A DNA stretch of 64,000 bases, from contig CM102286.1 of the NCBI GenBank assembly GCA_046563655.1, forward strand, positions 3,162,001 through 3,226,000, read 5' to 3'. Source of the DNA: Yuukianura sp. NJ FZ-2021. Lineage: Eukaryota. The notes below the pieces were generated by a model, which had not been told where the DNA came from, searched no databases, and saw nothing but the letters and a program-made list of their open reading frames with translations. Below, piece by piece: positions 1 through 64,000 of the stretch; positions within the stretch are counted from its first letter, which is position 1; every line of letters begins with the position of its first letter. A program made the position numbers and the translations under genes.

Positions 1-1013
1 CATCATAGCGGAAAGTTCAAAAAATCTTTTGTTTCATTTAACATTTCAACTGCAATCAAAATTTTGAAAGGGAAATGTGTCTATTGTTACCTTCATGTAT
101 CGATATCCTCATCAATCAAGACTGACAGGGATTAACGATTAACTACGAATCCTCAATCCTTTTACATGCAACATATACACAAAAAGTCGCCGGAATTAAA
201 AAAAAGTGTCATGTCATCTTACGGTCGAATATCTCTTCACTGTTATCATTCATCATTGTAGCGTAGGCGAAATTTTTATTTATAGAACTGCATGATTGGC
301 ACCTTCATGCAGAAGATGAGCTCCCTGCAATTATTGGCACCTTTGACACTTCATCTCTCACTAATTTCTTAGTCTTGGTACAAACCATTCAATTCATTCG
401 TAAATTTGTACACCATGTACCACAATAAATTGTGTAAGTCACCGTATGCAACATCTAAGTGCAGTAAGATTCGAAAGTGAAGGAAGTTGTAACCGAAAGT
501 GGTTTTTAATGTCAACAGACCTTAGGTATTCAGGTAACCAACAGAATAAATTATTCCGTTTGACATTTTATTGACGTTGTTGAACAATTTCATTTGTTGG
601 TGTCCAAAAAGTTACAAGTCCATTGAAAATTTAAATTTGCTTGGGCTAATTTCGCATTGAGTGCATTACTTCCACCTACAAAGTGTTTACAAATAAAATT
701 GACAAGTTTACAATGAAAAAAAGAAAGTGAGAAATTTTAACTGACTGGATCCAAGTACTGACACAAATGAAACTCGTTCGAGTTGAAGAAATTCAACAAC
801 TTTTTTGTTACAAAAGTTAGTTTTTGTTACAACAAAAATTATTGTGTCATTTTTTTAAGAATCTGCGGTAAAAATTTGTTACGTACACAAATTTTGTACA
901 CTGTGTTGTATCAAATGTTGTGTTTGTATTCAAGTCTTCAACAATGTATTCTGTGCGGTTTTCCATGAATTTGTTACGCATGGTTCCTATTATGAGCTTC
1001 CGCTAAGCATGGA

Positions 1014-4000
1014 CATGCGCATTCAGTTAAGAGTAATAAATTTGCTTAGTAAATTTTGGATGTAAAGAAAAATCTATAAGATGAGATTTTCCGAACATGA
1101 AAATTTGAAAATTTGAATCTTTAATTTATTTCTACACACTTCTCAAAAAAGTCTCACACCTTTCTCTCCAGTTAAGGACTTTGTAAAGTGGAATAAGGAA
1201 ACTTTCTGAGCTTATAACTTTTGCGTAGGTGTGAAATTTGAAAATTTCTTTTCATTTTCATTACTACAAGCTCATTTTTCTTCAGTTTCCTCGCTTTGAA
1301 GAGGAAGAAATTAAGGAAGTGAAGTGGATTTTTAAATATTCAACGAGCCCTCGATAATTGCTAAGTTTTTGGTCTTTTGTGAACTCGCTTGTAGCTTTTG
1401 GCTGTTGAAAATGAAGGAACTCCGCCTTAAAATCCCATTAAGACGAGAGAGAGATGCGTTTCCAAACTGGAGATTTACAAAGGAATCTGGTTAATCTTGC
1501 CCTAAAGAAGATGTGTTCAACACGACGTTACTTTTGAAAGCGTCCTTTCAATGGATAATGCACGAGAACGCATTTTTTAAAGATCGGAACTAAAAAGCTT
1601 AAAAACGGAAATTTAAAAAAAATGTTTGAAATTCTAAGGCGGATTGAGATTTAAAACTGTCTGGAACATGAATCGTGACTCGCTGGAGGCATGGAGTCTG
1701 TTTAAAATTGAAAATTTGAAAAAACATGGGTGAAGTTACTAATAATAGTTAAGATTTTTTTTAACCTTTGGCGCCCCTCCTAAGTTTAGCCTCTCACTGA
1801 AGAATTTTTTGAAATTCAACTAAAATTATGCAATCTCACGCTGATCTGGGCCCTTCGGAGCCCTTATATTAGACGCGGGTCAAATTTTATACGGGTCAGA
1901 TTTGTTCTCATCCAGTCGAGATCGTGATTTATGAGATTTAAACTATGGTTGTCCCAACGCTTTTCTTGAAAACTCGTTTTTTAAAACTTTTTTAAACAAA
2001 GTTTCTGAACTGTCTACATTCCAACAAAATCTTAGCTGTTTTTATGATTGATGTGAAAGAAAGAGAAAAAGTTGCGTTACACGCAGTTTGTTACAAAAAT
2101 CAAGCTCCGTTATACATGTAAATCAGATTTACAGAAAAAAAAAGTCTGCCAAAAAAATTTTTAAACACTGTCATTGTTGCAGTGTGACAAAAGCCAAACT
2201 TTGCAGCCCACCCAATACGCGCCAAAGAACATATCCCGTTGGTATGAACTTTCTGCACAAGAATTTATGCGCATGCGTAAGTGAAAATCAAGGAAGCTCC
2301 CGTTACGCAAAATTATGTGCATTTAATTGGTTCTTTAAAAAATTAAGGAAGAAGGAAGCACACATTAGTCGTACCAAGTTGGTAACTTTTTAGTCATGTT
2401 AGAAAACTAATCATATTGCCATCAACCCACCTACCCACCTTAAGGAAACAATAAATCAGGAGAAAAAATGTTAAGTGTAGACGAAAAATGAAGCAACTGA
2501 GCAGCTAACTTGGCTTCTTGATTTCGCAACTAACTTTAAAGTCACGGATTTGCATAGGGCAATAATTTTTTGGTCCTGGCAAACCTACCTAGTGGCAATT
2601 TTTTTTTATATTATAGAGAAATGTAAACAATAATATGAGTTAGTAGTAACTTGTTTTTCAACATTGTTACCAATTTCAGTTTCAAAAGTACAGTGTTGCC
2701 CAAAACAAAAAACAAGGAGGAACAACTTCTCACGGTAGTGGCAGGTCATTATGTCATGTGAAATCAAATATTGCGGTAATTGTACAAGTTGGTCCTTAAT
2801 TTCTAATTTTTAATTCCTACTATTTTACTTGATTAGGTTAGGCTGGTATAATTTGAATGAAATAATATAATTGTACACTGGGTCAAGTTGTACAATCATG
2901 CAAAAAAAAGTTAGTGTTACGCAATTGAACACTAACTTTTTTTTCATGGGTCAACTAACCCCATTTTATATATGCTATGGTACATGCACTATAGTGTATG
3001 TTATGTATAGTATATGATACATTGTATATGTTATATGCAGTTACCATAGTAACGTTGCAAATTTTGCAAGAAATGGAAAGATGTTCCTTGTGTTTCACTC
3101 TCTTACCTTCAATTAATTACACTTTCAACGATCACTTGCCTCCAAATTGGACACGCGCATTCGCAAGTGGGGATTTGGGAAAAATAGCGTGCTTGTGAAA
3201 ATGAATTTGGTCACGCAGGACGCCTGCGCAGGCTGCTGAAGTTTCCTTTGATGTCAATATTTTTTTTTAAATTACGGAAGCTTTTATATACTTGTGTATA
3301 ATTTTTTCGAAAATAACTTCATTTTTAACACAAATAAGAATTGAGTTTCGTTTTCAAAAGGGAATGCAAGCCAGTGGCAAAAAGTCGAGTTTTGGAAACG
3401 GAGAAAAACGAAAAATGAAAAGTCAAAAAGCGGCAAAGTTGAAAAAGGAGTTTTATAACATTGTAATCATGGAGAGATCAAGAACATGAAGCTTAAATCC
3501 AAAATGGCACCGCAGCATCATAAGAATGTTTCTTCCTCACGCATGATTTTTATTTCCCAAAGTCTAAACAAGGCAAATCTTTATGAGTTTTTTGAAGTTT
3601 AAGTATCCGTAATTAGAGGGTCAGAATCATCAACTCACAAAAAAAATGAAATTTTTTGGACAATTTCCAGACGCAGACACACATCCACCTCCACATCATC
3701 AATGAATGTCCGGCTATACTTTGTTCAACTCAAACTTTTTGAAAAGTCAAACGAAAACTGCAAACTTCAAAAACTGAAACACAAAACGACTTTTTGATAA
3801 GAAATTTGACCAAATTTAGTCAAGGAAGGAGTCAAATTTTTAATTTTAATACTACGTGTAATGGGGCAGTTTTGTAGACAAAAGTTAGTTGAGAAGCAAT
3901 TAGAAATTATGGAATTTGAATTTGAGTTATGTTTTTTTTGTGTTATTTTTAGTGTAAAAAATTGTCAGATATTTCTCTTTGGAACTTTGTTGTTGTTTTT

Positions 4001-7000
4001 TTCCAGTGCACGTTTTTTAAAGTTTTTGTTTTTTTGATTTAAAAACCTCCCCGCCTCTTAATTCCATTTTTTTCAAGTCTGTAATTTTGTTGGATGGGGA
4101 TGAATGCTGGAATTTAGAAAATTTTATTGAAGCGGGCTGCTTTCGCTTCTCTCTTCGCTCGTACATACAAATTAGTGTTCATTTTATGATTGATTAAATC
4201 TCATTCACATTCATCATGTTTTATCCAATTCATACTTTGCAATTTACAATCCATAGTAATTAATTGTTGCGAAACATATGAACACGTACGAGTATTCGCA
4301 CCATACAGTCCATATGCAGGCACAATTCAATTGGGTTTTACAAATTGTTTTCGCTTCATAAAAATTCGTCCATGTCAATCATAAATTACGGCCATAACTC
4401 ATTAGAAAAAATGAAAAACATGGAAACACGAATGATTCAAAAATTAAAATTTTCTTACAAAAAAAAAGAACGAATGTTTTTCAATAATTCTGAAATTTCC
4501 CACAGTGTAAAGTTAAGTGTGGTTGATTTTTGTGAATTTGAAAATTGAAATAGGAAAACCTAACAATTTAAACCAAAAACTGAAATTGAAAAATTAATAT
4601 TCATAGTTTCCAAGTTGCAGAGAAAATGTAGTAGCTCGTGCATTCGTGTTCTGGAGAGGTAAAATTTGAAATTTTGAAAAGTAGTAAAAGTTAATTAAGA
4701 AGGAAGAAGATGAATGGAAGGGAACTCCCATGATGATCATGTCTTTTCGAATTATAACCGCCATAAACTTTTTCAAAAAAAAATTCAATTTTTTAAAACC
4801 TGGAGCGCCATTTCGGCTTTTAAGTTTTACGTGGACCACGAAACAGTTTCCATTTAATTACATTCTTCATTAGGTTGTTTCCTTCTCCTTACTTTTGGCG
4901 GCACTACTTAAACATTTTCAAAAAAAATCACAAACATTTTACTGCCATGCCATGTCGCCGTTTTTTCTACACTGATCTTGCGCTGCTGATTTCACACAGT
5001 TCATTCACCTATTTCAAAATTTTACCTTTTTGACTTGACACTTAATCATTTTCTCTTTTCAACAAAGTTATTAGCACAATTTTGACTTTTTACACTAACT
5101 TTACAATTGCGCTAAACTTAAAAATTTCACTTCGTGCTAATTTGCTAATAATTGTGTCAGAGGTGATGATTAGTACTGTTAACCTAACAACCTCACACCT
5201 TATCCCCTAAAGTGAAACTTGAAAATTGCACTTTTCATTACACAAAATGGATCAACTTTGGTTTAAAAAGTTTTATTCTGCTTGACCCTTATGTTAACTT
5301 AACGACATAATCCATTAGCACTTTGTGTTGTATTCTAGAAAGTTGTCAAATTTTCATTCAACGACATTTTTAGACGATTAAATTTTTTGTATAAGAAAGT
5401 GCTAACAATGGGCTTACTTTTTGTGTTCACTCGTTGCTAAATTTGTGAATGGGTCGGTATGTGCACAGTAGCAACATTAGATGGTATTATTATTAGAAAA
5501 ATTTACATAATCCTACTACAGTCTGCTTTTTTTTTGCAATTTCCACACTGCGCATGTTCTTCCCAAAGTTTGCGCATCCTCGTTTTGCGGTTTCCACCGT
5601 GATCAAACCCTCTCAATAGAAAACCACAAAGTAAGTTATATTTTATGTATTATCTGAGAATCAGTAAACTTTGAATTACATGTTCCTGCATACCGGAAAA
5701 CTTCTGATATACTTCAGGGCGTATATTAAAAATCTGAGATTTTAGCATTTTACCAGTGTTCCTAGACGCTTAAAAGTCCATTGACTTAATTGTCAGTTCC
5801 ACTGGAAGAAACGCACCCGAAATGGATGAAACTTTTACAGGATAGAAGAAATTAGGAATTTAGCGCGAAATTCAAACAAAAATCAAATTGGAAATTACAA
5901 GATAATATCAAAAGGAGTTGCTTTTATTTAATATCGAAATAGTGGATATCCAGCAACACTGGATTTTACCCCGGCATTCATAGAGACCAGCGTCTATGAG
6001 AAGTTTTACGGTAAGGATCTGAGAATATATTTGTTGTAACCGTTATCACGGAAGATCCGTAGGAATTAGAGTCTTGAGAATTTAAAAATGGCGGACATGA
6101 CCAACGAGGCGGAAGGACACTTTTAAACACAAATTATTACTGTAGTGAGAACCAGTAAGCAATTCTTAAGTCCCTTGATGTTAATTGCATAAAAGAGGAT
6201 GAGTTTAATTATCACATGGCAAGATCTCATGCGCAGAGGTTCGATGGCACAATGGTCAAGTTATGAGACCTAAGCTTTGGGAAAGATGCCGTTAAAATAG
6301 CGTTTTTAAATACTATAACTTAAGGTTAGGCTAACCATTGGTCTCACATTGCTTCCTTTATCCTTTGAATTTGCATTGAATAGGTTAATTGTATTCTTTA
6401 ACATCTTCACATGTAGAAGATGACAAAAGGAAGAACTGCACAACGGGTCATCCAGGGTCACAACGAAAATAAAGAGTCACAACGGTCATAATTATACGGA
6501 ACAGTGCGCAGAAGCATAAAATATTCTTACTGTTCCCTCTGTGACGGAAACTTGATTCGAAATAAAAGTACCGTATTGTATCGGTTTCAAAATTACAAGA
6601 AAGAGGCGGGAAACGGAAAATTTTATGACCAATGATTTGCAGGTATAATTCGTTATTAAAGATTTGGCATGAATTTGATGACTCACTGTTCAGTTACGAC
6701 ATTGCCAAAAATTTAATACGAAAGTAAATGAACTTTTTGAGCGAAAAACACGAAAAATTTCAAGGTGGTCGATTTATTTTTAAGTTCAATCATTGGTTTA
6801 ACTCGAATTTTCGTAAAACTGAGTTTCTAGCTTTTCAGTTTCAGTTAACTTTCTGTTCTTTCATTTTACTTTTCTTTTATTAATGCGCATATTAATTTGA
6901 AATTGTTATTTTGTACTGGGCATTCCAACATTTTTGTTGTTCAAGCTGAAGGTCAAGACGAATTCATTAGTCAGGTTGATTTTTTTTTAGAAAATTACTT

Positions 7001-10000
7001 TTTAGAAAAGGTGACAACCAAAAAAACCTATGAAGTATAAAGTCATTAAATTTTTTTTTGTCGTAATCAATCTTTTGTTAACTTGCTTCACGTTAGAATT
7101 AAGAGTTTAAGCACACGCCAAAATGAAAATAATTATGTGACTGTCGTTGCAAAATAAATGATTTAGATCAATCTCAATGCCAAATCGTTTATTTTTGTTA
7201 CTGAAATTTCTATAAAACATAAAACACAAAGGAGTCACGCACATGCGCCCTCACCTTACTAAACTTCGACTACACTAAAGTTTACTACACGAGTTTATTC
7301 GTGTTATTTCTTTTTCGAGTGGGAGATTGTGTCAGGAAGGAGAGAAATTAAAGTAAATACAAATCAAAATTGACCCATAACTCCCAGGCATGGAAGCGGC
7401 AATTTCAATTTCGAAAAAATTCTGCTCGTCAGGAACGTTCCCATGCATGGGAGAGGCATTTCCCATACCTTATGTATACCTAATAAAGTCCATTGTGTGC
7501 AAATATATTTTTCCTTGCGGAGATGGACATGCCAAGGGCTCTCTTCTTCCCATGTTCTTATGAAAATTGTTCAATAAGAACAGTGATTAAAACTCTTGAA
7601 GAATATTAAAAAACAAAGGCCTAAATCCCACTTTTTAGGGAGCGTCCACTCTGCAATTAAATCTCTATATTTATATTTTCAAGGAGTGTGTTGTGAAAGA
7701 TTTTCAAAATTTTCAATGGCCTCAAAAAATTTTCAATTTCGCACCTAAGATACTAAAACTTGGGAATTGAAATAATCGAAAGGCTAATCACGTCTAAAAG
7801 GCTTGTTTACAACTTAATATGCCTAACTGAAGGCCTCTTGACACAGATTGGATTTAGAAATTAAGCTCTTGTTAATAATTTGATGAACAAAGAAGTAGGT
7901 GCAGCGTACAAGTAGAAGAAATCGCAAAAAAGAAAACATGCGCAGTCAAAATATTTTCTAGCAATATAACATATGCGTCCATTCTGAAGTAATTAGCTAA
8001 GCAAATTTGAAATTTCCTGAAGGAGTTCCTTAAACAAAGAGCAATTAGCACTTGAATTAAGTGGACTCAGCACTTCATGTACTGCCCATCGAAACCTAAA
8101 ACCAAAAAGACATTGTAGAATTGTGAAATCACTTTTCTCCACTTGTCTTATATTTTCTTAACCTGAATTTCTAATCGTCATGTTCGTAAAACGAACTCTC
8201 TACTATGTTAAACTAAAAGTAACTTTTAGTTTTAATTCTCGTCAGATTCTAATCTGGACTTGTCCTCATTTTCTAGTACATTTTGTAATTACAACGGGCA
8301 AATACAGAACAAACCCCTTCATTATTTAAAGTCAAAAGCAGTTGCGCATGCGCTTAGGTCAAAGTAAATTGGAAGCAAGACTCAAAATTAAAATGCAGAC
8401 CAGGGCTATTGGGCAATAATTCTTTGAGAAAATCAATTTGGCAGGGAAAATAATGCATAGCTTTCTAAAACAATTTGAAAATATAATTTGTGAGAAGCAA
8501 TTCAGTCGAGAGTGATCGATAGTATCGAAAATCATCAAAATTATTTTGGCAATGATGTGCAAAAATGTGGCAAAGATGCTACTTAAGAAACGTTTTTTAA
8601 CGTGTTCCTGCAGCAAAAAAAAAGTAGAAAAAGATAAGATAAAAAATTAGTCAGAGAAACTTTTTTCTTCTCTAAAAAGCGAACACGTAAGAAATCTCAG
8701 CTCGAAATTTTAAACAAAGTCGTCGTTTTTTTAAGTTTTTGTGTGCTTTTTAGTTGTGTTTAATCTCATTCAGTGTTCTGATTTTTGTGCTCGACATTTA
8801 TGATGTGATACAGCTATTAATCTTAACTTGATACATTCACACCTACTCATCACCGTATAATAAAAGTATATTTTCAGAATTGTGTAGTATAGAAACTTTC
8901 TGTATCAAAAGTAATTTGTAAAAATGGCAAAGGGAAGAAACTGTGTATTAATTTTATTTTGAATTCATTGTTCTCTGCCGCCGTCAGAGATTTCTATTTT
9001 GCGTTTCGCACTTTGTGTGCTGACCACGAAAGGATAAACGTAATTGTGGGAAGAGTGAACGTCAGAGATGAATGTGGGTCACTCCTAGAGCCTTTGCTAA
9101 AGCCAATGCCAATGTCCGAGTCCCCACTGCGCAAGCGCAGGTTAGTTTTATGTTAACCGGTGACATGCATGTGCTTTCTAAATACTTTCACTTGAGGCTG
9201 TGCACAAGCCTCCTTGTCTAACCACCGTCCATTTCAAACTAGGCGAAACAAAGGACTTTAATACATTTTCGTTAAGGGTAGTTGCATTTGTATTTTCACG
9301 CCCCAGTTTTACACACTGTCAATTTCGCATGCTACGTACTATAACAGTACATACTAACTAATTTGTTATTGTGAAGCATACAACATGTACAATATTCCAC
9401 AAATACAAATTTTGCCCAATTAACATAACATAAAACTAAAAAATTCTTCAAAGCCTAATCTAACAATTTGCGTTTTAACGCAATTTCCAACACCGTTTTG
9501 GTTTCATTTTCAAAATTTTGAAAATATTGTATTACCTTACTTTGTCAAACCAAAATTCAAGACCTAGGGGAAAAAAATTTGAAACAAAATTTTTCTTTCT
9601 TTTTGTATTTTTTTTTCTCTTTTTGTATAAATGTAAAAAAACAGTCAAACATTGCAGTTTTTCCATTTAGGCAAACCGTTGAGTGTAAAATTGGTGCATT
9701 TTACGCTTCCAACTTTAGAAAAGCACGACGCAGCACTTTGGCAAAAGTTCAAAATTGGTGATGCGTGTAATATTAATATTACAATCATCAAGTTACACTT
9801 TTCGAAGGTAACGTGTAGTATAAGGTCCATCACGACTTTTTTGGGTTCACAGCATGTCAACTTCTTTTTAAAGAATTTTGAGGCGAGATGTCCCTGACCA
9901 GTATAAAAAATGAAGAATGATCATTTTGGATCTTTGTCTTCTCATTTTCTGAGGTTCTTGGAGTGAATGATAATGAAGCTTCAATTGATTATTGTAAACG

Positions 10001-13000
10001 GTCCGTGTTTAGTCTACCAAAATGTTATTTTGCATTTAGCGTCCAAATTTTGTTTTAGAATCGTGACAATGTTTTGAGGCTCTCTGCAGGGAGATTCATA
10101 AATCAAAACAACGCTCTCAGAAAAGTTCTCCCTCTGCTCATCATAGCAGAACGTTTTGCACAAAAATTCCATTGTTACAAGAAACTCAAATTTTGTTTTG
10201 TCCTGACCTTAGAAAGAAACGTCTGGCGTGAGGTAGACCATTGCCCTACGTTTAAGCTTAATGTTCAAGGTTTAGCTTTAATTTGAAAAGTAAATGGACA
10301 ATTTTGAGCGCGTTGGTTCAAAATATTAAAATGTACATACTAATGTTATGATAGACGTCAAGTGTATTGTTGTTTCTTGGGCTTGGCTTGGCCGTCGACG
10401 AACTCTTCGCCATTTTGCCATTTTCTTTCAAAATTTGTAAGCACAAGCTGTACTAAACTTCATCTCTCGCGTCAGTCACCTGCTGTGCTAAAAACACAAG
10501 CGAAACATTAAATCTTTGCAAAAATTAGTTTTCTGCTGCAGGCCAATATTGTTGTAGCCAGTAACTTAAACTTAATTGAACTTCACGCAAATTTCCATGT
10601 TTCATGCAGTGGTAAAACATTGTAAGTGGTATGTTAAGAATGCCACGCAATTGGTTAATCGTTTAACAATTAACAAGGTGTCATGCATTTGACACTTCTC
10701 AAAATTTTATAGCTCCGAGAAGGATTCAGAAGAATTCCAAAACGTTTCTTCTTTATTTTTTGTCAGAAATAACTTAATTGAAAATTTTGCGGGTTTTTGC
10801 AGTTGAAAACCTAGACAAGTTTTTTTTTCTAAAATTTATGGGATGAGTAATTTTGTAGTGTATGACACAATGACCTTTGACCTTCCTTGAAATCTTGGAT
10901 TCTCTTCACATAATGAAACGTAATAAGATCAACACAGGTCAAAGGACCTGTTAGAAGAAAGTTTCAAAAAAAGTTGTTGCAAATTAAGTACAAATTTTCA
11001 CAAAACTTGTTGCAAATTAAGTGCAAATTTCCCGAAGTCAGGCACTTGCCCCGTACGTGCTTCGCCTGTATTTATCGACCCCACCTACAAACCCGGTTAT
11101 TAAAATTTTTACTTTACACTTTACCAATTTACGCTTTGTTAATTACTATTTTTTTGTCGATCAATAATTACTATGTGGAGCAATTAGTTAAGCTTAAATA
11201 CCACAACAATGTTAATCAAGGAAGAGAATTCTGCGCATGAAACGTTGCGCAGAGGTGAGTTTGGAATGAAGGTCAGAAGAGCAAATTCCTTCCTTTTGGA
11301 ATTAAATTTATTTTTTGTAGCTCCGCGGAATTGTGTGGTGAGATCAGGAATGTGATTCGCCGTATTTTTTTTTTTGCAAAGTACCCGTGCACTGTACTAT
11401 ACTTAAAATTACGGTAGTTTCCCATAAAGCTTTTTGGATCTCACCAAAAGCCCAAATAAACCCATTTTGCAAAATAGAATTTTGCGAAACTATTCCTCCT
11501 CGCACATCATCATCATCATCGTTTCCCATAGACTTTAATATAGAAACAGGAGATTTATGAACGGAACCTTTTGAACCAGGAGCATCATGGACGGCTATTC
11601 TTAGACGTAAGATAACATACAAAATGAATATAAGAAGATTCTAGTTTGATTCGTCCATGAGTGAACGCAAACAACAATAGTAGTGTGTAAGTTTCCGTTC
11701 ATGAGTTTCCCATTACGCTGTAATACATATAATATAAGCCTACATATGCATGCAATTTTTTTTCGCGCTTCGCCGCAAGTGGCCATGGCATCAACTTCTG
11801 TGAACATTGGCCAATTTTTTGCAAATTCTTTCCCAAAAAAAAATACACTGTGCGTCATTTTTTCGCAAGGATGCTGTCGGCACTGTTGAAGTTTAATGTC
11901 ACTACTCGATTGTGTTTTGAGTAGAAACACAGTTTATGTACTCGTAGTACAGAGATTCTTTTAAACTGAAGTTGATTCATTATCCAAACCTAAAAGTATA
12001 CTAAACCTTTTCGGCAGAAAAATTCAAACGTTCCCTCTTGTGCCAACGCGAGTGAGTGCATTGTCCTGTCTCCTTCGGAACCAACTGTATTTAATTCCGG
12101 CTCAACTTAATCTTCCACTTAAATGCGGAAAGACTTTTCTTAGTTCCGCTTAGTTCTGTGCGCATGATCCAAACAAAACGCACCAACTGGCAAACTCAAG
12201 TCTACTTTTTTACTTATGGTACAAGGTTCGAATCTTGGAAGTTCAAAACAAGCCTATTCATTTCCTTTGCTTTCTTCTTCAAAATCTACCGCCAATTTCA
12301 TGGTGAGATCGTCATTGCAAAAAAGCGCCAAAGTTTGTTTTGATTTTCATCCAATTTGACCATGTCAAAAAATTTGCTTTCTTTGCGGTTGTTGCTTGTG
12401 TGACCACAAAGTTTTACATCACCAACAGGCGACAAAATGTTCATGCAAAATCAAAATTTTACGTGTAAAAAAACGATAAAAGACGATTTCAAAAAACATT
12501 ACTTTCCTTTTGCAGAATAGGAAAATATGCCAACAAGTGTATTTTCAGATTCAGAATTTTTTGTGAAAATTTTGGGAAAAGTGAGGAAAAATGTTAACTT
12601 TTATTTTTAAACCTAATTAATCTATTTAACAGACTTGCATTTTTAAAAACTTCTTTAAGAAAAGAGCCGCTTCAGGTTTCGCAACTTTTTTTTGGAATAA
12701 AAAAAAATCTAAAATTTAAATAACAAGCTCTGTATTTCAAAACAAATCAAAAAGAAATCAAAACTTTAATTATCGAGTTGCAAATTAGTGGTTTTAATTA
12801 CATGATAGTTAACTGAATCCTTGAATTTTTTTTTGTGCAAAAAGAAATCGCTGCAAATCGTGTTATATAAAGTTTGAAACTTTTTTTTGCAAAGCTGAGA
12901 ATTTTTCGAAATAAATATCTCAGAAAAAAAAATTAAGGAAAGTGTACTTGACTTTTAAAAAAACTGATTTAATTGACCGGTTTTCCTTGTTGGATGATTT

Positions 13001-14279
13001 GATTAATCCAACACTTAAAGTAATCATGTTCTCACAAAGAGTTAATTCTTCTTTATAAATTTGCGCATGCTCAACCTTAGCTGTCATAAATTCCAGTTTG
13101 AGAAGGACTCTGGTCATCTTTAGATTAATAAATTTGAGGCCATTGAAGAAGATAACACCTTGCCTTGAATCAAAATTTTAAAATTCTTTTCCGTTTCCCA
13201 CAATTACTTTTCGTTTTCATTTTTTAACTAGCAATTAAACGATGACATTCGACCTGTCACTCAACAGGATTTATTTCAAGGAAGCCGTCTAATCCTCTTC
13301 CCGTTGTTTGCAAAAATTTATTGCAAAAATATTGGCAAATCCAAAAAAATAATTGGGACATCGCAGGAACTTTGCATGAGGCGAAGGTTGTGGAACCATG
13401 CTGGGAATATTTAAACAGACGCTAAAGTGTCCTACCCAATTTTCCATTGTTGTTGTGTTATGCATAGCATTAGAACACACGAATTGATCAACGTTAACAA
13501 AACTGACTTTTCATTGTTCCTTTTCCTTGCATTCTGTAGTCTCGTCAAGTCTATAAAAATCAATTGTTATACTTTAGACAAGGTCGCCTGCTCTAAAACT
13601 ATTTTCATAATGCCAAAACAGTGGAGGGAGTAACTATATAGAGTGTCTGCATTTTTGCTTTTGTTCACTTTTTTATGTTTTTCCCATAGTCTATTGTTCG
13701 TTATGTACAGAAGAGTGAAGTAATTATTTCAATTAAACATTAGTGGCCCAATTACTAACTAACTGCGTTTATCCTTTCATTTTGTTATAAAAATTTCATT
13801 TTTTTGTTATACGCAAAATGGTTGTCGAAATTTTAAATACAACGGATGCACTTGGTTCACATCGCCCCTCTTTCGCTTGCGTCACGTTCCGGTTTGACAT
13901 GAATTAGAGCGTGGAGGTGTTGCGATGTAATGTGAAGATGATTGACATCACATAAATCACAATTTGAAAAAATTTCAAAAAAATTTCGCAAAAACATGTA
14001 AACTTTGCAAACATTTTCGAAAATGTAGCCCTTGAAATCTGTCAATTTAAGGCCAAATTGAAACTAAAAAAAATGTTAAGCAAATTGTAAATTTTCCCTT
14101 TAAATTAGAGGAATGTCGTTCAAAATAGACTCAAATTTCGTGATCAAAATTCAATGAATTTTTGAAGTCAAAAGACAACCTCCCATTACGTTTGGCCCTC
14201 ATTAATCCCTTGCATGATTTCATTTTCATTTGGAGACTTAAAACTTTCAAGGTAAATTGAAGGTAGAGGGACATGCGCA
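1014..14279. promoter_or_regulatory. Non-coding region with dispersed TGCGCATG (NRF-1/Erect-wing-like) motifs
   Basis: Exact TGCGCATG or CATGCGCA at 1014, 2268, 5549, 6228, 7937, 8343, 11232, 12159, 13062 and 14272. No credible coding exons found. Confidence 0.45.
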
Positions 14280-15101
14280 GGGAAGCGTATTTCCAATTTT
14301 GCACTTAAACATTAAAAAGTTAAACTGTTCCTTGCAAAATCCTGCTTGTATACAAACAGTTAAGCATTATGTTTTTAGACTTTGGACTTTTCGCCAAAAA
14401 GGACTCGGTTGGTTGCCTTTACCCCTGTGTCCCCCGTGTGTCTTGAGACGGAGGAGGACATGGACAGACGAACAGAGACACTCCCTATGCTAAGGCATCT
14501 TCCTTTTGTCTGTCAATTTACTAGACCTTGCTTCCGTCAACATTCTGCTGGGTGTTACACATACGACTTTCACGATTCTTAAGGAAGATTGTTCAAACGG
14601 TTGTCAGAAACTCGAGTTTCAAAAGATGCGAGTCATTATTTGCAATTTTGTAGATTAGAAAACCTATGACAAAGATTTTTCCGACGATTCGAAAAGTTTG
14701 CAAACATAGCTTATTAGGTTATGTGTCCAGCAGAAGCGGAAAGATGCAATAAAACCGAAAATTCAAAAAACTGATTTTGGAAGTTTTTGAGATTTTTGGT
14801 TTTGAAAGTAAGGCGATGGAAACTTTTTTTTGACACCTTTGATTTCTGCGGATGTGCGTATCTGTTGACGAATCTTGCAGCAAACATTGCTAGTATGACT
14901 TGGAAATTTTACATGCTAAAGTTATGTGCTGAAAAAGTGAGTTGTCGTTACTATAGGGTAAAATTGCGTGGTTAGTTTATGGCTTAATTTGGGCAGTATT
15001 GGTTGGGCGGTTGATGCTCTGTTTACAACAGACTAATTTTCCGCTTGTTGTTTGGATAATTGCAGAGTAACTGAAGGGGGCAATTGGCGTTATTAGCTGA
15101 A

Positions 15102-18100
15102 ATGGGCAACAACAACTCGGCTGCCGCTTCGGCGCAAGGCAGTAGCCCTGCCAAGCATCACTTGACTCCCCACCACACCCAGTGGTCCCACGTCCCACCG
15201 CATTCTGGCGGAGCAGATGACAGCGATGACCCCAGAAATCGCATGAGAAAAGGTTACGCAGTGAAGCCGTACATGGCACAACGCACGACACCACAAAAAG
15301 TACTTCCGACTGTGAATCCCACAAAGGCAGCCAAGAAACTCAAACCTACCTCAAACGGTAACCGACCTTCGTAGGAACAAGTTGACATTTTTTTTAAATC
15401 TGCAAGCAATATTTTCAAAAAACTTCAATTTTTTTTTGTTTTTAGGCCGAAATCTGAAACAACTTGGAACAATTTCCGGAAGGAAATTTGAACTGGACGA
15501 GGAACAGCCCCTCTCCAGCAGTGCCATCACGGAGGAAATGCATAGACTTCGACTCGGGCCTGCGCAGTACCGTCTGCCCAAAGACGAGCGTCTGCCAATC
15601 AGTCGTCAAAATGGCCTCTCGTCACCGAATCTGACCGATGACAGATTTGTGTCACGCGGGGGGCTGACTCCGGAACGGCGGAATTTTCATGACAGTGAAC
15701 CGGAATTGACTTCTAGGCAAAACGGTTTCAGCCAATCAGTGCCAATTTCTCATCATCCAGGAAACTTTGTTCAAGAAAGTCCAGCAAAAAAGCAAATCAG
15801 AACAAAAAAGAAGTCTGCGCCGCCACCACCGAATGATTCCAAAAAATCCCAAGTTTTTGAAAATTCAAAAGTGCCACCATCACAACTAGCTTCTGAAGCC
15901 GTCAAAGTTCATCAGCGATTGTTTCAAACTAAAGCAGACAGAAAACTGTCATCTTCGTCAGTTGAACCGTCAGGGGGAGCCACCACTTCTTCACAGAGTG
16001 TCACATCTTCTTCAACTTCAGCAATTCCAAAAGAAGTTCAGTCTTCTGGCAGAATGGGTCCTGCCAGAAGTTCTACGCAGTCTCCCGTCCACCAATCAGA
16101 TTCGACTCCAAACGTCATACGCATGCGCAATAAGAAATCTAACAAATCAGGACCAATCAGTGACCAAAGTGTGTCCCCCGACTCCGTTCCAGGAAAAAAG
16201 CACTACATTCCATATTCATTTGGCCCTGATAAGGACCACAGAGTGAAACGTGAAAATTCACGTCGCGTGGCGTCTCCACCATTAAAAAATGGCGCCAAAC
16301 ATGGCAATGACTTGGACAAGGAATCTAGATTGGAAAAAATCGTTGCAGAGAAAAAACGTTTCTATTTTGGCATGGATTTGGTCGATTTTGGATCAAATCC
16401 TTCCAGACCAACTTTAGACGAAATTGGACAAACTCCGAAAACTTCCGAACAAAAACCGACAATACCCGAACTTTCATCATTCTCTTTCTATAAAACGAAA
16501 GACGCCAAAGAAGAATCCTTAAGTGACAACATCAGCAGCAGTTCCGAGATGGACATCGTTCTTCGTCCAACTCTCCCGCCAAAACCTCAACAACTTCCAA
16601 AATTTTCACCCTCGGCAGCCTGGAATCGAATTGACCTGGATTCTCCGAATTCCTCAGAAGAGGAAGCGCTAAGATTCAATTGTCGAATTAACAAAAGTTC
16701 AAAAAGCGGTGTATCACAGGCTGTAGGCAAGGAACGACTTGGTGAAGGTGACTCGGGTATTTCCGGACTTGATGGTGACGGAGGCGGGAGTCCCGAGATT
16801 CTATCTCCACCACTCCCGCCAATTTCAACCGGTTTAAGTAAAGGACCATGTTGGACACCAGAACAAGATTTGGACGACAGTAGTTCCGAATTTGACGGAG
16901 AAGATGACGACGACATTCCTCTGAGCAGTGCTCAACTTCAACCGTGCTACCGTTCTTCTGACAGACCTAGACTAACTACAAGAAAAAACTTTTTTAGTTC
17001 AAAAAGTGACACTGAACAACCGTTCAAAGATGAACCCAGTTCGCTCCAAAGAAAAACGGAGCCAATTTATGCTTGTTCAACCAAAGCCAAAGGTGCTGCT
17101 GTCAATGCCACCATTACCGGTGGGGATCATAACCTGACCTCTCCCACCTCCCCCACTACTGGGGGTGGGGCCAATACTGATTCCCACCCTCTAGAGTTCA
17201 AACCTAGTCTGAATAGGATAATCAACTACAGAAGGACGCAGCGACTCAACAAGGAAGTGGGACTCGATGCAAACTGGTTCCTGAGTCGTAGTGAGCCCAA
17301 CAGCTTGAATCTAACGCACTTGATGGTCGGAGGTGAAGCGGGACCGTGCGGAAACGGAGACGCGGAAGAGGAAGGCATTCGATCGGAAAATGGCTATGCA
17401 CCAACGGGTATCAATTTTGAAATTGCCGCAAATTCACCACCGTCAGAATGGAATAAGTCAGCGAGCCTTATCAGCCTCTCACACTTTGTCTACCTCCCAC
17501 AACAGCGACAAGGTGGGGATGACACGTCGTCATCTTCAAAACGGAATCGCAGAACCAAGAGTGTTGAAAATCTTCTCAGACAAAATGAAAATAGTCAGAC
17601 AGTTCAGGCGCATGACCCTGAAAAAAATCAGTTATCCCAACAGTCTCAACAGAATCACTACAAACGAAAAAAATTCAAGTTTCAAAGTACACTAAAAGTT
17701 ATGGAAAGAAAACGAATTGAAAAAGAGTTGTCGAGAGAAGCTGAAGAAAAAGAAAGTGAAAGGCTCAAGGAAATTGAAGCCATGAAACGGGTAAAAATAA
17801 ATTTCAAAAACTAAAAAATCTTAAAAATTTCAAAGCAAATAGTTTACTTTTTTAAAATCAGGTCGAAGAAGAGTTTCAAAGAAAGCGAAAAGGCAAAGAA
17901 AAAGAACACGAGGTGCCAATTCAAATTCAAAATGGATTAAAACCAAAGGCAATGTTGCCCAGCAGTAACGTTTCGAGAGTAACATCTATTAGTCCTTGGG
18001 AAGAACCAATCAAAAACAGGACAGATCTGCGCAAGCCGTTTACTCGAACGACAACCCCGAGTCAGTTTTCAGACAACAGTAGTACCCGAAGTACATCAAA

Positions 18101-19294
18101 TGTGACCAAGGTCAACTTGAGTCAACGTCAAGATCCAGAGGGCGCACCGTCTGTACATGACCTGCGTAAAGAGCTTATCTTGGGAGCCAAGAAGAGAAAT
18201 GGAATTTCATCTGCGTCGTCTGACTTAACCCAGGAATTGTCCGAGTTTCGACAAGAACGTCGCCAATACTGTGACTATCGCAGCTCTCCGCGTCTCAACA
18301 CGGATGCTTCCAACAAATCTAAGTCAAGGTAGATTAATTTAGAGTTAGTTAACTAATGTAATTACCTTAAATGTTAATTAACATATGCTGTTATGTTTAG
18401 AAGCAAATTTGTTGACTCTACGAGCAGCGACATCTATCCACTGACAGGCCGACATCCTATGGAAAAACAAAGACAACGACCAAAGTCCACAGTGATTTAT
18501 CCAGAAATTGTTTGTGACATTCCCAACAAACCGTTTCCGTTCACAGTAAATTTTTCAAGCAGTAAGTTGGAAACTGAAAAAAAGAACAGCAGAATTTTGA
18601 AAATTTTTGGAAATTCAGGAATTTGAATTTGAAATTCAGGATTGAGCGGGTCACATACAAGCCTCTTGATTGAAGAGAGGCCAACTTCTGGAGTCGGGTT
18701 TACTTCTGGACCATCGAGTGTCATTTCGGACAATTACCGAAGGGACTGGGCTCATCACCATCACGGTAGCAAGGCGGGAAGTACAATTGCCAATGGCGGG
18801 AAATCTTCAAGCATAACCAGTCTACACAGCACGCCAGACAATGTTCGGTTCCACCACTCCGATTCGAACGATCGAGTATCGAATTCTCCAAGAATTGTTC
18901 ATCGGGTTATCGGGTTAGCAAAACTTTCAAAATATCTAAAGAGAAAAAAATTCAAAAAAGTGAAAATTCATGTACGTGATTTGGTTTTAGTGGAAGAGCT
19001 TCCAAGACAAAGGAGTTAGCTGGTCCTACAACGGTAACCATAACGGTAGAGCAAGGTCAACACTCAACCATGAACGACACGCCCAACGAAAGGGTACATA
19101 TCGCTTGGCTTTCTCTATTTCTAGAATCCATTAATCAATTAAGTCAATTCACTGAACTGATATTTTGTACTTAGGTTGTTGAATCATCCAAGCATCAGAT
19201 GGAATCGTGCCTGCAGCCCCAACCCTTCATAAATTACAAAACGAAATCATACCGTCCAGTCGTTTTCAATCCGGCCACTGCTAGACAACATTGA
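15102..19294 (+). CDS. Large, mostly low-complexity/disordered protein with N-terminal MGNNNS (possible myristoylation) and a charged coiled-coil segment; family not identified
   Basis: Phase-consistent GT-AG model: 15102-15357, 15446-17790, 17862-18328, 18401-18561, 18640-18913, 18991-19093, 19175-19294 (TGA). Exon 2 is a 2.3-kb open frame. Contains KKFKFQSTLKVMERKRIEKELSREAEEKESERLKEIEAMKRVEEEFQRKR. Further upstream exons cannot be excluded. Confidence 0.8.
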
Positions 19295-19841
19295 ACCGTT
19301 ATGATACGATTTACATTGACAAGTCGTTCATCGTGTTTTCTGAATTTAGTTTATAGTCAAAATAAATTGCCATATAAATATATTGTATATCTTAAATTCT
19401 CTGTATTCAATAACATATAACATATCCTTTGAAGAGGCTCATAACCACATCTTACTAATCGATTAATCCAATTCAGCAAAAGTAAACAACAAATACAGTT
19501 CTTATGGTATATTGTGACTACGCATCTACGCTCGGTATCGACCGGTAGACAAAACACAATGACTATTAAACAGTTTTTTATAGTAAAGTCGAAGCGATGA
19601 AAAGTATGGCTACTTTACTAGTGACAGTGACAACAAGAATAGGCTGTGAACCAGCAAAAAAATTAAGTTACGGGAAGGTTATTTTTAAATTTCATTTTTC
19701 GAAAGTTAAATTGAGAAGTATTATTAGTTTAAGCCCATTCAGGGAGATCAAGAAGGCGAAACAAAACAAAAATATTTTTATGAAAATCTTTCCTAACCAG
19801 GTTACCGAGCTGGTTCAGATCTTGCTTCTGAAGAATTTAAC

Positions 19842-20726
19842 TTAGGTAAAGGGTCTTTGTCTTTGTACGATGGCATTTTCAGTTAATACCAGATTTGGCA
19901 TGTTTAGTACACCGGGAAACCACCGTTGCGTTGAACGGATGTAGTGGCAAATCTCCAGGCTCTGAATGCAAAAACTGCGTCGGCGCCGTACGCAATGGTG
20001 TTGAATAAGGCGAATACCTAGAAATCACACTTCGTTAAAACTTTCAACGTCCTCAGGAAAGCAGCTTCAAAGTTTTTAAAACGATTGACTTAGGCTTACT
20101 GCAGCAGTCACACTCCTGGGCTTGGGGTTGTAGGCACCACCGTACGGATAAGGCGAATAGATTGAAAACTGAACGGTCGTGGCTAGTGCATATAATCCAA
20201 AAGCGGCTCCGGCATAACAGAGTTCCTAAAATAATCACAAAATTACCATGCTCAAAACTTTAGGATGAAAACATTGTCTTTTGGTTAACGTTCAGTTGCA
20301 AACAGGATAACAAAAGCACATCCGAACTTACCAAAACTGGCCAAGATGGGTTTACAGGAACTTTGGATTCGACCCGAAAGAATATGATGATGATCCACAA
20401 ACCGGTAAAGAACAGAGCAGCGTAGCACACGCTCAAGAAGAAGTACGTTCCATCCAGAACGACTGGCGTGCCCGTGGCAATGCAAATAATTCCAAACAAC
20501 TAAAAGCAACACACATGACATGACTATCGTCTGCGAATCGTTACCCAGCAATATAACAAATCAAATAAGTTTCACTTACCATTTGAACGATTTTCAGAAT
20601 TCCTGGAACCGTCCTGAAGTACATGTAGTTGATAAATGAGTCATCTGATCCTACTCTTGTCGTCGTAGTTGTCGTTGTCGTTCGGCTGAATCCAATCGTG
20701 GACACACCCCCTCCATTAGTCGCCAT
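19842..20726 (-). CDS. MARVEL-domain tetraspan protein (CMTM/plasmolipin-like)
   Basis: Exons 20726-20580, 20499-20332, 20225-20100, 20017-19842. Motif FINYMYFRTVPGILKIVQMLFGIIC, four hydrophobic segments, and final helix AAVFALFNTIAYGADA. Confidence 0.85.
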
Positions 20727-21489
20727 TGTTTCGTTTATTGACTACAAGTTGGTGGCAATGATGACATCCACCTGGAAATCAATCAAAATCAGAATTAGAT
20801 TACTATGTACAATACAATTGAATGTTAACTTAAGTTAACACGTGCTAAAAACTAAATTACCTGTGTAAACCACGAATTAACTTGAATTGCTGAGTTTATA
20901 ATACACCTTACATGACTAGAATTGATGTCCAACCTTTTAAAGTGGGTGTATTTCCTTTGGTATTGATAAATTCCACTTTCTATTTCTGAGGGGACAGGTG
21001 AATCTACCTTATGCATGCAATGCATGTCGTGTACATCGTGCTAAAAAGTTTGTTTGTTGTGTATTTTTAACACGTCACAAACAAATGAGTACAATAATGA
21101 GACACTACTAACCTTGTAACCAGAACCTCCAACTCATGCGCATGCGGAATTCTGTTGTCAAATTTTTAGATTAACGTTAGGTTTTAATTTTCACAGCGTT
21201 AAACGTCAGGGAATGCACAATAAGCGTCTTGGGCCTGATTAGGAGGGCGGGGTTTTCGAAAACCCCGCGTTCGAAAAGAAACCGCGTGTTTGTTTCACAC
21301 TCGAGTGTTTCCCATTGCTTTAATTTCAATGTCTTTAATAAAACATAAACTTATGGCATCAGTAAATACAAACTAAGTTTAAATAATATAAATTAAATAA
21401 TTTAAAAAATAAATTAACTTAAACCTACTGTGAATGTAATACTATGAGGGGAGGGGCCGTTTGGAATATGGACCGACGCCATTTTCCCG

Positions 21490-22992
21490 TTACTTTCTCC
21501 CTAGTGGAACGCAGAACCCTGAAAACAGACAAAACTTCGTTTTCTGTGGTTTTTGGTTTTTGCCAGGCTTTTTCCTATCGGGTGTTACGGGGGGTGACAC
21601 CGAGCTAGTTCCAGAACCAGATCCATGACCAGTATTGCTGTTTATAGTCCCGTCAGCATGGTTCGCTCCAGTGCCAACGGCATTGCTAGACCCTATCAGC
21701 ACAAGTCAGTTTTTATCAGACAGTTCGAAATTTTAGATGTGTAGCTGACCGGTAAGCGGTAACTGATTGAATTTGGAATGTACCAGTAGCAATGCCAAAG
21801 CCAGATCCACTACCGGAGGCGGTACTACCACCAGTTCCAACTGTGGCTGTGCCACCACCGCTACCACCAATCAATGCCTGGGTATGCCCACCAGAAGTGG
21901 CACTGGATCCACCAGAAGCGAACCCACCCGTGGCTCCACTGGCACCAGCAGAAGTAGTTCCACTAGCCTGGGCACCGCCTTTGTTATTCGTGGCCTTATT
22001 ATAATTTGGAAGGCCTGTTTGCATAAAAAATTTCATTTTTATTCAATTCCATTTTGAGAGTAATAAAAAATAAATAAATACAAAAACAGTATTTGTCGAA
22101 TTGCTTAAATATCGGCCTTGCCTAAATACTCTGTTTGGTCCATTCCTAATTCGACGAATAATGCTTCAGGGTGGTGCCAACCGCCGTGACCTTCATGAGC
22201 CCAACCTTCTCCGCCGCCACTGCCCTGTATTAACATTCAAGGTTTGTAAATGTTTATGTGAGCTTCAGGGTTCACATTCCCTTGAGGACGAAAGGAGTGA
22301 AAGATAGTAGGGGAAAATATCTCAACTTAATGGGATTCGAACCCAAGTCTCTTCAATCCGAGAAATGCTCTAACCCTTGAGCTATCGGCTCCTTCCTACG
22401 TTATATCTCAGGGGATGATTGCCCATTTGCCCAACGCCATATTCATACAAAATAGTCGTGTAGTTTACAACTTCTTACCTCCATATCTACATCAGAACTT
22501 GTGTCGGCGGAAGATCCAGGGCCGTGACCTTGCGCCCATGAACTAGCACTTCCTGTTCCGCACGCCTGCCCTGCTCCTTGGCCTAAACAAAAATTATTGT
22601 CAAAAACAAAATTAGGATGGATATTTCTTTTTAAATTTCAGAAAAATTTGAAAAATTTTGTCACCTTCAGCTACTCCATTCTGAACAATGCCACCACCGC
22701 CTCCACCAGCACAAATGACAATACTTGCGCTGCTTCCACTCGAAGCGTCGACTGATCCAGTAGCTGAACCCGTAGCAGTTGCAGTTCCACTCGTCGAGCC
22801 ATGTCCAGCTCCACCAGCGCCTAAACCGCCACCATTTCCTAAACCTAAAATATAAAAAGTTTCGAAACTTTTAAAACTTCGACGTTTTTAATTTGAAAAT
22901 CTGTGTTTCTTTTTCTCACGGTCTAAAGGCAGTGCTAAAAGTAAATCAGCTAAGACAATTACAATTAAACTAAGAATTAGAATGAGTTGCAT
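21490..22992 (-). CDS. Secreted Gly/Ser/Ala/Thr-rich protein with basic, two-Cys C-terminus
   Basis: Signal peptide MQLILILSLIVIVLADLLLALP. Exons 22992-22920, 22844-22665, 22582-22479, 22224-22122, 22014-21784, 21692-21490; joining exons 4 and 5 needs a GC donor. Ends ...KKPGKNQKPQKTKFCLFSGFCVPLGRK*. Confidence 0.7.
22325..22402 (-). mobile_element. tRNA-derived element (SINE head or tRNA pseudogene) in an intron
   Basis: Minus strand GGAGCCGATAGCTCAAGGGTTAGAGC...TGGGTTCGAATCCCA gives an A-box, a GCTC/GAGC D-stem, a B-box and a T-stem, but no good acceptor or anticodon stem. Flanked by direct repeat ATATCTCA (22317-22324, 22403-22410). Confidence 0.6.
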
Positions 22993-23443
22993 TTCAAAAA
23001 TTTTAAATACTCGCGGGAAAAAAAACTAAACCGTTTATGAGGTCCGTGTATGTTAAAATGGGACTACGAAAACTAAATAGTTAGCGGGGGTTTATATGAC
23101 CTCGGATACTTAACTGTCGACGCCAGATCAAAATAGATTTCACCTGAAATTTGCCCGTTTAGCAGAAGGCAAACGTCATTTAGGAAGTGCTGTTCAATTG
23201 AACCTGTTCCTGTGTCCCTTAAGGGACAGGTGAGGTTAATGCCACAAAACAATGGAAACAAAGGGCCCGTTTTTAGGAGACAGAAGTTCTAAAAGTAGCC
23301 GCGGCTGCATTGCAATTTCCTCCAAACACCATTTCACTTCTACTGTTCTTTTTTCGTTCCACGCACTACTGGCACCCTTAATTTTCTGAATTCCTACACC
23401 TACTTATTCTAAACATGCTAAAGTACGCCCTCTGAATCGGTTC

Positions 23444-23670
23444 CATGCCATTGCTCCGAATGAATTTCTTCGAAGCGCATTGCTCCAAATGAGCAGCTTC
23501 AAAACCAATTGCTTCGAAAAAGTAAATTGCTTCGAAAATCAGATTACTCCGGTGATTAAAGAAACTTTACTTAATTTTGGAGCTACTGCGTTCTGAAGGA
23601 ATTTCTCGTTAGTATGAATTGGTTTCGTGGCAGTTTATCCGGAGCAATTCATTCGGAACAACGGCGTGCT
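23444..23670. repeat. Degenerate foldback/MITE remnant with ~15-bp subrepeats
   Basis: GCCATTGCTCCGAATGAATT (~23447) is the near-perfect inverse of AATTCATTCGGAACAACGGC (~23647). ATTGCTTCGAA-like subunits repeat between them. Confidence 0.55.
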
Positions 23671-24603
23671 ACGCTTGAAGCATTTGTTTCGTGCTTGGTT
23701 TTTTTTAGAACGGAAAAATTCGAAAATTTGAAAAACTGAAAGTCAACGGATTTAAAAAAAAACACACATACACAAAAAAAAGAATGAATTGTAAAAACAA
23801 TGCTTTGCTACATTCTTGTATCGATATCAAAATACTCTTATTGTGAAAAAGAAACAATCGTATGAAAAAAACATTCGTATGAATTTGATTTATGACCGAA
23901 GTAAATTAAAATCCAATCAAAAAGCTTATGAAAGACATGAGCCTTTTCGAAATGGCATTAAAAAGTCCACGAGAAAGGTAAATTTTGAGTGTTTTTCTTT
24001 GAACATGGGCATAACCCGTGATTTTGAAATTTTAATACCATAAATCCTCCGTAAAGCTTCCGTGACAGACAGACGTCGCCAAAAATTAAAATTTTTGGAG
24101 TCAACAAATTGAAGTGCTGATAAAAATTTTGTTGGTAGGTAGGCAGATTTTGAAATTTGAGCAATAAAATTTTGGCCTTTGTATTTTTAGTACAATGGCT
24201 GATTATAAAATTTCAGATGAAACTCACCTTTATCTTCAAATTAGTCAGTTATCGAACGTTTGCTAACTTTTGAACAAATTTTGATTGCTCGGTCGTTGCT
24301 AACTCAAAATTTTGGAAAATCCCAAATTCAACGTTGCTATCACCTCTTCAAAGTTATACTAGTGTCACACAGAGGTATAAATTACTTGGCGGAGTGTCGT
24401 GCGCAAAAGTCAATTGTGCAACCGCCTTTCTGAGTGTCCAATCAAATTCAACCTGACCAAAGGTCTGAATTTTGAAAAGTAAGCAACTATTTTCATCACC
24501 GAATTTTTTCTCCACGAGGTTCCTCTTATTTCTTGAAATTCCGTTTTTTTTTATAATTTTCTTTTCAAAATTTTAGTAATCGCGTAAATACACAATTTCA
24601 AAA

Positions 24604-25846
24604 ATGGCTTCAATTTCTGCTTCAAAATGGGCAGTTATGATCTCCTTAGCGTTGATTTCCGGTTTTTTGGGTGCACTGCCATACCTGCTTCTGCGCATGC
24701 TCAAAGGAATGCACAACATCTTCAACCACTCCATCTACCATCTTATACTAACAGTTTTAGCATGCGGTGGTGGCGGAGTTTTACTGGCTACAACAGTACT
24801 ACACATGCTTCCTGAAAATCGCATCCACTTTGAAGCCAATGAAGTTGTTCAAGAGACAGTCAATAGCCATTTACCAATTGCTGAAATTGTAACAATCGCT
24901 GGGTTTCTCGTGATTTACTTTCTGGAAGAAGCAGCACATGCCATATACGAAGCAACCAGTTCCAACTCAAGTAAAAAATGTCAGCATGGACACTCTCACG
25001 GCCATGCTCATGCGCAGAAAGAATTTAACGAAGAAAGTTCTAATAATAGCACAACTCAACTGGCAATGCCCGATGACTCTGATTCAATTTCTCCAGGCAA
25101 AGCAAATTTATTTGCAAGCTTAATAGCGTTAATCGCACTTTCGTTTCACGCCATCATGGAAGGAATTGCAATTGGAATTCAGGTAAATTCTAATTCTGAA
25201 ATTTGTTGAACAAGCTTTTATGAATTTTTAAAAAATCATAATTTTTTTTTGTTAGAATTTCTTTAAGTTTTAAAAAACTAAATTTTTCAGGATCAAAGTG
25301 TTTGGCTTATGTTCGTAGCCATTGCTTCCCACAAGTTCCTCATTTCGTTTTGCATGGGAATGGAAATGTGCGCATCGAAAGTAAAACCAAAAATTTATTT
25401 TTGGTCTATTTCGACCTTTGCCCTGTTGTCGCCAGTCGGAATTCTGATAGGATCAGTTATCAGTGCAGAGACATCTACAAACTCCCTTCCACTTTGTATA
25501 CTTGAAGTAAGACCAAAAAACGTTTAATCAACGCAATTATTTACACTTTTGTGCCAAAGTTCAAAATTTCAATGATGAACTATGATTTGTCAAACAGGGA
25601 TTTGCAACAGGGACGCTTCTGTATGTCGTATTTTTTGAAATTCTGAGTCGTGAACGCGAACGACGCAATAACGTTTTGGCGTCAAGGCGCATGGCTGGAC
25701 TTTTGCAGTTTTTTGGCGTAGTTGTTGGCGTGGTAGCCGTTACGCTGCTTCTTACGCTTGTAAGTCACGATCATGCCACTGAAGATGAACACGCTGGAGA
25801 AGATCATGAACATGAAGACGTACATGAGCATTTAATAGTAGCTTAG
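24604..25846 (+). CDS. ZIP-family (SLC39, ZIP1/2/3-like) zinc/iron transporter
   Basis: Exons 24604-25182, 25291-25506, 25598-25846. Motifs GGGVLLATTVLHMLPE, His-rich loop HGHSHGHAH, ALSFHAIMEGIAIG, AIASHK, GFATGTLLYVVFFEIL. Confidence 0.93.
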
Positions 25847-27676
25847 TAGATGATATTTTCAGGTAACTGCTCAACTGTCAGGCTCATTTAATTAAAACTT
25901 TAATGATATTAATTTATTAAATTAATTTATTTAATCTATTAATATATTAAATTGGAAAGCAGCAATAAATGCTGTCACTGCAAGGCTTCATGTAAGAAAA
26001 AAAATCTTGTTTTTTCCTTTCTTTCCTTTTTACTGCATATGAAAATTAAAAATAAATTTCAACAATTGGTAAGTTTGAAATACAAAAATTTTCGATTTTG
26101 AACTTTCGCTTACTCGTGGAACCTTTACAAATTAACGTTTTGACTTAAATTTTATGTCTAATTGAGAAAACAAATCGATGAATCATGTAGTAGACGTCAT
26201 AACTTTGTGTCTGTAACATAGCAGCATGTCAGTCATCGTGTCGTTGTCATTGCCCGTCATGTCCCGTACAGTACCATGTGACAGGGGATGATACGAGCAG
26301 AAGTGGCACTTCAAATTTAGTGTTTTCCACTTCTCTTCTCTTTCCAAGCAGTTTTCGCGCACTTTAAAATAAAACTGATTCATTCGACTTCGAGCGTCCT
26401 TTCAGCTTTTTCTTGAGTGAAAGTGGAGAGGAGTCTTTTCTGATCGTATAATTCCCGTTCAAGTGTGAACCTAAATTTGTGAACCTGCTGCTCGTTCTCA
26501 AACAAATTGACAACGTTAATGTAGTCGTCCGGAACAGATAGCGCTAGCTTAGCTACTACCGAAACAAAAACCAGCTTAGAAGAATAACCTAACATAAAGT
26601 AAATAAATAAAACGAAGGGCACTTAACAAACCACTATTAACAATTGTGTTATGTAATTATTAATACGTTTTCAAAACGATTAGCTTGCAATGGACGGGTC
26701 TGACTTGGGTGTGTACTGCTAGTTTTTAAAGAATTGATCTGTGTTAAGCACGTCAGTCTGTAGGATGCGAAATGAAATTACAAAAGAATTTGACGTTGAC
26801 CTTTGACTTTACATCATCGTGAATAACTACAGAGCAATCAAAACATTGCCGGAAAGTACGATTTTTCAGTTATGAATCATGATCCCTTAGCTGGACACAA
26901 ACGCCGCTATCCTTCTAAAATGCATATGTATCAAGAACTCGGTTGTCGGTCTTCGAATCTTTCTTCGATGGCATTTGTGTCAAGTTCAACTTGGCGACAT
27001 GCTGCGTCAACTAATAACTAATTACTAATCATGGTGGTTGCTGGAAGAAATGTTCAACTTCAATATGTTCTATTCCAGGAGTCCGCTAAAAATATGGTGT
27101 GAAAAACACTTGAAATGGGCTTGGTTGAATTGCAAGAAATACAAAGTGATGCATCAGATGACGGCAATTTATGTACGGTCACTCATTTTCGATTTGTTTA
27201 ACAAAAACACCAAGTGAATAATTTACTGATTATACCAAATCTATACCAAATTTTTTGAAGATTAAAGCCGTTAACATTATTACCACGGTGGTATAATATG
27301 ACTTAAATACATTGAATTTGCGTAGGGTATATTTTTTCAATTGCTTATATTAGTATTATTTATTATTCTCTTAGCTCTAAAGATATTGTTCAACCGTGAT
27401 AGTGAGAATAGGTGATCGGTCGTTGCCGACTTTTGACACTTTTTTTGATGGGTGACAGATGAATGAGAATGACTCATAAAGTAAGACCGTCTTTCTTGTG
27501 CTCCCTGTTCCTTCACTATTCTTTGTTAGATTTTTAGCTTTTTTGGGTGTGTTTTTTGGTTATGGTTAAAGTAATTTAAGATCAATCATATTCATATCAA
27601 CGAGTCTGGAACATCAAAAGGTAGATTCGTAAACAAAGTCACGTAACCCGCCGCAGGTCTTTTATGTCAACGGAAA

Positions 27677-29643
27677 ATGTCAGACAGTAAATTGAACGTA
27701 AGCATTATCCGACTGTGATTTTGTATATCGGATTTCGACTAATTAATATTCAATTAATTTAAATCTGCTCTTTTTATGTTTAGTTTTCGTCTGTAACGTT
27801 GAAAGATGCCGCTGATTCGCCGTCACCAACCTATGTCGGATTTGCTAACTTGCCAAATCAAGTTCATCGCAAGTCAGTGAAGAAGGGATTTGAATTTACA
27901 CTGATGGTTGTTGGTATGTTCGACAGTTCTAATAAGTTTAACTTCTTCATGGAGTAAGTGTGGTTCGTTTAATCAAGTGTGAACTTCTGATTCTACAGGG
28001 GATTCCGGGCTTGGAAAGTCAACTCTTATCAATAGTCTATTTCTGTCTGATCTCTACGCTGATAGAAAGATTCCAGATGCCAAAGGTAACCAGCAGAACT
28101 GGATTGGTAATGGAGGGGAGAAATTCGGAAAACTGAGGTCAAAGGACACTGACCTCACTACGCAGCAGTTGTTAGGTGAAGCGATTGGTCGATCTTAAAC
28201 GATGTGTCAGTTTTCCAGAGTTGTTTTAACTTCTTTTTCGGTTGATCGATGCATGTTTTTTTCGGTTTCAATCCTCAGTAGTATCTTGAGTTTCTTTTAT
28301 CTGGGCACAGCTTACTTTGGTACTCATCTTGGTTTCCGAATTTACTCTTGGTCTTCAGTTTATTTTATTTTCATTATTTTCTCATTTGTGACTGAAGTTT
28401 ATTTCAATGCCTAATTTTTTTAATTCTGAAAACAGACAGGTTTAAAAAGAATGTGGAGATTAGTGCCAAAACTGTGGAGATTGAAGAACGCGGAGTCAAG
28501 CTGAGATTAACGGTTGTGGATACGCCAGGATTTGGAGATGCAATCGACAACACTGATAGGTAAATCCTCATTAAGCACTTGCACGCAACCATCATAAATA
28601 CAAGGGTGGATATGGCTTAATTCTGTACTCTGTATATTTATAGCTTCACTTCCATCATCAAGTACATCGATGACCAATTCGAAAAGTTCTTTCACGGAGA
28701 ACGTGGATTGAACAGACGTAACATCACTGATAACCGGGTTCATTGCTGTTTTTACTTTATTTCTCCGTGGGGCCACGGGTAATGATAAGGATATAAATGT
28801 CTGGATGATGTATAGGTTGTCTCATTTTTAATTCCATTAATCGATGATATGGTTTGATTTACAGACTTAAGCCATTTGACGTCGAGTTTATGAAGCAACT
28901 GCACCATAAGGTCAACATTGTTCCTATTATTGCCAAAGCTGATGTTCTTACCAAGACGGAATTGGTTCAACTTAAGAAAAAGGTGGAATACATACTGCTA
29001 CCTTACTGCATAATGAACTCTCCTCTACGTCATGAATGTTTTCATCAATTTTGTTGCTGTTTTAGATTCTAGATGAAATTAAGCAGAACGGAATCAAAAT
29101 TTATACACTGCCCGAAGTAGATGAAGATGAGGATGAGTCTTATAAAGAAGAGGTAATGTAATTAGGATATGTCGTATGCTGAATTGCGAATCACTAATTG
29201 TGATTTCTCGCAAAATTAAGACATTGATAATTAATTAGGTTCGTCAACTGAAAGCTGCCATGCCCTTCGCAGTCAGCGGATCAACAACATTCATTGAGGC
29301 CAAGGGTCAGAAAGTTCGTGGTCGAGTGTATCCCTGGGGAGTCATAGAGATAGAAAATCCGGAGCACTCCGATTTCATCAAATTGCGAACCATGCTCATC
29401 GCTCACATGCAAGATCTGCAGGAAGTGACTCAAGAAGTTCACTACGAGAATTATCGGCTCCAAAAGTTAGCGTCTGAAGCCAAAGCTGGAGCTAAGGCAG
29501 AGCTTCTTCTGGATGCAACTTCAGTACGTTCAGTTGACGAGGACGACATGAAAAGAATTCTACAGGAAAAAGAAGCCGAACTTCGGAAAATGCAACAACT
29601 CATGGCACAAATGCAAGCAGAAATTCACACTCAGCGGAAGTAA
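27677..29643 (+). CDS. Sep1: Septin, SEPT2 group (Drosophila Sep1-like)
   Basis: Exons 27677-27697, 27784-27913, 27999-28085, 28436-28559, 28644-28778, 28865-28982, 29066-29152, 29239-29643. Motifs [29 protein letters not shown]-loop [24 protein letters not shown], and a C-terminal coiled coil. Confidence 0.93.
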
Positions 29644-30298
29644 TTCAAAACGAGAACTGCACGCCATCATTGTCTTCATCTGTATGTGTTTGCGCATGTC
29701 AAATCCGACTTCTCAAAGACTGTCAATTTGTAACTTCACTCGTGTGGTTGTTGTACTTGTGTGCCTTCTTGATCTGCTTACACTCCAGAATCCAGACCGT
29801 AAAAATGCTAGTTTTGTCTTACCGTTTTGAATTGACTTTCTTACGCTTTATACTTTATACTGCTTTCTAAATACTAAAATTGATTAAATATGTTTGTATC
29901 ATAAACTTTTAGGCAATTCCATTCAACGCCAGAGCATGTCTTTAGCACGAAAACAATAAGTGCGAATTCAGCAAGTTGGCAACAGTGAAACTGAACCACT
30001 TTGGGGTAAGGTGTATAAGGTTTCAATGGGAAATTGCCAATGACAATTTACTAGTTTCAGTGTTGCCAACTTGTATTCTTCGCAAAAAATTCGCATGTTT
30101 TGTTTTCGCAATATTGACCTGGTACCTTCAAAATTCCACGTCGAAATTTTCCATAGACCGAGACTAACTAAATTGTCTTTATTCATAAAATATTTTGAAC
30201 ATTTTCAGCCCAAGCTGCTTTTCTAAATCTACTGATGAGTATACCTTGTCAAAAAACAAAATTTACAGATAGATTTTTTAGAAAATTCAAACTAAATT

Positions 30299-33200
30299 CT
30301 ATGCTTTGTCGTCGTTTTCTTTCGGCTCTTCATTGTGTTCTGCCTCCTCAGTGGGTTGATCTTTGTCTTCTGGTTTCCCCAGTTGTTCAATCGTTTCCAA
30401 AATGAGGGCCAAGTAAAAGTTAACGAAGCAGAACACAGTAATGGCCAAGAATCCAATGACGTAAAACCCTGCAAGAACCGGATATCCGCAAGGTGGGCCC
30501 TCACCAGTTTCACCCTCCTTGACACAGTTCTCTACGTTCGAAATTCTGTAGTAGACGCCTTCCATTCCAGAAATAGTTGCCACTTCGAGCAGAGTTGTAG
30601 TTGAATTCCAAGAAGCAAAGGTTTCCGTTAAGGCTCCAAATGTAGTTGCTCCGAACCATGAAAACGAGGCGTACAGAAGACCGTAGAATACCGTGATACA
30701 AGACAGTACCGGGAAACACTTGCATAGAGCTCGTCGGAAACTGCCGAACTCCGGTATTTTGTAGCTGCCGATTCCATCTAGGGCGAGTAGATGAAACAAA
30801 CGGAATGCTCTTGGAATGCCAGCTGAAATGGCAAACGCTGCTACCTCGATCATAATGGCTTCTATGGGTGACATATCAATAAATAAAGTATATTATTTCA
30901 TATATTATATACATTTTTTGAAACCTATATTTTTAATATTTTACCTGTGATTGACAGAAGGATGACCACAATCAGCAGGTAGTTTAGCCAATGTTTGAAA
31001 AGGTCTAGCTTGAACGTTACAGCTCGCAGGACAAGCTCGACAATGTACAAGAGCAGTATTACGTGGTGGAGCCAAGTGAAAACTGTCTCTGTAGTCTAGA
31101 AGTAAGAAGTCGACTTTTGTAAGTTAATAATTATCATTACTAATTATAAATAAATTCGTTAAAATAATGTAATAATTATCGTTTTGCTGAAATTATAGAT
31201 TTTGGACTTACCTCACTTATTTCGCCAAATTCGATCGCATACAGGATGGAATCGACCAAAATAGTAAAACAGACCCACAGTTCAAAGTATGGAGTGTCGA
31301 CGTATTTGCCCAGAAATCCACCAGAAGCTTTGCGTTGTTCGGCTGGCTTTGATTTACATGGCCAACCTTGTTCGAAAATTTGAATCCACTGTAATTTAAA
31401 AAAACCACTTTACTTTACTGTTTACTTTTTAGCAATTTTGTTTTAAATTTTTTTTCAAAGTTCTTACGCTCTCTCGCTTGAAGTCGTGAAACAAAATGCC
31501 AACCATGGATGCCAACGGAAATAGGACGCCATAAATCAAGAAAACGATGAAGTAGATCATAGACAGCGGTCGCGAGTCTAACTTAGGCGAGGAATCAATC
31601 TAAACCAGCACATGATTAAATGTTACGTTAACTTTTTTTAAAAATTGGGCGGAGTTTATGTAGACATTTTTAAGTTTATTTAAAAGCAAGCCGTTTACCC
31701 CGGTTCTGTCTTCGGCTTCAATGATTGGATGAATCCATCCGTTTTTGGCAGCCGTTAGATACAACGTCCACATGCCGTCGCGTACTGTGTTGAAATTTTC
31801 TGGACCAGTGGCCCAGGACATATTATTTTGAATGCATTCCTTTTTAGTTGGTACAACATTGTGGTACATGACGTTTCCATCTCCATCTATACACTAGAAT
31901 AGCAACATTTGTAAAAATTTTGGCAAACCTACACAGCTCGGCGGAAATTTTCAGTAAGCGCTAGATTTACCTAATGCAATTAACTTAACTGTTGTGTTAA
32001 TACTTATGTTTACTATGTACCTTGAAGAATTGGCCTCCGAACAATGTCATCCCCAACAGCGCAAAAACGAACCAGACGAAAAGTGTAGCTGCAAAATACT
32101 GCCAAAGCATGCGCATTTGCTTCCAGAGTTGATTTCGAACAAGTCGCAATCCAGTAATTCTGCACACAATCATCAGGAGTCTTAATGTTCCAAAGTTCCA
32201 AACTCCATACTTCGTCTCCAGCGTCAACGCTAACACTCCGTTGATAACTTGGAGCGCATCAAAAAGAAGTCCAAGACTTAGAATTCGTCGACCAAAGCCA
32301 AGAAGTGCCGCTCGACCAATAACTTCTATGCCAAAGTAACACACAAACGTGATTTCAGCTGCCAGTGGTTCATATGCTGCCAGTACCGACAAAGCCACAA
32401 TCAGGGAGCATACGAAGATCTTATAACCAAAATGAGCCATGATCTTTTCTGGAAGGATAGGTTCAGGGTCTGCTTCAGGATCAACTTTTTTCGGTTTCGG
32501 TGGAACAATAGTTGCTTCATCTTCTTTTCCATTTGCAACTTTGTCACCATCTCCTTCGTTTTCAGTTTCTTTGGCGGGAGAATTCAGTTCATGTTTTTCA
32601 TCATCGTCTTCGTCATCCGATTCTACCAGCTCTTCTCCCGTAATCTTGGCTTCAACGCGCCGACATAAAAGTTCAACTGGCCAGAAGATTCGCTCGAGAG
32701 AAGTTCGTTTGGTATCGGATTCGGTACGGGTAGTAAGAAGATTGTAGGCGGTGAGGACAATGCAGAGACCAAGGCAAGTGACCAAGAAGTTTCCGATGAT
32801 ACCCGAAGTTGCCATGAATAGGATTGAGGTGAAACCGGGACTTACTAGAAGCAGATCCCACAGAGTTTCGATCCATTCGCCACAAAATGCACGAAGTTGA
32901 AGTCGATAGGAATGCCAGAAGTCTACCATGTTCCATCTTGGAATTTCAGAATGCGGAAATGCAGCTGCATTTGCTAAAATTGGCAAAAAGAAAAAGTTTG
33001 TGGAAATTGTCTAAACTTTTACTACATTTTCGAACTTACTTTTGTAGCTTTCCCCAAAACTGATATAACCAATGTACGCAAACAGAAAGAGAAAAATTGC
33101 AGCGATTCCGAATGTCCAACGAGTCCAAATGCCTGTGCCCATGACGTCAAAGAGGAAGTTCAACTTTGGCCACCGTGGTACAATCTTTAAAACTGTGATC

Positions 33201-36006
33201 TACGTAAAAATAAAAACTCCGGGATCACATAGTATAATCCTTTGCTCTTTTCAAAAATGGTGAAACGTTTTTAAATTTCAAAAAACTTAGAAATTAGATT
33301 TGGTTAATCATGTATTAGAAGTTTTACGGTATTCTACTTACCACGATCACAGTACCGAAGTATCCACTTCCAAATATATAACGAAGACCAATGATGAATG
33401 CGACAACAAAATCAAACCGATTCCAGCAACAGTCCCAGTATGGTTTTCCAACGAACACAACTTTGAGAATACATTCCACAACGTACACAAAATGGATGAT
33501 CTAGAGCAAAACGGCGGCAGTTTTTAATTTTTTTTGTGAAACTTTTTAGGAGTGAACTGAAAAACGAAAAAAAACAATTCAAAATTTTGAACATTACCGC
33601 GTTTGCCCAGTTCAAAAATATCCCATGGACTGCGTCGTCTGGAATGTGATAAGCGTCCGTTGAAAACGTTATGATGTCCAGCAGTATGACAAACGTGATG
33701 AACAAATCAAAGTTTTTGTCTGTAACAAATTTTCGCCCTTCTTCTCTTATTTTGCCCCAACTGTTGGACGGAGTTACTTCAAAACGCCGTGACCAAACGT
33801 TTGATTTTTCGCAGCATTTTCTATCCAGTTCGCATTTCAAATTTGAAAAACCGCTCAAAAATTCGTATCCAAGGACAGAGTACACGAGAACTCCAGTTGA
33901 CATGGTCCCGACAAAGAAGACGAAGAAGGCATAGATGATATGGGCAGAGGAGTGAGTAACCCAAATCTAGAAAGTTCAAAATTTTCAAAATACTTTACAA
34001 ATTTCAAAATTCGGTCTTACCTTTTGATAAACATATTCTGTAAAATCTTGGAAAACGAGGTTCAACAGCGTTAGTTCAGCAAGACCCAAGTTGTCAAATC
34101 CTACGCTTCCGCCCATTGGATTTTCTCCGGCTTTGACACAAACGTGGTCCGGTGGACATGAAATGCTCCTATATAAGATTTTTCAAATTTCAAAAATGTT
34201 TTAAATTTTCACCTATTTTTTTTTTTTTTTTTACATTTTTTGAAATACCATGAGTAGTTGGAACAAGCCCGGTATTCCCCGTCAGGATTGGTCAAGAACA
34301 TGTCATCTGTAAAGTTGGCGCCACTTTCGAAAATTTGAGTTGCCGTTGTGTTCAAAACACATTTGTTTCTCAACGTTGTGTAATACAGGCCTGACGAAAC
34401 GATTCCCAACAGGAAAAAGATGACCAGGCCAAACAGAGTGGCATGCAAAAGACGCTGCCATGATTTTTTAAAAAGCAAGTCGTACCCGCCAAGCCAACCT
34501 AAAAAACAACCCGACCATGATCAGTTCAGAACTCAAAATTCAAAATCTACAGACAATAGTAGTAGTAAAGAACAAAAAAAACTTCTTTTTCTTGAAAATT
34601 TTAAAAATAAGTACTAAAATTCATAAAAACTTCATTAAAAGTGTAAAAATAATGCGTTTTTTGAAGTGTCGTGAGTAAACGTACTTGGAATTAATGGAAT
34701 CAGTTTCAATGCTCGAAAGGCATTCAGTGCCGCCAAGGTCCTGTTGGCTGGATACACAATACTTAAAATTCTGTAATAAAAAAAAGTAGTTTTCCATAAA
34801 AAAAAAAAGTCGTTTTCATAAAAACTAAAAAGAGGGTGTGAGTCCTACTTAAAATCTTAATTTATGCAACCATTGTGTTTACTTCAAACTATTGTTTTTC
34901 CTCACCCAGTGACAATGACGAACACGTCCAGCCAACTCCATGAAATTTGCAAAGTGGAAAACGGGTTCTTGGCCTTGAAAAGACCTCGCGCTAAGACTTT
35001 TAGTGTAAACTCCAAGATGTACAGAGACACGAAAGCCAAACTGTGTGGTAAACCAATCAAATTGTTTGTTAAGCTTATGAATTTTGGGTTAAGGTTAGGT
35101 TTTTATGACTTTTTAGAAGTTTGTTAGTGTAGTTGATTTATGCTTTTTGCAAATTGGAGTTAATCAGTTTAAGTGAAAGATGAAGTCATTGTCTTACTTG
35201 GATATTTTTATAGCCAAGCCATAGTTGAGTCCATCTTCAGATGCCGGTGGTGCTGGTGGAGCTGGAGCGCTGTCAATTGCTGTAGATGCTGCTGGAGCTG
35301 GTTTTGCAGGGTCAAATGGAATTGCTCCATAAATTACAAGGTTTAGCAAAATTGCGAGCACCATGAAATAGTTGAAGACGCCGTGCGTGAGAATTGAAAT
35401 TGCTTGATTCCGCCAGCCACCGTTGGCCTTGACATAGGCAGCAGCATCTCCAAATCGGTACAAAATCCGACTTCCTCGACCAATCACGACAAAAGTCTAA
35501 ATTCAAAATTTTGAACATTCAAAATTCAAAACATTTCAGTTTGACGAAAAGTTTGCCAGTAGCATTTGAAACAACAAAAAATGTCGAAAAGAAGCAGTTT
35601 TGCACGTATTTAGTTAAAAGTTTGAATGAAATCGAAAAAATTGAACCGAAATAGAAAATATCAAAAATTGGTTTTTAGAATGCTCTAGGAATATTTTCTT
35701 TTCTTTTTTGAAATGCTATTGATGTAAAAAGTTTACGTCTTTTTTCTGGTACTCTGAACTGATTTCTCGAAGTGGAATGCCCGTCAAATTGTCTCGAATT
35801 TTCCCGCGTACTGGAATTGGCAAAAGATGGCCATTGAGCACAGTGGGTGTCGTCGGTTGTTGACCTTTGGCTTTATTTCGTCCCCCTTCCAATCCAATTT
35901 CTTCTTCAATTTCTTTAATGTCTTCCAAAATTTCTTGGTGAATTGGATCCAACAAAAGAGACACAAAATTTAAATTGCTATAATCTGGCGCCGACGACGA
36001 CGCCAT
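30299..36006 (-). CDS. Divergent four-domain voltage-gated sodium channel family alpha subunit (~1348 aa, DENS filter, degenerate S4s)
   Basis: 15 GT-AG exons, all phase-consistent: 36006-35737, 35496-35198, 35040-34906, 34770-34685, 34498-34249, 34168-34021, 33966-33598, 33500-33342, 33199-33040, 32973-32021, 31893-31699, 31599-31468, 31388-31212, 31095-30945, 30861-30299 (4047 nt). Nav hallmarks: TFVVIGRG..LYRF, LRNKC, CPPDHVCVKAGENP..GFDN, EIPRWNMVDFWHS..FCGEWIETLWD, LFGGQFFKC, VNFYLALILE. Confidence 0.9.
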
Positions 36007-37841
36007 TTCTTCTCTATTGTTCCAAAAACTTTCAAAAGAAGACTTTTAAGTGTCTAAAAATAGTCAGTGAAGCAACTGAATATAAAATCCGAGGATCAAA
36101 ACCTGTTTTTAAAGATGTCGAGAGTAAGCTAAACTTATGTCAAAGATGCTCTTATCACTCTCTGACGCTAGTAAACTACTAACTACTTTCTATTTTGTTC
36201 TTAGAAAACAAACTTCCCAATTAAATCCTTTTGTAAAAGAGATGATTCTGCTCCAACTGGAATCAACATGACGAATAAGCTAGTGGACAATGCTAAATTT
36301 ATGACAGGGGTTGATCTTCTCCCCTCTTCTTCGGCTTCCCCGTCAATTTCAACTGAATTATAGGAGAACAAGGATTTAATGCCTAAATAGTGTGTTACAT
36401 AATTGAATCCAAGAGCTTAGCTTGTTCCTCCTGCTTCAAAAACTTTACAAGCCGTTCCACTGCTCTGGTCTTGAACATCTTGTTGATTTGACCTCCAGGC
36501 TATTTTGTGCTAACTTGTTTGGCAGGGTAATGACATAAAATAACATTAGGCCGGGCCGGACCGGACGGCCCAAGGTCACTTTCCAAGTGTTCTGCGTGCG
36601 TGAACACCTCATTTTGTAATGCTTGGCTGCTCCCCTGCCCAGTTTTTCTGTTTTGTTCACTTTAAACAGGAAACTGAAAAATCAAGATCCATGACACGAT
36701 ATGACGTTTAGGAATTTCAAAAGGGAGCGTCCAAACTTCAGATTTTATTACTTTCAAAAGCCTGCTTCAAATTAAAAAAGAATCACATTTAAGTCATTTC
36801 AAAAGTTCTTTTTGAATATTTTGAAATTGAGAGTTTTTTGTGTGTGTTCAGCAGAGCATGTCATTCTAGAAATAGATAAATTAAATCCGGAGTTGAACGG
36901 GGTTACATTGGGGTTACGCTTTTGTTTACGAAAATGCTGACTCTTTTAGTCTAAACAGAGGTCAAATGTCAACATCAATGGAGCGCAGATTTGTGATGAC
37001 AAGATGACATAATCACTTTCTTTTCGGCAGCGGCGCCAGTATAGAAAACGCTGGCGTTGGACGCATTAAAGATAATCCAACTGACGCTAATTTACCATGC
37101 GTCATTTGTTTACCCTCGGACTACCGACGTTGTAAAAATATGAAGATAGATAAACGTGATGATGTATTGTTTTTGTACATTAAAACGATTTCCTTAAACT
37201 TTGTAAAAGGAAATGGGGGTGAAATTATCTCCATTTCCTGCGAGTCAAGTTCAATACTACAAAACATTTCTTGTTCAGGTCAGTTTTTAAACCAATACAA
37301 ATATGTAAGTAACGCCGTGTAAATTTGTACGAAATTGTAGAAATTTATTTAGTAGTTGGGCCGTGTAAGGCCGTATTCTCACAGCACCTTGGGTATAATT
37401 TTAGATAAAACTTAACTCGTGTCAAAAGCCAGGTCACCTGAAAAAATAATCAGACACGACCTGAATTATAGTTTCAAAAAGTATGCTGAAAGCGGATTTC
37501 TGCCTTGAAAACAATTGTTTTTTCAAGGAATTGAAGAAAATGAGGACGATTTGAAGAAATCTGGACTCCACTGCTATGCTGAAGCTGAACAAAATAATTT
37601 ATTTTGTTAAGCTCGCTGATTGAGTTAGCATTGTGCTTGACAGAGTAAACTAGAACGCATGTCAAATGTCATGTCAAGTAAAAGTAAGAATTCTGAAAAA
37701 TATCAGATTTTGGCCTTAATAATTTTCATATTTATATCAGTGGAAATCTAAAATATTTTCAGAACCGAAAGCAACTTACAACTTTTCTGAGCCTTATAGG
37801 CATCCTAATTTTTCAAAATACCTCTTTTTTTGCATCTTCAA

Positions 37842-38642
37842 ATGTCGAAATCGGTAATCGTCGTTGTAGCTTTCGTGCTGGTTCAACTCTTCCAAAAGGT
37901 AATTGAGTAAATCAAGATTAATCCTGTACAGTTATAAATGGTAGGAGACGGTTTACATTCAATAATAATTGTTTATTTTTTAATATAACAAAATAACATT
38001 TTCGAATATAATAACTGCAGAGCAGTGGAGCCGATTACGCAGCATGTAGTGCAGACAAGAGAAAGGAATTCGACAATGAAGATGACATTTGCGGATCCAT
38101 AACGAGATCAAACAAGCCACTTGACACAGACAACCCTATTTTTGTCGGTTGCCATAACTACACTGGCACCCAGTACTCCGTCCCTAGAATTTGTACAGTC
38201 AATTACGTAAATGTGGGTGACTCAAAAACTAATTTAAATACATAACTTTTCCATTGTAAAAATCAAATAAGTAATAATAATTTCTTTCTTTGCAGGACGC
38301 TGGTCTTTACGAAAACAGTAAATACAACGGCGGAAATACGCCTCCACCGAATCCAAATGCATCCAAATGCAAATCAGTTACGTCAAACAAGGACGATTGC
38401 TACAAATCTTGTGTTAACGGTTGGAAAAGCTACACGGTCTTCATCGCGACCTACAATATGTCCAAACATAAAGTATTCAAATGTAAACCGGACAAAACAA
38501 CTTACTGCACTTGCGTTACGGTATGGTTTTCGTATCAAAATATGCTACGTGCTCGAAGATAGATTTACAGTAACTATAAATATAATTAATTTTATAATTT
38601 ATAATTTCCATTCAGATTGCAAATCGAAAGGCCGGCAACTAA
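37842..38642 (+). CDS. Small secreted cysteine-rich protein (10 Cys), unknown family
   Basis: Signal peptide MSKSVIVVVAFVLVQLFQKSSG. Exons 37842-37898, 38021-~38206/38212, 38296-38520, 38616-38642; the unspliced last-exon alternative would stop at 38562. Confidence 0.7.
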
Positions 38643-39469
38643 ACCCAACGGCTGACATCTACTTGATTTCATGGATACGCCAAAACTCAAAAAAAAATAT
38701 CTTATTGAATTCGACGATGTAATTGGAAAATAAACTAAATTGCAGTGTGAAAAATGAAAATTCAGATTTACGAACAACAATTTACGGCAAATAAAAATTT
38801 TAATTCGGTCATATTATTTGAGTAGTTATTTATTTAACTTTCTGATCTTCGGGATACTACCGTTATGCTTTAGTTACTTATCCTCAATAATTCAGCTAAA
38901 TTCAGGGCGCTGATAATAATCCGCTTATACAAATTTCTCGTTAACACAAACATAAAATGTTGGCTGGCATACATGTATTAACATACAGATATAAGATGTA
39001 CGTGTGTATACATAGGTGCTGTATTCACGACACATATTTTTATAGTTATATTGGCATACAGTTACATAAACATAATTATAATTAATATAATAATTGCATA
39101 ACATAAATATACAAAGTACACGTAAACGTACAACGTTCAGCGTACAATGTGGAAATACTATGTGTAGTACATAAAATGTAGTTGGAAGTAGAAGCCCAGC
39201 ACTGCATATGAGGTCACATGAGAGTAAAACGGAAACTTTTAGAGCAACTCGGCAGAGGTGAAAAGTGATCAATAAATGAAAAGATAAAAATAAAGAGTTC
39301 GTTCACACCCCTTCCTGCTGATAGTGCACAAAACTACCGTATCATAACACAATTATGGATACATGGATTTGACACCTTTTCGTGCACCTACTCTGAGGTA
39401 AGTTAAGAGATGACACATGGTTAACGAATGATTCATTAAAGTCAACATTTCATTTTTCAGTGGCTCAAA

Positions 39470-42458
39470 ATGACTCCATGGATTCTGGTCCTTTTGGGAG
39501 TGGTTGGGTCCTTCGGAACGGAAATAAGTGTCAAGACAAGGCCTGGAACGCTTTTCTCCATCCCTCTGGAGTTCAAGAAACCAAAGTTTTCGACTGAAAC
39601 GCCGCAGTGGGTCAAGTATGAAGGGGGAGCCATCAAAGGTGTCGCTGGAAATAAATACGGCCTCTTTACATTTAAAGTCAGCGAAAGTGATGGATCGGAG
39701 GAAGTTAACGTCCATGTTGGCGTAACTCCCAGTGAACCCTCGTCAAATGATTGTTTCCACCAAAAGTACTTTGGGAGATTATTGAATTTACATGAGAAGA
39801 TTACGTTTGGGATTCCCGGTGGACATTTCAAAGATGGAAGTCGAGGTATTGTTATTCACCTTTAAGTACGAAACGTATTTGTTTTGCCTTCTCTTTTGTT
39901 AATATTTCTTCTTACACTTATAGGAACGGTGTTCTATTATCCTTCATCTTGTCATAATGACATCAAGAGGACACGTTCAGGAAGAGCATCGGGACATCAC
40001 CATGAAAAGGCTGCGGGAGATGAAATCGAAATGGGGTCTGGAGATGATTTTGACGAAGAAGGAGAAGATGATGATTATGAAGAGGAAGAAGATGACGTTG
40101 AGCATTTAGAAGGGCCTCTTCTACCCACTCCAACACTCTCATATTATCATCCAGAGACGACCAGTAGTGACAATGAAGTTGAAAACTTGTCAACACCATT
40201 TCCGTCATCAACTGAATTTCCACTCCATTCCTTCAACCCAATGTCTTCTGATCTTTTCCCTCAAGAGTATGGCTCTGGAGACTTCGAAATACTGCCAACG
40301 ACACCTATTCCAATCACGCCTTCTGCAACGCCGGAACCGGAACTGATTGAACTCACACCAACACTGCCACCGGATCAGCCTGTCCTTGGGAAGCTTATTG
40401 AGAAGTTGCAGTTGCCAGCTGGAAAAGTGTTCAAATTCAATGTTGCCAATGGATACTTCCATTCCCCTCATCCAATCGTATACTTCCTACAGCCGACAGA
40501 GAAAGACTCATCACTGCCAGAGTGGGTTACACTGGAAAATGGAATTTTTATTGCTTGGCCAGCTGTATCTGATGTATCGGATTACACAATCAACTTGGTC
40601 GCACAGGATACTGTTACAAATGGAGTTACTGCAAATGAGATATACCTTAGCGTTCGGCAGAGTCCTAAGTCGCGGAACTATAATCATGAGTTTGAAATCC
40701 AAGTATTGAAAAACATATCTCATTCACCCCAGGAGCAACTCTACACAGTAATTGAGAAGGTTCAGGAATATGCTGGCGGTAGGCACGAGGGCGGCATGAT
40801 TGTGACAAAGGTTGATCGATCGTCGCAAACTATCGCTATCCGCTGGACGAACGAGAGTCTAATTGTTGGAGAAAATCAACACAGGTACCAATACTTTTCA
40901 AAATTTAGCCCAATAATACCATAAGCCTAATAGGTTGAGTTGAGTAGTTCAATCATTGTTAATTTCAGATGTCCCCAGCAAGAGCTGCAGGAGATTTACC
41001 TAAGACTGGTTGAAGGATCGGGGTCTTCAAAGCCAAATTCCGACTTAGTTAACAAACTGTCGCCAACTTATGTTCCGACATTCGTCGGAATTCATCTTCT
41101 TCCACAAACACTTTGTGCTGGCGCTAATCATACAACCATTACCGGAATCGTTCCGCCTCATCAAACTAGGAACTTTCCTCCGAAAATTCAGCATCCACTT
41201 GACTCACTCTATACGACTGCCGGAGAACTTTTTATTTACAAAGTTCCAGAAACGTTTTGCTACGATCCTGACGATGGGTATACCCCATTTTTGAATTTGA
41301 GCCTTTTGGACCGGAATGGAGAAAAAGTTGATCCTAAGAATTGGCTACAGTTTGATGAAAATAATCAAGAGTTTTTTGGACTTCCACCACCGTTGTCTTC
41401 TGGAAAACCTCAAATTGAAGAGTACACTCTCAAGTGTACTGATAAGAAAGGTAAACAAAACAAAGTTACCAGGTTTTTAAACTTAGTCGTTGCACTTTTG
41501 GTAATCTTGACATTTCTAACTACTTCATATTTTCTATTTATCCGTTTTGTGTCGTGTTTAGGAAAATCGGACAATGATGCACTGGAAGTTGAGATTTCTG
41601 GTGGAGTGAAAACAGACTACTCAGCTGGATTTCGACTGCACTTCCAATCTACGCTTTTCACCGCTCCTGAGATTCGTAAATTCATTGAGAAGCTTAGCAC
41701 AGCAATGAACGAAACGATAAACGACATTATGCTAATTTCCTACCAAAATTCCGGTAATGACGTTCAATTCTTATGGCACTTACGGAGAAACCCAACGACT
41801 GAGGCCGAACTGACACAAATCCGACGTATCATGCTCCGTGACGATGGCAGCTTTACACATTCTTTCAAGGACCAGTTCAAGCCAGACTTCAATCTCACTT
41901 TTGGACAAATCATTCCTAAAGGGAGACTCCTTGGTGGCAATACGCAAACACATGATGTGGACATCGGTGGAGAAGATGTGGTCACGGAAGGTCCGATACT
42001 TGGAGATGAAGGGAAAGCCTACTTGATCACTTACATTATTCCAGCAGTGCTAATCGCCGTCATGGTCCTGTTGGCACTGCTAATCGCTTGCATTTTGTCG
42101 AAAAAACGGAAGTCGCTTCCGAGAAGTTCCGAGGAGGCGAGAGCGTTCATAAAGAAAGGAGTTCCAATCATTTTTCAGGATGAATTGGAGGAAGACAAAG
42201 GAGGTAATTCTTGAGTACCACTCTTTAAGAAAAATTTTGAATTAGTGAGTAGATTAATGAAAATGGTGTTAATTAACAGCTCGATCTCGATCTCCCGCCA
42301 TTCTGAGAGAAGAACATCCCCCTCTGCCGCCAGAGTATCGTCGGTCTCCTATTCAACAATATCAACCACCTCCGCCAATGAACCGAATGGGTGGCAGTCG
42401 CGGCGGTGTTCGTCCTGGAACTCACTACAGAAAACCACCACCATATCTTCCACCATAA
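39470..42458 (+). CDS. Dg: Dystroglycan
   Basis: Exons 39470-39845, 39924-40884, 40969-41450, 41562-42203, 42280-42458. Signal peptide, Thr/Pro-rich region, two cadherin-like repeats (e.g. AGELFIYKVPETFCYDPDDG...NWLQFD..NQEFFGLP), TM IIPAVLIAVMVLLALLIAC, KGVPIIFQDELE, PPEY, and terminal RKPPPYLPP*. Confidence 0.93.
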
Positions 42459-43621
42459 ATCAAAAATGCACTTCCAAACTCATCACTTCCATGAAACAAC
42501 TTCAATGAAGTTATATCCAACAACGGCCCAGTGAAATCCAAACAATTCACAATTTCCCTTATCTTCAAACACAGTTTCATTGCAATGCTTCCGTCAACTT
42601 GCATTTTTAACAATGAAATCAAGTTGTACAAATAACGTCCTGGCTTCCTTCTTTCTTACCCTAAAACGCAACTTAAACTGCATCACTAAACATTAGGCTT
42701 TGACATTTAACTTATCAAGTACTTACGGTAGTATTTTTGCGACTACTTTAGAAGTGAATGTCTTTTAGACCCATTTGTAATTTTTAACTGTTAACTTTCT
42801 AACCTGCAGCGATGTAAATGTCATCGATTCAGCGATTGAAGTAGAATACTGTCAAGTATCCCTTTATATCAAAAGCACAAAGCATTTAAGGCAGCTAGTT
42901 TAAAGTATAACTGCAATGAGCAACTACGTAAACTGCCATCAGTGAGGCCATGACTTGGTAGACTTTTAACAATTTTTTAGGATGTTTAACTAATTTTATG
43001 AAATTGTTAGTCAGACTATAGACTTTTAAGTTAGGTTAGTTTTTAACACTAAACATATCTCGATACGGATACCTTGTTAGAACTTAGGAGTGTAGACGAA
43101 CGTAAAACGTTTCTTCCTGTTTTTCCATTAAATTATAAAAACGGTTTTTCAAATTTCTATTACCTTTGCAATTGCAGCTTTACTCGACGTTTATTCAAAA
43201 ATTTCTTATAGGGATTGCTTTAAAATTCGAATAATTTAATTGAAACTTGGTATTTCCTAAACAATTAGAACTTACCGTAGTACGAGGACTTTTTGTTATT
43301 GTTGCATGTTGCATTAATTTCTACTCTACATTTAATTTAACAAGTTTTAAATACTAGTAATTCGTCGAACGTTTTCTGCTGACATGTTTTTGCAAAGTAT
43401 TGGTAAAAGTGATGATGTCCAATGCTGACTCTCTTCTTAATTTGAGTGCTTACGCTAATCTAGAAACTATTTTTTGGATTTAACTGGGACAACAACGGGA
43501 GAAGAATAATGAAAGGAACAATCACAATGTGATTAGAAGTGTGCTTGGGGGTACTTCCGAGTTTGACGTTAGGGTGACTTCGACTTCGAGACTTCAATTG
43601 GCACTTATTCTCTTATAGGTG

Positions 43622-45024
43622 TTAACCGGATCCTCGAAAACCGTTGTACACTTTGTTAACTGACTTCTGATTCAAAATTTTACGAAGACCTGTAACAACA
43701 ATCCGAATTTTAGTAAGAATTGAAAATGATTAGGAACTGACAGCGATTCGCCGATTACAGCGTTCAGTGGTTGAAAATCATTACCTTCTTTATCTTCATC
43801 GGAGAGATCGTTCTTTGGGAACTCAACGTCAAACGTAATTGTTAGAGATCCAAAGTTGTTGTTATTTTCATACGACGGCATGCCCTCTCCCTTCTTCCGT
43901 ATTCGAGCTCCAGGCCATGTCACTTTTTCGCGGACAATGTGAACTTTATGGCCATCGAGATGCTCAATGGTCATCTCGAATCCAGTAAGAGCATCCTGAA
44001 GAGATATGGTGACGTTCGTGTAGAGGTCATCACCTTTCCGTTCGAATCGAGCATGAGGCGCTGTTCTTATTCTAAGACGAAGATCGCCCGGTTCTCCGTC
44101 GATATGAGGCTCTCCCTCAGCTACGAAACGGGTTTCTTGGCCGTCTGTCATGCCTGGCTCTATCTCAAATTCCAGCATCCGTTCTTCGTTAGTAAATCTG
44201 CGAATTTTGAATTAAATGGTTAGTTTCAACGTGTTCACAACTAATGACAAAGGTAGTATTTCGTTAGCTTACCGAATATTCGGACATTCGTCACAAACTT
44301 GTTGCTGCATCATCTGGAATCTTCCAGGTCCGAGTTGCCGAGTAACCATTTCCTGTCTACAATTGCATTTTCGTGTACCAGAGGCCGGTTTTGCAACAGG
44401 CTTGTTTCTAGTAATCTATTAGTTGAACCAAAATGTAAAAAATTAGTGTAAAATGAGAACCAAACGTGAACTGCTACAAAACAAACCTCCACAAAGTTGC
44501 CAGAGTAAAGTTCCTCAAGAGTGACATGGATATCCATAATAATATCGGCTCCCTTCGCGACTTCCCTTCGCTGATCCTGGCCACCACCACCGAAGAAACC
44601 GAAGTCTCCAAAGAATGATTGGAACGGATCCATGGAACCAAAAGTACTGTCTTTCTTCAGACATTCTTCACCACAACGATCATACATTTCTCGTTTCTCT
44701 TCATCCCCTAAAGCTTCGTAAGCAGCACTCAAATCCATGAACCTGTCCGTTGCTTCCGGGTCTTCTTTGTTTTTATCAGGATGAAGCTCCTTAGCAAGGC
44801 GGCGGTAAGCCTTCTTTATCTGATTGGTTGAGGCAGATCTCGGTACCCCAAGAATTCGGTAAAAGTCTCTTCTACAAAACAAATTGCAAAACACTTTAAG
44901 GTCACAAGGTATTTATGTTATCATCAAGAAATTGGTTTAAAATCGCTTACTCTGAAAGGACGATACATGAGTTCAGAAGAATAACCAGGAGTGGAAACAA
45001 AAGATCCCAATATTTTCTCTTCAT
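43622..45024 (-). CDS. DNAJB11: ER-lumenal Hsp40 co-chaperone DNAJB11/ERdj3
   Basis: Signal peptide, then RDFYRILGV...LHPDKN (J domain), a G/F region, Cys-containing segment, C-terminal [13 protein letters not shown]...[13 protein letters not shown], ending [11 protein letters not shown]. Five exons. Confidence 0.93.
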
Positions 45025-45994
45025 GTTTGCTGTAAATCGTGGATGTTGTGGTAATGTCCAACTAACCACCGGAGAGTCCTATTCAAACGGGACGAATATC
45101 ACTACTGGGACAGATGTAACCAGACAAGTAACGAGCCTTCTGAACTTTGAGCAATCCCGGACAGAGAATCCCAACTTTCGGACTGCGAATCTGATAAAAA
45201 CCGCAACCGCAGCTAAGGTAAAAAAAATCCGACACGGTTAGTTAATGAAAGTATTAACGCAGACTCCAATTTAAACGGGTGTATCTTGTTAATAATATAA
45301 AATAACATTCCTACCTATCTTATCTTACCAAGTGCCGAAACAAGGGGCGATTCCAAATGAAATCCTTCTTCCGTGTTCAGCCCGACCGACAACGACACTA
45401 CTGTTTGAATGAGATTCGGATTACATAAGTTATTGATGATTTGTAAATCAATTAATTGTTAAAATTAATTGAAAAGTATTTCAACTTCAATGTATACTTA
45501 CCGGTAGTGTTGATATGAAAAGTAGGGGTTTTCCAAGTTCCAGACAAATGTGAAAATGTCATTGGTCAATAATTCACCCGGCGCCGTTTAAATTCCGTAC
45601 CCTTCCACAGTGTTGCCAGCGCGGGTTACAATTTTTTGTGACTCATTAACGCTGCTAATCGATAATAATTAATTAATTATAATAATTAATTAAATTATGT
45701 ACAACTAAGGTTAACTCAGGTCACAGCCCTTTACTATTTGTGCACTGGTTTACAGCTTATAATTGTTTACGTTCTTGCTGTACTTACGCAACGCAAAAAA
45801 TTAAAGAAAGTACACATGTACGATTGTGACGAAGAGTAGAAGAAGCGGAACTTTTAGTGTTACCGCTTTGTTGACATCCAAAATTGAAGGATTTTAGGAA
45901 TACGGTTTTACGTTTTCCTTTTCGTTATTACTTTTAATTTGGAAAGGAGTTGTTAATTGTGAATGTTAGATTAAACTTAAGGGGATAGACTAGG

Positions 45995-46859
45995 ATGTTT
46001 GAATTTGTATCACAAGGGGCTGAGGCGAGGTTATTCGTGGGTGAATATGAAGGTCGTCCGGTAATTGTTAAGGAACGTTTTCCGAAGCGTTATCGACACC
46101 AATCTCTGGATGAAAGGCTCACGAAGGAACGGATGCGATCTGAACTAAGAGGACTTCATAGAGCGAGAAGCATTGGTAACCAATTTAGCTGAGTTAATAG
46201 GATAAATTTATTAAGTGAATTCGGTAAATCGTGCACGTTTTGCAGGAGTGCGTGCTCCAGCGGTATATTTTGTAGATGGAAAGACAAATTCCATCTACAT
46301 GGAGCTTATTGAAGACGTAGATACAGTTAATGTTGCCATTGGAAAACTTCTCCAGGTAACGTTTAGAGAGTCTTTGTATTGCAGTAGGTTTAGTAATTAG
46401 ATTGGCTTGTCAAGCGCTATCTTGTATTGCATAAAGTGTAAAACAAGATTTCGTACTGCGCAGGGCAAACCAGATGATGATCATGGACATATGAATGAAG
46501 AAGTTCAACGAAAGTTGAAAGCCCTTGGTCGTGAAGTCGGGGTGACTATTGGGAAACTTCATAATGCTGATATCATCCACGGAGATCTAACTACTTCCAA
46601 TATTTTAGTGAAGAAAGGCACATTCGAGCTGTTCTTCATAGACTTTGGCCTAAGCTACATGGATGACAGCATTGAAGACAAAGGAGTTGACCTGTATGTT
46701 TTAGAACGAGCTCTTGCCAGTACACACTCCAGTATTCCCTGGTTGTTCGACTTTATCCTGGATGGGTATCTGAAATCCAACACGAAAGACGGGCTGGAAG
46801 CGATCAAAAAGTTAGATGAAGTTAGATTGAGGGGCAGAAAACGGACAATGGTCGGCTAA
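45995..46859 (+). CDS. TP53RK: KEOPS complex kinase TP53RK/PRPK/Bud32
   Basis: Exons 45995-46175, 46246-46355, 46464-46859. Motifs QGAEA, KERFPKRYRH, IIHGDLTTSN, IDFGLS, EDKGVDLYVLERA, and C-terminal VRLRGRKRTMVG*. Confidence 0.95.
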
Positions 46860-47356
46860 AAGTACCGTGACTTTCCGATATTTTTTAATGTTACCACTCA
46901 TGTGGATAAGTTGATGCTGATGCCGTCTTGCAATTTGTAACTTTGGTTTAAAAAAAAGTTAGAGTCCGTGGGTATTCCTTGTGTTTTGTTTTATTTTAAA
47001 ATGTGAAACAATAGAAATACGTTTTTCCATTGTTTCACATTTTAAAAACCCAGTAACCTGAAGGCATTGACAGGATTAAGGTCAAAGGGGCTGACTTACA
47101 TTTTGGATGTTTTTGTGTCAAAATTAATTCTTAACGTTTCGAATGAATCAGGCCAGTTAAGTTCCGGCTTCCCATATCTTTCATTAGTTATAACATGTTC
47201 ACGGCATCAGTTAATGTCGTTTTAATAGCCGTTGCGGAGTGTTCATGTTCATTAAGAACACGATAGTTTCCAAAAAGCTAGCTGCATTTTGAACTGTGTT
47301 GCCTGTTGCTTGTGTATTTCTGCTATTCATAGCATATTAGTGATCTGTGAGTAAGA

Positions 47357-48926
47357 ATGACTTATGCAGTGCAGGATCCGTTTAAACCGGAAGTTGAAAT
47401 CGATACCTCTTGCAAAAATATATACAAACTATGGCTTCTCGTTAACAAGACTTGGAATCACTTCCACTTTCAACTAATAGCGTCACGGAAGAAGCATATC
47501 TTACATTGCCTCCTCATGATTGCATTTATGATCATGCCCATCTTAATTTATCTGGATACGGAGGTAACAATCACAAGCCAAATTTATGGAAGATGGACCA
47601 CTTACGCCCTCTACGTCATCAGGATACTTTCTGTATTGATGGGTTTGCCATACGAAGTGATGGTGTTCATTGGACTGTTTTTCTACAATGCATTTCCTGG
47701 ACCAGTGCATCTCAAACGTACAAATATGGCGGACTATCCGTTCATTTGCTTCCGAGTGGCTACGAAAGGACTTTGTCAAAACCTGGTCAGAAGCACTGTA
47801 GCCAGAAATCTCAAAATTATACTGGACAAAGGAGTAACAATGTTCCAGATTCAAGTTGTCACTAACAATTTTGTGCCTGGAATTTCAAGTCATCCACAAG
47901 TAGAACAACTAGTTGTTCCGGAAGACTACGAAACGAAAAGCGGGTCATTGTACAAGGCCAGAAATTTGCAATACGCTCTCGAACAAGGTAACAATGAAAA
48001 AAAATGAAATTTTTTGAAATTCTGAAAACTAAAATTGATTTTCTGTAATTTTAGATTGTTTATACGACAATGATTGGTTGGTACACTTGGATGAAGAAAC
48101 ACTTTTAACTCCGAATTCATTATGTGGAATTCTCAACTTCGTTGCAGAAGGGAAGCACCAGTTTGGTCAAGGGCTCGTGACATACTCAAACGACGGAGTT
48201 GTCAATTGGACAACAACGTTGGCCGACATCAATCGATTAGCCGACGATTTGGGCAAGATTCGTGCCCAGTTTAAGCTCTTCCATGCTCCACTTTTTTCAA
48301 TGAAAGGTCCTTATACCGTTTGCCAAGTCGGAGCTGAACGTAGAATTGGATTTGATGATGGCCCGGATGCATCGATTGCCGAAGACTGTCATTTTGTAAT
48401 GAAGGCGTACGAGATGGGATACAGTTTTGGGTTTATCGAAGGAGAAATGTGGGAATTTTCGCCATTCACTTTATGGGATTTCGTTCTTCAACGCAAGCGC
48501 TGGTTCCAGGGAATCCTTTTGGTCATTTACACAAGCGGAAGGAGATTTAAAACAATGATTTGGCTTATCATCGACTTTCATAACAAATTTCTCCAGCCAG
48601 TTCCATGGATTTTTGTACTGCTGGATTTGTACAAGGTTGTTCCAATTCCAGTATGGTTCCAGCTAGTTGCTCTCCCATTTTATGGACTTCGAGTTTACAT
48701 GTACGTATTTGGAATTTTAAAGTCGGCGGAGTGTAGTAACTCGCCACATGAAAAAAGTTACTTGAGATTAATCGGCCTTAGTTTGTATACAATCATAATA
48801 GTACGTACTATACATACTGCCATGGATATTGTCGCAATGGTTCTGGGGTTGTGGCAGTCAAAGCACGGCTTTTACTTGGTCAAAAAAGAAATCCTAAATA
48901 GGTCAAAGAGTGATGAGCAAGTCTGA
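47357..48926 (+). CDS. Egghead/BRE-3-like GT2 beta-1,4-mannosyltransferase (divergent)
   Basis: Exons 47357-47987 and 48055-48926. Motifs PFICFRVATKG, KARNLQYAL, DWLVHLDEET, FGQGLVTY, SIAEDC, and QRKRW (QxxRW); N- and C-terminal TM segments. Confidence 0.88.
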
Positions 48927-49730
48927 TATAAACTAGTTAGTAACCTTAACCTTTCAACCTAATTAAACTATAAAATCTAAAATAATAGAATTTACTTTCA
49001 AAATGAAATCAAATTGGACAAAATTAAAAAAAAAACGCTTCCGAGAACGCAAATGCTAGACTTTTGAGTTATTAAGTGATAGATAGTAAGCCTAAGTTTA
49101 AATTGATTTACCCCTCCTGCTGCTTCATAAAAACGTTTTGTTGGTTGACTGAAAATTCTATTATAGTATTGAATAATATGTTAATCCACCATTAAATTTT
49201 TTAATTCAACATTACTTATTAGATAGCGATGTCAATGTCAAACATCGGCAATAACATTTAACTTTGCACCTTGGACGCTTACGTGGTGTTGACAGTGTTG
49301 GCGCCAATTTTGTATTTTAATTTGTGTCATTCAAAAAATGATAAAAAAACAAAAAACAGAACAGTGACTGACGACATACCGATTACGGAGTTAATCTATT
49401 TAGTAGTTTACCGGTGTTAAATTTTTGTTGCGAGTGTTGGGATAGTCGATCGAGAGGTGAGTTAAGATTTTCTAAAAAGAATTCGAACCGTTTTACGTTT
49501 ACCGAATACTACTTTTATACGATTGGTCAGCTGTGATATCCCGATTCCGTTACTGCTATAGCTGTACTTTAAACTTTAAAGTTTAAAGTGGCATTTTGAT
49601 TTCAGAAAATATGCGTCGTGTCAATTCTTGATTGTCTTTTTTAATTTTTTCTTTCAGATTCCGAGTCAGGATCCGATAAAAGAAAATTCATTCGTGGATT
49701 AGCGATAATCAAAGGTTGTAGCTGGACGAC

Positions 49731-50618
49731 ATGTCAGGTAGGCTGAGAATGACGATTTAAATCGACTTCAACTGTATGAACGTTACGTTGTGTGAAGGAT
49801 TGGGCATGGACATAACTGAGAATTGGTTTTTATAGAATTAATTTACATATTCTTTCTTCTGAATAGATAATACATATCCCGGTTGGGGAGATGGAAGTGG
49901 CAGTGACTTTTCGTATTCATTCAATGACCAGTCTCAAGGGTTTGAAACGTTCAACTATCAACAACCTGGAGTTGGGTCAACAAGTCAGCAGCCTTATTAC
50001 AACCCACAAGGCACAAGTTCAGCAGCGTACGCATCTCCTGCCCCGACGTACTTCATACCGCAAAATCCTCCAACAGAAGCCACGGCATTTGACAATACAT
50101 TCGAAGACGAGCCGCCTCTTCTCGAAGAACTTGGAATCAACCCACATCACATTGTGGAGAAAACACTATCCGTTCTAAACCCATTTCGGTACACGGAAGC
50201 AACGATTCTTCAAGACGCAGATTTGGTTGGACCCGTCGTATTTTGTATCCTCTTTGGATTCATTCTTCTACTCTCTGGAAAGGTGCACTTTGGATACATC
50301 TACGGAATTGGAGTCCTCGGCTGTCTTGGGATGTTCTTCCTTCTGAACATGATGAGTGTAGGCGGAGTGTCACTGGGGATCACCGTCTCTGTGTTGGGCT
50401 ACTGTCTTCTGCCAATGGTCGGCCTTGCAGGGGTCAATCTGCTGCTATCGCTGCAAGACTTGTTTGGGGTCATCCTTACGCTGACGGCTGTTATCTGGTG
50501 CGCTTTGTCGGCGTCCAAGCTCTTTGTTACCGCTTTGGAAATGCAACACCAACAACCACTCGTCGCTTATCCGTGTGCTCTCGTGTATGGGGTCTTTGCC
50601 CTCCTTGCTGTCTTCTAA
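49731..50618 (+). CDS. YIPF5: Yip1-family Golgi/ER protein YIPF5
   Basis: Micro-exon 49731-49737 (ATGTCAG|GT) plus 49867-50618. Motifs [58 protein letters not shown]. Confidence 0.93.
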
Positions 50619-51748
50619 TTTCTTGATTTGATTGTAAAACTATAAAATTTATTATTAAAATATTATTTAAATCGTACTAATAAAAACTAAAACAGGACTA
50701 AATTGGGGTTCGTTTCTTTCTTTTTCATTCTATATTTTGCATTGTGGAAACTCTGTTGTTTTCTACTCTAAATACACAAAAATTTGTAGACTTTTCGCTC
50801 TCTCTCTCTCATTGGTTCCTAGAATTTCAAATGAGAATACTTCACGATACATGTTCATGCTACTGCAACTAATTTAATTAGTTTTCGAATGAATTAGGTA
50901 TTTAGTAACTTAAGAAGTAAGTTTGTTTACATTAACTGTTTGTGTGGTGGCGGCGGTAGGCTTGAATGCTAGTAAACACCCTTGCCTTGTTGGCTATTTG
51001 TGTTTTGTTTATCTTTTCCTCACTGTCACTGTGTGCTCCTCTTTTGTAAACTTGGCTTAACATTTTTTGCCAAATTATTGCAGAAGTCAAGTGCTGTTGG
51101 TTAGTATTAAAAAGCATAGGAGGGACTACGATACCAGTGTAATTTGGGCAGACGGATGAGATTTATCACCTTCCAGGAAGTTACTTGAAGTGTTTTGTAC
51201 CCGTTTAGCAAGAGAAGGTTACAACGGAATGACGACAAAATTTGACTTAACTGGATTGTGAGTGAGTCACGAAACTGAGGTCACAACATCCCGCTTCAGG
51301 TTATGAGGTTTCTTCTTAAGTGTTGAGGTATCTGGGTATGTAACGCCACTTTTCGTCAACGGTGATTAACTTCGCGGGTCACGATACGGGTACACTGTCA
51401 AAAAATATACGCTGGAATTTTGTGAATTGTGGATTGTGATTAGTACATAAGATTAATGTGCCTTCTTGACACGCACCTCAAGTCAATTTCACCTGGGGGC
51501 GTTAATTGAGGTAAGGGGTTTTTCAGTGCGTGACACACAGGATATTTGGTTTCGTATTAATGTTGTGTTTGTGTGTCGCATACGGATGCTTTGATTAGCG
51601 ATCTTGCGATAGTATTTTTTATTAATCTATTAATTATAAATTATAAATTGTGATTCATAATCAAAATGTTTTTTATTATTTATAGGCTTCAGAAGCGGGC
51701 TATAACCACGAAGATTTGGACGGACCGATCAGAGGGATACACGTTAAG

Positions 51749-54700
51749 ATGGCTGGTACGATGGATGTTATGAAAATATTTCCGGTCATTGACCTCGGTG
51801 ACGGTTTGAGGGATTCGCCAAAGTTCCGTTCATCGTTGGATGAGAAGATGCTAAACCTTGAAAACTTGGAAACGAAAGTAGAGAAACTACTCAAAGCATC
51901 GCATGCAATGGTCGAAGCTGGAAAACATCACTTGAACCTTCAGCAGTAAGTGAATCCTGCTAAAAGATTTTAATTCTAAATATAATACAGCCACATAATG
52001 TTTTTTTGGTTTTATTTCAGTTCCTTTTTGACAGCATTGACTGAAGTGAATGTACACTTCAGGGGAGACAAGTTTGTGTACTCGGCTTTCGGTACTTTTT
52101 CTACTCAATTGCTAGAAATGGCCAAGTATCAGACAACACTAATCGATCAAATCAGTAGGGCTGTGTGTCACAATTTGGACGCTTTTCTCAAAAAGTTAGT
52201 CACAGTGTTTACATTGTGTAAAGGTCACTTCGAATTCTAACTGCGTTGTTCCTTTCCTTGTTACAGAGATATTCGCGGATGTAAAGACGCCAAAACACTG
52301 TTAGAGAAGTCTGGAATCGATTATGAAAACGCTTTACACAAGAACTCAGCTGTTCCAAAGGGCAAAAATGCCGAGGCCGAAGAAGCATCAAATGCTCTGA
52401 ATCTGGCCAAACAGTGCCACCGAAGTGCTGCTCTCAAAATGATTTACGCCCTTTCCATGTTTCAGGAAAAGAAGCGATTTGAAATTTTAGATAGTGTAAG
52501 TTGGTAATCTTTATTGTTTCGTTATGTTAACAACGTTACTGCAACTGTAATATATTTTTGTTATTCCAACAGATTTTGTCAGTTTTGAACGCATATCGAA
52601 CGTATTTTCACCAAGGGTCTGATTTTCTCAAAGACAACGATTCACCATTGAAGAATCTTAGTAATAGACTGGAAGAAATGCGATCGGCACTTCCTATGGA
52701 CTATGACAAGACTTCTGGCATGTCCAAGCTAATAGCTACCACTCCGGACTATGTCACTGGTGGATTCGCTCCGGAAGGAATTGTAATGCAAGGATATCTT
52801 TTCAGACGAGGTTCTTCTAAAGCCTTCAAAAGCTGGAAACGACGATGGTAAACATTGTACTGACTACATGGAATCTTATTTCGGAACCAATGTTTCATTT
52901 TCATAAGTAAACATTTGTAGTTGGTAAACCAACAAATTCTGTATGTTAACCTTGGATCGGAAATTGGAAAACTAATTGCTTACAATTATTTTTGCCGCTA
53001 GGTTTGAACTATTAGAGAAAGGACAACTTGTGTACCGGAAGCGATTTGATGATCTTCCAGCTATAGTTGAAGAGGATCTTCGCATTTGCCTTGTCCGGCC
53101 TATGGCAGAAGAAAATCGCCGTTTCTGCTTTGAACTCATTTCACCAAACAAGTACTTCAAGAATTGTTTATGGTTTTTGAGCTCGAAATTTAACGTTTTT
53201 TGTTGCTTACTCCTCAGAACTCATATTCTTCAAGCTGACTCCGAGGAAATCTTCCAAGCATGGGTATCAGCTCTTCAAGTCGCCATTCAGTCTGCCATTC
53301 ACAACTCTACTCAAACACGAACCTCCGATCCATCCGCACCCCCCATTCCACCTACTCCACTTCAACTGCTACAGATATCAACAGAAAAAGCGAAGTGAGT
53401 TTCATTTTCAACTTTTTATCTTATTTTTGAAAAATTAGGTTAGGTTTTTTGAAATTTTAAATCGTTTTCAGAGTTGTTCGCAGCATCTTGAGTGTTGACG
53501 GAAACAGGGAGTGCTGTGACTGTGGAACACCAAATCCGGAATGGGCCAGCATCAACCTCGGTATCACCTTGTGTATAGGTAATTTGAAATAAAACTTAAG
53601 ACTAAATTAAAATAACTAACTGAAACCTTAAAGCTAAGTAAACTTATCCACCACATCAAATGAACGTTGATTCAGCTCCTTGTACTTCCAGAATGCTCCG
53701 GTATCCATCGATCGCTTGGCGTTCATTACAGTAAGGTGAAGTCCCTGAAACTTGATACTTGGGAAGGCGGACTTCTCAAAGTCATGGGAGATTTAGGAAA
53801 CTCCGTCGTCAATCGAATTTATCTGGCCAAAGTAGAAGTTGTAAACACCTTAGGTATAATCCCAGCTACTCCGAATTGCTCCAGGTATGAATTTGAATTA
53901 ATTAAGTAATTAATTAAATTCATCAGTTTTTATCAATTACTAAGTTTAAGTTATATTTCTTAATTTCTTCTCATTAGGGAGATACGCGAGACCTGGATAA
54001 GGGCCAAGTATGTCGATAAAGCTTTTGTAGCATCTCCGGGTCTGAATGGAACCAATTCCGCTGGAAAGAAGTTGATTCGGAAGTGGAGTGTTCGGAAACC
54101 GTTTCGGCGAGAGAGAAAAACTGGCAGTGGTCAACGACCAGCTCAAAATCCAGAACAAGAAAGTGCGTTACAATCTCAACTTCCGTCGGCACCAGTACCA
54201 CCGTCTGCTTCAAATGAAGACTCAGAAACTGAGTCGTTCAAATCACTTTCCTCTAATTCTCGAGACGAAGGAGAAAACTCAAGTGTCCGAAGTCGGAGTG
54301 ACTCGGAAGTGCTCGTTTTCGGAGCCGAAGCACTACCACTATCTCCGCCAACAGAGATTCTTGATACACAGGGAGAAGATTCGACGGATGAACCAGAAGC
54401 AAAAGAAACTGGTCAGTATTATTTTAGCATTACAAAACTTCGGACATTACAAAACTCCGATTCATCAGTGCTAATTTTATTATGCTATGTATTTTAAATT
54501 TTAGAAGAGTCGGTTGATATCCTGGATGGAAATATGCTTCTGTACAAGGCTGCTCGTGTCGGGAACTTAGCCGTGATGTGTGAGGCTATAGCGATGGGCG
54601 GAAACAAGAACTGGGTGAACCACAACGATTTGGACTCAACGCCTTTGCACCAAGCTGCTTTCAGTGTAAGATTGCTTTCCGTATAAAAAAATCGCTGAAT

Positions 54701-55211
54701 TGCTGATGTCAAATTTTAACCTTTTGTTTTTGTTTGTAGGGTTCTGTTAGTTCCTGTGAATTCCTTTTACTCAACGGTGCACAGGTGAATGCACAGGACG
54801 CTAAAGGGCGGACACCGCTGTACATAGCTGCAGAATATGGTAAAGATTGGGCAAAACCGAAACGAAAATTATGACAAGTGAAGCTACATTCCTGAAATAC
54901 TTCCAGTGGGATTTCCAATTGGCTAATCACTTGAATATTTCGTAGGTCATACCGGTCAGATTTGTCTTTTCCTGAGAAGCCGGGCTGACCATCATCTCAC
55001 CGATGTCGAAGGTCGTAAACCACTAGATGTTGCCGTTGCAACTGAAAATGCAGACATTGTCACCCTTCTACGACTGGCTACCATGGCCGAAGAGATGGGG
55101 ACTGGAGAGACTTCGCAAAGCGATGACACCTTCCAGGAAATTGTTCGGGATATTGCAAAAAGAGCTCACACAACTCCCAATCCTACCAGTACTCTCGAAG
55201 CCAAATCGTGA
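51749..55211 (+). CDS. ACAP: ACAP/centaurin-beta Arf-GAP (BAR-PH-ArfGAP-ankyrin)
   Basis: BAR start [10 protein letters not shown] domain [21 protein letters not shown]...[11 protein letters not shown]...RRFCFE; ArfGAP zinc finger [30 protein letters not shown]; ankyrin repeats with CEFLLLNGA and ADIVTLLRL. Stop TGA at 55209-55211. Confidence 0.93.
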
Positions 55212-55233
55212 ACAAGATGTTTTTAAACACAAT

Positions 55234-56374
55234 CATCGTCCGAAACTATCAAGTTTGTATTTCTCACAAATACAATGTAGTCAGAATTTTAGAACTAAAA
55301 CTTCTTCCCAATTAGCAATTTATAATCTTTGCAATTAAAAATTTTAATTTTTTTTAATTAAAAAATTTAAATTTGTAAATTAAAAATTTTTTAATTTTTT
55401 TTAAAAAGATGTATACAAAAATTTACATGCACCGCTGCATGCTACGCTTGCTAGCTACGCTTCAACAATTAAAGTCAGCAAATATAATTTTAATTAATTT
55501 CACACATTAGAATGATGGAGACATATTATATTACTCTTCTAGTGTAGTCTTACCCACCGCTACATATACCGCTTGCTAGCTACGCTTCAACAATTAAAGT
55601 CAGCAAATATAATTTTAATTAATTTTACACATTAGAATGATGCAGACATATTATATTACTCTTCTAGTATAGTCTAAGCCATCGCTACATGCAGCGCTTG
55701 CTAGCTACGCTTCAATAATTGAAGTCAACAAATATAATATTAATGGTAAGGTCGAAGCGTAGCTATCTAGCGGTGAGCAAAAATGGTTCAAAAGGCTTCT
55801 CATAGCTTCCGCTACGAAGTATATGCGTCAAAAGTTCAAATTTAACTTTAAGTATAAAGTTAATGTCGAAGCGTAGCTATCTAGCGGTACATCTAACGGT
55901 GACTAAAGATGCTTCAAAAGGTTTATTATAGCTTCCGGTAAGAAGTATATGAGTCAAAAGTTCAAATTTAACGTTAAGTATAAAGTTAATGTCGAAGCGT
56001 AGCTATCTAGCGGTACATCTAGCGGTGACTAAAGATGCTCCAAAAGGGTTATTATCGCTTCCGATAAGAAGTGTATGTGTTCGAAATTCAAATTGGAGTT
56101 AAAGATAAACTTCATGTCGAAGCGTAGCTATGTAGCGGTGCATCTAGCGGCGCCTAGGAATGCTTCAAAACGCTACTAGTGACTTCGGGTGAACCAATTT
56201 ATGTGTCCAAAGTTAAAAAAAATTAAATTTAAATTTTTTTTTTCTATAATATTATAATTAAAATTGAGTTAAATATGATATGAAATTAAATGCTCTCATT
56301 GTAAATGTGAGAAATTGACTATATATCCTCCACTGGGAGGATATATAGAATTCACTTGATAGTTTCGGACGATG
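55234..56374. mobile_element. Non-autonomous TIR DNA transposon (1141 bp, 8-bp TSD) with inverted arrays of ~125-bp subrepeats
   Basis: Perfect 21-bp TIRs CATCGTCCGAAACTATCAAGT (55234-55254) and ACTTGATAGTTTCGGACGATG (56354-56374). TSD AACACAAT at 55226-55233 and 56375-56382. No ORF inside. Confidence 0.9.
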
Positions 56375-56754
56375 AACACAATGCTTCCTATGCGTTTTTA
56401 ACTGTAGTATCCTCGTAACCCCTGTGTATTATTCCAAAGTACGAAACCCACCAAAACGCTGATTAACGTTATTTCTGAACTCATTTCAGCTTAAAATGCA
56501 AAGTAAGTACCAGTACCAATTGCTTCCTCAACTTCCCGACTTGTGATCAAATGTTTAAGTACGCGTCAATGTCACTTAATAAAGGACTCGAATAAACAAT
56601 CACGATACTCGAGATAAGAGTTACTTTAACATACCAATTGAGACGTTAAGTTAAAAGAAAGTGATTTTTTAGTTTTGCGCTTGCAACGCAGGATCGTTAC
56701 CTCACATATCAAGTGCTCAACTCTGCTGTGCCGAGGTCATCACTCATTGTAGCA

Positions 56755-57012
56755 AGGTTGCTATAGCAACAAAATTGTTTTGCTTTAAGAGGTTGGTTTG
56801 GCAATAAGTCCTGTTTACGAAAAAATTCGCTCCAAACAACTTTTTCCCCCAATCCCATTTGATTGCATATAAATCATTACCATAGGAAGGCACCATAAGA
56901 AAAAACTGAAAGTCCCGTTAAATCAAAGTTGCCATAGCAACGAAATACTTTTGCTTTAAGAGGTTTGGCAGTAAGTCCTGTTTAAAAAAAATCTCGCCCA
57001 AACAATTTTTTC
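56755..57012. repeat. Diverged direct duplication (~85 bp, offset ~171 bp), each copy starting with an X-box palindrome
   Basis: GTTGCTATAGCAAC (56757-56770) and GTTGCCATAGCAAC (56928-56941), each followed by TTTTGCTTTAAGAGG...TAAGTCCTGTTTA...CCAAACAA. Confidence 0.7.
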
Positions 57013-57047
57013 TACCTTTTTTCAACTTTTTTTTTGTTTTTTTTTCT

Positions 57048-60000
57048 AATGTCAAGTCAAGTCTCGTTAACTGTAATAATAACACTTCTGCTGCGCATTC
57101 AAGCAAGAGACACAGGGACTAAGTTTTTTACCACATCCCCGAACCAATGCGGATTGAGACTTTGAAACGATCTGTGCATGGACACATTCGCCAAGAAGTG
57201 ATTCCGTAGGTTTCGGTTGTGGGATTTAGTATGTGTTCCTAAGTGATGGTACAGAGAAGGTTTAGTCAAAAATTTAAAGTTCATTTTACAATTTTTTGAA
57301 CCAAAATTACGAAACAAACTCCAGATTTTTTTATATACACGAAGATCCACACGACAGAGGACTAGTCAATGACTACGCTCGAGATTCCGGCCCCAGTTCA
57401 CTCGGACTGGCACACTCCGGACTTACCGAGAGAGATTCACACCCCTCCCTGCCCTGTGTCACCTGAACAGCTACTTGCAAGCCTCGATCCGTCTTCGCGC
57501 CCAATCTACTGCAATGCCGTATGTTCCAGTGTATATGAAAAAACCGAAAGTCACGTTAAATGTCAAGTAAAGTCTCGTTAACTCTAATAGTAACACTTCT
57601 GCTGCGATATGAAAAAAACCGAAAGTCACGTTAAATGTCAAGTCAAGTCTCGTTAACTCTAATAATAACACTTCTGCTGCGCATTCAAGCAAGAGACACA
57701 GGGACTAAGTTTTTGTACCACATCCCCGAACCAATGCGGATTGAGACTTTGAAACGATCTGTGCATGGACACATTCGCCAAGAAGTGATTCCGTAGGTTT
57801 CGGTTGTGGGATTTAGTATGTGTTCCTAAGTGATGGTACAGAGAAGGTTTAGTCAAAAATTTAAAGTTCATTTTACAATTTTTTGAACCAAAATTACGAA
57901 ACAAACTCCAGATTTTTTTTATATACACGAAGATCCACACGACAGAGGACTAGTCAATGACTACGCTCGAGATTCCGGCCCCAGTTCACTCGGACTGGCA
58001 CACTCCGGACTTACCGAGAGAGATTCACACCCCTCCCTGCCCTGTGTCACCTGAACAGCTACTTGCAAGCCTCGATCCGTCTTCGCGCCCAATCTACTGC
58101 AATGCCGTATGTTCCAGTGTATATGAAAAAACCGAAAGTCACGTTAAATGTCAAGTAAAGTCTCGTTAACTCTAATAGTAACACTTCTGCTGCGATATGA
58201 AAAAAACCGAAAGTCACGTTAAATGTCAAGTCAAGTCTCGTTAACTCTAATAATAACACTTCTGCTGCGCATTCAAGCAAGAGACACAGGGACTAAGTTT
58301 TTGTACCACATCCCCGAACCAATGCGGATTGAGACTTTGAAACGATCTGTGCATGGACACATTCGCCAAGAAGTGATTCCGTAGGTTTCGGTTGTGGGAT
58401 TTAGTATGTGTTCCTAAGTGATGGTACAGAGAAGGTTTAGTCAAAAATTTAAAGTTCATTTTACAATTTTTTGAACCAAAATTACGAAACAAACTCCAGA
58501 TTTTTTTTATATACACGAAGATCCACACGACAGAGGACTAGTCAATGACTACGCTCGAGATTCCGGCCCCAGTTCACTCGGACTGGCACACTCCGGACTT
58601 ACCGAGAGAGATTCACACCCCTCCCTGCCCTGTGTCACCTGAACAGCTACTTGCAAGCCTCGATCCGTCTTCGCGCCCAATCTACTGCAATGCCGTATGT
58701 TCCAGTGTATATGAAAAAAACCGAAAGTCACGTTAAATGTCAAGTAAAGTCTCGTTAACTCTAATAGTAACACTTCTGCTGCGATATGAAAAAAACCGAA
58801 AGTCACGTTAAATGTCAAGTCAAGTCTCGTTAACTCTAATAATAACACTTCTGCTGCGCATTCAAGCAAGAGACACAGGGACTAAGTTTTTGTACCACAT
58901 CCCCGAACCAATGCGGATTGAGACTTTGAAACGATCTGTGCATGGACACATTCGCCAAGAAGCGATTCCGTAGGTTTCGGTTGTGGGATTTAGTATGTGT
59001 TCCTAAGTGATGGTACAGAGAAGGTTTAGTCAAAAATTTAAAGTTCATTTTACAATTTTTTGAACCAAAATTACGAAACAAACTCCAGATTTTTTATATA
59101 CACGAAGATCCACACGACAGAGGACTAGTCAATGACTACGCTCGAGATTCCGGCCCCAGTTCACTCGGACTGGCACACTCCGGACTTACCGAGAGAGATT
59201 CACACCCCTCCCTGCCCTGTGTCACCTGAACAGCTACTTGCAAGCCTCGATCCGTCTTCGCGCCCAATCTACTGCAATGCCGTATGTTCCAGTGTATATG
59301 AAAAAACCGAAAGTCACGTTAAATGTCAAGTAAAGTCTCGTTAACTCTAATAGTAACACTTCTGCTGCGATATGAAAAAAACCGAAAGTCACGTTAAATG
59401 TCAAGTCAAGTCTCGTTAACTCTAATAATAACACTTCTGCTGCGCATTCAAGCAAGAGACACAGGGACTAAGTTTTTGTACCACATCCCCGAACCAATGC
59501 GGATTGAGACTTTGAAACGATCTGTGCATGGACACATTCGCCAAGAAGTGATTCCGTAGGTTTCGGTTGTGGGATTTAGTATGTGTTCCTAAGTGATGGT
59601 ACAGAGAAGGTTTAGTCAAAAATTTAAAGTTCATTTTACAATTTTTTGAACCAAAATTACGAAACAAACTCCAGATTTTTTTATATACACGAAGATCCAC
59701 ACGACAGAGGACTAGTCAATGACTACGCTCGAGATTCCGGCCCCAGTTCACTCGGACTGGCACACTCCGGACTTACCGAGAGAGATTCACACCCCTCCCT
59801 GCCCTGTGTCACCTGAACAGCTACTTGCAAGCCTCGATCCGTCTTCGCGCCCAATCTACTGCAATGCCGTATGTTCCAGTGTATATGAAAAAAACCGAAA
59901 GTCACGTTAAATGTCAAGTAAAGTCTCGTTAACTCTAATAGTAACACTTCTGCTGCGATATGAAAAAACCGAAAGTCACGTTAAATGTCAAGTCAAGTCT

Positions 60001-63000
60001 CGTTAACTCTAATAATAACACTTCTGCTGCGCATTCAAGCAAGAGACACAGGGACTAAGTTTTTGTACCACATCCCCGAACCAATGCGGATTGAGACTTT
60101 GAAACGATCTGTGCATGGACACATTCGCCAAGAAGTGATTCCGTAGGTTTCGGTTGTGGGATTTAGTATGTGTTCCTAAGTGATGGTACAGAGAAGGTTT
60201 AGTCAAAAATTTAAAGTTCATTTTACAATTTTTTGAACCAAAATTACGAAACAAACTCCAGATTTTTTATATACACGAAGATCCACACGACAGAGGACTA
60301 GTCAATGACTACGCTCGAGATTCCGGCCCCAGTTCACTCGGACTGGCACACTCCGGACTTACCGAGAGAGATTCACACCCCTCCCTGCCCTGTGTCACCT
60401 GAACAGCTACTTGCAAGCCTCGATCCGTCTTCGCGCCCAATCTACTGCAATGCCGTATGTTCCAGTGTATATGAAAAAAACCGAAAGTCACGTTAAATGT
60501 CAAGTAAAGTCTCGTTAACTCTAATAGTAACACTTCTGCTGCGATATGAAAAAAACCGAAAGTCACGTTAAATGTCAAGTCAAGTCTCGTTAACTCTAAT
60601 AATAACACTTCTGCTGCGCATTCAAGCAAGAGACACAGGGACTAAGTTTTTGTACCACATCCCCGAACCAATGCGGATTGAGACTTTGAAACGATCTGTG
60701 CATGGACACATTCGCCAAGAAGTGATTCCGTAGGTTTCGGTTGTGGGATTTAGTATGTGTTCCTAAGTGATGGTACAGAGAAGGTTTAGTCAAAAATTTA
60801 AAGTTCATTTTACAATTTTTTGAACCAAAATTACGAAACAAACTCCAGATTTTTTTATATACACGAAGATCCACACGACAGAGGACTAGTCAATGACTAC
60901 GCTCGAGATTCCGGCCCCAGTTCACTCGGACTGGCACACTCCGGACTTACCGAGAGAGATTCACATCCCTGCCCTGTGTCACCTGAACAGCTACTTGCAA
61001 GCCTCGATCCGTCTTCGCGCCCAATCTACTGCAATGCCGTATGTTCCAGTGTATATGAAAAAACCGAAAGTCACGTTAAATGTCAAGTAAAGTCTCGTTA
61101 ACTCTAATAGTAACACTTCTGCTGCGATATGAAAAAAACCGAAAGTCACGTTAAATGTCAAGTCAAGTCTCGTTAACTCTAATAATAACACTTCTGCTGC
61201 GCATTCAAGCAAGAGACACAGGGACTAAGTTTTTGTACCACATCCCCGAACCAATGCGGATTGAGACTTTGAAACGATCTGTGCATGGACACATTCGCCA
61301 AGAAGTGATTCCGTAGGTTTCGGTTGTGGGATTTAGTATGTGTTCCTAAGTGATGGTACAGAGAAGGTTTAGTCAAAAATTTAAAGTTCATTTTACAATT
61401 TTTTGAACCAAAATTACGAAACAAACTCCAGATTTTTTATATACACGAAGATCCACACGACAGAGGACTAGTCAATGACTACGCTCGAGATTCCGGCCCC
61501 AGTTCACTCGGACTGGCACACTCCGGACTTACCGAGAGAGATTCACACCCCTCCCTGCCCTGTGTCACCTGAACAGCTACTTGCAAGCCTCGATCCGTCT
61601 TCGCGCCCAATCTACTGCAATGCCGTATGTTCCAGTGTATATGAAAAAAACCGAAAGTCACGTTAAATGTCAAGTAAAGTCTCGTTAACTCTAATAGTAA
61701 CACTTCTGCTGCGATATGAAAAAAACCGAAAGTCACGTTAAATGTCAAGTCAAGTCTCGTTAACTCTAATAATAACACTTCTGCTGCGCATTCAAGCAAG
61801 AGACACAGGGACTAAGTTTTTGTACCACATCCCCGAACCAATGCGGATTGAGACTTTGAAACGATCTGTGCATGGACACATTCGCCAAGAAGTGATTCCG
61901 TAGGTTTCGGTTGTGGGATTTAGTATGTGTTCCTAAGTGATGGTACAGAGAAGGTTTAGTCAAAAATTTAAAGTTCATTTTACAATTTTTTGAACCAAAA
62001 TTACGAAACAAACTCCAGATTTTTTATATACACGAAGATCCACACGACAGAGGACTAGTCAATGACTACGCTCGAGATTCCGGCCCCAGTTCACTCGGAC
62101 TGGCACACTCCGGACTTACCGAGAGAGATTCACACCCCTCCCTGCCCTGTGTCACCTGAACAGCTACTTGCAAGCCTCGATCCGTCTTCGCGCCCAATCT
62201 ACTGCAATGCCGTATGTTCCAGTGTATATGAAAAAAACCGAAAGTCACGTTAAATGTCAAGTAAAGTCTCGTTAACTCTAATAGTAACACTTCTGCTGCG
62301 ATATGAAAAAAACCGAAAGTCACGTTAAATGTCAAGTCAAGTCTCGTTAACTCTAATAATAACACTTCTGCTGCGCATTCAAGCAAGAGACACAGGGACT
62401 AAGTTTTTGTACCACATCCCCGAACCAATGCGGATTGAGACTTTGAAACGATCTGTGCATGGACACATTCGCCAAGAAGTGATTCCGTAGGTTTCGGTTG
62501 TGGGATTTAGTATGTGTTCCTAAGTGATGGTACAGAGAAGGTTTAGTCAAAAATTTAAAGTTCATTTTACAATTTTTTGAACCAAAATTACGAAACAAAC
62601 TCCAGATTTTTTATATACACGAAGATCCACACGACAGAGGACTAGTCAATGACTACGCTCGAGATTCCGGCCCCAGTTCACTCGGACTGGCACACTCCGG
62701 ACTTACCGAGAGAGATTCACACCCCTCCCTGCCCTGTGTCACCTGAACAGCTACTTGCAAGCCTCGATCCGTCTTCGCGCCCAATCTACTGCAATGCCGT
62801 ATGTTCCAGTGTATATGAAAAAAACCGAAAGTCACGTTAAATGTCAAGTAAAGTCTCGTTAACTCTAATAGTAACACTTCTGCTGCGATATGAAAAAAAC
62901 CGAAAGTCACGTTAAATGTCAAGTCAAGTCTCGTTAACTCTAATAATAACACTTCTGCTGCGCATTCAAGCAAGAGACACAGGGACTAAGTTTTTGTACC

Positions 63001-63711
63001 ACATCCCCGAACCAATGCGGATTGAGACTTTGAAACGATCTGTGCATGGACACATTCGCCAAGAAGTGATTCCGTAGGTTTCGGTTGTGGGATTTAGTAT
63101 GTGTTCCTAAGTGATGGTACAGAGAAGGTTTAGTCAAAAATTTAAAGTTCATTTTACAATTTTTTGAACCAAAATTACGAAACAAACTCCAGATTTTTTT
63201 ATATACACGAAGATCCACACGACAGAGGACTAGTCAATGACTACGCTCGAGATTCCGGCCCCAGTTCACTCGGACTGGCACACTCCGGACTTACCGAGAG
63301 AGATTCACACCCCTCCCTGCCCTGTGTCACCTGAACAGCTACTTGCAAGCCTCGATCCGTCTTCGCGCCCAATCTACTGCAATGCCGTATGTTCCAGTGT
63401 ATATGAAAAAAACCGAAAGTCACGTTAAATGTCAAGTAAAGTCTCGTTAACTCTAATAATAACACTTCTGCTGCGCATTCAAGCAAGAGACACAGGGACT
63501 AAGTTTTTTACCACATCCCCGAACCAATGCGGATTGAGACTTTGAAACGATCTGTGCATGGACACATTCGTCAAGAAGTGATTCCGTAGGTTTCGGTGGT
63601 GGGATTTAGTATGTGTTCCTAAGTGATGGTACAGAGAAGGTTTAGTCAAAAATTTAAACTTCATTTTCCTATTTTTTGAACCAAAATTACCAAACAAACT
63701 CCAGATTTTTT
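57048..63711. repeat. Tandem array, ~587-bp unit, ~11.3 near-identical copies
   Basis: The same landmark (ATGACTACGCTCGAG) recurs at 57369, 57957, 58545, 59132, 59719, 60305, 60893, 61475, 62062, 62649 and 63237. Each unit has an internal ~74-bp duplication, which the last copy lacks. Confidence 0.97.
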
Positions 63712-64000
63712 CAGTATTATGCATAATGAATCCGTATAATTTCGTTAAAATTTGTTGTTTTTTTTTTGGGAAAACTTTGGAAATGTGTTGAAGTAATTTT
63801 TGTCCAGGTTTCTAATCCTAACCTAATTTTTTGATTAAGTTGAGATTCGAGTTGCCAAAAACTAAATTCGGAATTAATCCCAAATTTTGAACATCTGAGA
63901 AAAGAAATGCCTGGTTGACCTGTTACACAATTGCAAACTGACGTGACTATTCGCTATTTCAAATTCCTTATTTTTTCAAGTTTTTTTTACCATGATTTCT

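What the first reader, a model, noticed from the sequence alone, without database searches (positions are those of the whole stretch)
30569..34047. Four-domain Nav-family channel with a D-E-N-S selectivity filter
Seen: hand-spliced pore loops read DI LVFQ-D-FTE (codon 34045-34047), DII AFCG-E-WIE (32876-32878), DIII TAAK-N-GWI (31741-31743) and DIV VATI-S-GME (30569-30571). Established: Nav1/para filters are DEKA (TQDxW, CGEW, TFKGW, TSAGW), DSC1/Nav2 is DEEA, and DENS is known from human NaX (SCN7A) and the split aphid Nav channel. Also seen: the conserved pore Trp is lost in DI (W>T) and DIV (W>M), and a Lys sits one residue before the DIII Asn where Phe is usual. Inference: an apparently independent origin of a DENS-type, probably less Na-selective cation channel, here as a single unsplit polypeptide. 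Whether it derives from para or DSC1 cannot be decided by eye.
Basis: partly seen in the sequence, partly recalled or inferred. Interest (0 to 1): 0.88.

Follow-up and report, generated by a model that had tools for sequence, protein, structure and literature searches.

The report
Stripped-down sodium-channel relative lacking filter lysine
An unidentified invertebrate genome carries an intact gene for a small, very divergent relative of nerve sodium channels that has lost the pore lysine, most voltage-sensing charges, the inactivation motif and the tail, so it probably works as a leak or sensor channel rather than a spike generator.

Summary
A 15-exon minus-strand gene (36006..30299, all 14 introns GT..AG) encodes a 1348-aa four-domain channel.

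The filter is only part of the story. Only 7 of 20 canonical S4 charge positions remain. The III-IV linker is about 20-25 residues shorter than para's and has no aligned MFM/IFM. The C-tail is about 30 residues. Only 75 of 129 columns that are at least 90% conserved in both Nav1 and Nav2 are kept.

The gene looks maintained. One unnamed fragment elsewhere (P0054, 38-41% identity) shares its derived traits, and 8 of 9 listed coding differences in related DNA are synonymous.

A para (Nav1) origin is mildly favoured over DSC1 (Nav2) but is not proven. The host is not an aphid. No RNA run and no whole genome were available. The papers I read give human NaX as DENA and mouse Nax as DENS.

My best reading is a NaX-like, weakly voltage-dependent or voltage-insensitive, non-selective cation channel. 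The function is inferred only.

The parts
30299..36006 (-). Whole gene, start codon to stop codon: 15 exons, 1348 codons plus stop
   Evidence: All 14 introns are GT..AG (54-240 nt) and the joined frame is open with a single terminal stop.
35737..36006 (-). Exon 1: N-terminus (90 codons)
   Evidence: ATG at 36006-36004, donor GT at 35736-35735.
35198..35496 (-). Exon 2: pre-S1 region, DI S1, and a Pro/Ala-rich S1-S2 loop
   Evidence: tblastn match to Nav1 proteins at 35332-35496.
34906..35040 (-). Exon 3: DI S2-S3
34685..34770 (-). Exon 4: DI S4, with 2 of 4 charge positions kept and a 3-residue deletion
34249..34498 (-). Exon 5: DI S4-S5 linker, S5 and start of the extracellular loop
34021..34168 (-). 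Exon 6: DI pore loop. Filter Asp codon at 34047-34045; the pore Trp is replaced by Thr.
   Evidence: Ungapped 46-residue alignment to human Nav1.2 (6j8e), E 1.7e-8.
33598..33966 (-). Exon 7: DI S6, a I-II linker of about 49 residues, and DII S1
33342..33500 (-). Exon 8: DII S2-S3
33040..33199 (-). Exon 9: DII S4, with 1 of 5 canonical charge positions kept plus one Arg shifted by one residue, and S5
32021..32973 (-). Exon 10: DII pore loop (filter Glu codon at 32878-32876, motif CGEWIE), DII S6, acidic II-III linker, and DIII S1-S5 (S4 keeps 2 of 5 charge positions)
31699..31893 (-). Exon 11: DIII pore loop. Asn codon at 31743-31741 at the filter position, with a Lys codon at 31746-31744 one residue before it.
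   Evidence: Ungapped 61-residue alignment to NavPaS (5x0m), E 1.2e-4.
31468..31599 (-). Exon 12: DIII S6
31212..31388 (-). Exon 13: shortened III-IV linker with no aligned MFM/IFM, and DIV S1
30945..31095 (-). Exon 14: DIV S2-S3
30299..30861 (-). Exon 15: DIV S4 (2 of 6 charge positions kept), S5, pore loop (Ser codon at 30571-30569; pore Trp replaced by Met), S6, a tail of about 30 residues, and the stop codon at 30301-30299
   Evidence: NavPaS is the best solved match, E 1.2e-10.

Best explanation
This is a real gene under selection that encodes a compact (1348 aa), extremely derived member of the four-domain Nav family, most likely descended from a para-type (Nav1) channel.

Shown: the pore scaffold is kept. 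This includes the P-loops, the DII CGEWIE motif, the paired extracellular cysteines, and an inner ring D/E/N/S with an outer ring E/E/H/E. The parts that make a Nav channel a fast voltage-gated sodium channel are largely gone. There is no filter lysine. Only 7 of 20 canonical S4 charge positions remain. No inactivation triad aligns in a shortened III-IV linker. There is no C-terminal EF/IQ domain.

Inferred: the protein forms a cation pore that discriminates poorly among monovalent cations and is probably permeable to, or blocked by, Ca2+. It opens with little or no voltage dependence and does not fast-inactivate. That would make it a leak or sensor-type channel that works like mammalian NaX (or like NALCN) rather than like para.
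For: Gene integrity: 15 exons, 14 of 14 introns GT..AG, and a 1348-codon open frame.

Family: Pfam Ion_trans matched 2 of the 7 exon ORFs scanned. The best solved matches for exon 10 are NavPaS (2.8e-20 to 1.8e-19), then human Nav1.x (7.7e-16 to 2.2e-11), then NaX (3.1e-11). Cav1.1 reaches only 4.4e-5 and no NALCN chain is listed at E<=0.001.

Filter register. Solved T-type Cav3 channels align with K-D-G-W opposite K-N-G-W here.

Lost Nav hallmarks: see the alignment. Only 75 of 129 columns that are at least 90% conserved and identical in Nav1 and Nav2 are kept, against 119/132, 127/128, 135/138, 135/138, 88/120 and 127/131 for six ordinary or divergent family members.

Maintenance:
- Among 1.84 billion representatives, exactly one protein scores E<1e-30. 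This is P0054 (8.5e-47), an unnamed 301-aa ORF on a 2630-base contig.
- It aligns over the whole exon at 38% identity (E 2e-57). It shares the Cys-less WDL.LVSP after the DII filter and the same charge-poor DIII S4, with K/R only at positions R3 and R5.
- Related DNA in run X5 (labelled organism B) differs by about 4-8% per contig piece. Of the 18 listed differences inside the gene, 9 are intronic and 9 are coding, and 8 of the 9 coding ones are synonymous third-position changes.

Functional precedent from papers:
- A DENS filter put into Drosophila para lowers the reversal potential from 71 to about 24-25 mV (PMC4332693, passages and Table 1).
Against: No expression evidence exists. No RNA run was listed and splicing is inferred only.

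No structure of the spliced protein could be made, so the pore geometry, the orientation of the Lys next to the filter Asn, and the state of the S6 gate are unknown.

Each S4 still holds some charge, so voltage gating is not excluded. The aphid DENS channel is treated as a voltage-gated channel.

The genome as a whole is very divergent. Its egghead exon keeps only 109 of 164 columns that are at least 90% conserved among 120 panarthropod homologues, against 81-96% for four control species, and its branch length is 2.86 against a median of 0.14. Part of the channel's divergence may therefore be a lineage effect rather than a change of function.

The synonymous/nonsynonymous count rests on 9 coding rows out of a table that showed 40 of 545 differences.

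Only one ortholog-like fragment was found, and it covers one exon and only the DII filter position.
Confidence: 0.55

Rival explanations
1. It is still a voltage-gated cation channel, like the aphid DENS channel. It would be less Na-selective but would be gated by the remaining S4 charges and would serve excitability.
For: Every domain keeps at least one canonical S4 charge, 7 of 20 positions in all, and the kept DIII positions are conserved in P0054. The aphid DENS channel is described as the only Nav1 homologue of aphids (PMC4332693, abstract). A para DENS mutant still gates with voltage, with V50 of activation at -23 mV (PMC4332693, Table 1).
Against: R1-R3 of DII are all lost. DI S4 has a one-turn deletion. 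DIV S4 keeps 2 of 6 positions and gains an Asp. No MFM/IFM aligns and there is no C-terminal domain. NaX, which also has reduced S4 charges, is voltage-insensitive (PMC8931054, introduction and abstract).
Confidence: 0.2
2. It is a decaying duplicate or a non-conducting relic, such as a pseudochannel or scaffold.
For: It keeps only 58% of family-invariant columns. It lacks the pore Trp in DI and DIV. In DII and DIII the conserved S6 Asn is replaced, and in DI it has no aligned counterpart (my reading of the alignments). The branch is saturated in the mixture-model tree. There is no expression evidence.
Against: The 1348-codon frame over 15 exons is intact and all splice sites are canonical. 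The paired extracellular cysteines of DI, DIII and DIV are kept. An ortholog-like ORF at 38% identity preserves the same derived traits. Of the 9 listed coding differences, 8 are synonymous. The one contig piece that is purely coding has no gaps, whereas five of the seven listed pieces that contain introns or UTR do (table 8).
Confidence: 0.1
3. The functional DIII filter residue is the Lys one position upstream, so the filter is effectively D-E-K-S and the channel stays Na-selective.
For: A Lys (codon 31746-31744) directly precedes the Asn. A DEKS filter in para is functional and Na-selective, with Vrev 84 mV (PMC4332693, Table 1).
Against: The spacing from the conserved NF motif to GW is identical to all references, with no gap. 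That puts N in the K/E column and K in the column of the usual Phe. T-type Cav3 channels carry the same K at -1 (K-D-G-W), and papers count the Asp, not the Lys, in their EEDD ring (alignment; PMC4436565, passages).
Confidence: 0.1
4. It is not an extra paralogue but this fast-evolving lineage's only Nav1 (para) orthologue, carried far from the family consensus together with the rest of the genome.
For: The egghead gene in the same window is also on a very long branch and keeps only 66% of panarthropod-conserved columns. Holding the protein with arthropod Nav1 costs only 0.72 lnL (p-AU 0.36). Insect para proteins give the best full-length phmmer scores, 315-337 bits.
Against: This could not be tested, because no whole genome is held. 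Family-wide invariant columns that even Trichoplax Nav2 keeps (135/138) are lost here, which goes beyond simple rate acceleration.
Confidence: 0.3

Closest known systems
Mammalian NaX (SCN7A)
   Same: It is a Nav-family four-domain protein with Asn instead of Lys at the DIII filter position, fewer S4 gating charges and atypical, voltage-insensitive behaviour. The engineered open form is non-selective for monovalent cations (PMC8931054, abstract and passages). Mouse Nax is given as DENS (PMC4427406, passage).
   Different: It is not a relative in particular. NaX (7tj8) scores 3.1e-11 against exon 10, while NavPaS scores 2.8e-20. Human NaX is called DENA in the papers read. The solved NaX chain is 1737 residues, whereas this protein is 1348 aa with a tail of about 30 residues. 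The likeness is convergent.
Aphid heterodimeric Nav channel (H1 plus H2)
   Same: It has a D-E-N-S filter in an invertebrate Nav1-type channel (PMC4332693).
   Different: The aphid channel is split into two genes and is described as the aphids' only Nav1 homologue, grouping with hemipteran Nav1 in the authors' tree (PMC4332693, passages). This protein is one gene, comes from a host that is not an aphid, and is far more degenerate in S4, the linkers and the tail. No aphid sequence was in my alignments.
NavPaS / PaFPC1 (cockroach para-like channel, PDB 5x0m)
   Same: It is the best solved match for three of the four exons tested: exon 10 at 1.8e-19, exon 11 at 1.2e-4 and exon 15 at 1.7e-10 for the native chain. 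It is a shortened para-like paralogue; the solved chain is 1596 residues.
   Different: In the alignments, NavPaS has F-K-G-W in DIII and S-A-G-W in DIV, so it keeps the Lys and the Ala. For the DI exon, human Nav1.2 scores better, 1.7e-8 against 1.2e-3. The trees do not place the window protein with the insect para-like branch.
Nav2 / DSC1 (NaCP60E)
   Same: It is a four-domain Nav-family channel without a DIII lysine. Some Nav2 channels are reported with Ser in DIV, giving DEES (PMC4436565, passage).
   Different: Nav2 proteins in my set show F-E-G-W-M-E in DIII, G-W-N-D in DIV and T-L-D in DI. The window protein has K-N-G-W-I-H, G-M-E-G and F-Q-D. The insect 60E-like protein scores 251 bits against 315-337 for insect para. 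Holding it with the 60E clade costs 5.49 lnL, p-AU 0.056.

Membership tests
Four-domain Nav family (Nav1 plus Nav2) | Four homologous 6-TM repeats in one polypeptide | tested here: met
   The gene model and the alignment to Nav1 and Nav2 cover DI to DIV. Pfam Ion_trans matches exons 10 and 15.
Four-domain Nav family (Nav1 plus Nav2) | Sequence closer to Nav than to Cav or NALCN, with the DII pore motif CGEWIE | tested here: met
   For exon 10, Nav chains score 2.8e-20 to 3.1e-11, Cav1.1 scores 4.4e-5 or weaker, and no NALCN chain appears at E<=0.001. CGEWIE is present. No Cav or NALCN sequence was available for a rooted tree.
Nav1 / para voltage-gated sodium channel | DEKA inner ring (Lys in DIII, Ala in DIV) | tested here: not met
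   Asn and Ser occupy those columns.
Nav1 / para voltage-gated sodium channel | S4 helices with 4-6 Arg/Lys at every third position | tested here: not met
   7 of 20 canonical positions are kept: DI 2/4, DII 1/5, DIII 2/5, DIV 2/6. This is my count on the alignment.
Nav1 / para voltage-gated sodium channel | IFM/MFM inactivation motif in the III-IV linker | tested here: not met
   The linker is about 34 residues against about 56 in para, and nothing aligns with MFM.
Nav1 / para voltage-gated sodium channel | C-terminal domain (EF-hand-like plus IQ) | tested here: not met
   The frame stops about 30 residues after DIV S6.
Nav1 / para voltage-gated sodium channel | Phylogenetic placement inside Nav1 | tested here: inconclusive
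   The branch is long or saturated and joins at the Nav1/Nav2 split. A clade with arthropod Nav1 is not rejected (p-AU 0.36). The diagnostic columns are ambiguous: of 10, 1 is Nav1-like, 3 are Nav2-like, 4 are other and 2 are gaps.
Nav2 / DSC1 | DEEA or DEES ring with the F-E-G-W-M-E and G-W-N-D motifs | tested here: not met
Nav2 / DSC1 | Phylogenetic placement inside Nav2 | tested here: inconclusive
   A clade with the insect 60E group costs 5.49 lnL, p-AU 0.056.
Aphid heterodimeric Nav | Channel split into two genes (DI-DII and DIII-DIV) | tested here: not met
   DII and DIII are joined inside a single exon, exon 10.
Aphid heterodimeric Nav | DENS filter | tested here: met
NaX (SCN7A) | Member of the vertebrate Nav1 clade | tested here: not met
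   It does not join the vertebrate Nav1 rows in either tree. NaX is not its best solved match. No NaX row was in the trees.
NALCN | EEKE, EKEE or EEEE ring and NALCN-like sequence | tested here: not met
   The ring is D/E/N/S. No NALCN chain appears among the 35 solved matches.

The most novel reading that the evidence does not exclude
An invertebrate lineage independently turned a para-type sodium channel into a compact, charge-poor, lysine-free (D-E-N-S) leak or sensor channel. This would be a convergent counterpart of mammalian NaX. It would form an old, conserved subfamily, because a second, unnamed organism keeps the same derived traits at about 40% identity. On this reading, 'Nav to non-selective leak channel' is a repeatable evolutionary route.
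Probability: 0.35. Interest if true: 0.75.

Novelty: new variant of a known kind. Interest (0 to 1): 0.55.

Why it matters
Among the papers I searched, Nav-family channels with Asn at the DIII filter position are described only for NaX and for aphids.

A third, independent case would be informative. This one also combines loss of gating charges, loss of the inactivation motif and loss of the C-terminal domain in one short polypeptide. It would show which parts of the Nav scaffold can be dispensed with while a pore is still kept under selection.

It would also give a small natural construct (1348 aa) for asking what an Asn filter does without the rest of the Nav machinery.

If the host also has a canonical para gene, this would be a new paralogue class. 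If it does not, the animal runs its excitability without a DEKA channel, as aphids are proposed to do.

Tried and rejected
RNA evidence: no RNA holder was listed among the 5 runs found, so expression and splicing could not be checked.

Whole genome: none is held for this window. The presence of canonical para or DSC1 elsewhere in the genome could not be checked.

Orthologues of the DIII and DIV pore exons:
- A word-based search with exon 15 ('near' lengths) found nothing among 143 candidates.
- Two metagenome scans (an alignment of exon 10 with P0054, then exon 15) found no relative among 179 and 141 pattern matches.
- The ESM Atlas did not hold exon 10 or P0054 and could not read new sequences.
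- So conservation of N and S across species is untested. P0054 covers only the DII position.

Folding single exons would not settle the DIII register, so I did not run it.

Phylogeny:
- The LG+G4 tree and the LG+C20 tree both leave the protein on a long or saturated branch at the Nav1/Nav2 split.
- Diagnostic-column counting gave only 10 usable columns and no clear answer.
- No Cav or NALCN sequences were available as an outgroup.

Host identity:
- The egghead exon gives only 47-53% identity to the 120 best of 308 hits.
- It joins the lone tardigrade by a flagged long-branch join.
- Rfam and ARAGORN gave nothing diagnostic.
- The host stays unidentified.

dN/dS: only 40 of 545 differences were printed, so a full estimate was not possible.

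Earlier scan notes: three look-ups gave nothing relevant.

Rejected readings:
- NALCN or Cav identity.
- An aphid-type split channel.
- Alternative pore exons.

Full report
WHAT IS THERE

The minus strand between 36006 and 30299 holds a eukaryotic gene with short introns. I read the sequence, listed stop-to-stop frames and laid three Nav1 proteins on the window with tblastn. From these I built a 15-exon model.

A script check shows that all 14 introns begin with GT and end with AG and are 54-240 nt long. The joined frame is 4047 nt with one terminal stop, giving 1348 residues. Pfam Ion_trans matches exon 10 (1.1e-9) and the exon 15 ORF (8.9e-8). The other five exon ORFs scanned are too short or too divergent to match. 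Each pore region occurs once in the window, and the introns leave no room for alternative pore exons.

THE OBSERVATION

A Lys codon (31746-31744) lies just before the Asn.

In a 49-row alignment with Nav1 and Nav2 proteins, these residues fall in the filter columns. The register does not depend on that alignment alone:
- HMMER aligns the DIII exon to the solved cockroach channel NavPaS over 61 residues without a gap. This puts N opposite the DEKA lysine and K opposite the usual Phe.
- The DI exon aligns to human Nav1.2 over 46 residues without a gap.
- In the DIV exon, S lies opposite the Ala of S-A-G-W.
- The DII exon carries CGEWIE.

The same one search shows solved T-type Cav3 channels with K-D-G-W opposite K-N-G-W. 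A Lys one residue before the filter position is therefore a natural arrangement in which the next residue is counted as the ring residue (EEDD; PMC4436565, passages).

The pore Trp is replaced in DI (Thr) and DIV (Met) and kept in DII and DIII.

THE FILTER IS NOT THE MAIN DEPARTURE

These counts are my reading of the alignment.
- S4 charges: only 7 of 20 canonical positions remain. DI keeps 2 of 4 and has a three-residue deletion. DII keeps 1 of 5, plus an Arg shifted by one residue. DIII keeps 2 of 5. DIV keeps 2 of 6 and gains an Asp.
- III-IV linker: about 34 residues against about 56 in para, with nothing aligned to MFM/IFM.
- I-II linker: about 49 residues.
- C-terminus: the frame stops about 30 residues after DIV S6, so there is no C-terminal domain.

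Of 129 columns that are at least 90% conserved and identical in Nav1 and Nav2, the protein keeps 75 (58%). Six comparison proteins keep 119/132, 127/128, 135/138, 135/138, 88/120 and 127/131.

What is kept is the pore scaffold: the P-loop lengths, the paired extracellular cysteines of DI, DIII and DIV, the DII motif, and three acidic outer-ring residues.

IS IT A LIVE GENE?

An exhaustive HMMER search with exon 10 against 1.84 billion representatives gave 414 proteins at E<=0.001, 74 at E<=1e-10, and exactly one at E<=1e-30. That one is P0054 (8.5e-47), an unnamed 301-aa ORF on a 2630-base contig.

P0054 aligns over the whole exon at 38% identity (E 2e-57). It shares the derived traits: the Cys-less W-D-L-x-L-V-S-P after the DII filter, conserved blocks flanking the divergent linker, and a DIII S4 with charge only at positions R3 and R5. 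P0054 covers only the DII filter position, where Glu is kept.

Public DNA runs hold the stretch. Contigs of a run labelled as another organism (X5) differ from the window by roughly 4-8% per piece (table 8). Of the 40 differences printed out of 545, 18 lie inside the gene. Nine are in introns (1661 nt in total) and nine are in the CDS (4047 nt). Eight of the nine coding ones are synonymous third-position changes and one is Ile-to-Lys. This is a small sample, but it points to purifying selection.

No RNA run was listed, so I have no expression data.

ORIGIN

All named hits of the first search are Nav1 or para-type proteins, and they cover only 16-31% of exon 10.

Trees:
- In the LG+G4 tree, the window protein and P0054 pair (support 100) on a long branch between a Nav2 clade and a Nav1 clade. 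The Nav2 clade includes a wasp 'sodium channel 60E-like' protein, Ciona, Trichoplax and others (names).
- In the LG+C20 tree, the terminal branch hits the program's ceiling and joins an unresolved node between vertebrate Nav1, protostome Nav1 and Nav2. The best identity is 25% over 684 columns.
- Ten Nav1/Nav2 diagnostic columns give no answer.

Four weaker lines lean towards para:
- Full-length phmmer scores are highest for insect para (337, 328 and 315 bits) and spider Nav1 (289 and 284). The best Nav2 scores 286 and the insect 60E-like protein scores 251.
- Holding the protein with arthropod Nav1 costs 0.72 lnL (p-AU 0.36). Holding it with the 60E clade costs 5.49 lnL (p-AU 0.056).
- The DIV loop between the filter and the next Cys has the arthropod Nav1 length.
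- Asn (AAC) is one base change from Lys but two from Glu. This follows from the genetic code.

I rate a para-type origin as likelier than not, but unproven.

HOST

The egghead exon in the same window is 47-53% identical to the best 120 of 308 homologues. These are insects, springtails, barnacles, a centipede and a tardigrade. In a tree it sits on a branch of 2.86 against a median of 0.14, outside the sampled arthropods. It keeps 109 of 164 panarthropod-conserved columns, against 81-96% for four controls.

The host is therefore not an aphid or any sampled insect order, and it is either distant or fast-evolving. This settles independence from the aphid case. It also means that part of the channel's divergence may be a genome-wide effect.

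I could not test whether a canonical para or Nav2 gene also exists, because no genome is held.

HOW IT MOST LIKELY WORKS (INFERENCE)

A ring without lysine is expected to lose Na+ over K+ selectivity and to admit or bind Ca2+. In Drosophila para, a DENS filter lowers the reversal potential from 71 to about 24-25 mV (PMC4332693, passages and Table 1). [quoted passage not shown]

With 13 of 20 S4 charge positions gone, no inactivation motif and no C-terminal domain, the most economical reading is a weakly voltage-dependent or voltage-insensitive, non-inactivating, non-selective cation channel. That would be a leak or sensor channel that works like NaX without being related to it in particular.

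Rivals are a still voltage-gated DENS channel, a relic, an effective D-E-K-S filter, and the possibility that this is the lineage's only, fast-evolved para orthologue.

- Aphid DENS and the split channel are as stated (PMC4332693).
- Human NaX is called DENA in PMC4332693 and PMC8931054 (passages). DENS is given for mouse Nax in PMC4427406 (passage).
- Nav2 is given as DEEA or DEES in PMC4436565 (passage).
- My searches for other DENS Nav channels listed only the aphid and NaX work. Supplements were not consulted.

VERDICT

The gene is a new, strongly reduced variant within the Nav family, probably under selection, with its function inferred only. Interest is moderate. The finding is a good lead for ion-channel evolution but lacks expression data, genome context and cross-species data for the two unusual filter residues.

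Noticed in passing
window 29933-29997: A dispersed repeat of about 65 nt lies between the convergent 3' ends of the septin gene and the channel gene. The depth bin 29788-30071 reads 3063 in run X1 against about 180-480 in the other bins. Many contigs in all three runs end or continue differently there (tables 2, 7, 8).
   Followed up: no
window 58549-62985: Five identical 110-aa ORFs lie on the minus strand at 58549, 60309, 61479, 62066 and 62653, spaced 587-1760 nt apart. This is a tandem or nested repeat array. One copy was scanned and has no Pfam match.
   Followed up: partly
window 24580-54497: The neighbourhood is gene-dense and ordinary. It holds a ZIP transporter (24580-25209), a septin (27983-29643, +), a dystroglycan-like gene (40934-42214), a DnaJ gene (43672-44912, -), a small atypical kinase (46401-46859), egghead mannosyltransferase (about 47351-48926), a Yip1 gene (49863-50618) and a PH-domain gene (52976-53398). 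Nothing links them functionally to the channel.
   Followed up: partly
window 48063-48923: The host's egghead exon is itself extremely divergent. It is at most 53% identical to any listed homologue, has a branch length of 2.86 against a median of 0.14, and keeps 66% of panarthropod-conserved columns. The whole genome therefore seems to belong to an unsampled or fast-evolving lineage.
   Followed up: yes
window 22322-22391 (-): Rfam gives a borderline tRNA match (30.1 bits against a gathering score of 29). ARAGORN finds no tRNA in the window.
   Followed up: no
window 30749-31358: In run X1, the best holder of the stretch, some short contigs over exons 13-15 differ by about 6-14% and have lower depth (records 4 and 5: 56 and 13.5 against about 180-250). 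This suggests a second haplotype, a paralogue or a related organism in the same sample (table 8).
   Followed up: no
proteins P0085; P0055, P0068, P0113, P0118 (not in the window): Other divergent arthropod Nav1 branches turned up. One is a 1426-aa 'para-like' protein of the damselfly Ischnura beside insect para. The other is a long-stemmed unnamed group with C-A-E-W in DII next to spider and mite Nav1. Extra or fast-evolving para-type genes may be commoner in arthropods than the single-gene picture suggests.
   Followed up: no

Follow-up and report, generated by a model that had tools for sequence, protein, structure and literature searches.

Few animal proteins are as conserved as the Nav1 channels, whose S4 arginines are near-invariant, and to our knowledge vertebrate NaX is the one well-studied natural exception to this conservation. 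NALCN, another four-domain protein that carries a leak conductance but belongs to a different family from the channel described here, has fewer charges in its S4 segments than Nav or Cav channels do. NaX is described as a voltage-insensitive member of the Nav1 family in which S4 charges are fewer, Asn stands at the position of the filter Lys and the III-IV linker has diverged; in the same account, NaX with its gate opened by mutation is a non-selective leak, and the wild-type protein gives no currents when expressed in ordinary systems (PMC8931054). For NavPaS (PaFPC1), from the American cockroach, sodium currents are reported to be absent in Xenopus oocytes (PMC13087302). The two-subunit Nav1 of aphids has a DENS filter and, according to a figure legend, conserved positively charged S4 residues; the same filter introduced into Drosophila Nav1 is reported to bring the reversal potential down to about 24-25 mV, from 71 mV, and to lower both Na+ selectivity and TTX sensitivity (PMC4332693). 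Ascidians carry extra Nav1 copies, CiNav1b and CiNav1c, described as less conserved than the main copy in filter, S4, ankyrin motif and latch, with D/E/T/E as the CiNav1b filter (PMC8192821). A limited literature search found no earlier description of an invertebrate channel of the kind presented below. Within the window, that is, the whole 64-kb stretch of DNA analysed, lies a gene that we read, at about even confidence and from its sequence features, as an intact, selectively maintained and extremely divergent Nav1 (para-type) descendant with static voltage-sensor-like domains.

The gene occupies 36006..30299 on the minus strand (as do all features below) and, by manual splicing checked with a script, comprises 15 exons encoding a 1348-aa four-domain channel, hereafter the model, with tblastn and Pfam matches along the spliced sequence. 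Its exons lie at 36006-35737, 35496-35198, 35040-34906, 34770-34685 and 34498-34249 (exons 1-5), 34168-34021, 33966-33598, 33500-33342, 33199-33040 and 32973-32021 (exons 6-10), and 31893-31699, 31599-31468, 31388-31212, 31095-30945 and 30861-30299 (exons 11-15). The spliced coding sequence is 4047 nt in frame, 1348 codons plus a stop, and open throughout, and 14/14 introns, each 54-240 nt, are GT-AG, in keeping with the original prediction that frame and introns are intact. Relatives matched by tblastn only within these 15 exons, and Pfam Ion_trans matches fell in exons 7, 8, 9, 10 and 15. As in Nav1, four six-segment domains, all alignable with relatives, form one polypeptide; exon 10 is common to DII and DIII, and a single gene encodes all four domains. 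An aphid-type two-gene channel was rejected on this basis: the aphid channel shares the D-E-N-S filter but consists of two polypeptides with charged S4 segments, whereas the model is one polypeptide with stripped S4 segments. Alignment also places a Pro/Ala-rich insertion of ~32-37 aa in the DI S1-S2 loop (35206..35316).

As the splice junctions were predicted from DNA alone, the true transcripts might use other exons or splice sites that restore an RxxRxxR pattern, an explanation we consider very improbable. Introns of the size given above hold A-rich runs interrupted by stop codons and no S4-like coding stretch, and tblastn searches that used the model itself, para, a fish Nav1.4 and a Nav2-type protein as queries found no match beyond the model exons in the 64 kb, so that neither a second copy of any exon nor an alternative S4 exon was found in the window. 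The DIII and DIV S4 segments, moreover, both lie inside long uninterrupted exons, and the same DIII S4 recurs in P0001, an independent open reading frame of another assembly that is 40% identical to the model with identical exon limits. There the segment is likewise stripped, with Lys and Arg at the places of the model's two Arg.

All four S4 strings quoted in the original prediction are present in the spliced minus-strand translation, and its view of these segments as largely stripped of charge holds. Aligned with 30 relatives by MAFFT and scored at the columns of the 22 S4 Arg/Lys of Apolygus para (P0172), the model is basic at 7/22 positions and has lost the other 15/22 charges. Among the 26 relatives not marked partial, 23 keep 19-22 (22 in 13, 21 in 6, 20 in 1 and 19 in 3), and the lowest are P0032 (16/22), P0063 (15/22) and P0006 (13/22). 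Without any alignment, [RK]xx[RK]xx[RK] motifs number 0 in the model vs 5-18 in 76/76 relatives of at least 1300 aa; the regular spacing of Nav1, in which each of the four S4 segments has Arg or Lys at every third residue, is thus missing. The overall basic content of the 1348-aa protein is ordinary (R 3.7%, K 4.5%).

The losses are distributed over all four domains. The canonical columns of the DI S4 (aa 244-263; 34686..34745) read A-N-R-K, with R1 and R2 replaced by Ala and Asn, as had been claimed, R3 and K4 kept, and an additional Arg three residues ahead of the R1 position. The DII S4, split by intron 8 between the end of exon 8 (aa 565-572; 33342..33365) and the start of exon 9 (aa 573-583; 33167..33199), reads G-I-T-K-P: R1 is replaced by Gly and R2 by Ile in the first part, and R3 by Thr and K5 by Pro in the second, K4 being kept, which agrees with the claimed absence of R1-R3. 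The DIII S4 (aa 882-901; 32147..32206) reads gap-gap-gap-R-M-R and is 6-9 residues shorter than those of relatives; its register differs between MAFFT and HMMER against NavPaS, and both leave just two basic residues, in the MAFFT columns both Arg. The DIV S4 (aa 1169-1189; 30779..30841) reads R-R-H-A-G-P-G, with Arg, Arg and His at the outer three positions, the outermost two being the only Arg, as predicted, no basic residue further in, and Asp next after the segment.

Acidic countercharges are retained at the S2 Glu in 4/4 domains and at the S3 Asp in DI-DIII, and because of these and the residual charge in DI and DIV, weak voltage dependence is possible. A paper listed among the references of PMC8931054 describes NALCN, by its title, as voltage sensitive, so that few S4 charges need not mean no sensing. 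The channel could then still be voltage-gated, though its gating charge would be small: the basic residues that remain (the pre-R1 Arg, R3 and K4 in DI, K4 in DII, the two Arg in DIII, and R1, R2 and His in DIV) would move in the field and give a shallow or shifted voltage dependence. We judge this unlikely, since 7/22 lies below the 13 of the NaX-like P0006, no domain has three basic residues in three-residue register, and the positions lost in DI-DIII are the outer ones, the first to cross the field. The S6 Asn is also gone from DI-DIII, where its column holds a gap in DI, Cys in DII and Ala in DIII.

Despite these losses the kinship of the model is with Nav1. The clade of 17 rows that joins the model to the Nav1 rows is supported at SH-aLRT 100, and the model does not fall with Nav2; no smaller starred set contains the model. 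Its terminal branch is 7.58 vs a median of 0.41, and its top identity to any relative in the tree comparison is 26%. A tree constrained to group the model and the arthropod Nav1 rows is worse by 4.31 lnL (p-AU 0.0255), a borderline value for a group named after the tree was seen. A search of 1.84 billion representative proteins found one relative. Among PDB matches, those at E 3.1e-11 or better are exclusively Nav chains, Cav chains appear at E 4e-5 or weaker, and no NALCN chain occurs at E 0.001 or 0.01, where the matches are just Nav and Cav; NALCN kinship was rejected on these matches and on the position inside the Nav1 clade. NavPaS is the best structure match of both long exons (2.8e-20 and 1.2e-10) and a compact Nav1-type channel like the model, but has arginine-rich S4 segments and Ala at the DIV filter position; its motifs were found in none of the 202 fetched proteins, and the comparison uses the PDB-search alignments. 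The neighbouring gene, egghead, best matches arthropods, whereas CiNav1b and CiNav1c are chordate genes. The egghead branch is itself long (2.29 vs a median of 0.19): the whole lineage evolves fast, and part of the channel divergence is accordingly background and not a sign of altered function. A septin gene in convergent orientation ends at 29643.

The pore combines conserved and altered positions. The filter is D-E-N-S in place of the D-E-K-A of Nav1: the DI loop (34036..34059) has the filter Asp388, with the adjoining conserved Trp replaced by Thr; the DII loop (32864..32887) has Glu658 by alignment; the DIII loop (31732..31755) has Asn994 at the filter Lys of relatives, with a Lys one residue earlier; and the DIV loop (30557..30580) has Ser1259 at the relatives' Ala, the next Trp being Met. 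All 8/8 turret Cys are kept (C310, C342, C351, C357, C944, C963, C1274 and C1286), each aligned with Cys of 15/15 reference rows, as is the DII pore-loop Cys. They follow the 4-0-2-2 pattern of eight turret cysteines described for Nav1, a family whose III-IV linker near-universally has 53-57 aa according to the same review (PMC6259924). In the model this linker (aa 1049-1084, across intron 12; 31293..31479) is ~36 aa and has I-F-E at the site of the relatives' M-F-M or I-F-M, so the inactivation latch is absent. The protein stops after an acidic tail of ~28-32 residues beyond IVS6 (30302..30397, by alignment); it has no C-terminal domain, and the para C-terminus had no tblastn match anywhere in the window. 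The losses of latch, linker length, C-terminal domain and S6 Asn fit a channel that is no longer a depolarisation-activated, fast-inactivating Na+ channel.

The parallel with NaX drawn in the original prediction stands for the reduction of S4 charge and fails in its filter detail: DENS had been given as the NaX filter, which is DENA where described, and belongs instead to the aphid two-subunit Nav1 (PMC4332693). The model resembles NaX in being a Nav1 derivative with reduced S4 charges, Asn at the filter Lys and an altered linker. P0006 and P0063, which from their sequences are probably NaX-type proteins, nevertheless have a C-terminal domain and nest within vertebrate Nav1; the model does neither, so membership of the NaX lineage was rejected, the DENS filter of the locus also differing. 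Charge loss in the model is deeper than in these two proteins, and independent.

Sequence differences were used to gauge whether the gene is maintained, the set being the best-supported 40 of 394, each of which may be at haplotype or species level. Within these 40, 22 differences fall in exons, of which 14 are synonymous and 8 nonsynonymous (pN/pS 0.17, binomial p 5.6e-5), and among the best 12 of 40 indels 11/12 are intronic, the single exonic one being 3 nt. To judge from these differences, the gene is under purifying selection, intact and selectively maintained. Within the same best 40 of 394, 5/8 nonsynonymous changes cluster in DII S3-S4, so the DII sensor may simply be drifting.

A protein that does not conduct at all, whether maintained as a channel-shaped scaffold or sensor with a different role or encoded by a gene in early decay, seems rather unlikely to us. 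The length of the terminal branch, the low top identity, the replaced pore Trp of DI and DIV and the missing C-terminal domain and latch would all be in line with it, and because standard expression systems are reported to yield no currents from NaX and NavPaS (PMC8931054; PMC13087302), a silent protein is conceivable. The decay variant, however, sits poorly with a frame unbroken over 15 exons, the low pN/pS, exons avoided by the best 12 of 40 indels, and the retention of every turret Cys together with the filter Asp and Glu. The same features are kept in P0001, in which the pore loop is the best-kept segment relative to the model (23/37 identical). None of these points tells against a protein that is maintained without conducting.

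Under the preferred reading of a maintained Nav1 descendant, the four S1-S4 bundles would be static 'voltage-sensor-like' scaffolds rather than movable sensors. Conductance, if there is any, would depend weakly or not at all on voltage and select poorly for Na+. Depolarisation would not be what opens the channel; a protein partner, a ligand or constitutive leak, for instance, could take its place, in functional convergence with vertebrate NaX. The original prediction, partly supported by these results, had likewise proposed a channel that is no longer voltage-gated and may be a leak, Na-sensing or ligand/partner-gated one. According to one review (PMC6259924), most invertebrates have a single Nav1 gene. 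The gene could accordingly be the sole Nav1 of a fast-evolving arthropod-like lineage that has given up para-driven sodium spikes and turned its one para gene into a voltage-insensitive, non-selective cation channel, an invertebrate counterpart of NaX that arose independently; we regard this version as unlikely, and consider it more likely that the gene is a paralogue and that the animal has a normal para gene as well.

A second loss of S4 charge, independent of that in NaX and deeper, would be a natural experiment on the Nav scaffold without its sensors: here charge, latch and C-terminal domain have been lost while selection still appears to hold the pore scaffold. At 1348 aa the protein is compact and a candidate for structural work on 'voltage-sensor-like' domains. 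Were it indeed the animal's only Nav1, the lineage would have abandoned para-type excitability.

The channel gene lies on the minus strand, from 36006 to 30299, and comprises 15 exons that were read from the sequence and then spliced by script. All 14 introns (54-240 nt each) have GT-AG borders, and the open frame of 4047 nt encodes 1348 residues. Each of the four S4 strings that the original prediction quoted was found in this spliced translation, on the minus strand at 34686-34745 (DI), 33342-33365 plus 33167-33199 (DII), 32147-32206 (DIII) and 30779-30841 (DIV). For charge scoring, the model and 30 relatives were aligned with MAFFT, and the 22 columns holding S4 arginine or lysine in Apolygus para were compared. 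The model is basic at 7 of these 22 columns, with A-N-R-K in DI, G-I-T-K-P in DII, gap-gap-gap-R-M-R in DIII and R-R-H-A-G-P-G in DIV. By comparison, 19-22 charges are present in 23 of the 26 relatives not marked as partial (the remaining three have 16, 15 and 13), which bears out the earlier claim that the S4 segments are stripped of charge. An alignment-free count gave the same picture, with the [RK]xx[RK]xx[RK] motif absent from the model and occurring 5-18 times in every one of the 76 relatives of at least 1300 aa; the overall Arg plus Lys content of the model is normal. The S4 of DI has one additional Arg three residues ahead of R1, and that of DIV keeps two outer Arg and one His. The DIII S4 is 6-9 residues short, and MAFFT and HMMER disagree on its register, with two basic residues left under either alignment. 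Among the countercharges, the S2 Glu is retained throughout DI-DIV and the S3 Asp in the first three domains. A channel with shallow voltage dependence is a rival reading.

An artefact of the gene model is the least likely of the alternative explanations, since no S4-like coding stretch was found in the channel introns and no further channel-like copy was found in the 64 kb. Here, tblastn searches with insect para, a fish Nav1.4, a Nav2-type protein, two fetched relatives (P0032 and P0001) and the model itself gave matches confined to the 15 model exons.

Every solved structure matching exon 10 at E 3.1e-11 or better is a Nav chain, led by cockroach NavPaS (E 2.8e-20; best human chain, 7.7e-16), with Cav chains at E 4e-5 or weaker only and no NALCN chain among the matches. 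Exon 15 gave the same order. A special kinship with NavPaS was also considered, but on exon 15 an ordinary insect para reaches a score (47.8 bits, tblastn) similar to that of NavPaS (44.8 bits, phmmer). The best score of the whole model is 337.5 bits, against insect para. A tree built from 25 rows and 1404 columns puts the model inside the Nav1 clade (SH-aLRT 100), with no finer position supported within it, on a terminal branch of 7.58 compared with a median of 0.41; its highest identity to any row is 26%. Constraining the model to group with arthropod Nav1 sequences lowers lnL by 4.31 (p-AU 0.0255), a borderline value for a group picked after viewing the tree. One of the relatives, P0032 (1426 aa), nests within hexapod para and retains 16 of the 22 S4 charges, with 2 of 6 in DIII; in sequence, this looks like an independent, partial loss of S4 charge in another para-type protein.

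Close relatives of the model are scarce. An exon 10 HMMER search of 1.84 billion representative proteins returned 414 matches at E ≤0.001 and one at ≤1e-30, namely P0001, a 301-aa open reading frame on a 2630-nt Logan contig that forms a singleton cluster. A word-based search with exon 10 gave no match among proteins of similar length and 52 among longer proteins, all ordinary para/Nav (best E 1.6e-14). P0001 is 40% identical to the model, shares its exon limits and has Lys and Arg in DIII S4 at the two places of the Arg residues of the model. Of the segments compared, the pore loop is the best conserved between the two (23/37), with S4 among the least (8/23). The signature motifs of the family were absent from the other 201 fetched proteins, and two scans of metagenome contigs (one with exon 10 and P0001, one with exon 15) yielded no relative.

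The neighbours of the channel in the window are ordinary animal genes, encoding a ZIP transporter, a septin, dystroglycan, DnaJ, a Bud32-like kinase, egghead, Yip1 and a PH-domain protein. Of these, egghead is a gene of the protostome type. The egghead-like housekeeping gene (47351-48926, plus strand) shares 47-53% identity with proteins of arthropods and tardigrades, and the named matches among the 120 listed are all arthropod or tardigrade. Its terminal branch lies outside the sampled insects, springtail and barnacle and measures 2.29, compared with a median of 0.19, indicating that the whole genome is fast-evolving; that of the channel is about threefold longer. A septin exon matches ‘CiSeptin-2’ (146.7 bits) by a slight margin over human septin-2 (140.6 bits). 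A tunicate origin was weighed and rejected as unsupported, the named egghead matches listed being confined to arthropods and tardigrades. Other features of the window include an AT-rich stretch at 1-14000 (GC 0.33-0.36) with no open frame of at least 130 residues, the remainder being gene-dense; a Ser/Pro-rich open frame of 832 residues at 15316-17814 (plus strand) without a Pfam match; and a borderline Rfam tRNA match at 22322-22391 (minus strand; 30.1 bits, cut-off 29) with no ARAGORN call.

Losses extend beyond the sensors. D-E-N-S forms the selectivity filter, and a Lys immediately precedes the DIII filter position. In DI and DIV the conserved pore Trp of relatives is replaced, by Thr and Met respectively. 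The III-IV linker has about 36 aa, with I-F-E at the site of M-F-M or I-F-M in relatives; linkers of 53-57 aa are described as near-universal in four-domain channels (PMC6259924). The model stops about 30 residues past IVS6 and thus has no C-terminal domain. The S6 Asn is retained in DIV only, the model having a gap (DI), Cys (DII) and Ala (DIII) at the other positions. The extracellular S1-S2 loop of DI contains an insertion of about 32-37 residues, rich in Pro and Ala (35206-35316, minus strand), that is absent from all aligned relatives. All eight turret cysteines are retained, each aligned to a Cys found in 15 of 15 reference rows, and several of the conserved cysteines located elsewhere are missing; this 4-0-2-2 cysteine pattern of the turrets is described as near-universal in four-domain channels (PMC6259924). 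Overall, most of the S4 charge is gone from the channel, as are the latch, the C-terminal domain and the Lys of the filter.

The variation at the locus bears on whether the gene is still maintained. Contigs from two DNA runs differ from the locus at 394 places; the 40 best supported comprise 18 non-coding, 14 synonymous and 8 nonsynonymous differences. Over 933 synonymous and 3111 nonsynonymous sites, these give a pN/pS of 0.17 (p 5.6e-5), with differences not separated by carrier haplotype or species. Eleven of 12 indels examined, from a total of 40, are intronic, and the sole exonic one is a 3-nt removal. Both sets of figures, drawn from a subset of the differences, argue against a pseudogene. 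In a comparison of pore and sensor constraint that rests on small numbers of listed variants, the S5-S6 parts hold five synonymous and one nonsynonymous change and the S1-S4 parts five of each. Eight listed variants cluster at 33353-33399 (codons 553-569, from DII S3 to the start of S4) and include 5 of the 8 nonsynonymous changes, one of which replaces Gly by Glu where S4 begins; constraint on the protein may be weakest in the DII sensor. We note that run X1 carries several versions of the locus over 30250-36100, its 232 contigs dividing into 80, 60, 62 and 30 at 99% or more, 95-99%, 90-95% and <90% likeness, a pattern that points to haplotype divergence, pooling of animals or additional copies.

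Several known systems resemble parts of this channel. NaX, with fewer S4 charges, a DENA locus (compared with DENS here) and a III-IV linker that has diverged, is reported to be insensitive to voltage; a non-selective leak is unlocked by three mutations in S6 (PMC8931054). The two-subunit Nav1 of aphids also has a DENS filter, which in Drosophila Nav1 reduces the reversal potential from 71 to ~24-25 mV (PMC4332693). Nav1 is described as a singleton in most invertebrates (PMC6259924), and ascidians as having additional Nav1 copies in which filter, S4 and latch are less conserved (PMC8192821). In the main texts of the literature searched, no invertebrate relative of Nav1 was found in which the S4s of all four domains are stripped. 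NavPaS (PaFPC1 of the American cockroach) is described as giving no conduction in oocytes (PMC13087302), and a maintained yet silent protein is a rival reading of the present gene.

The gene is an intact, constrained Nav1 derivative with a conserved pore scaffold. Under the preferred reading, the four sensors would be static, any current would be voltage-independent or weakly voltage-dependent and non-selective, and gating would come from a source other than the sensors.
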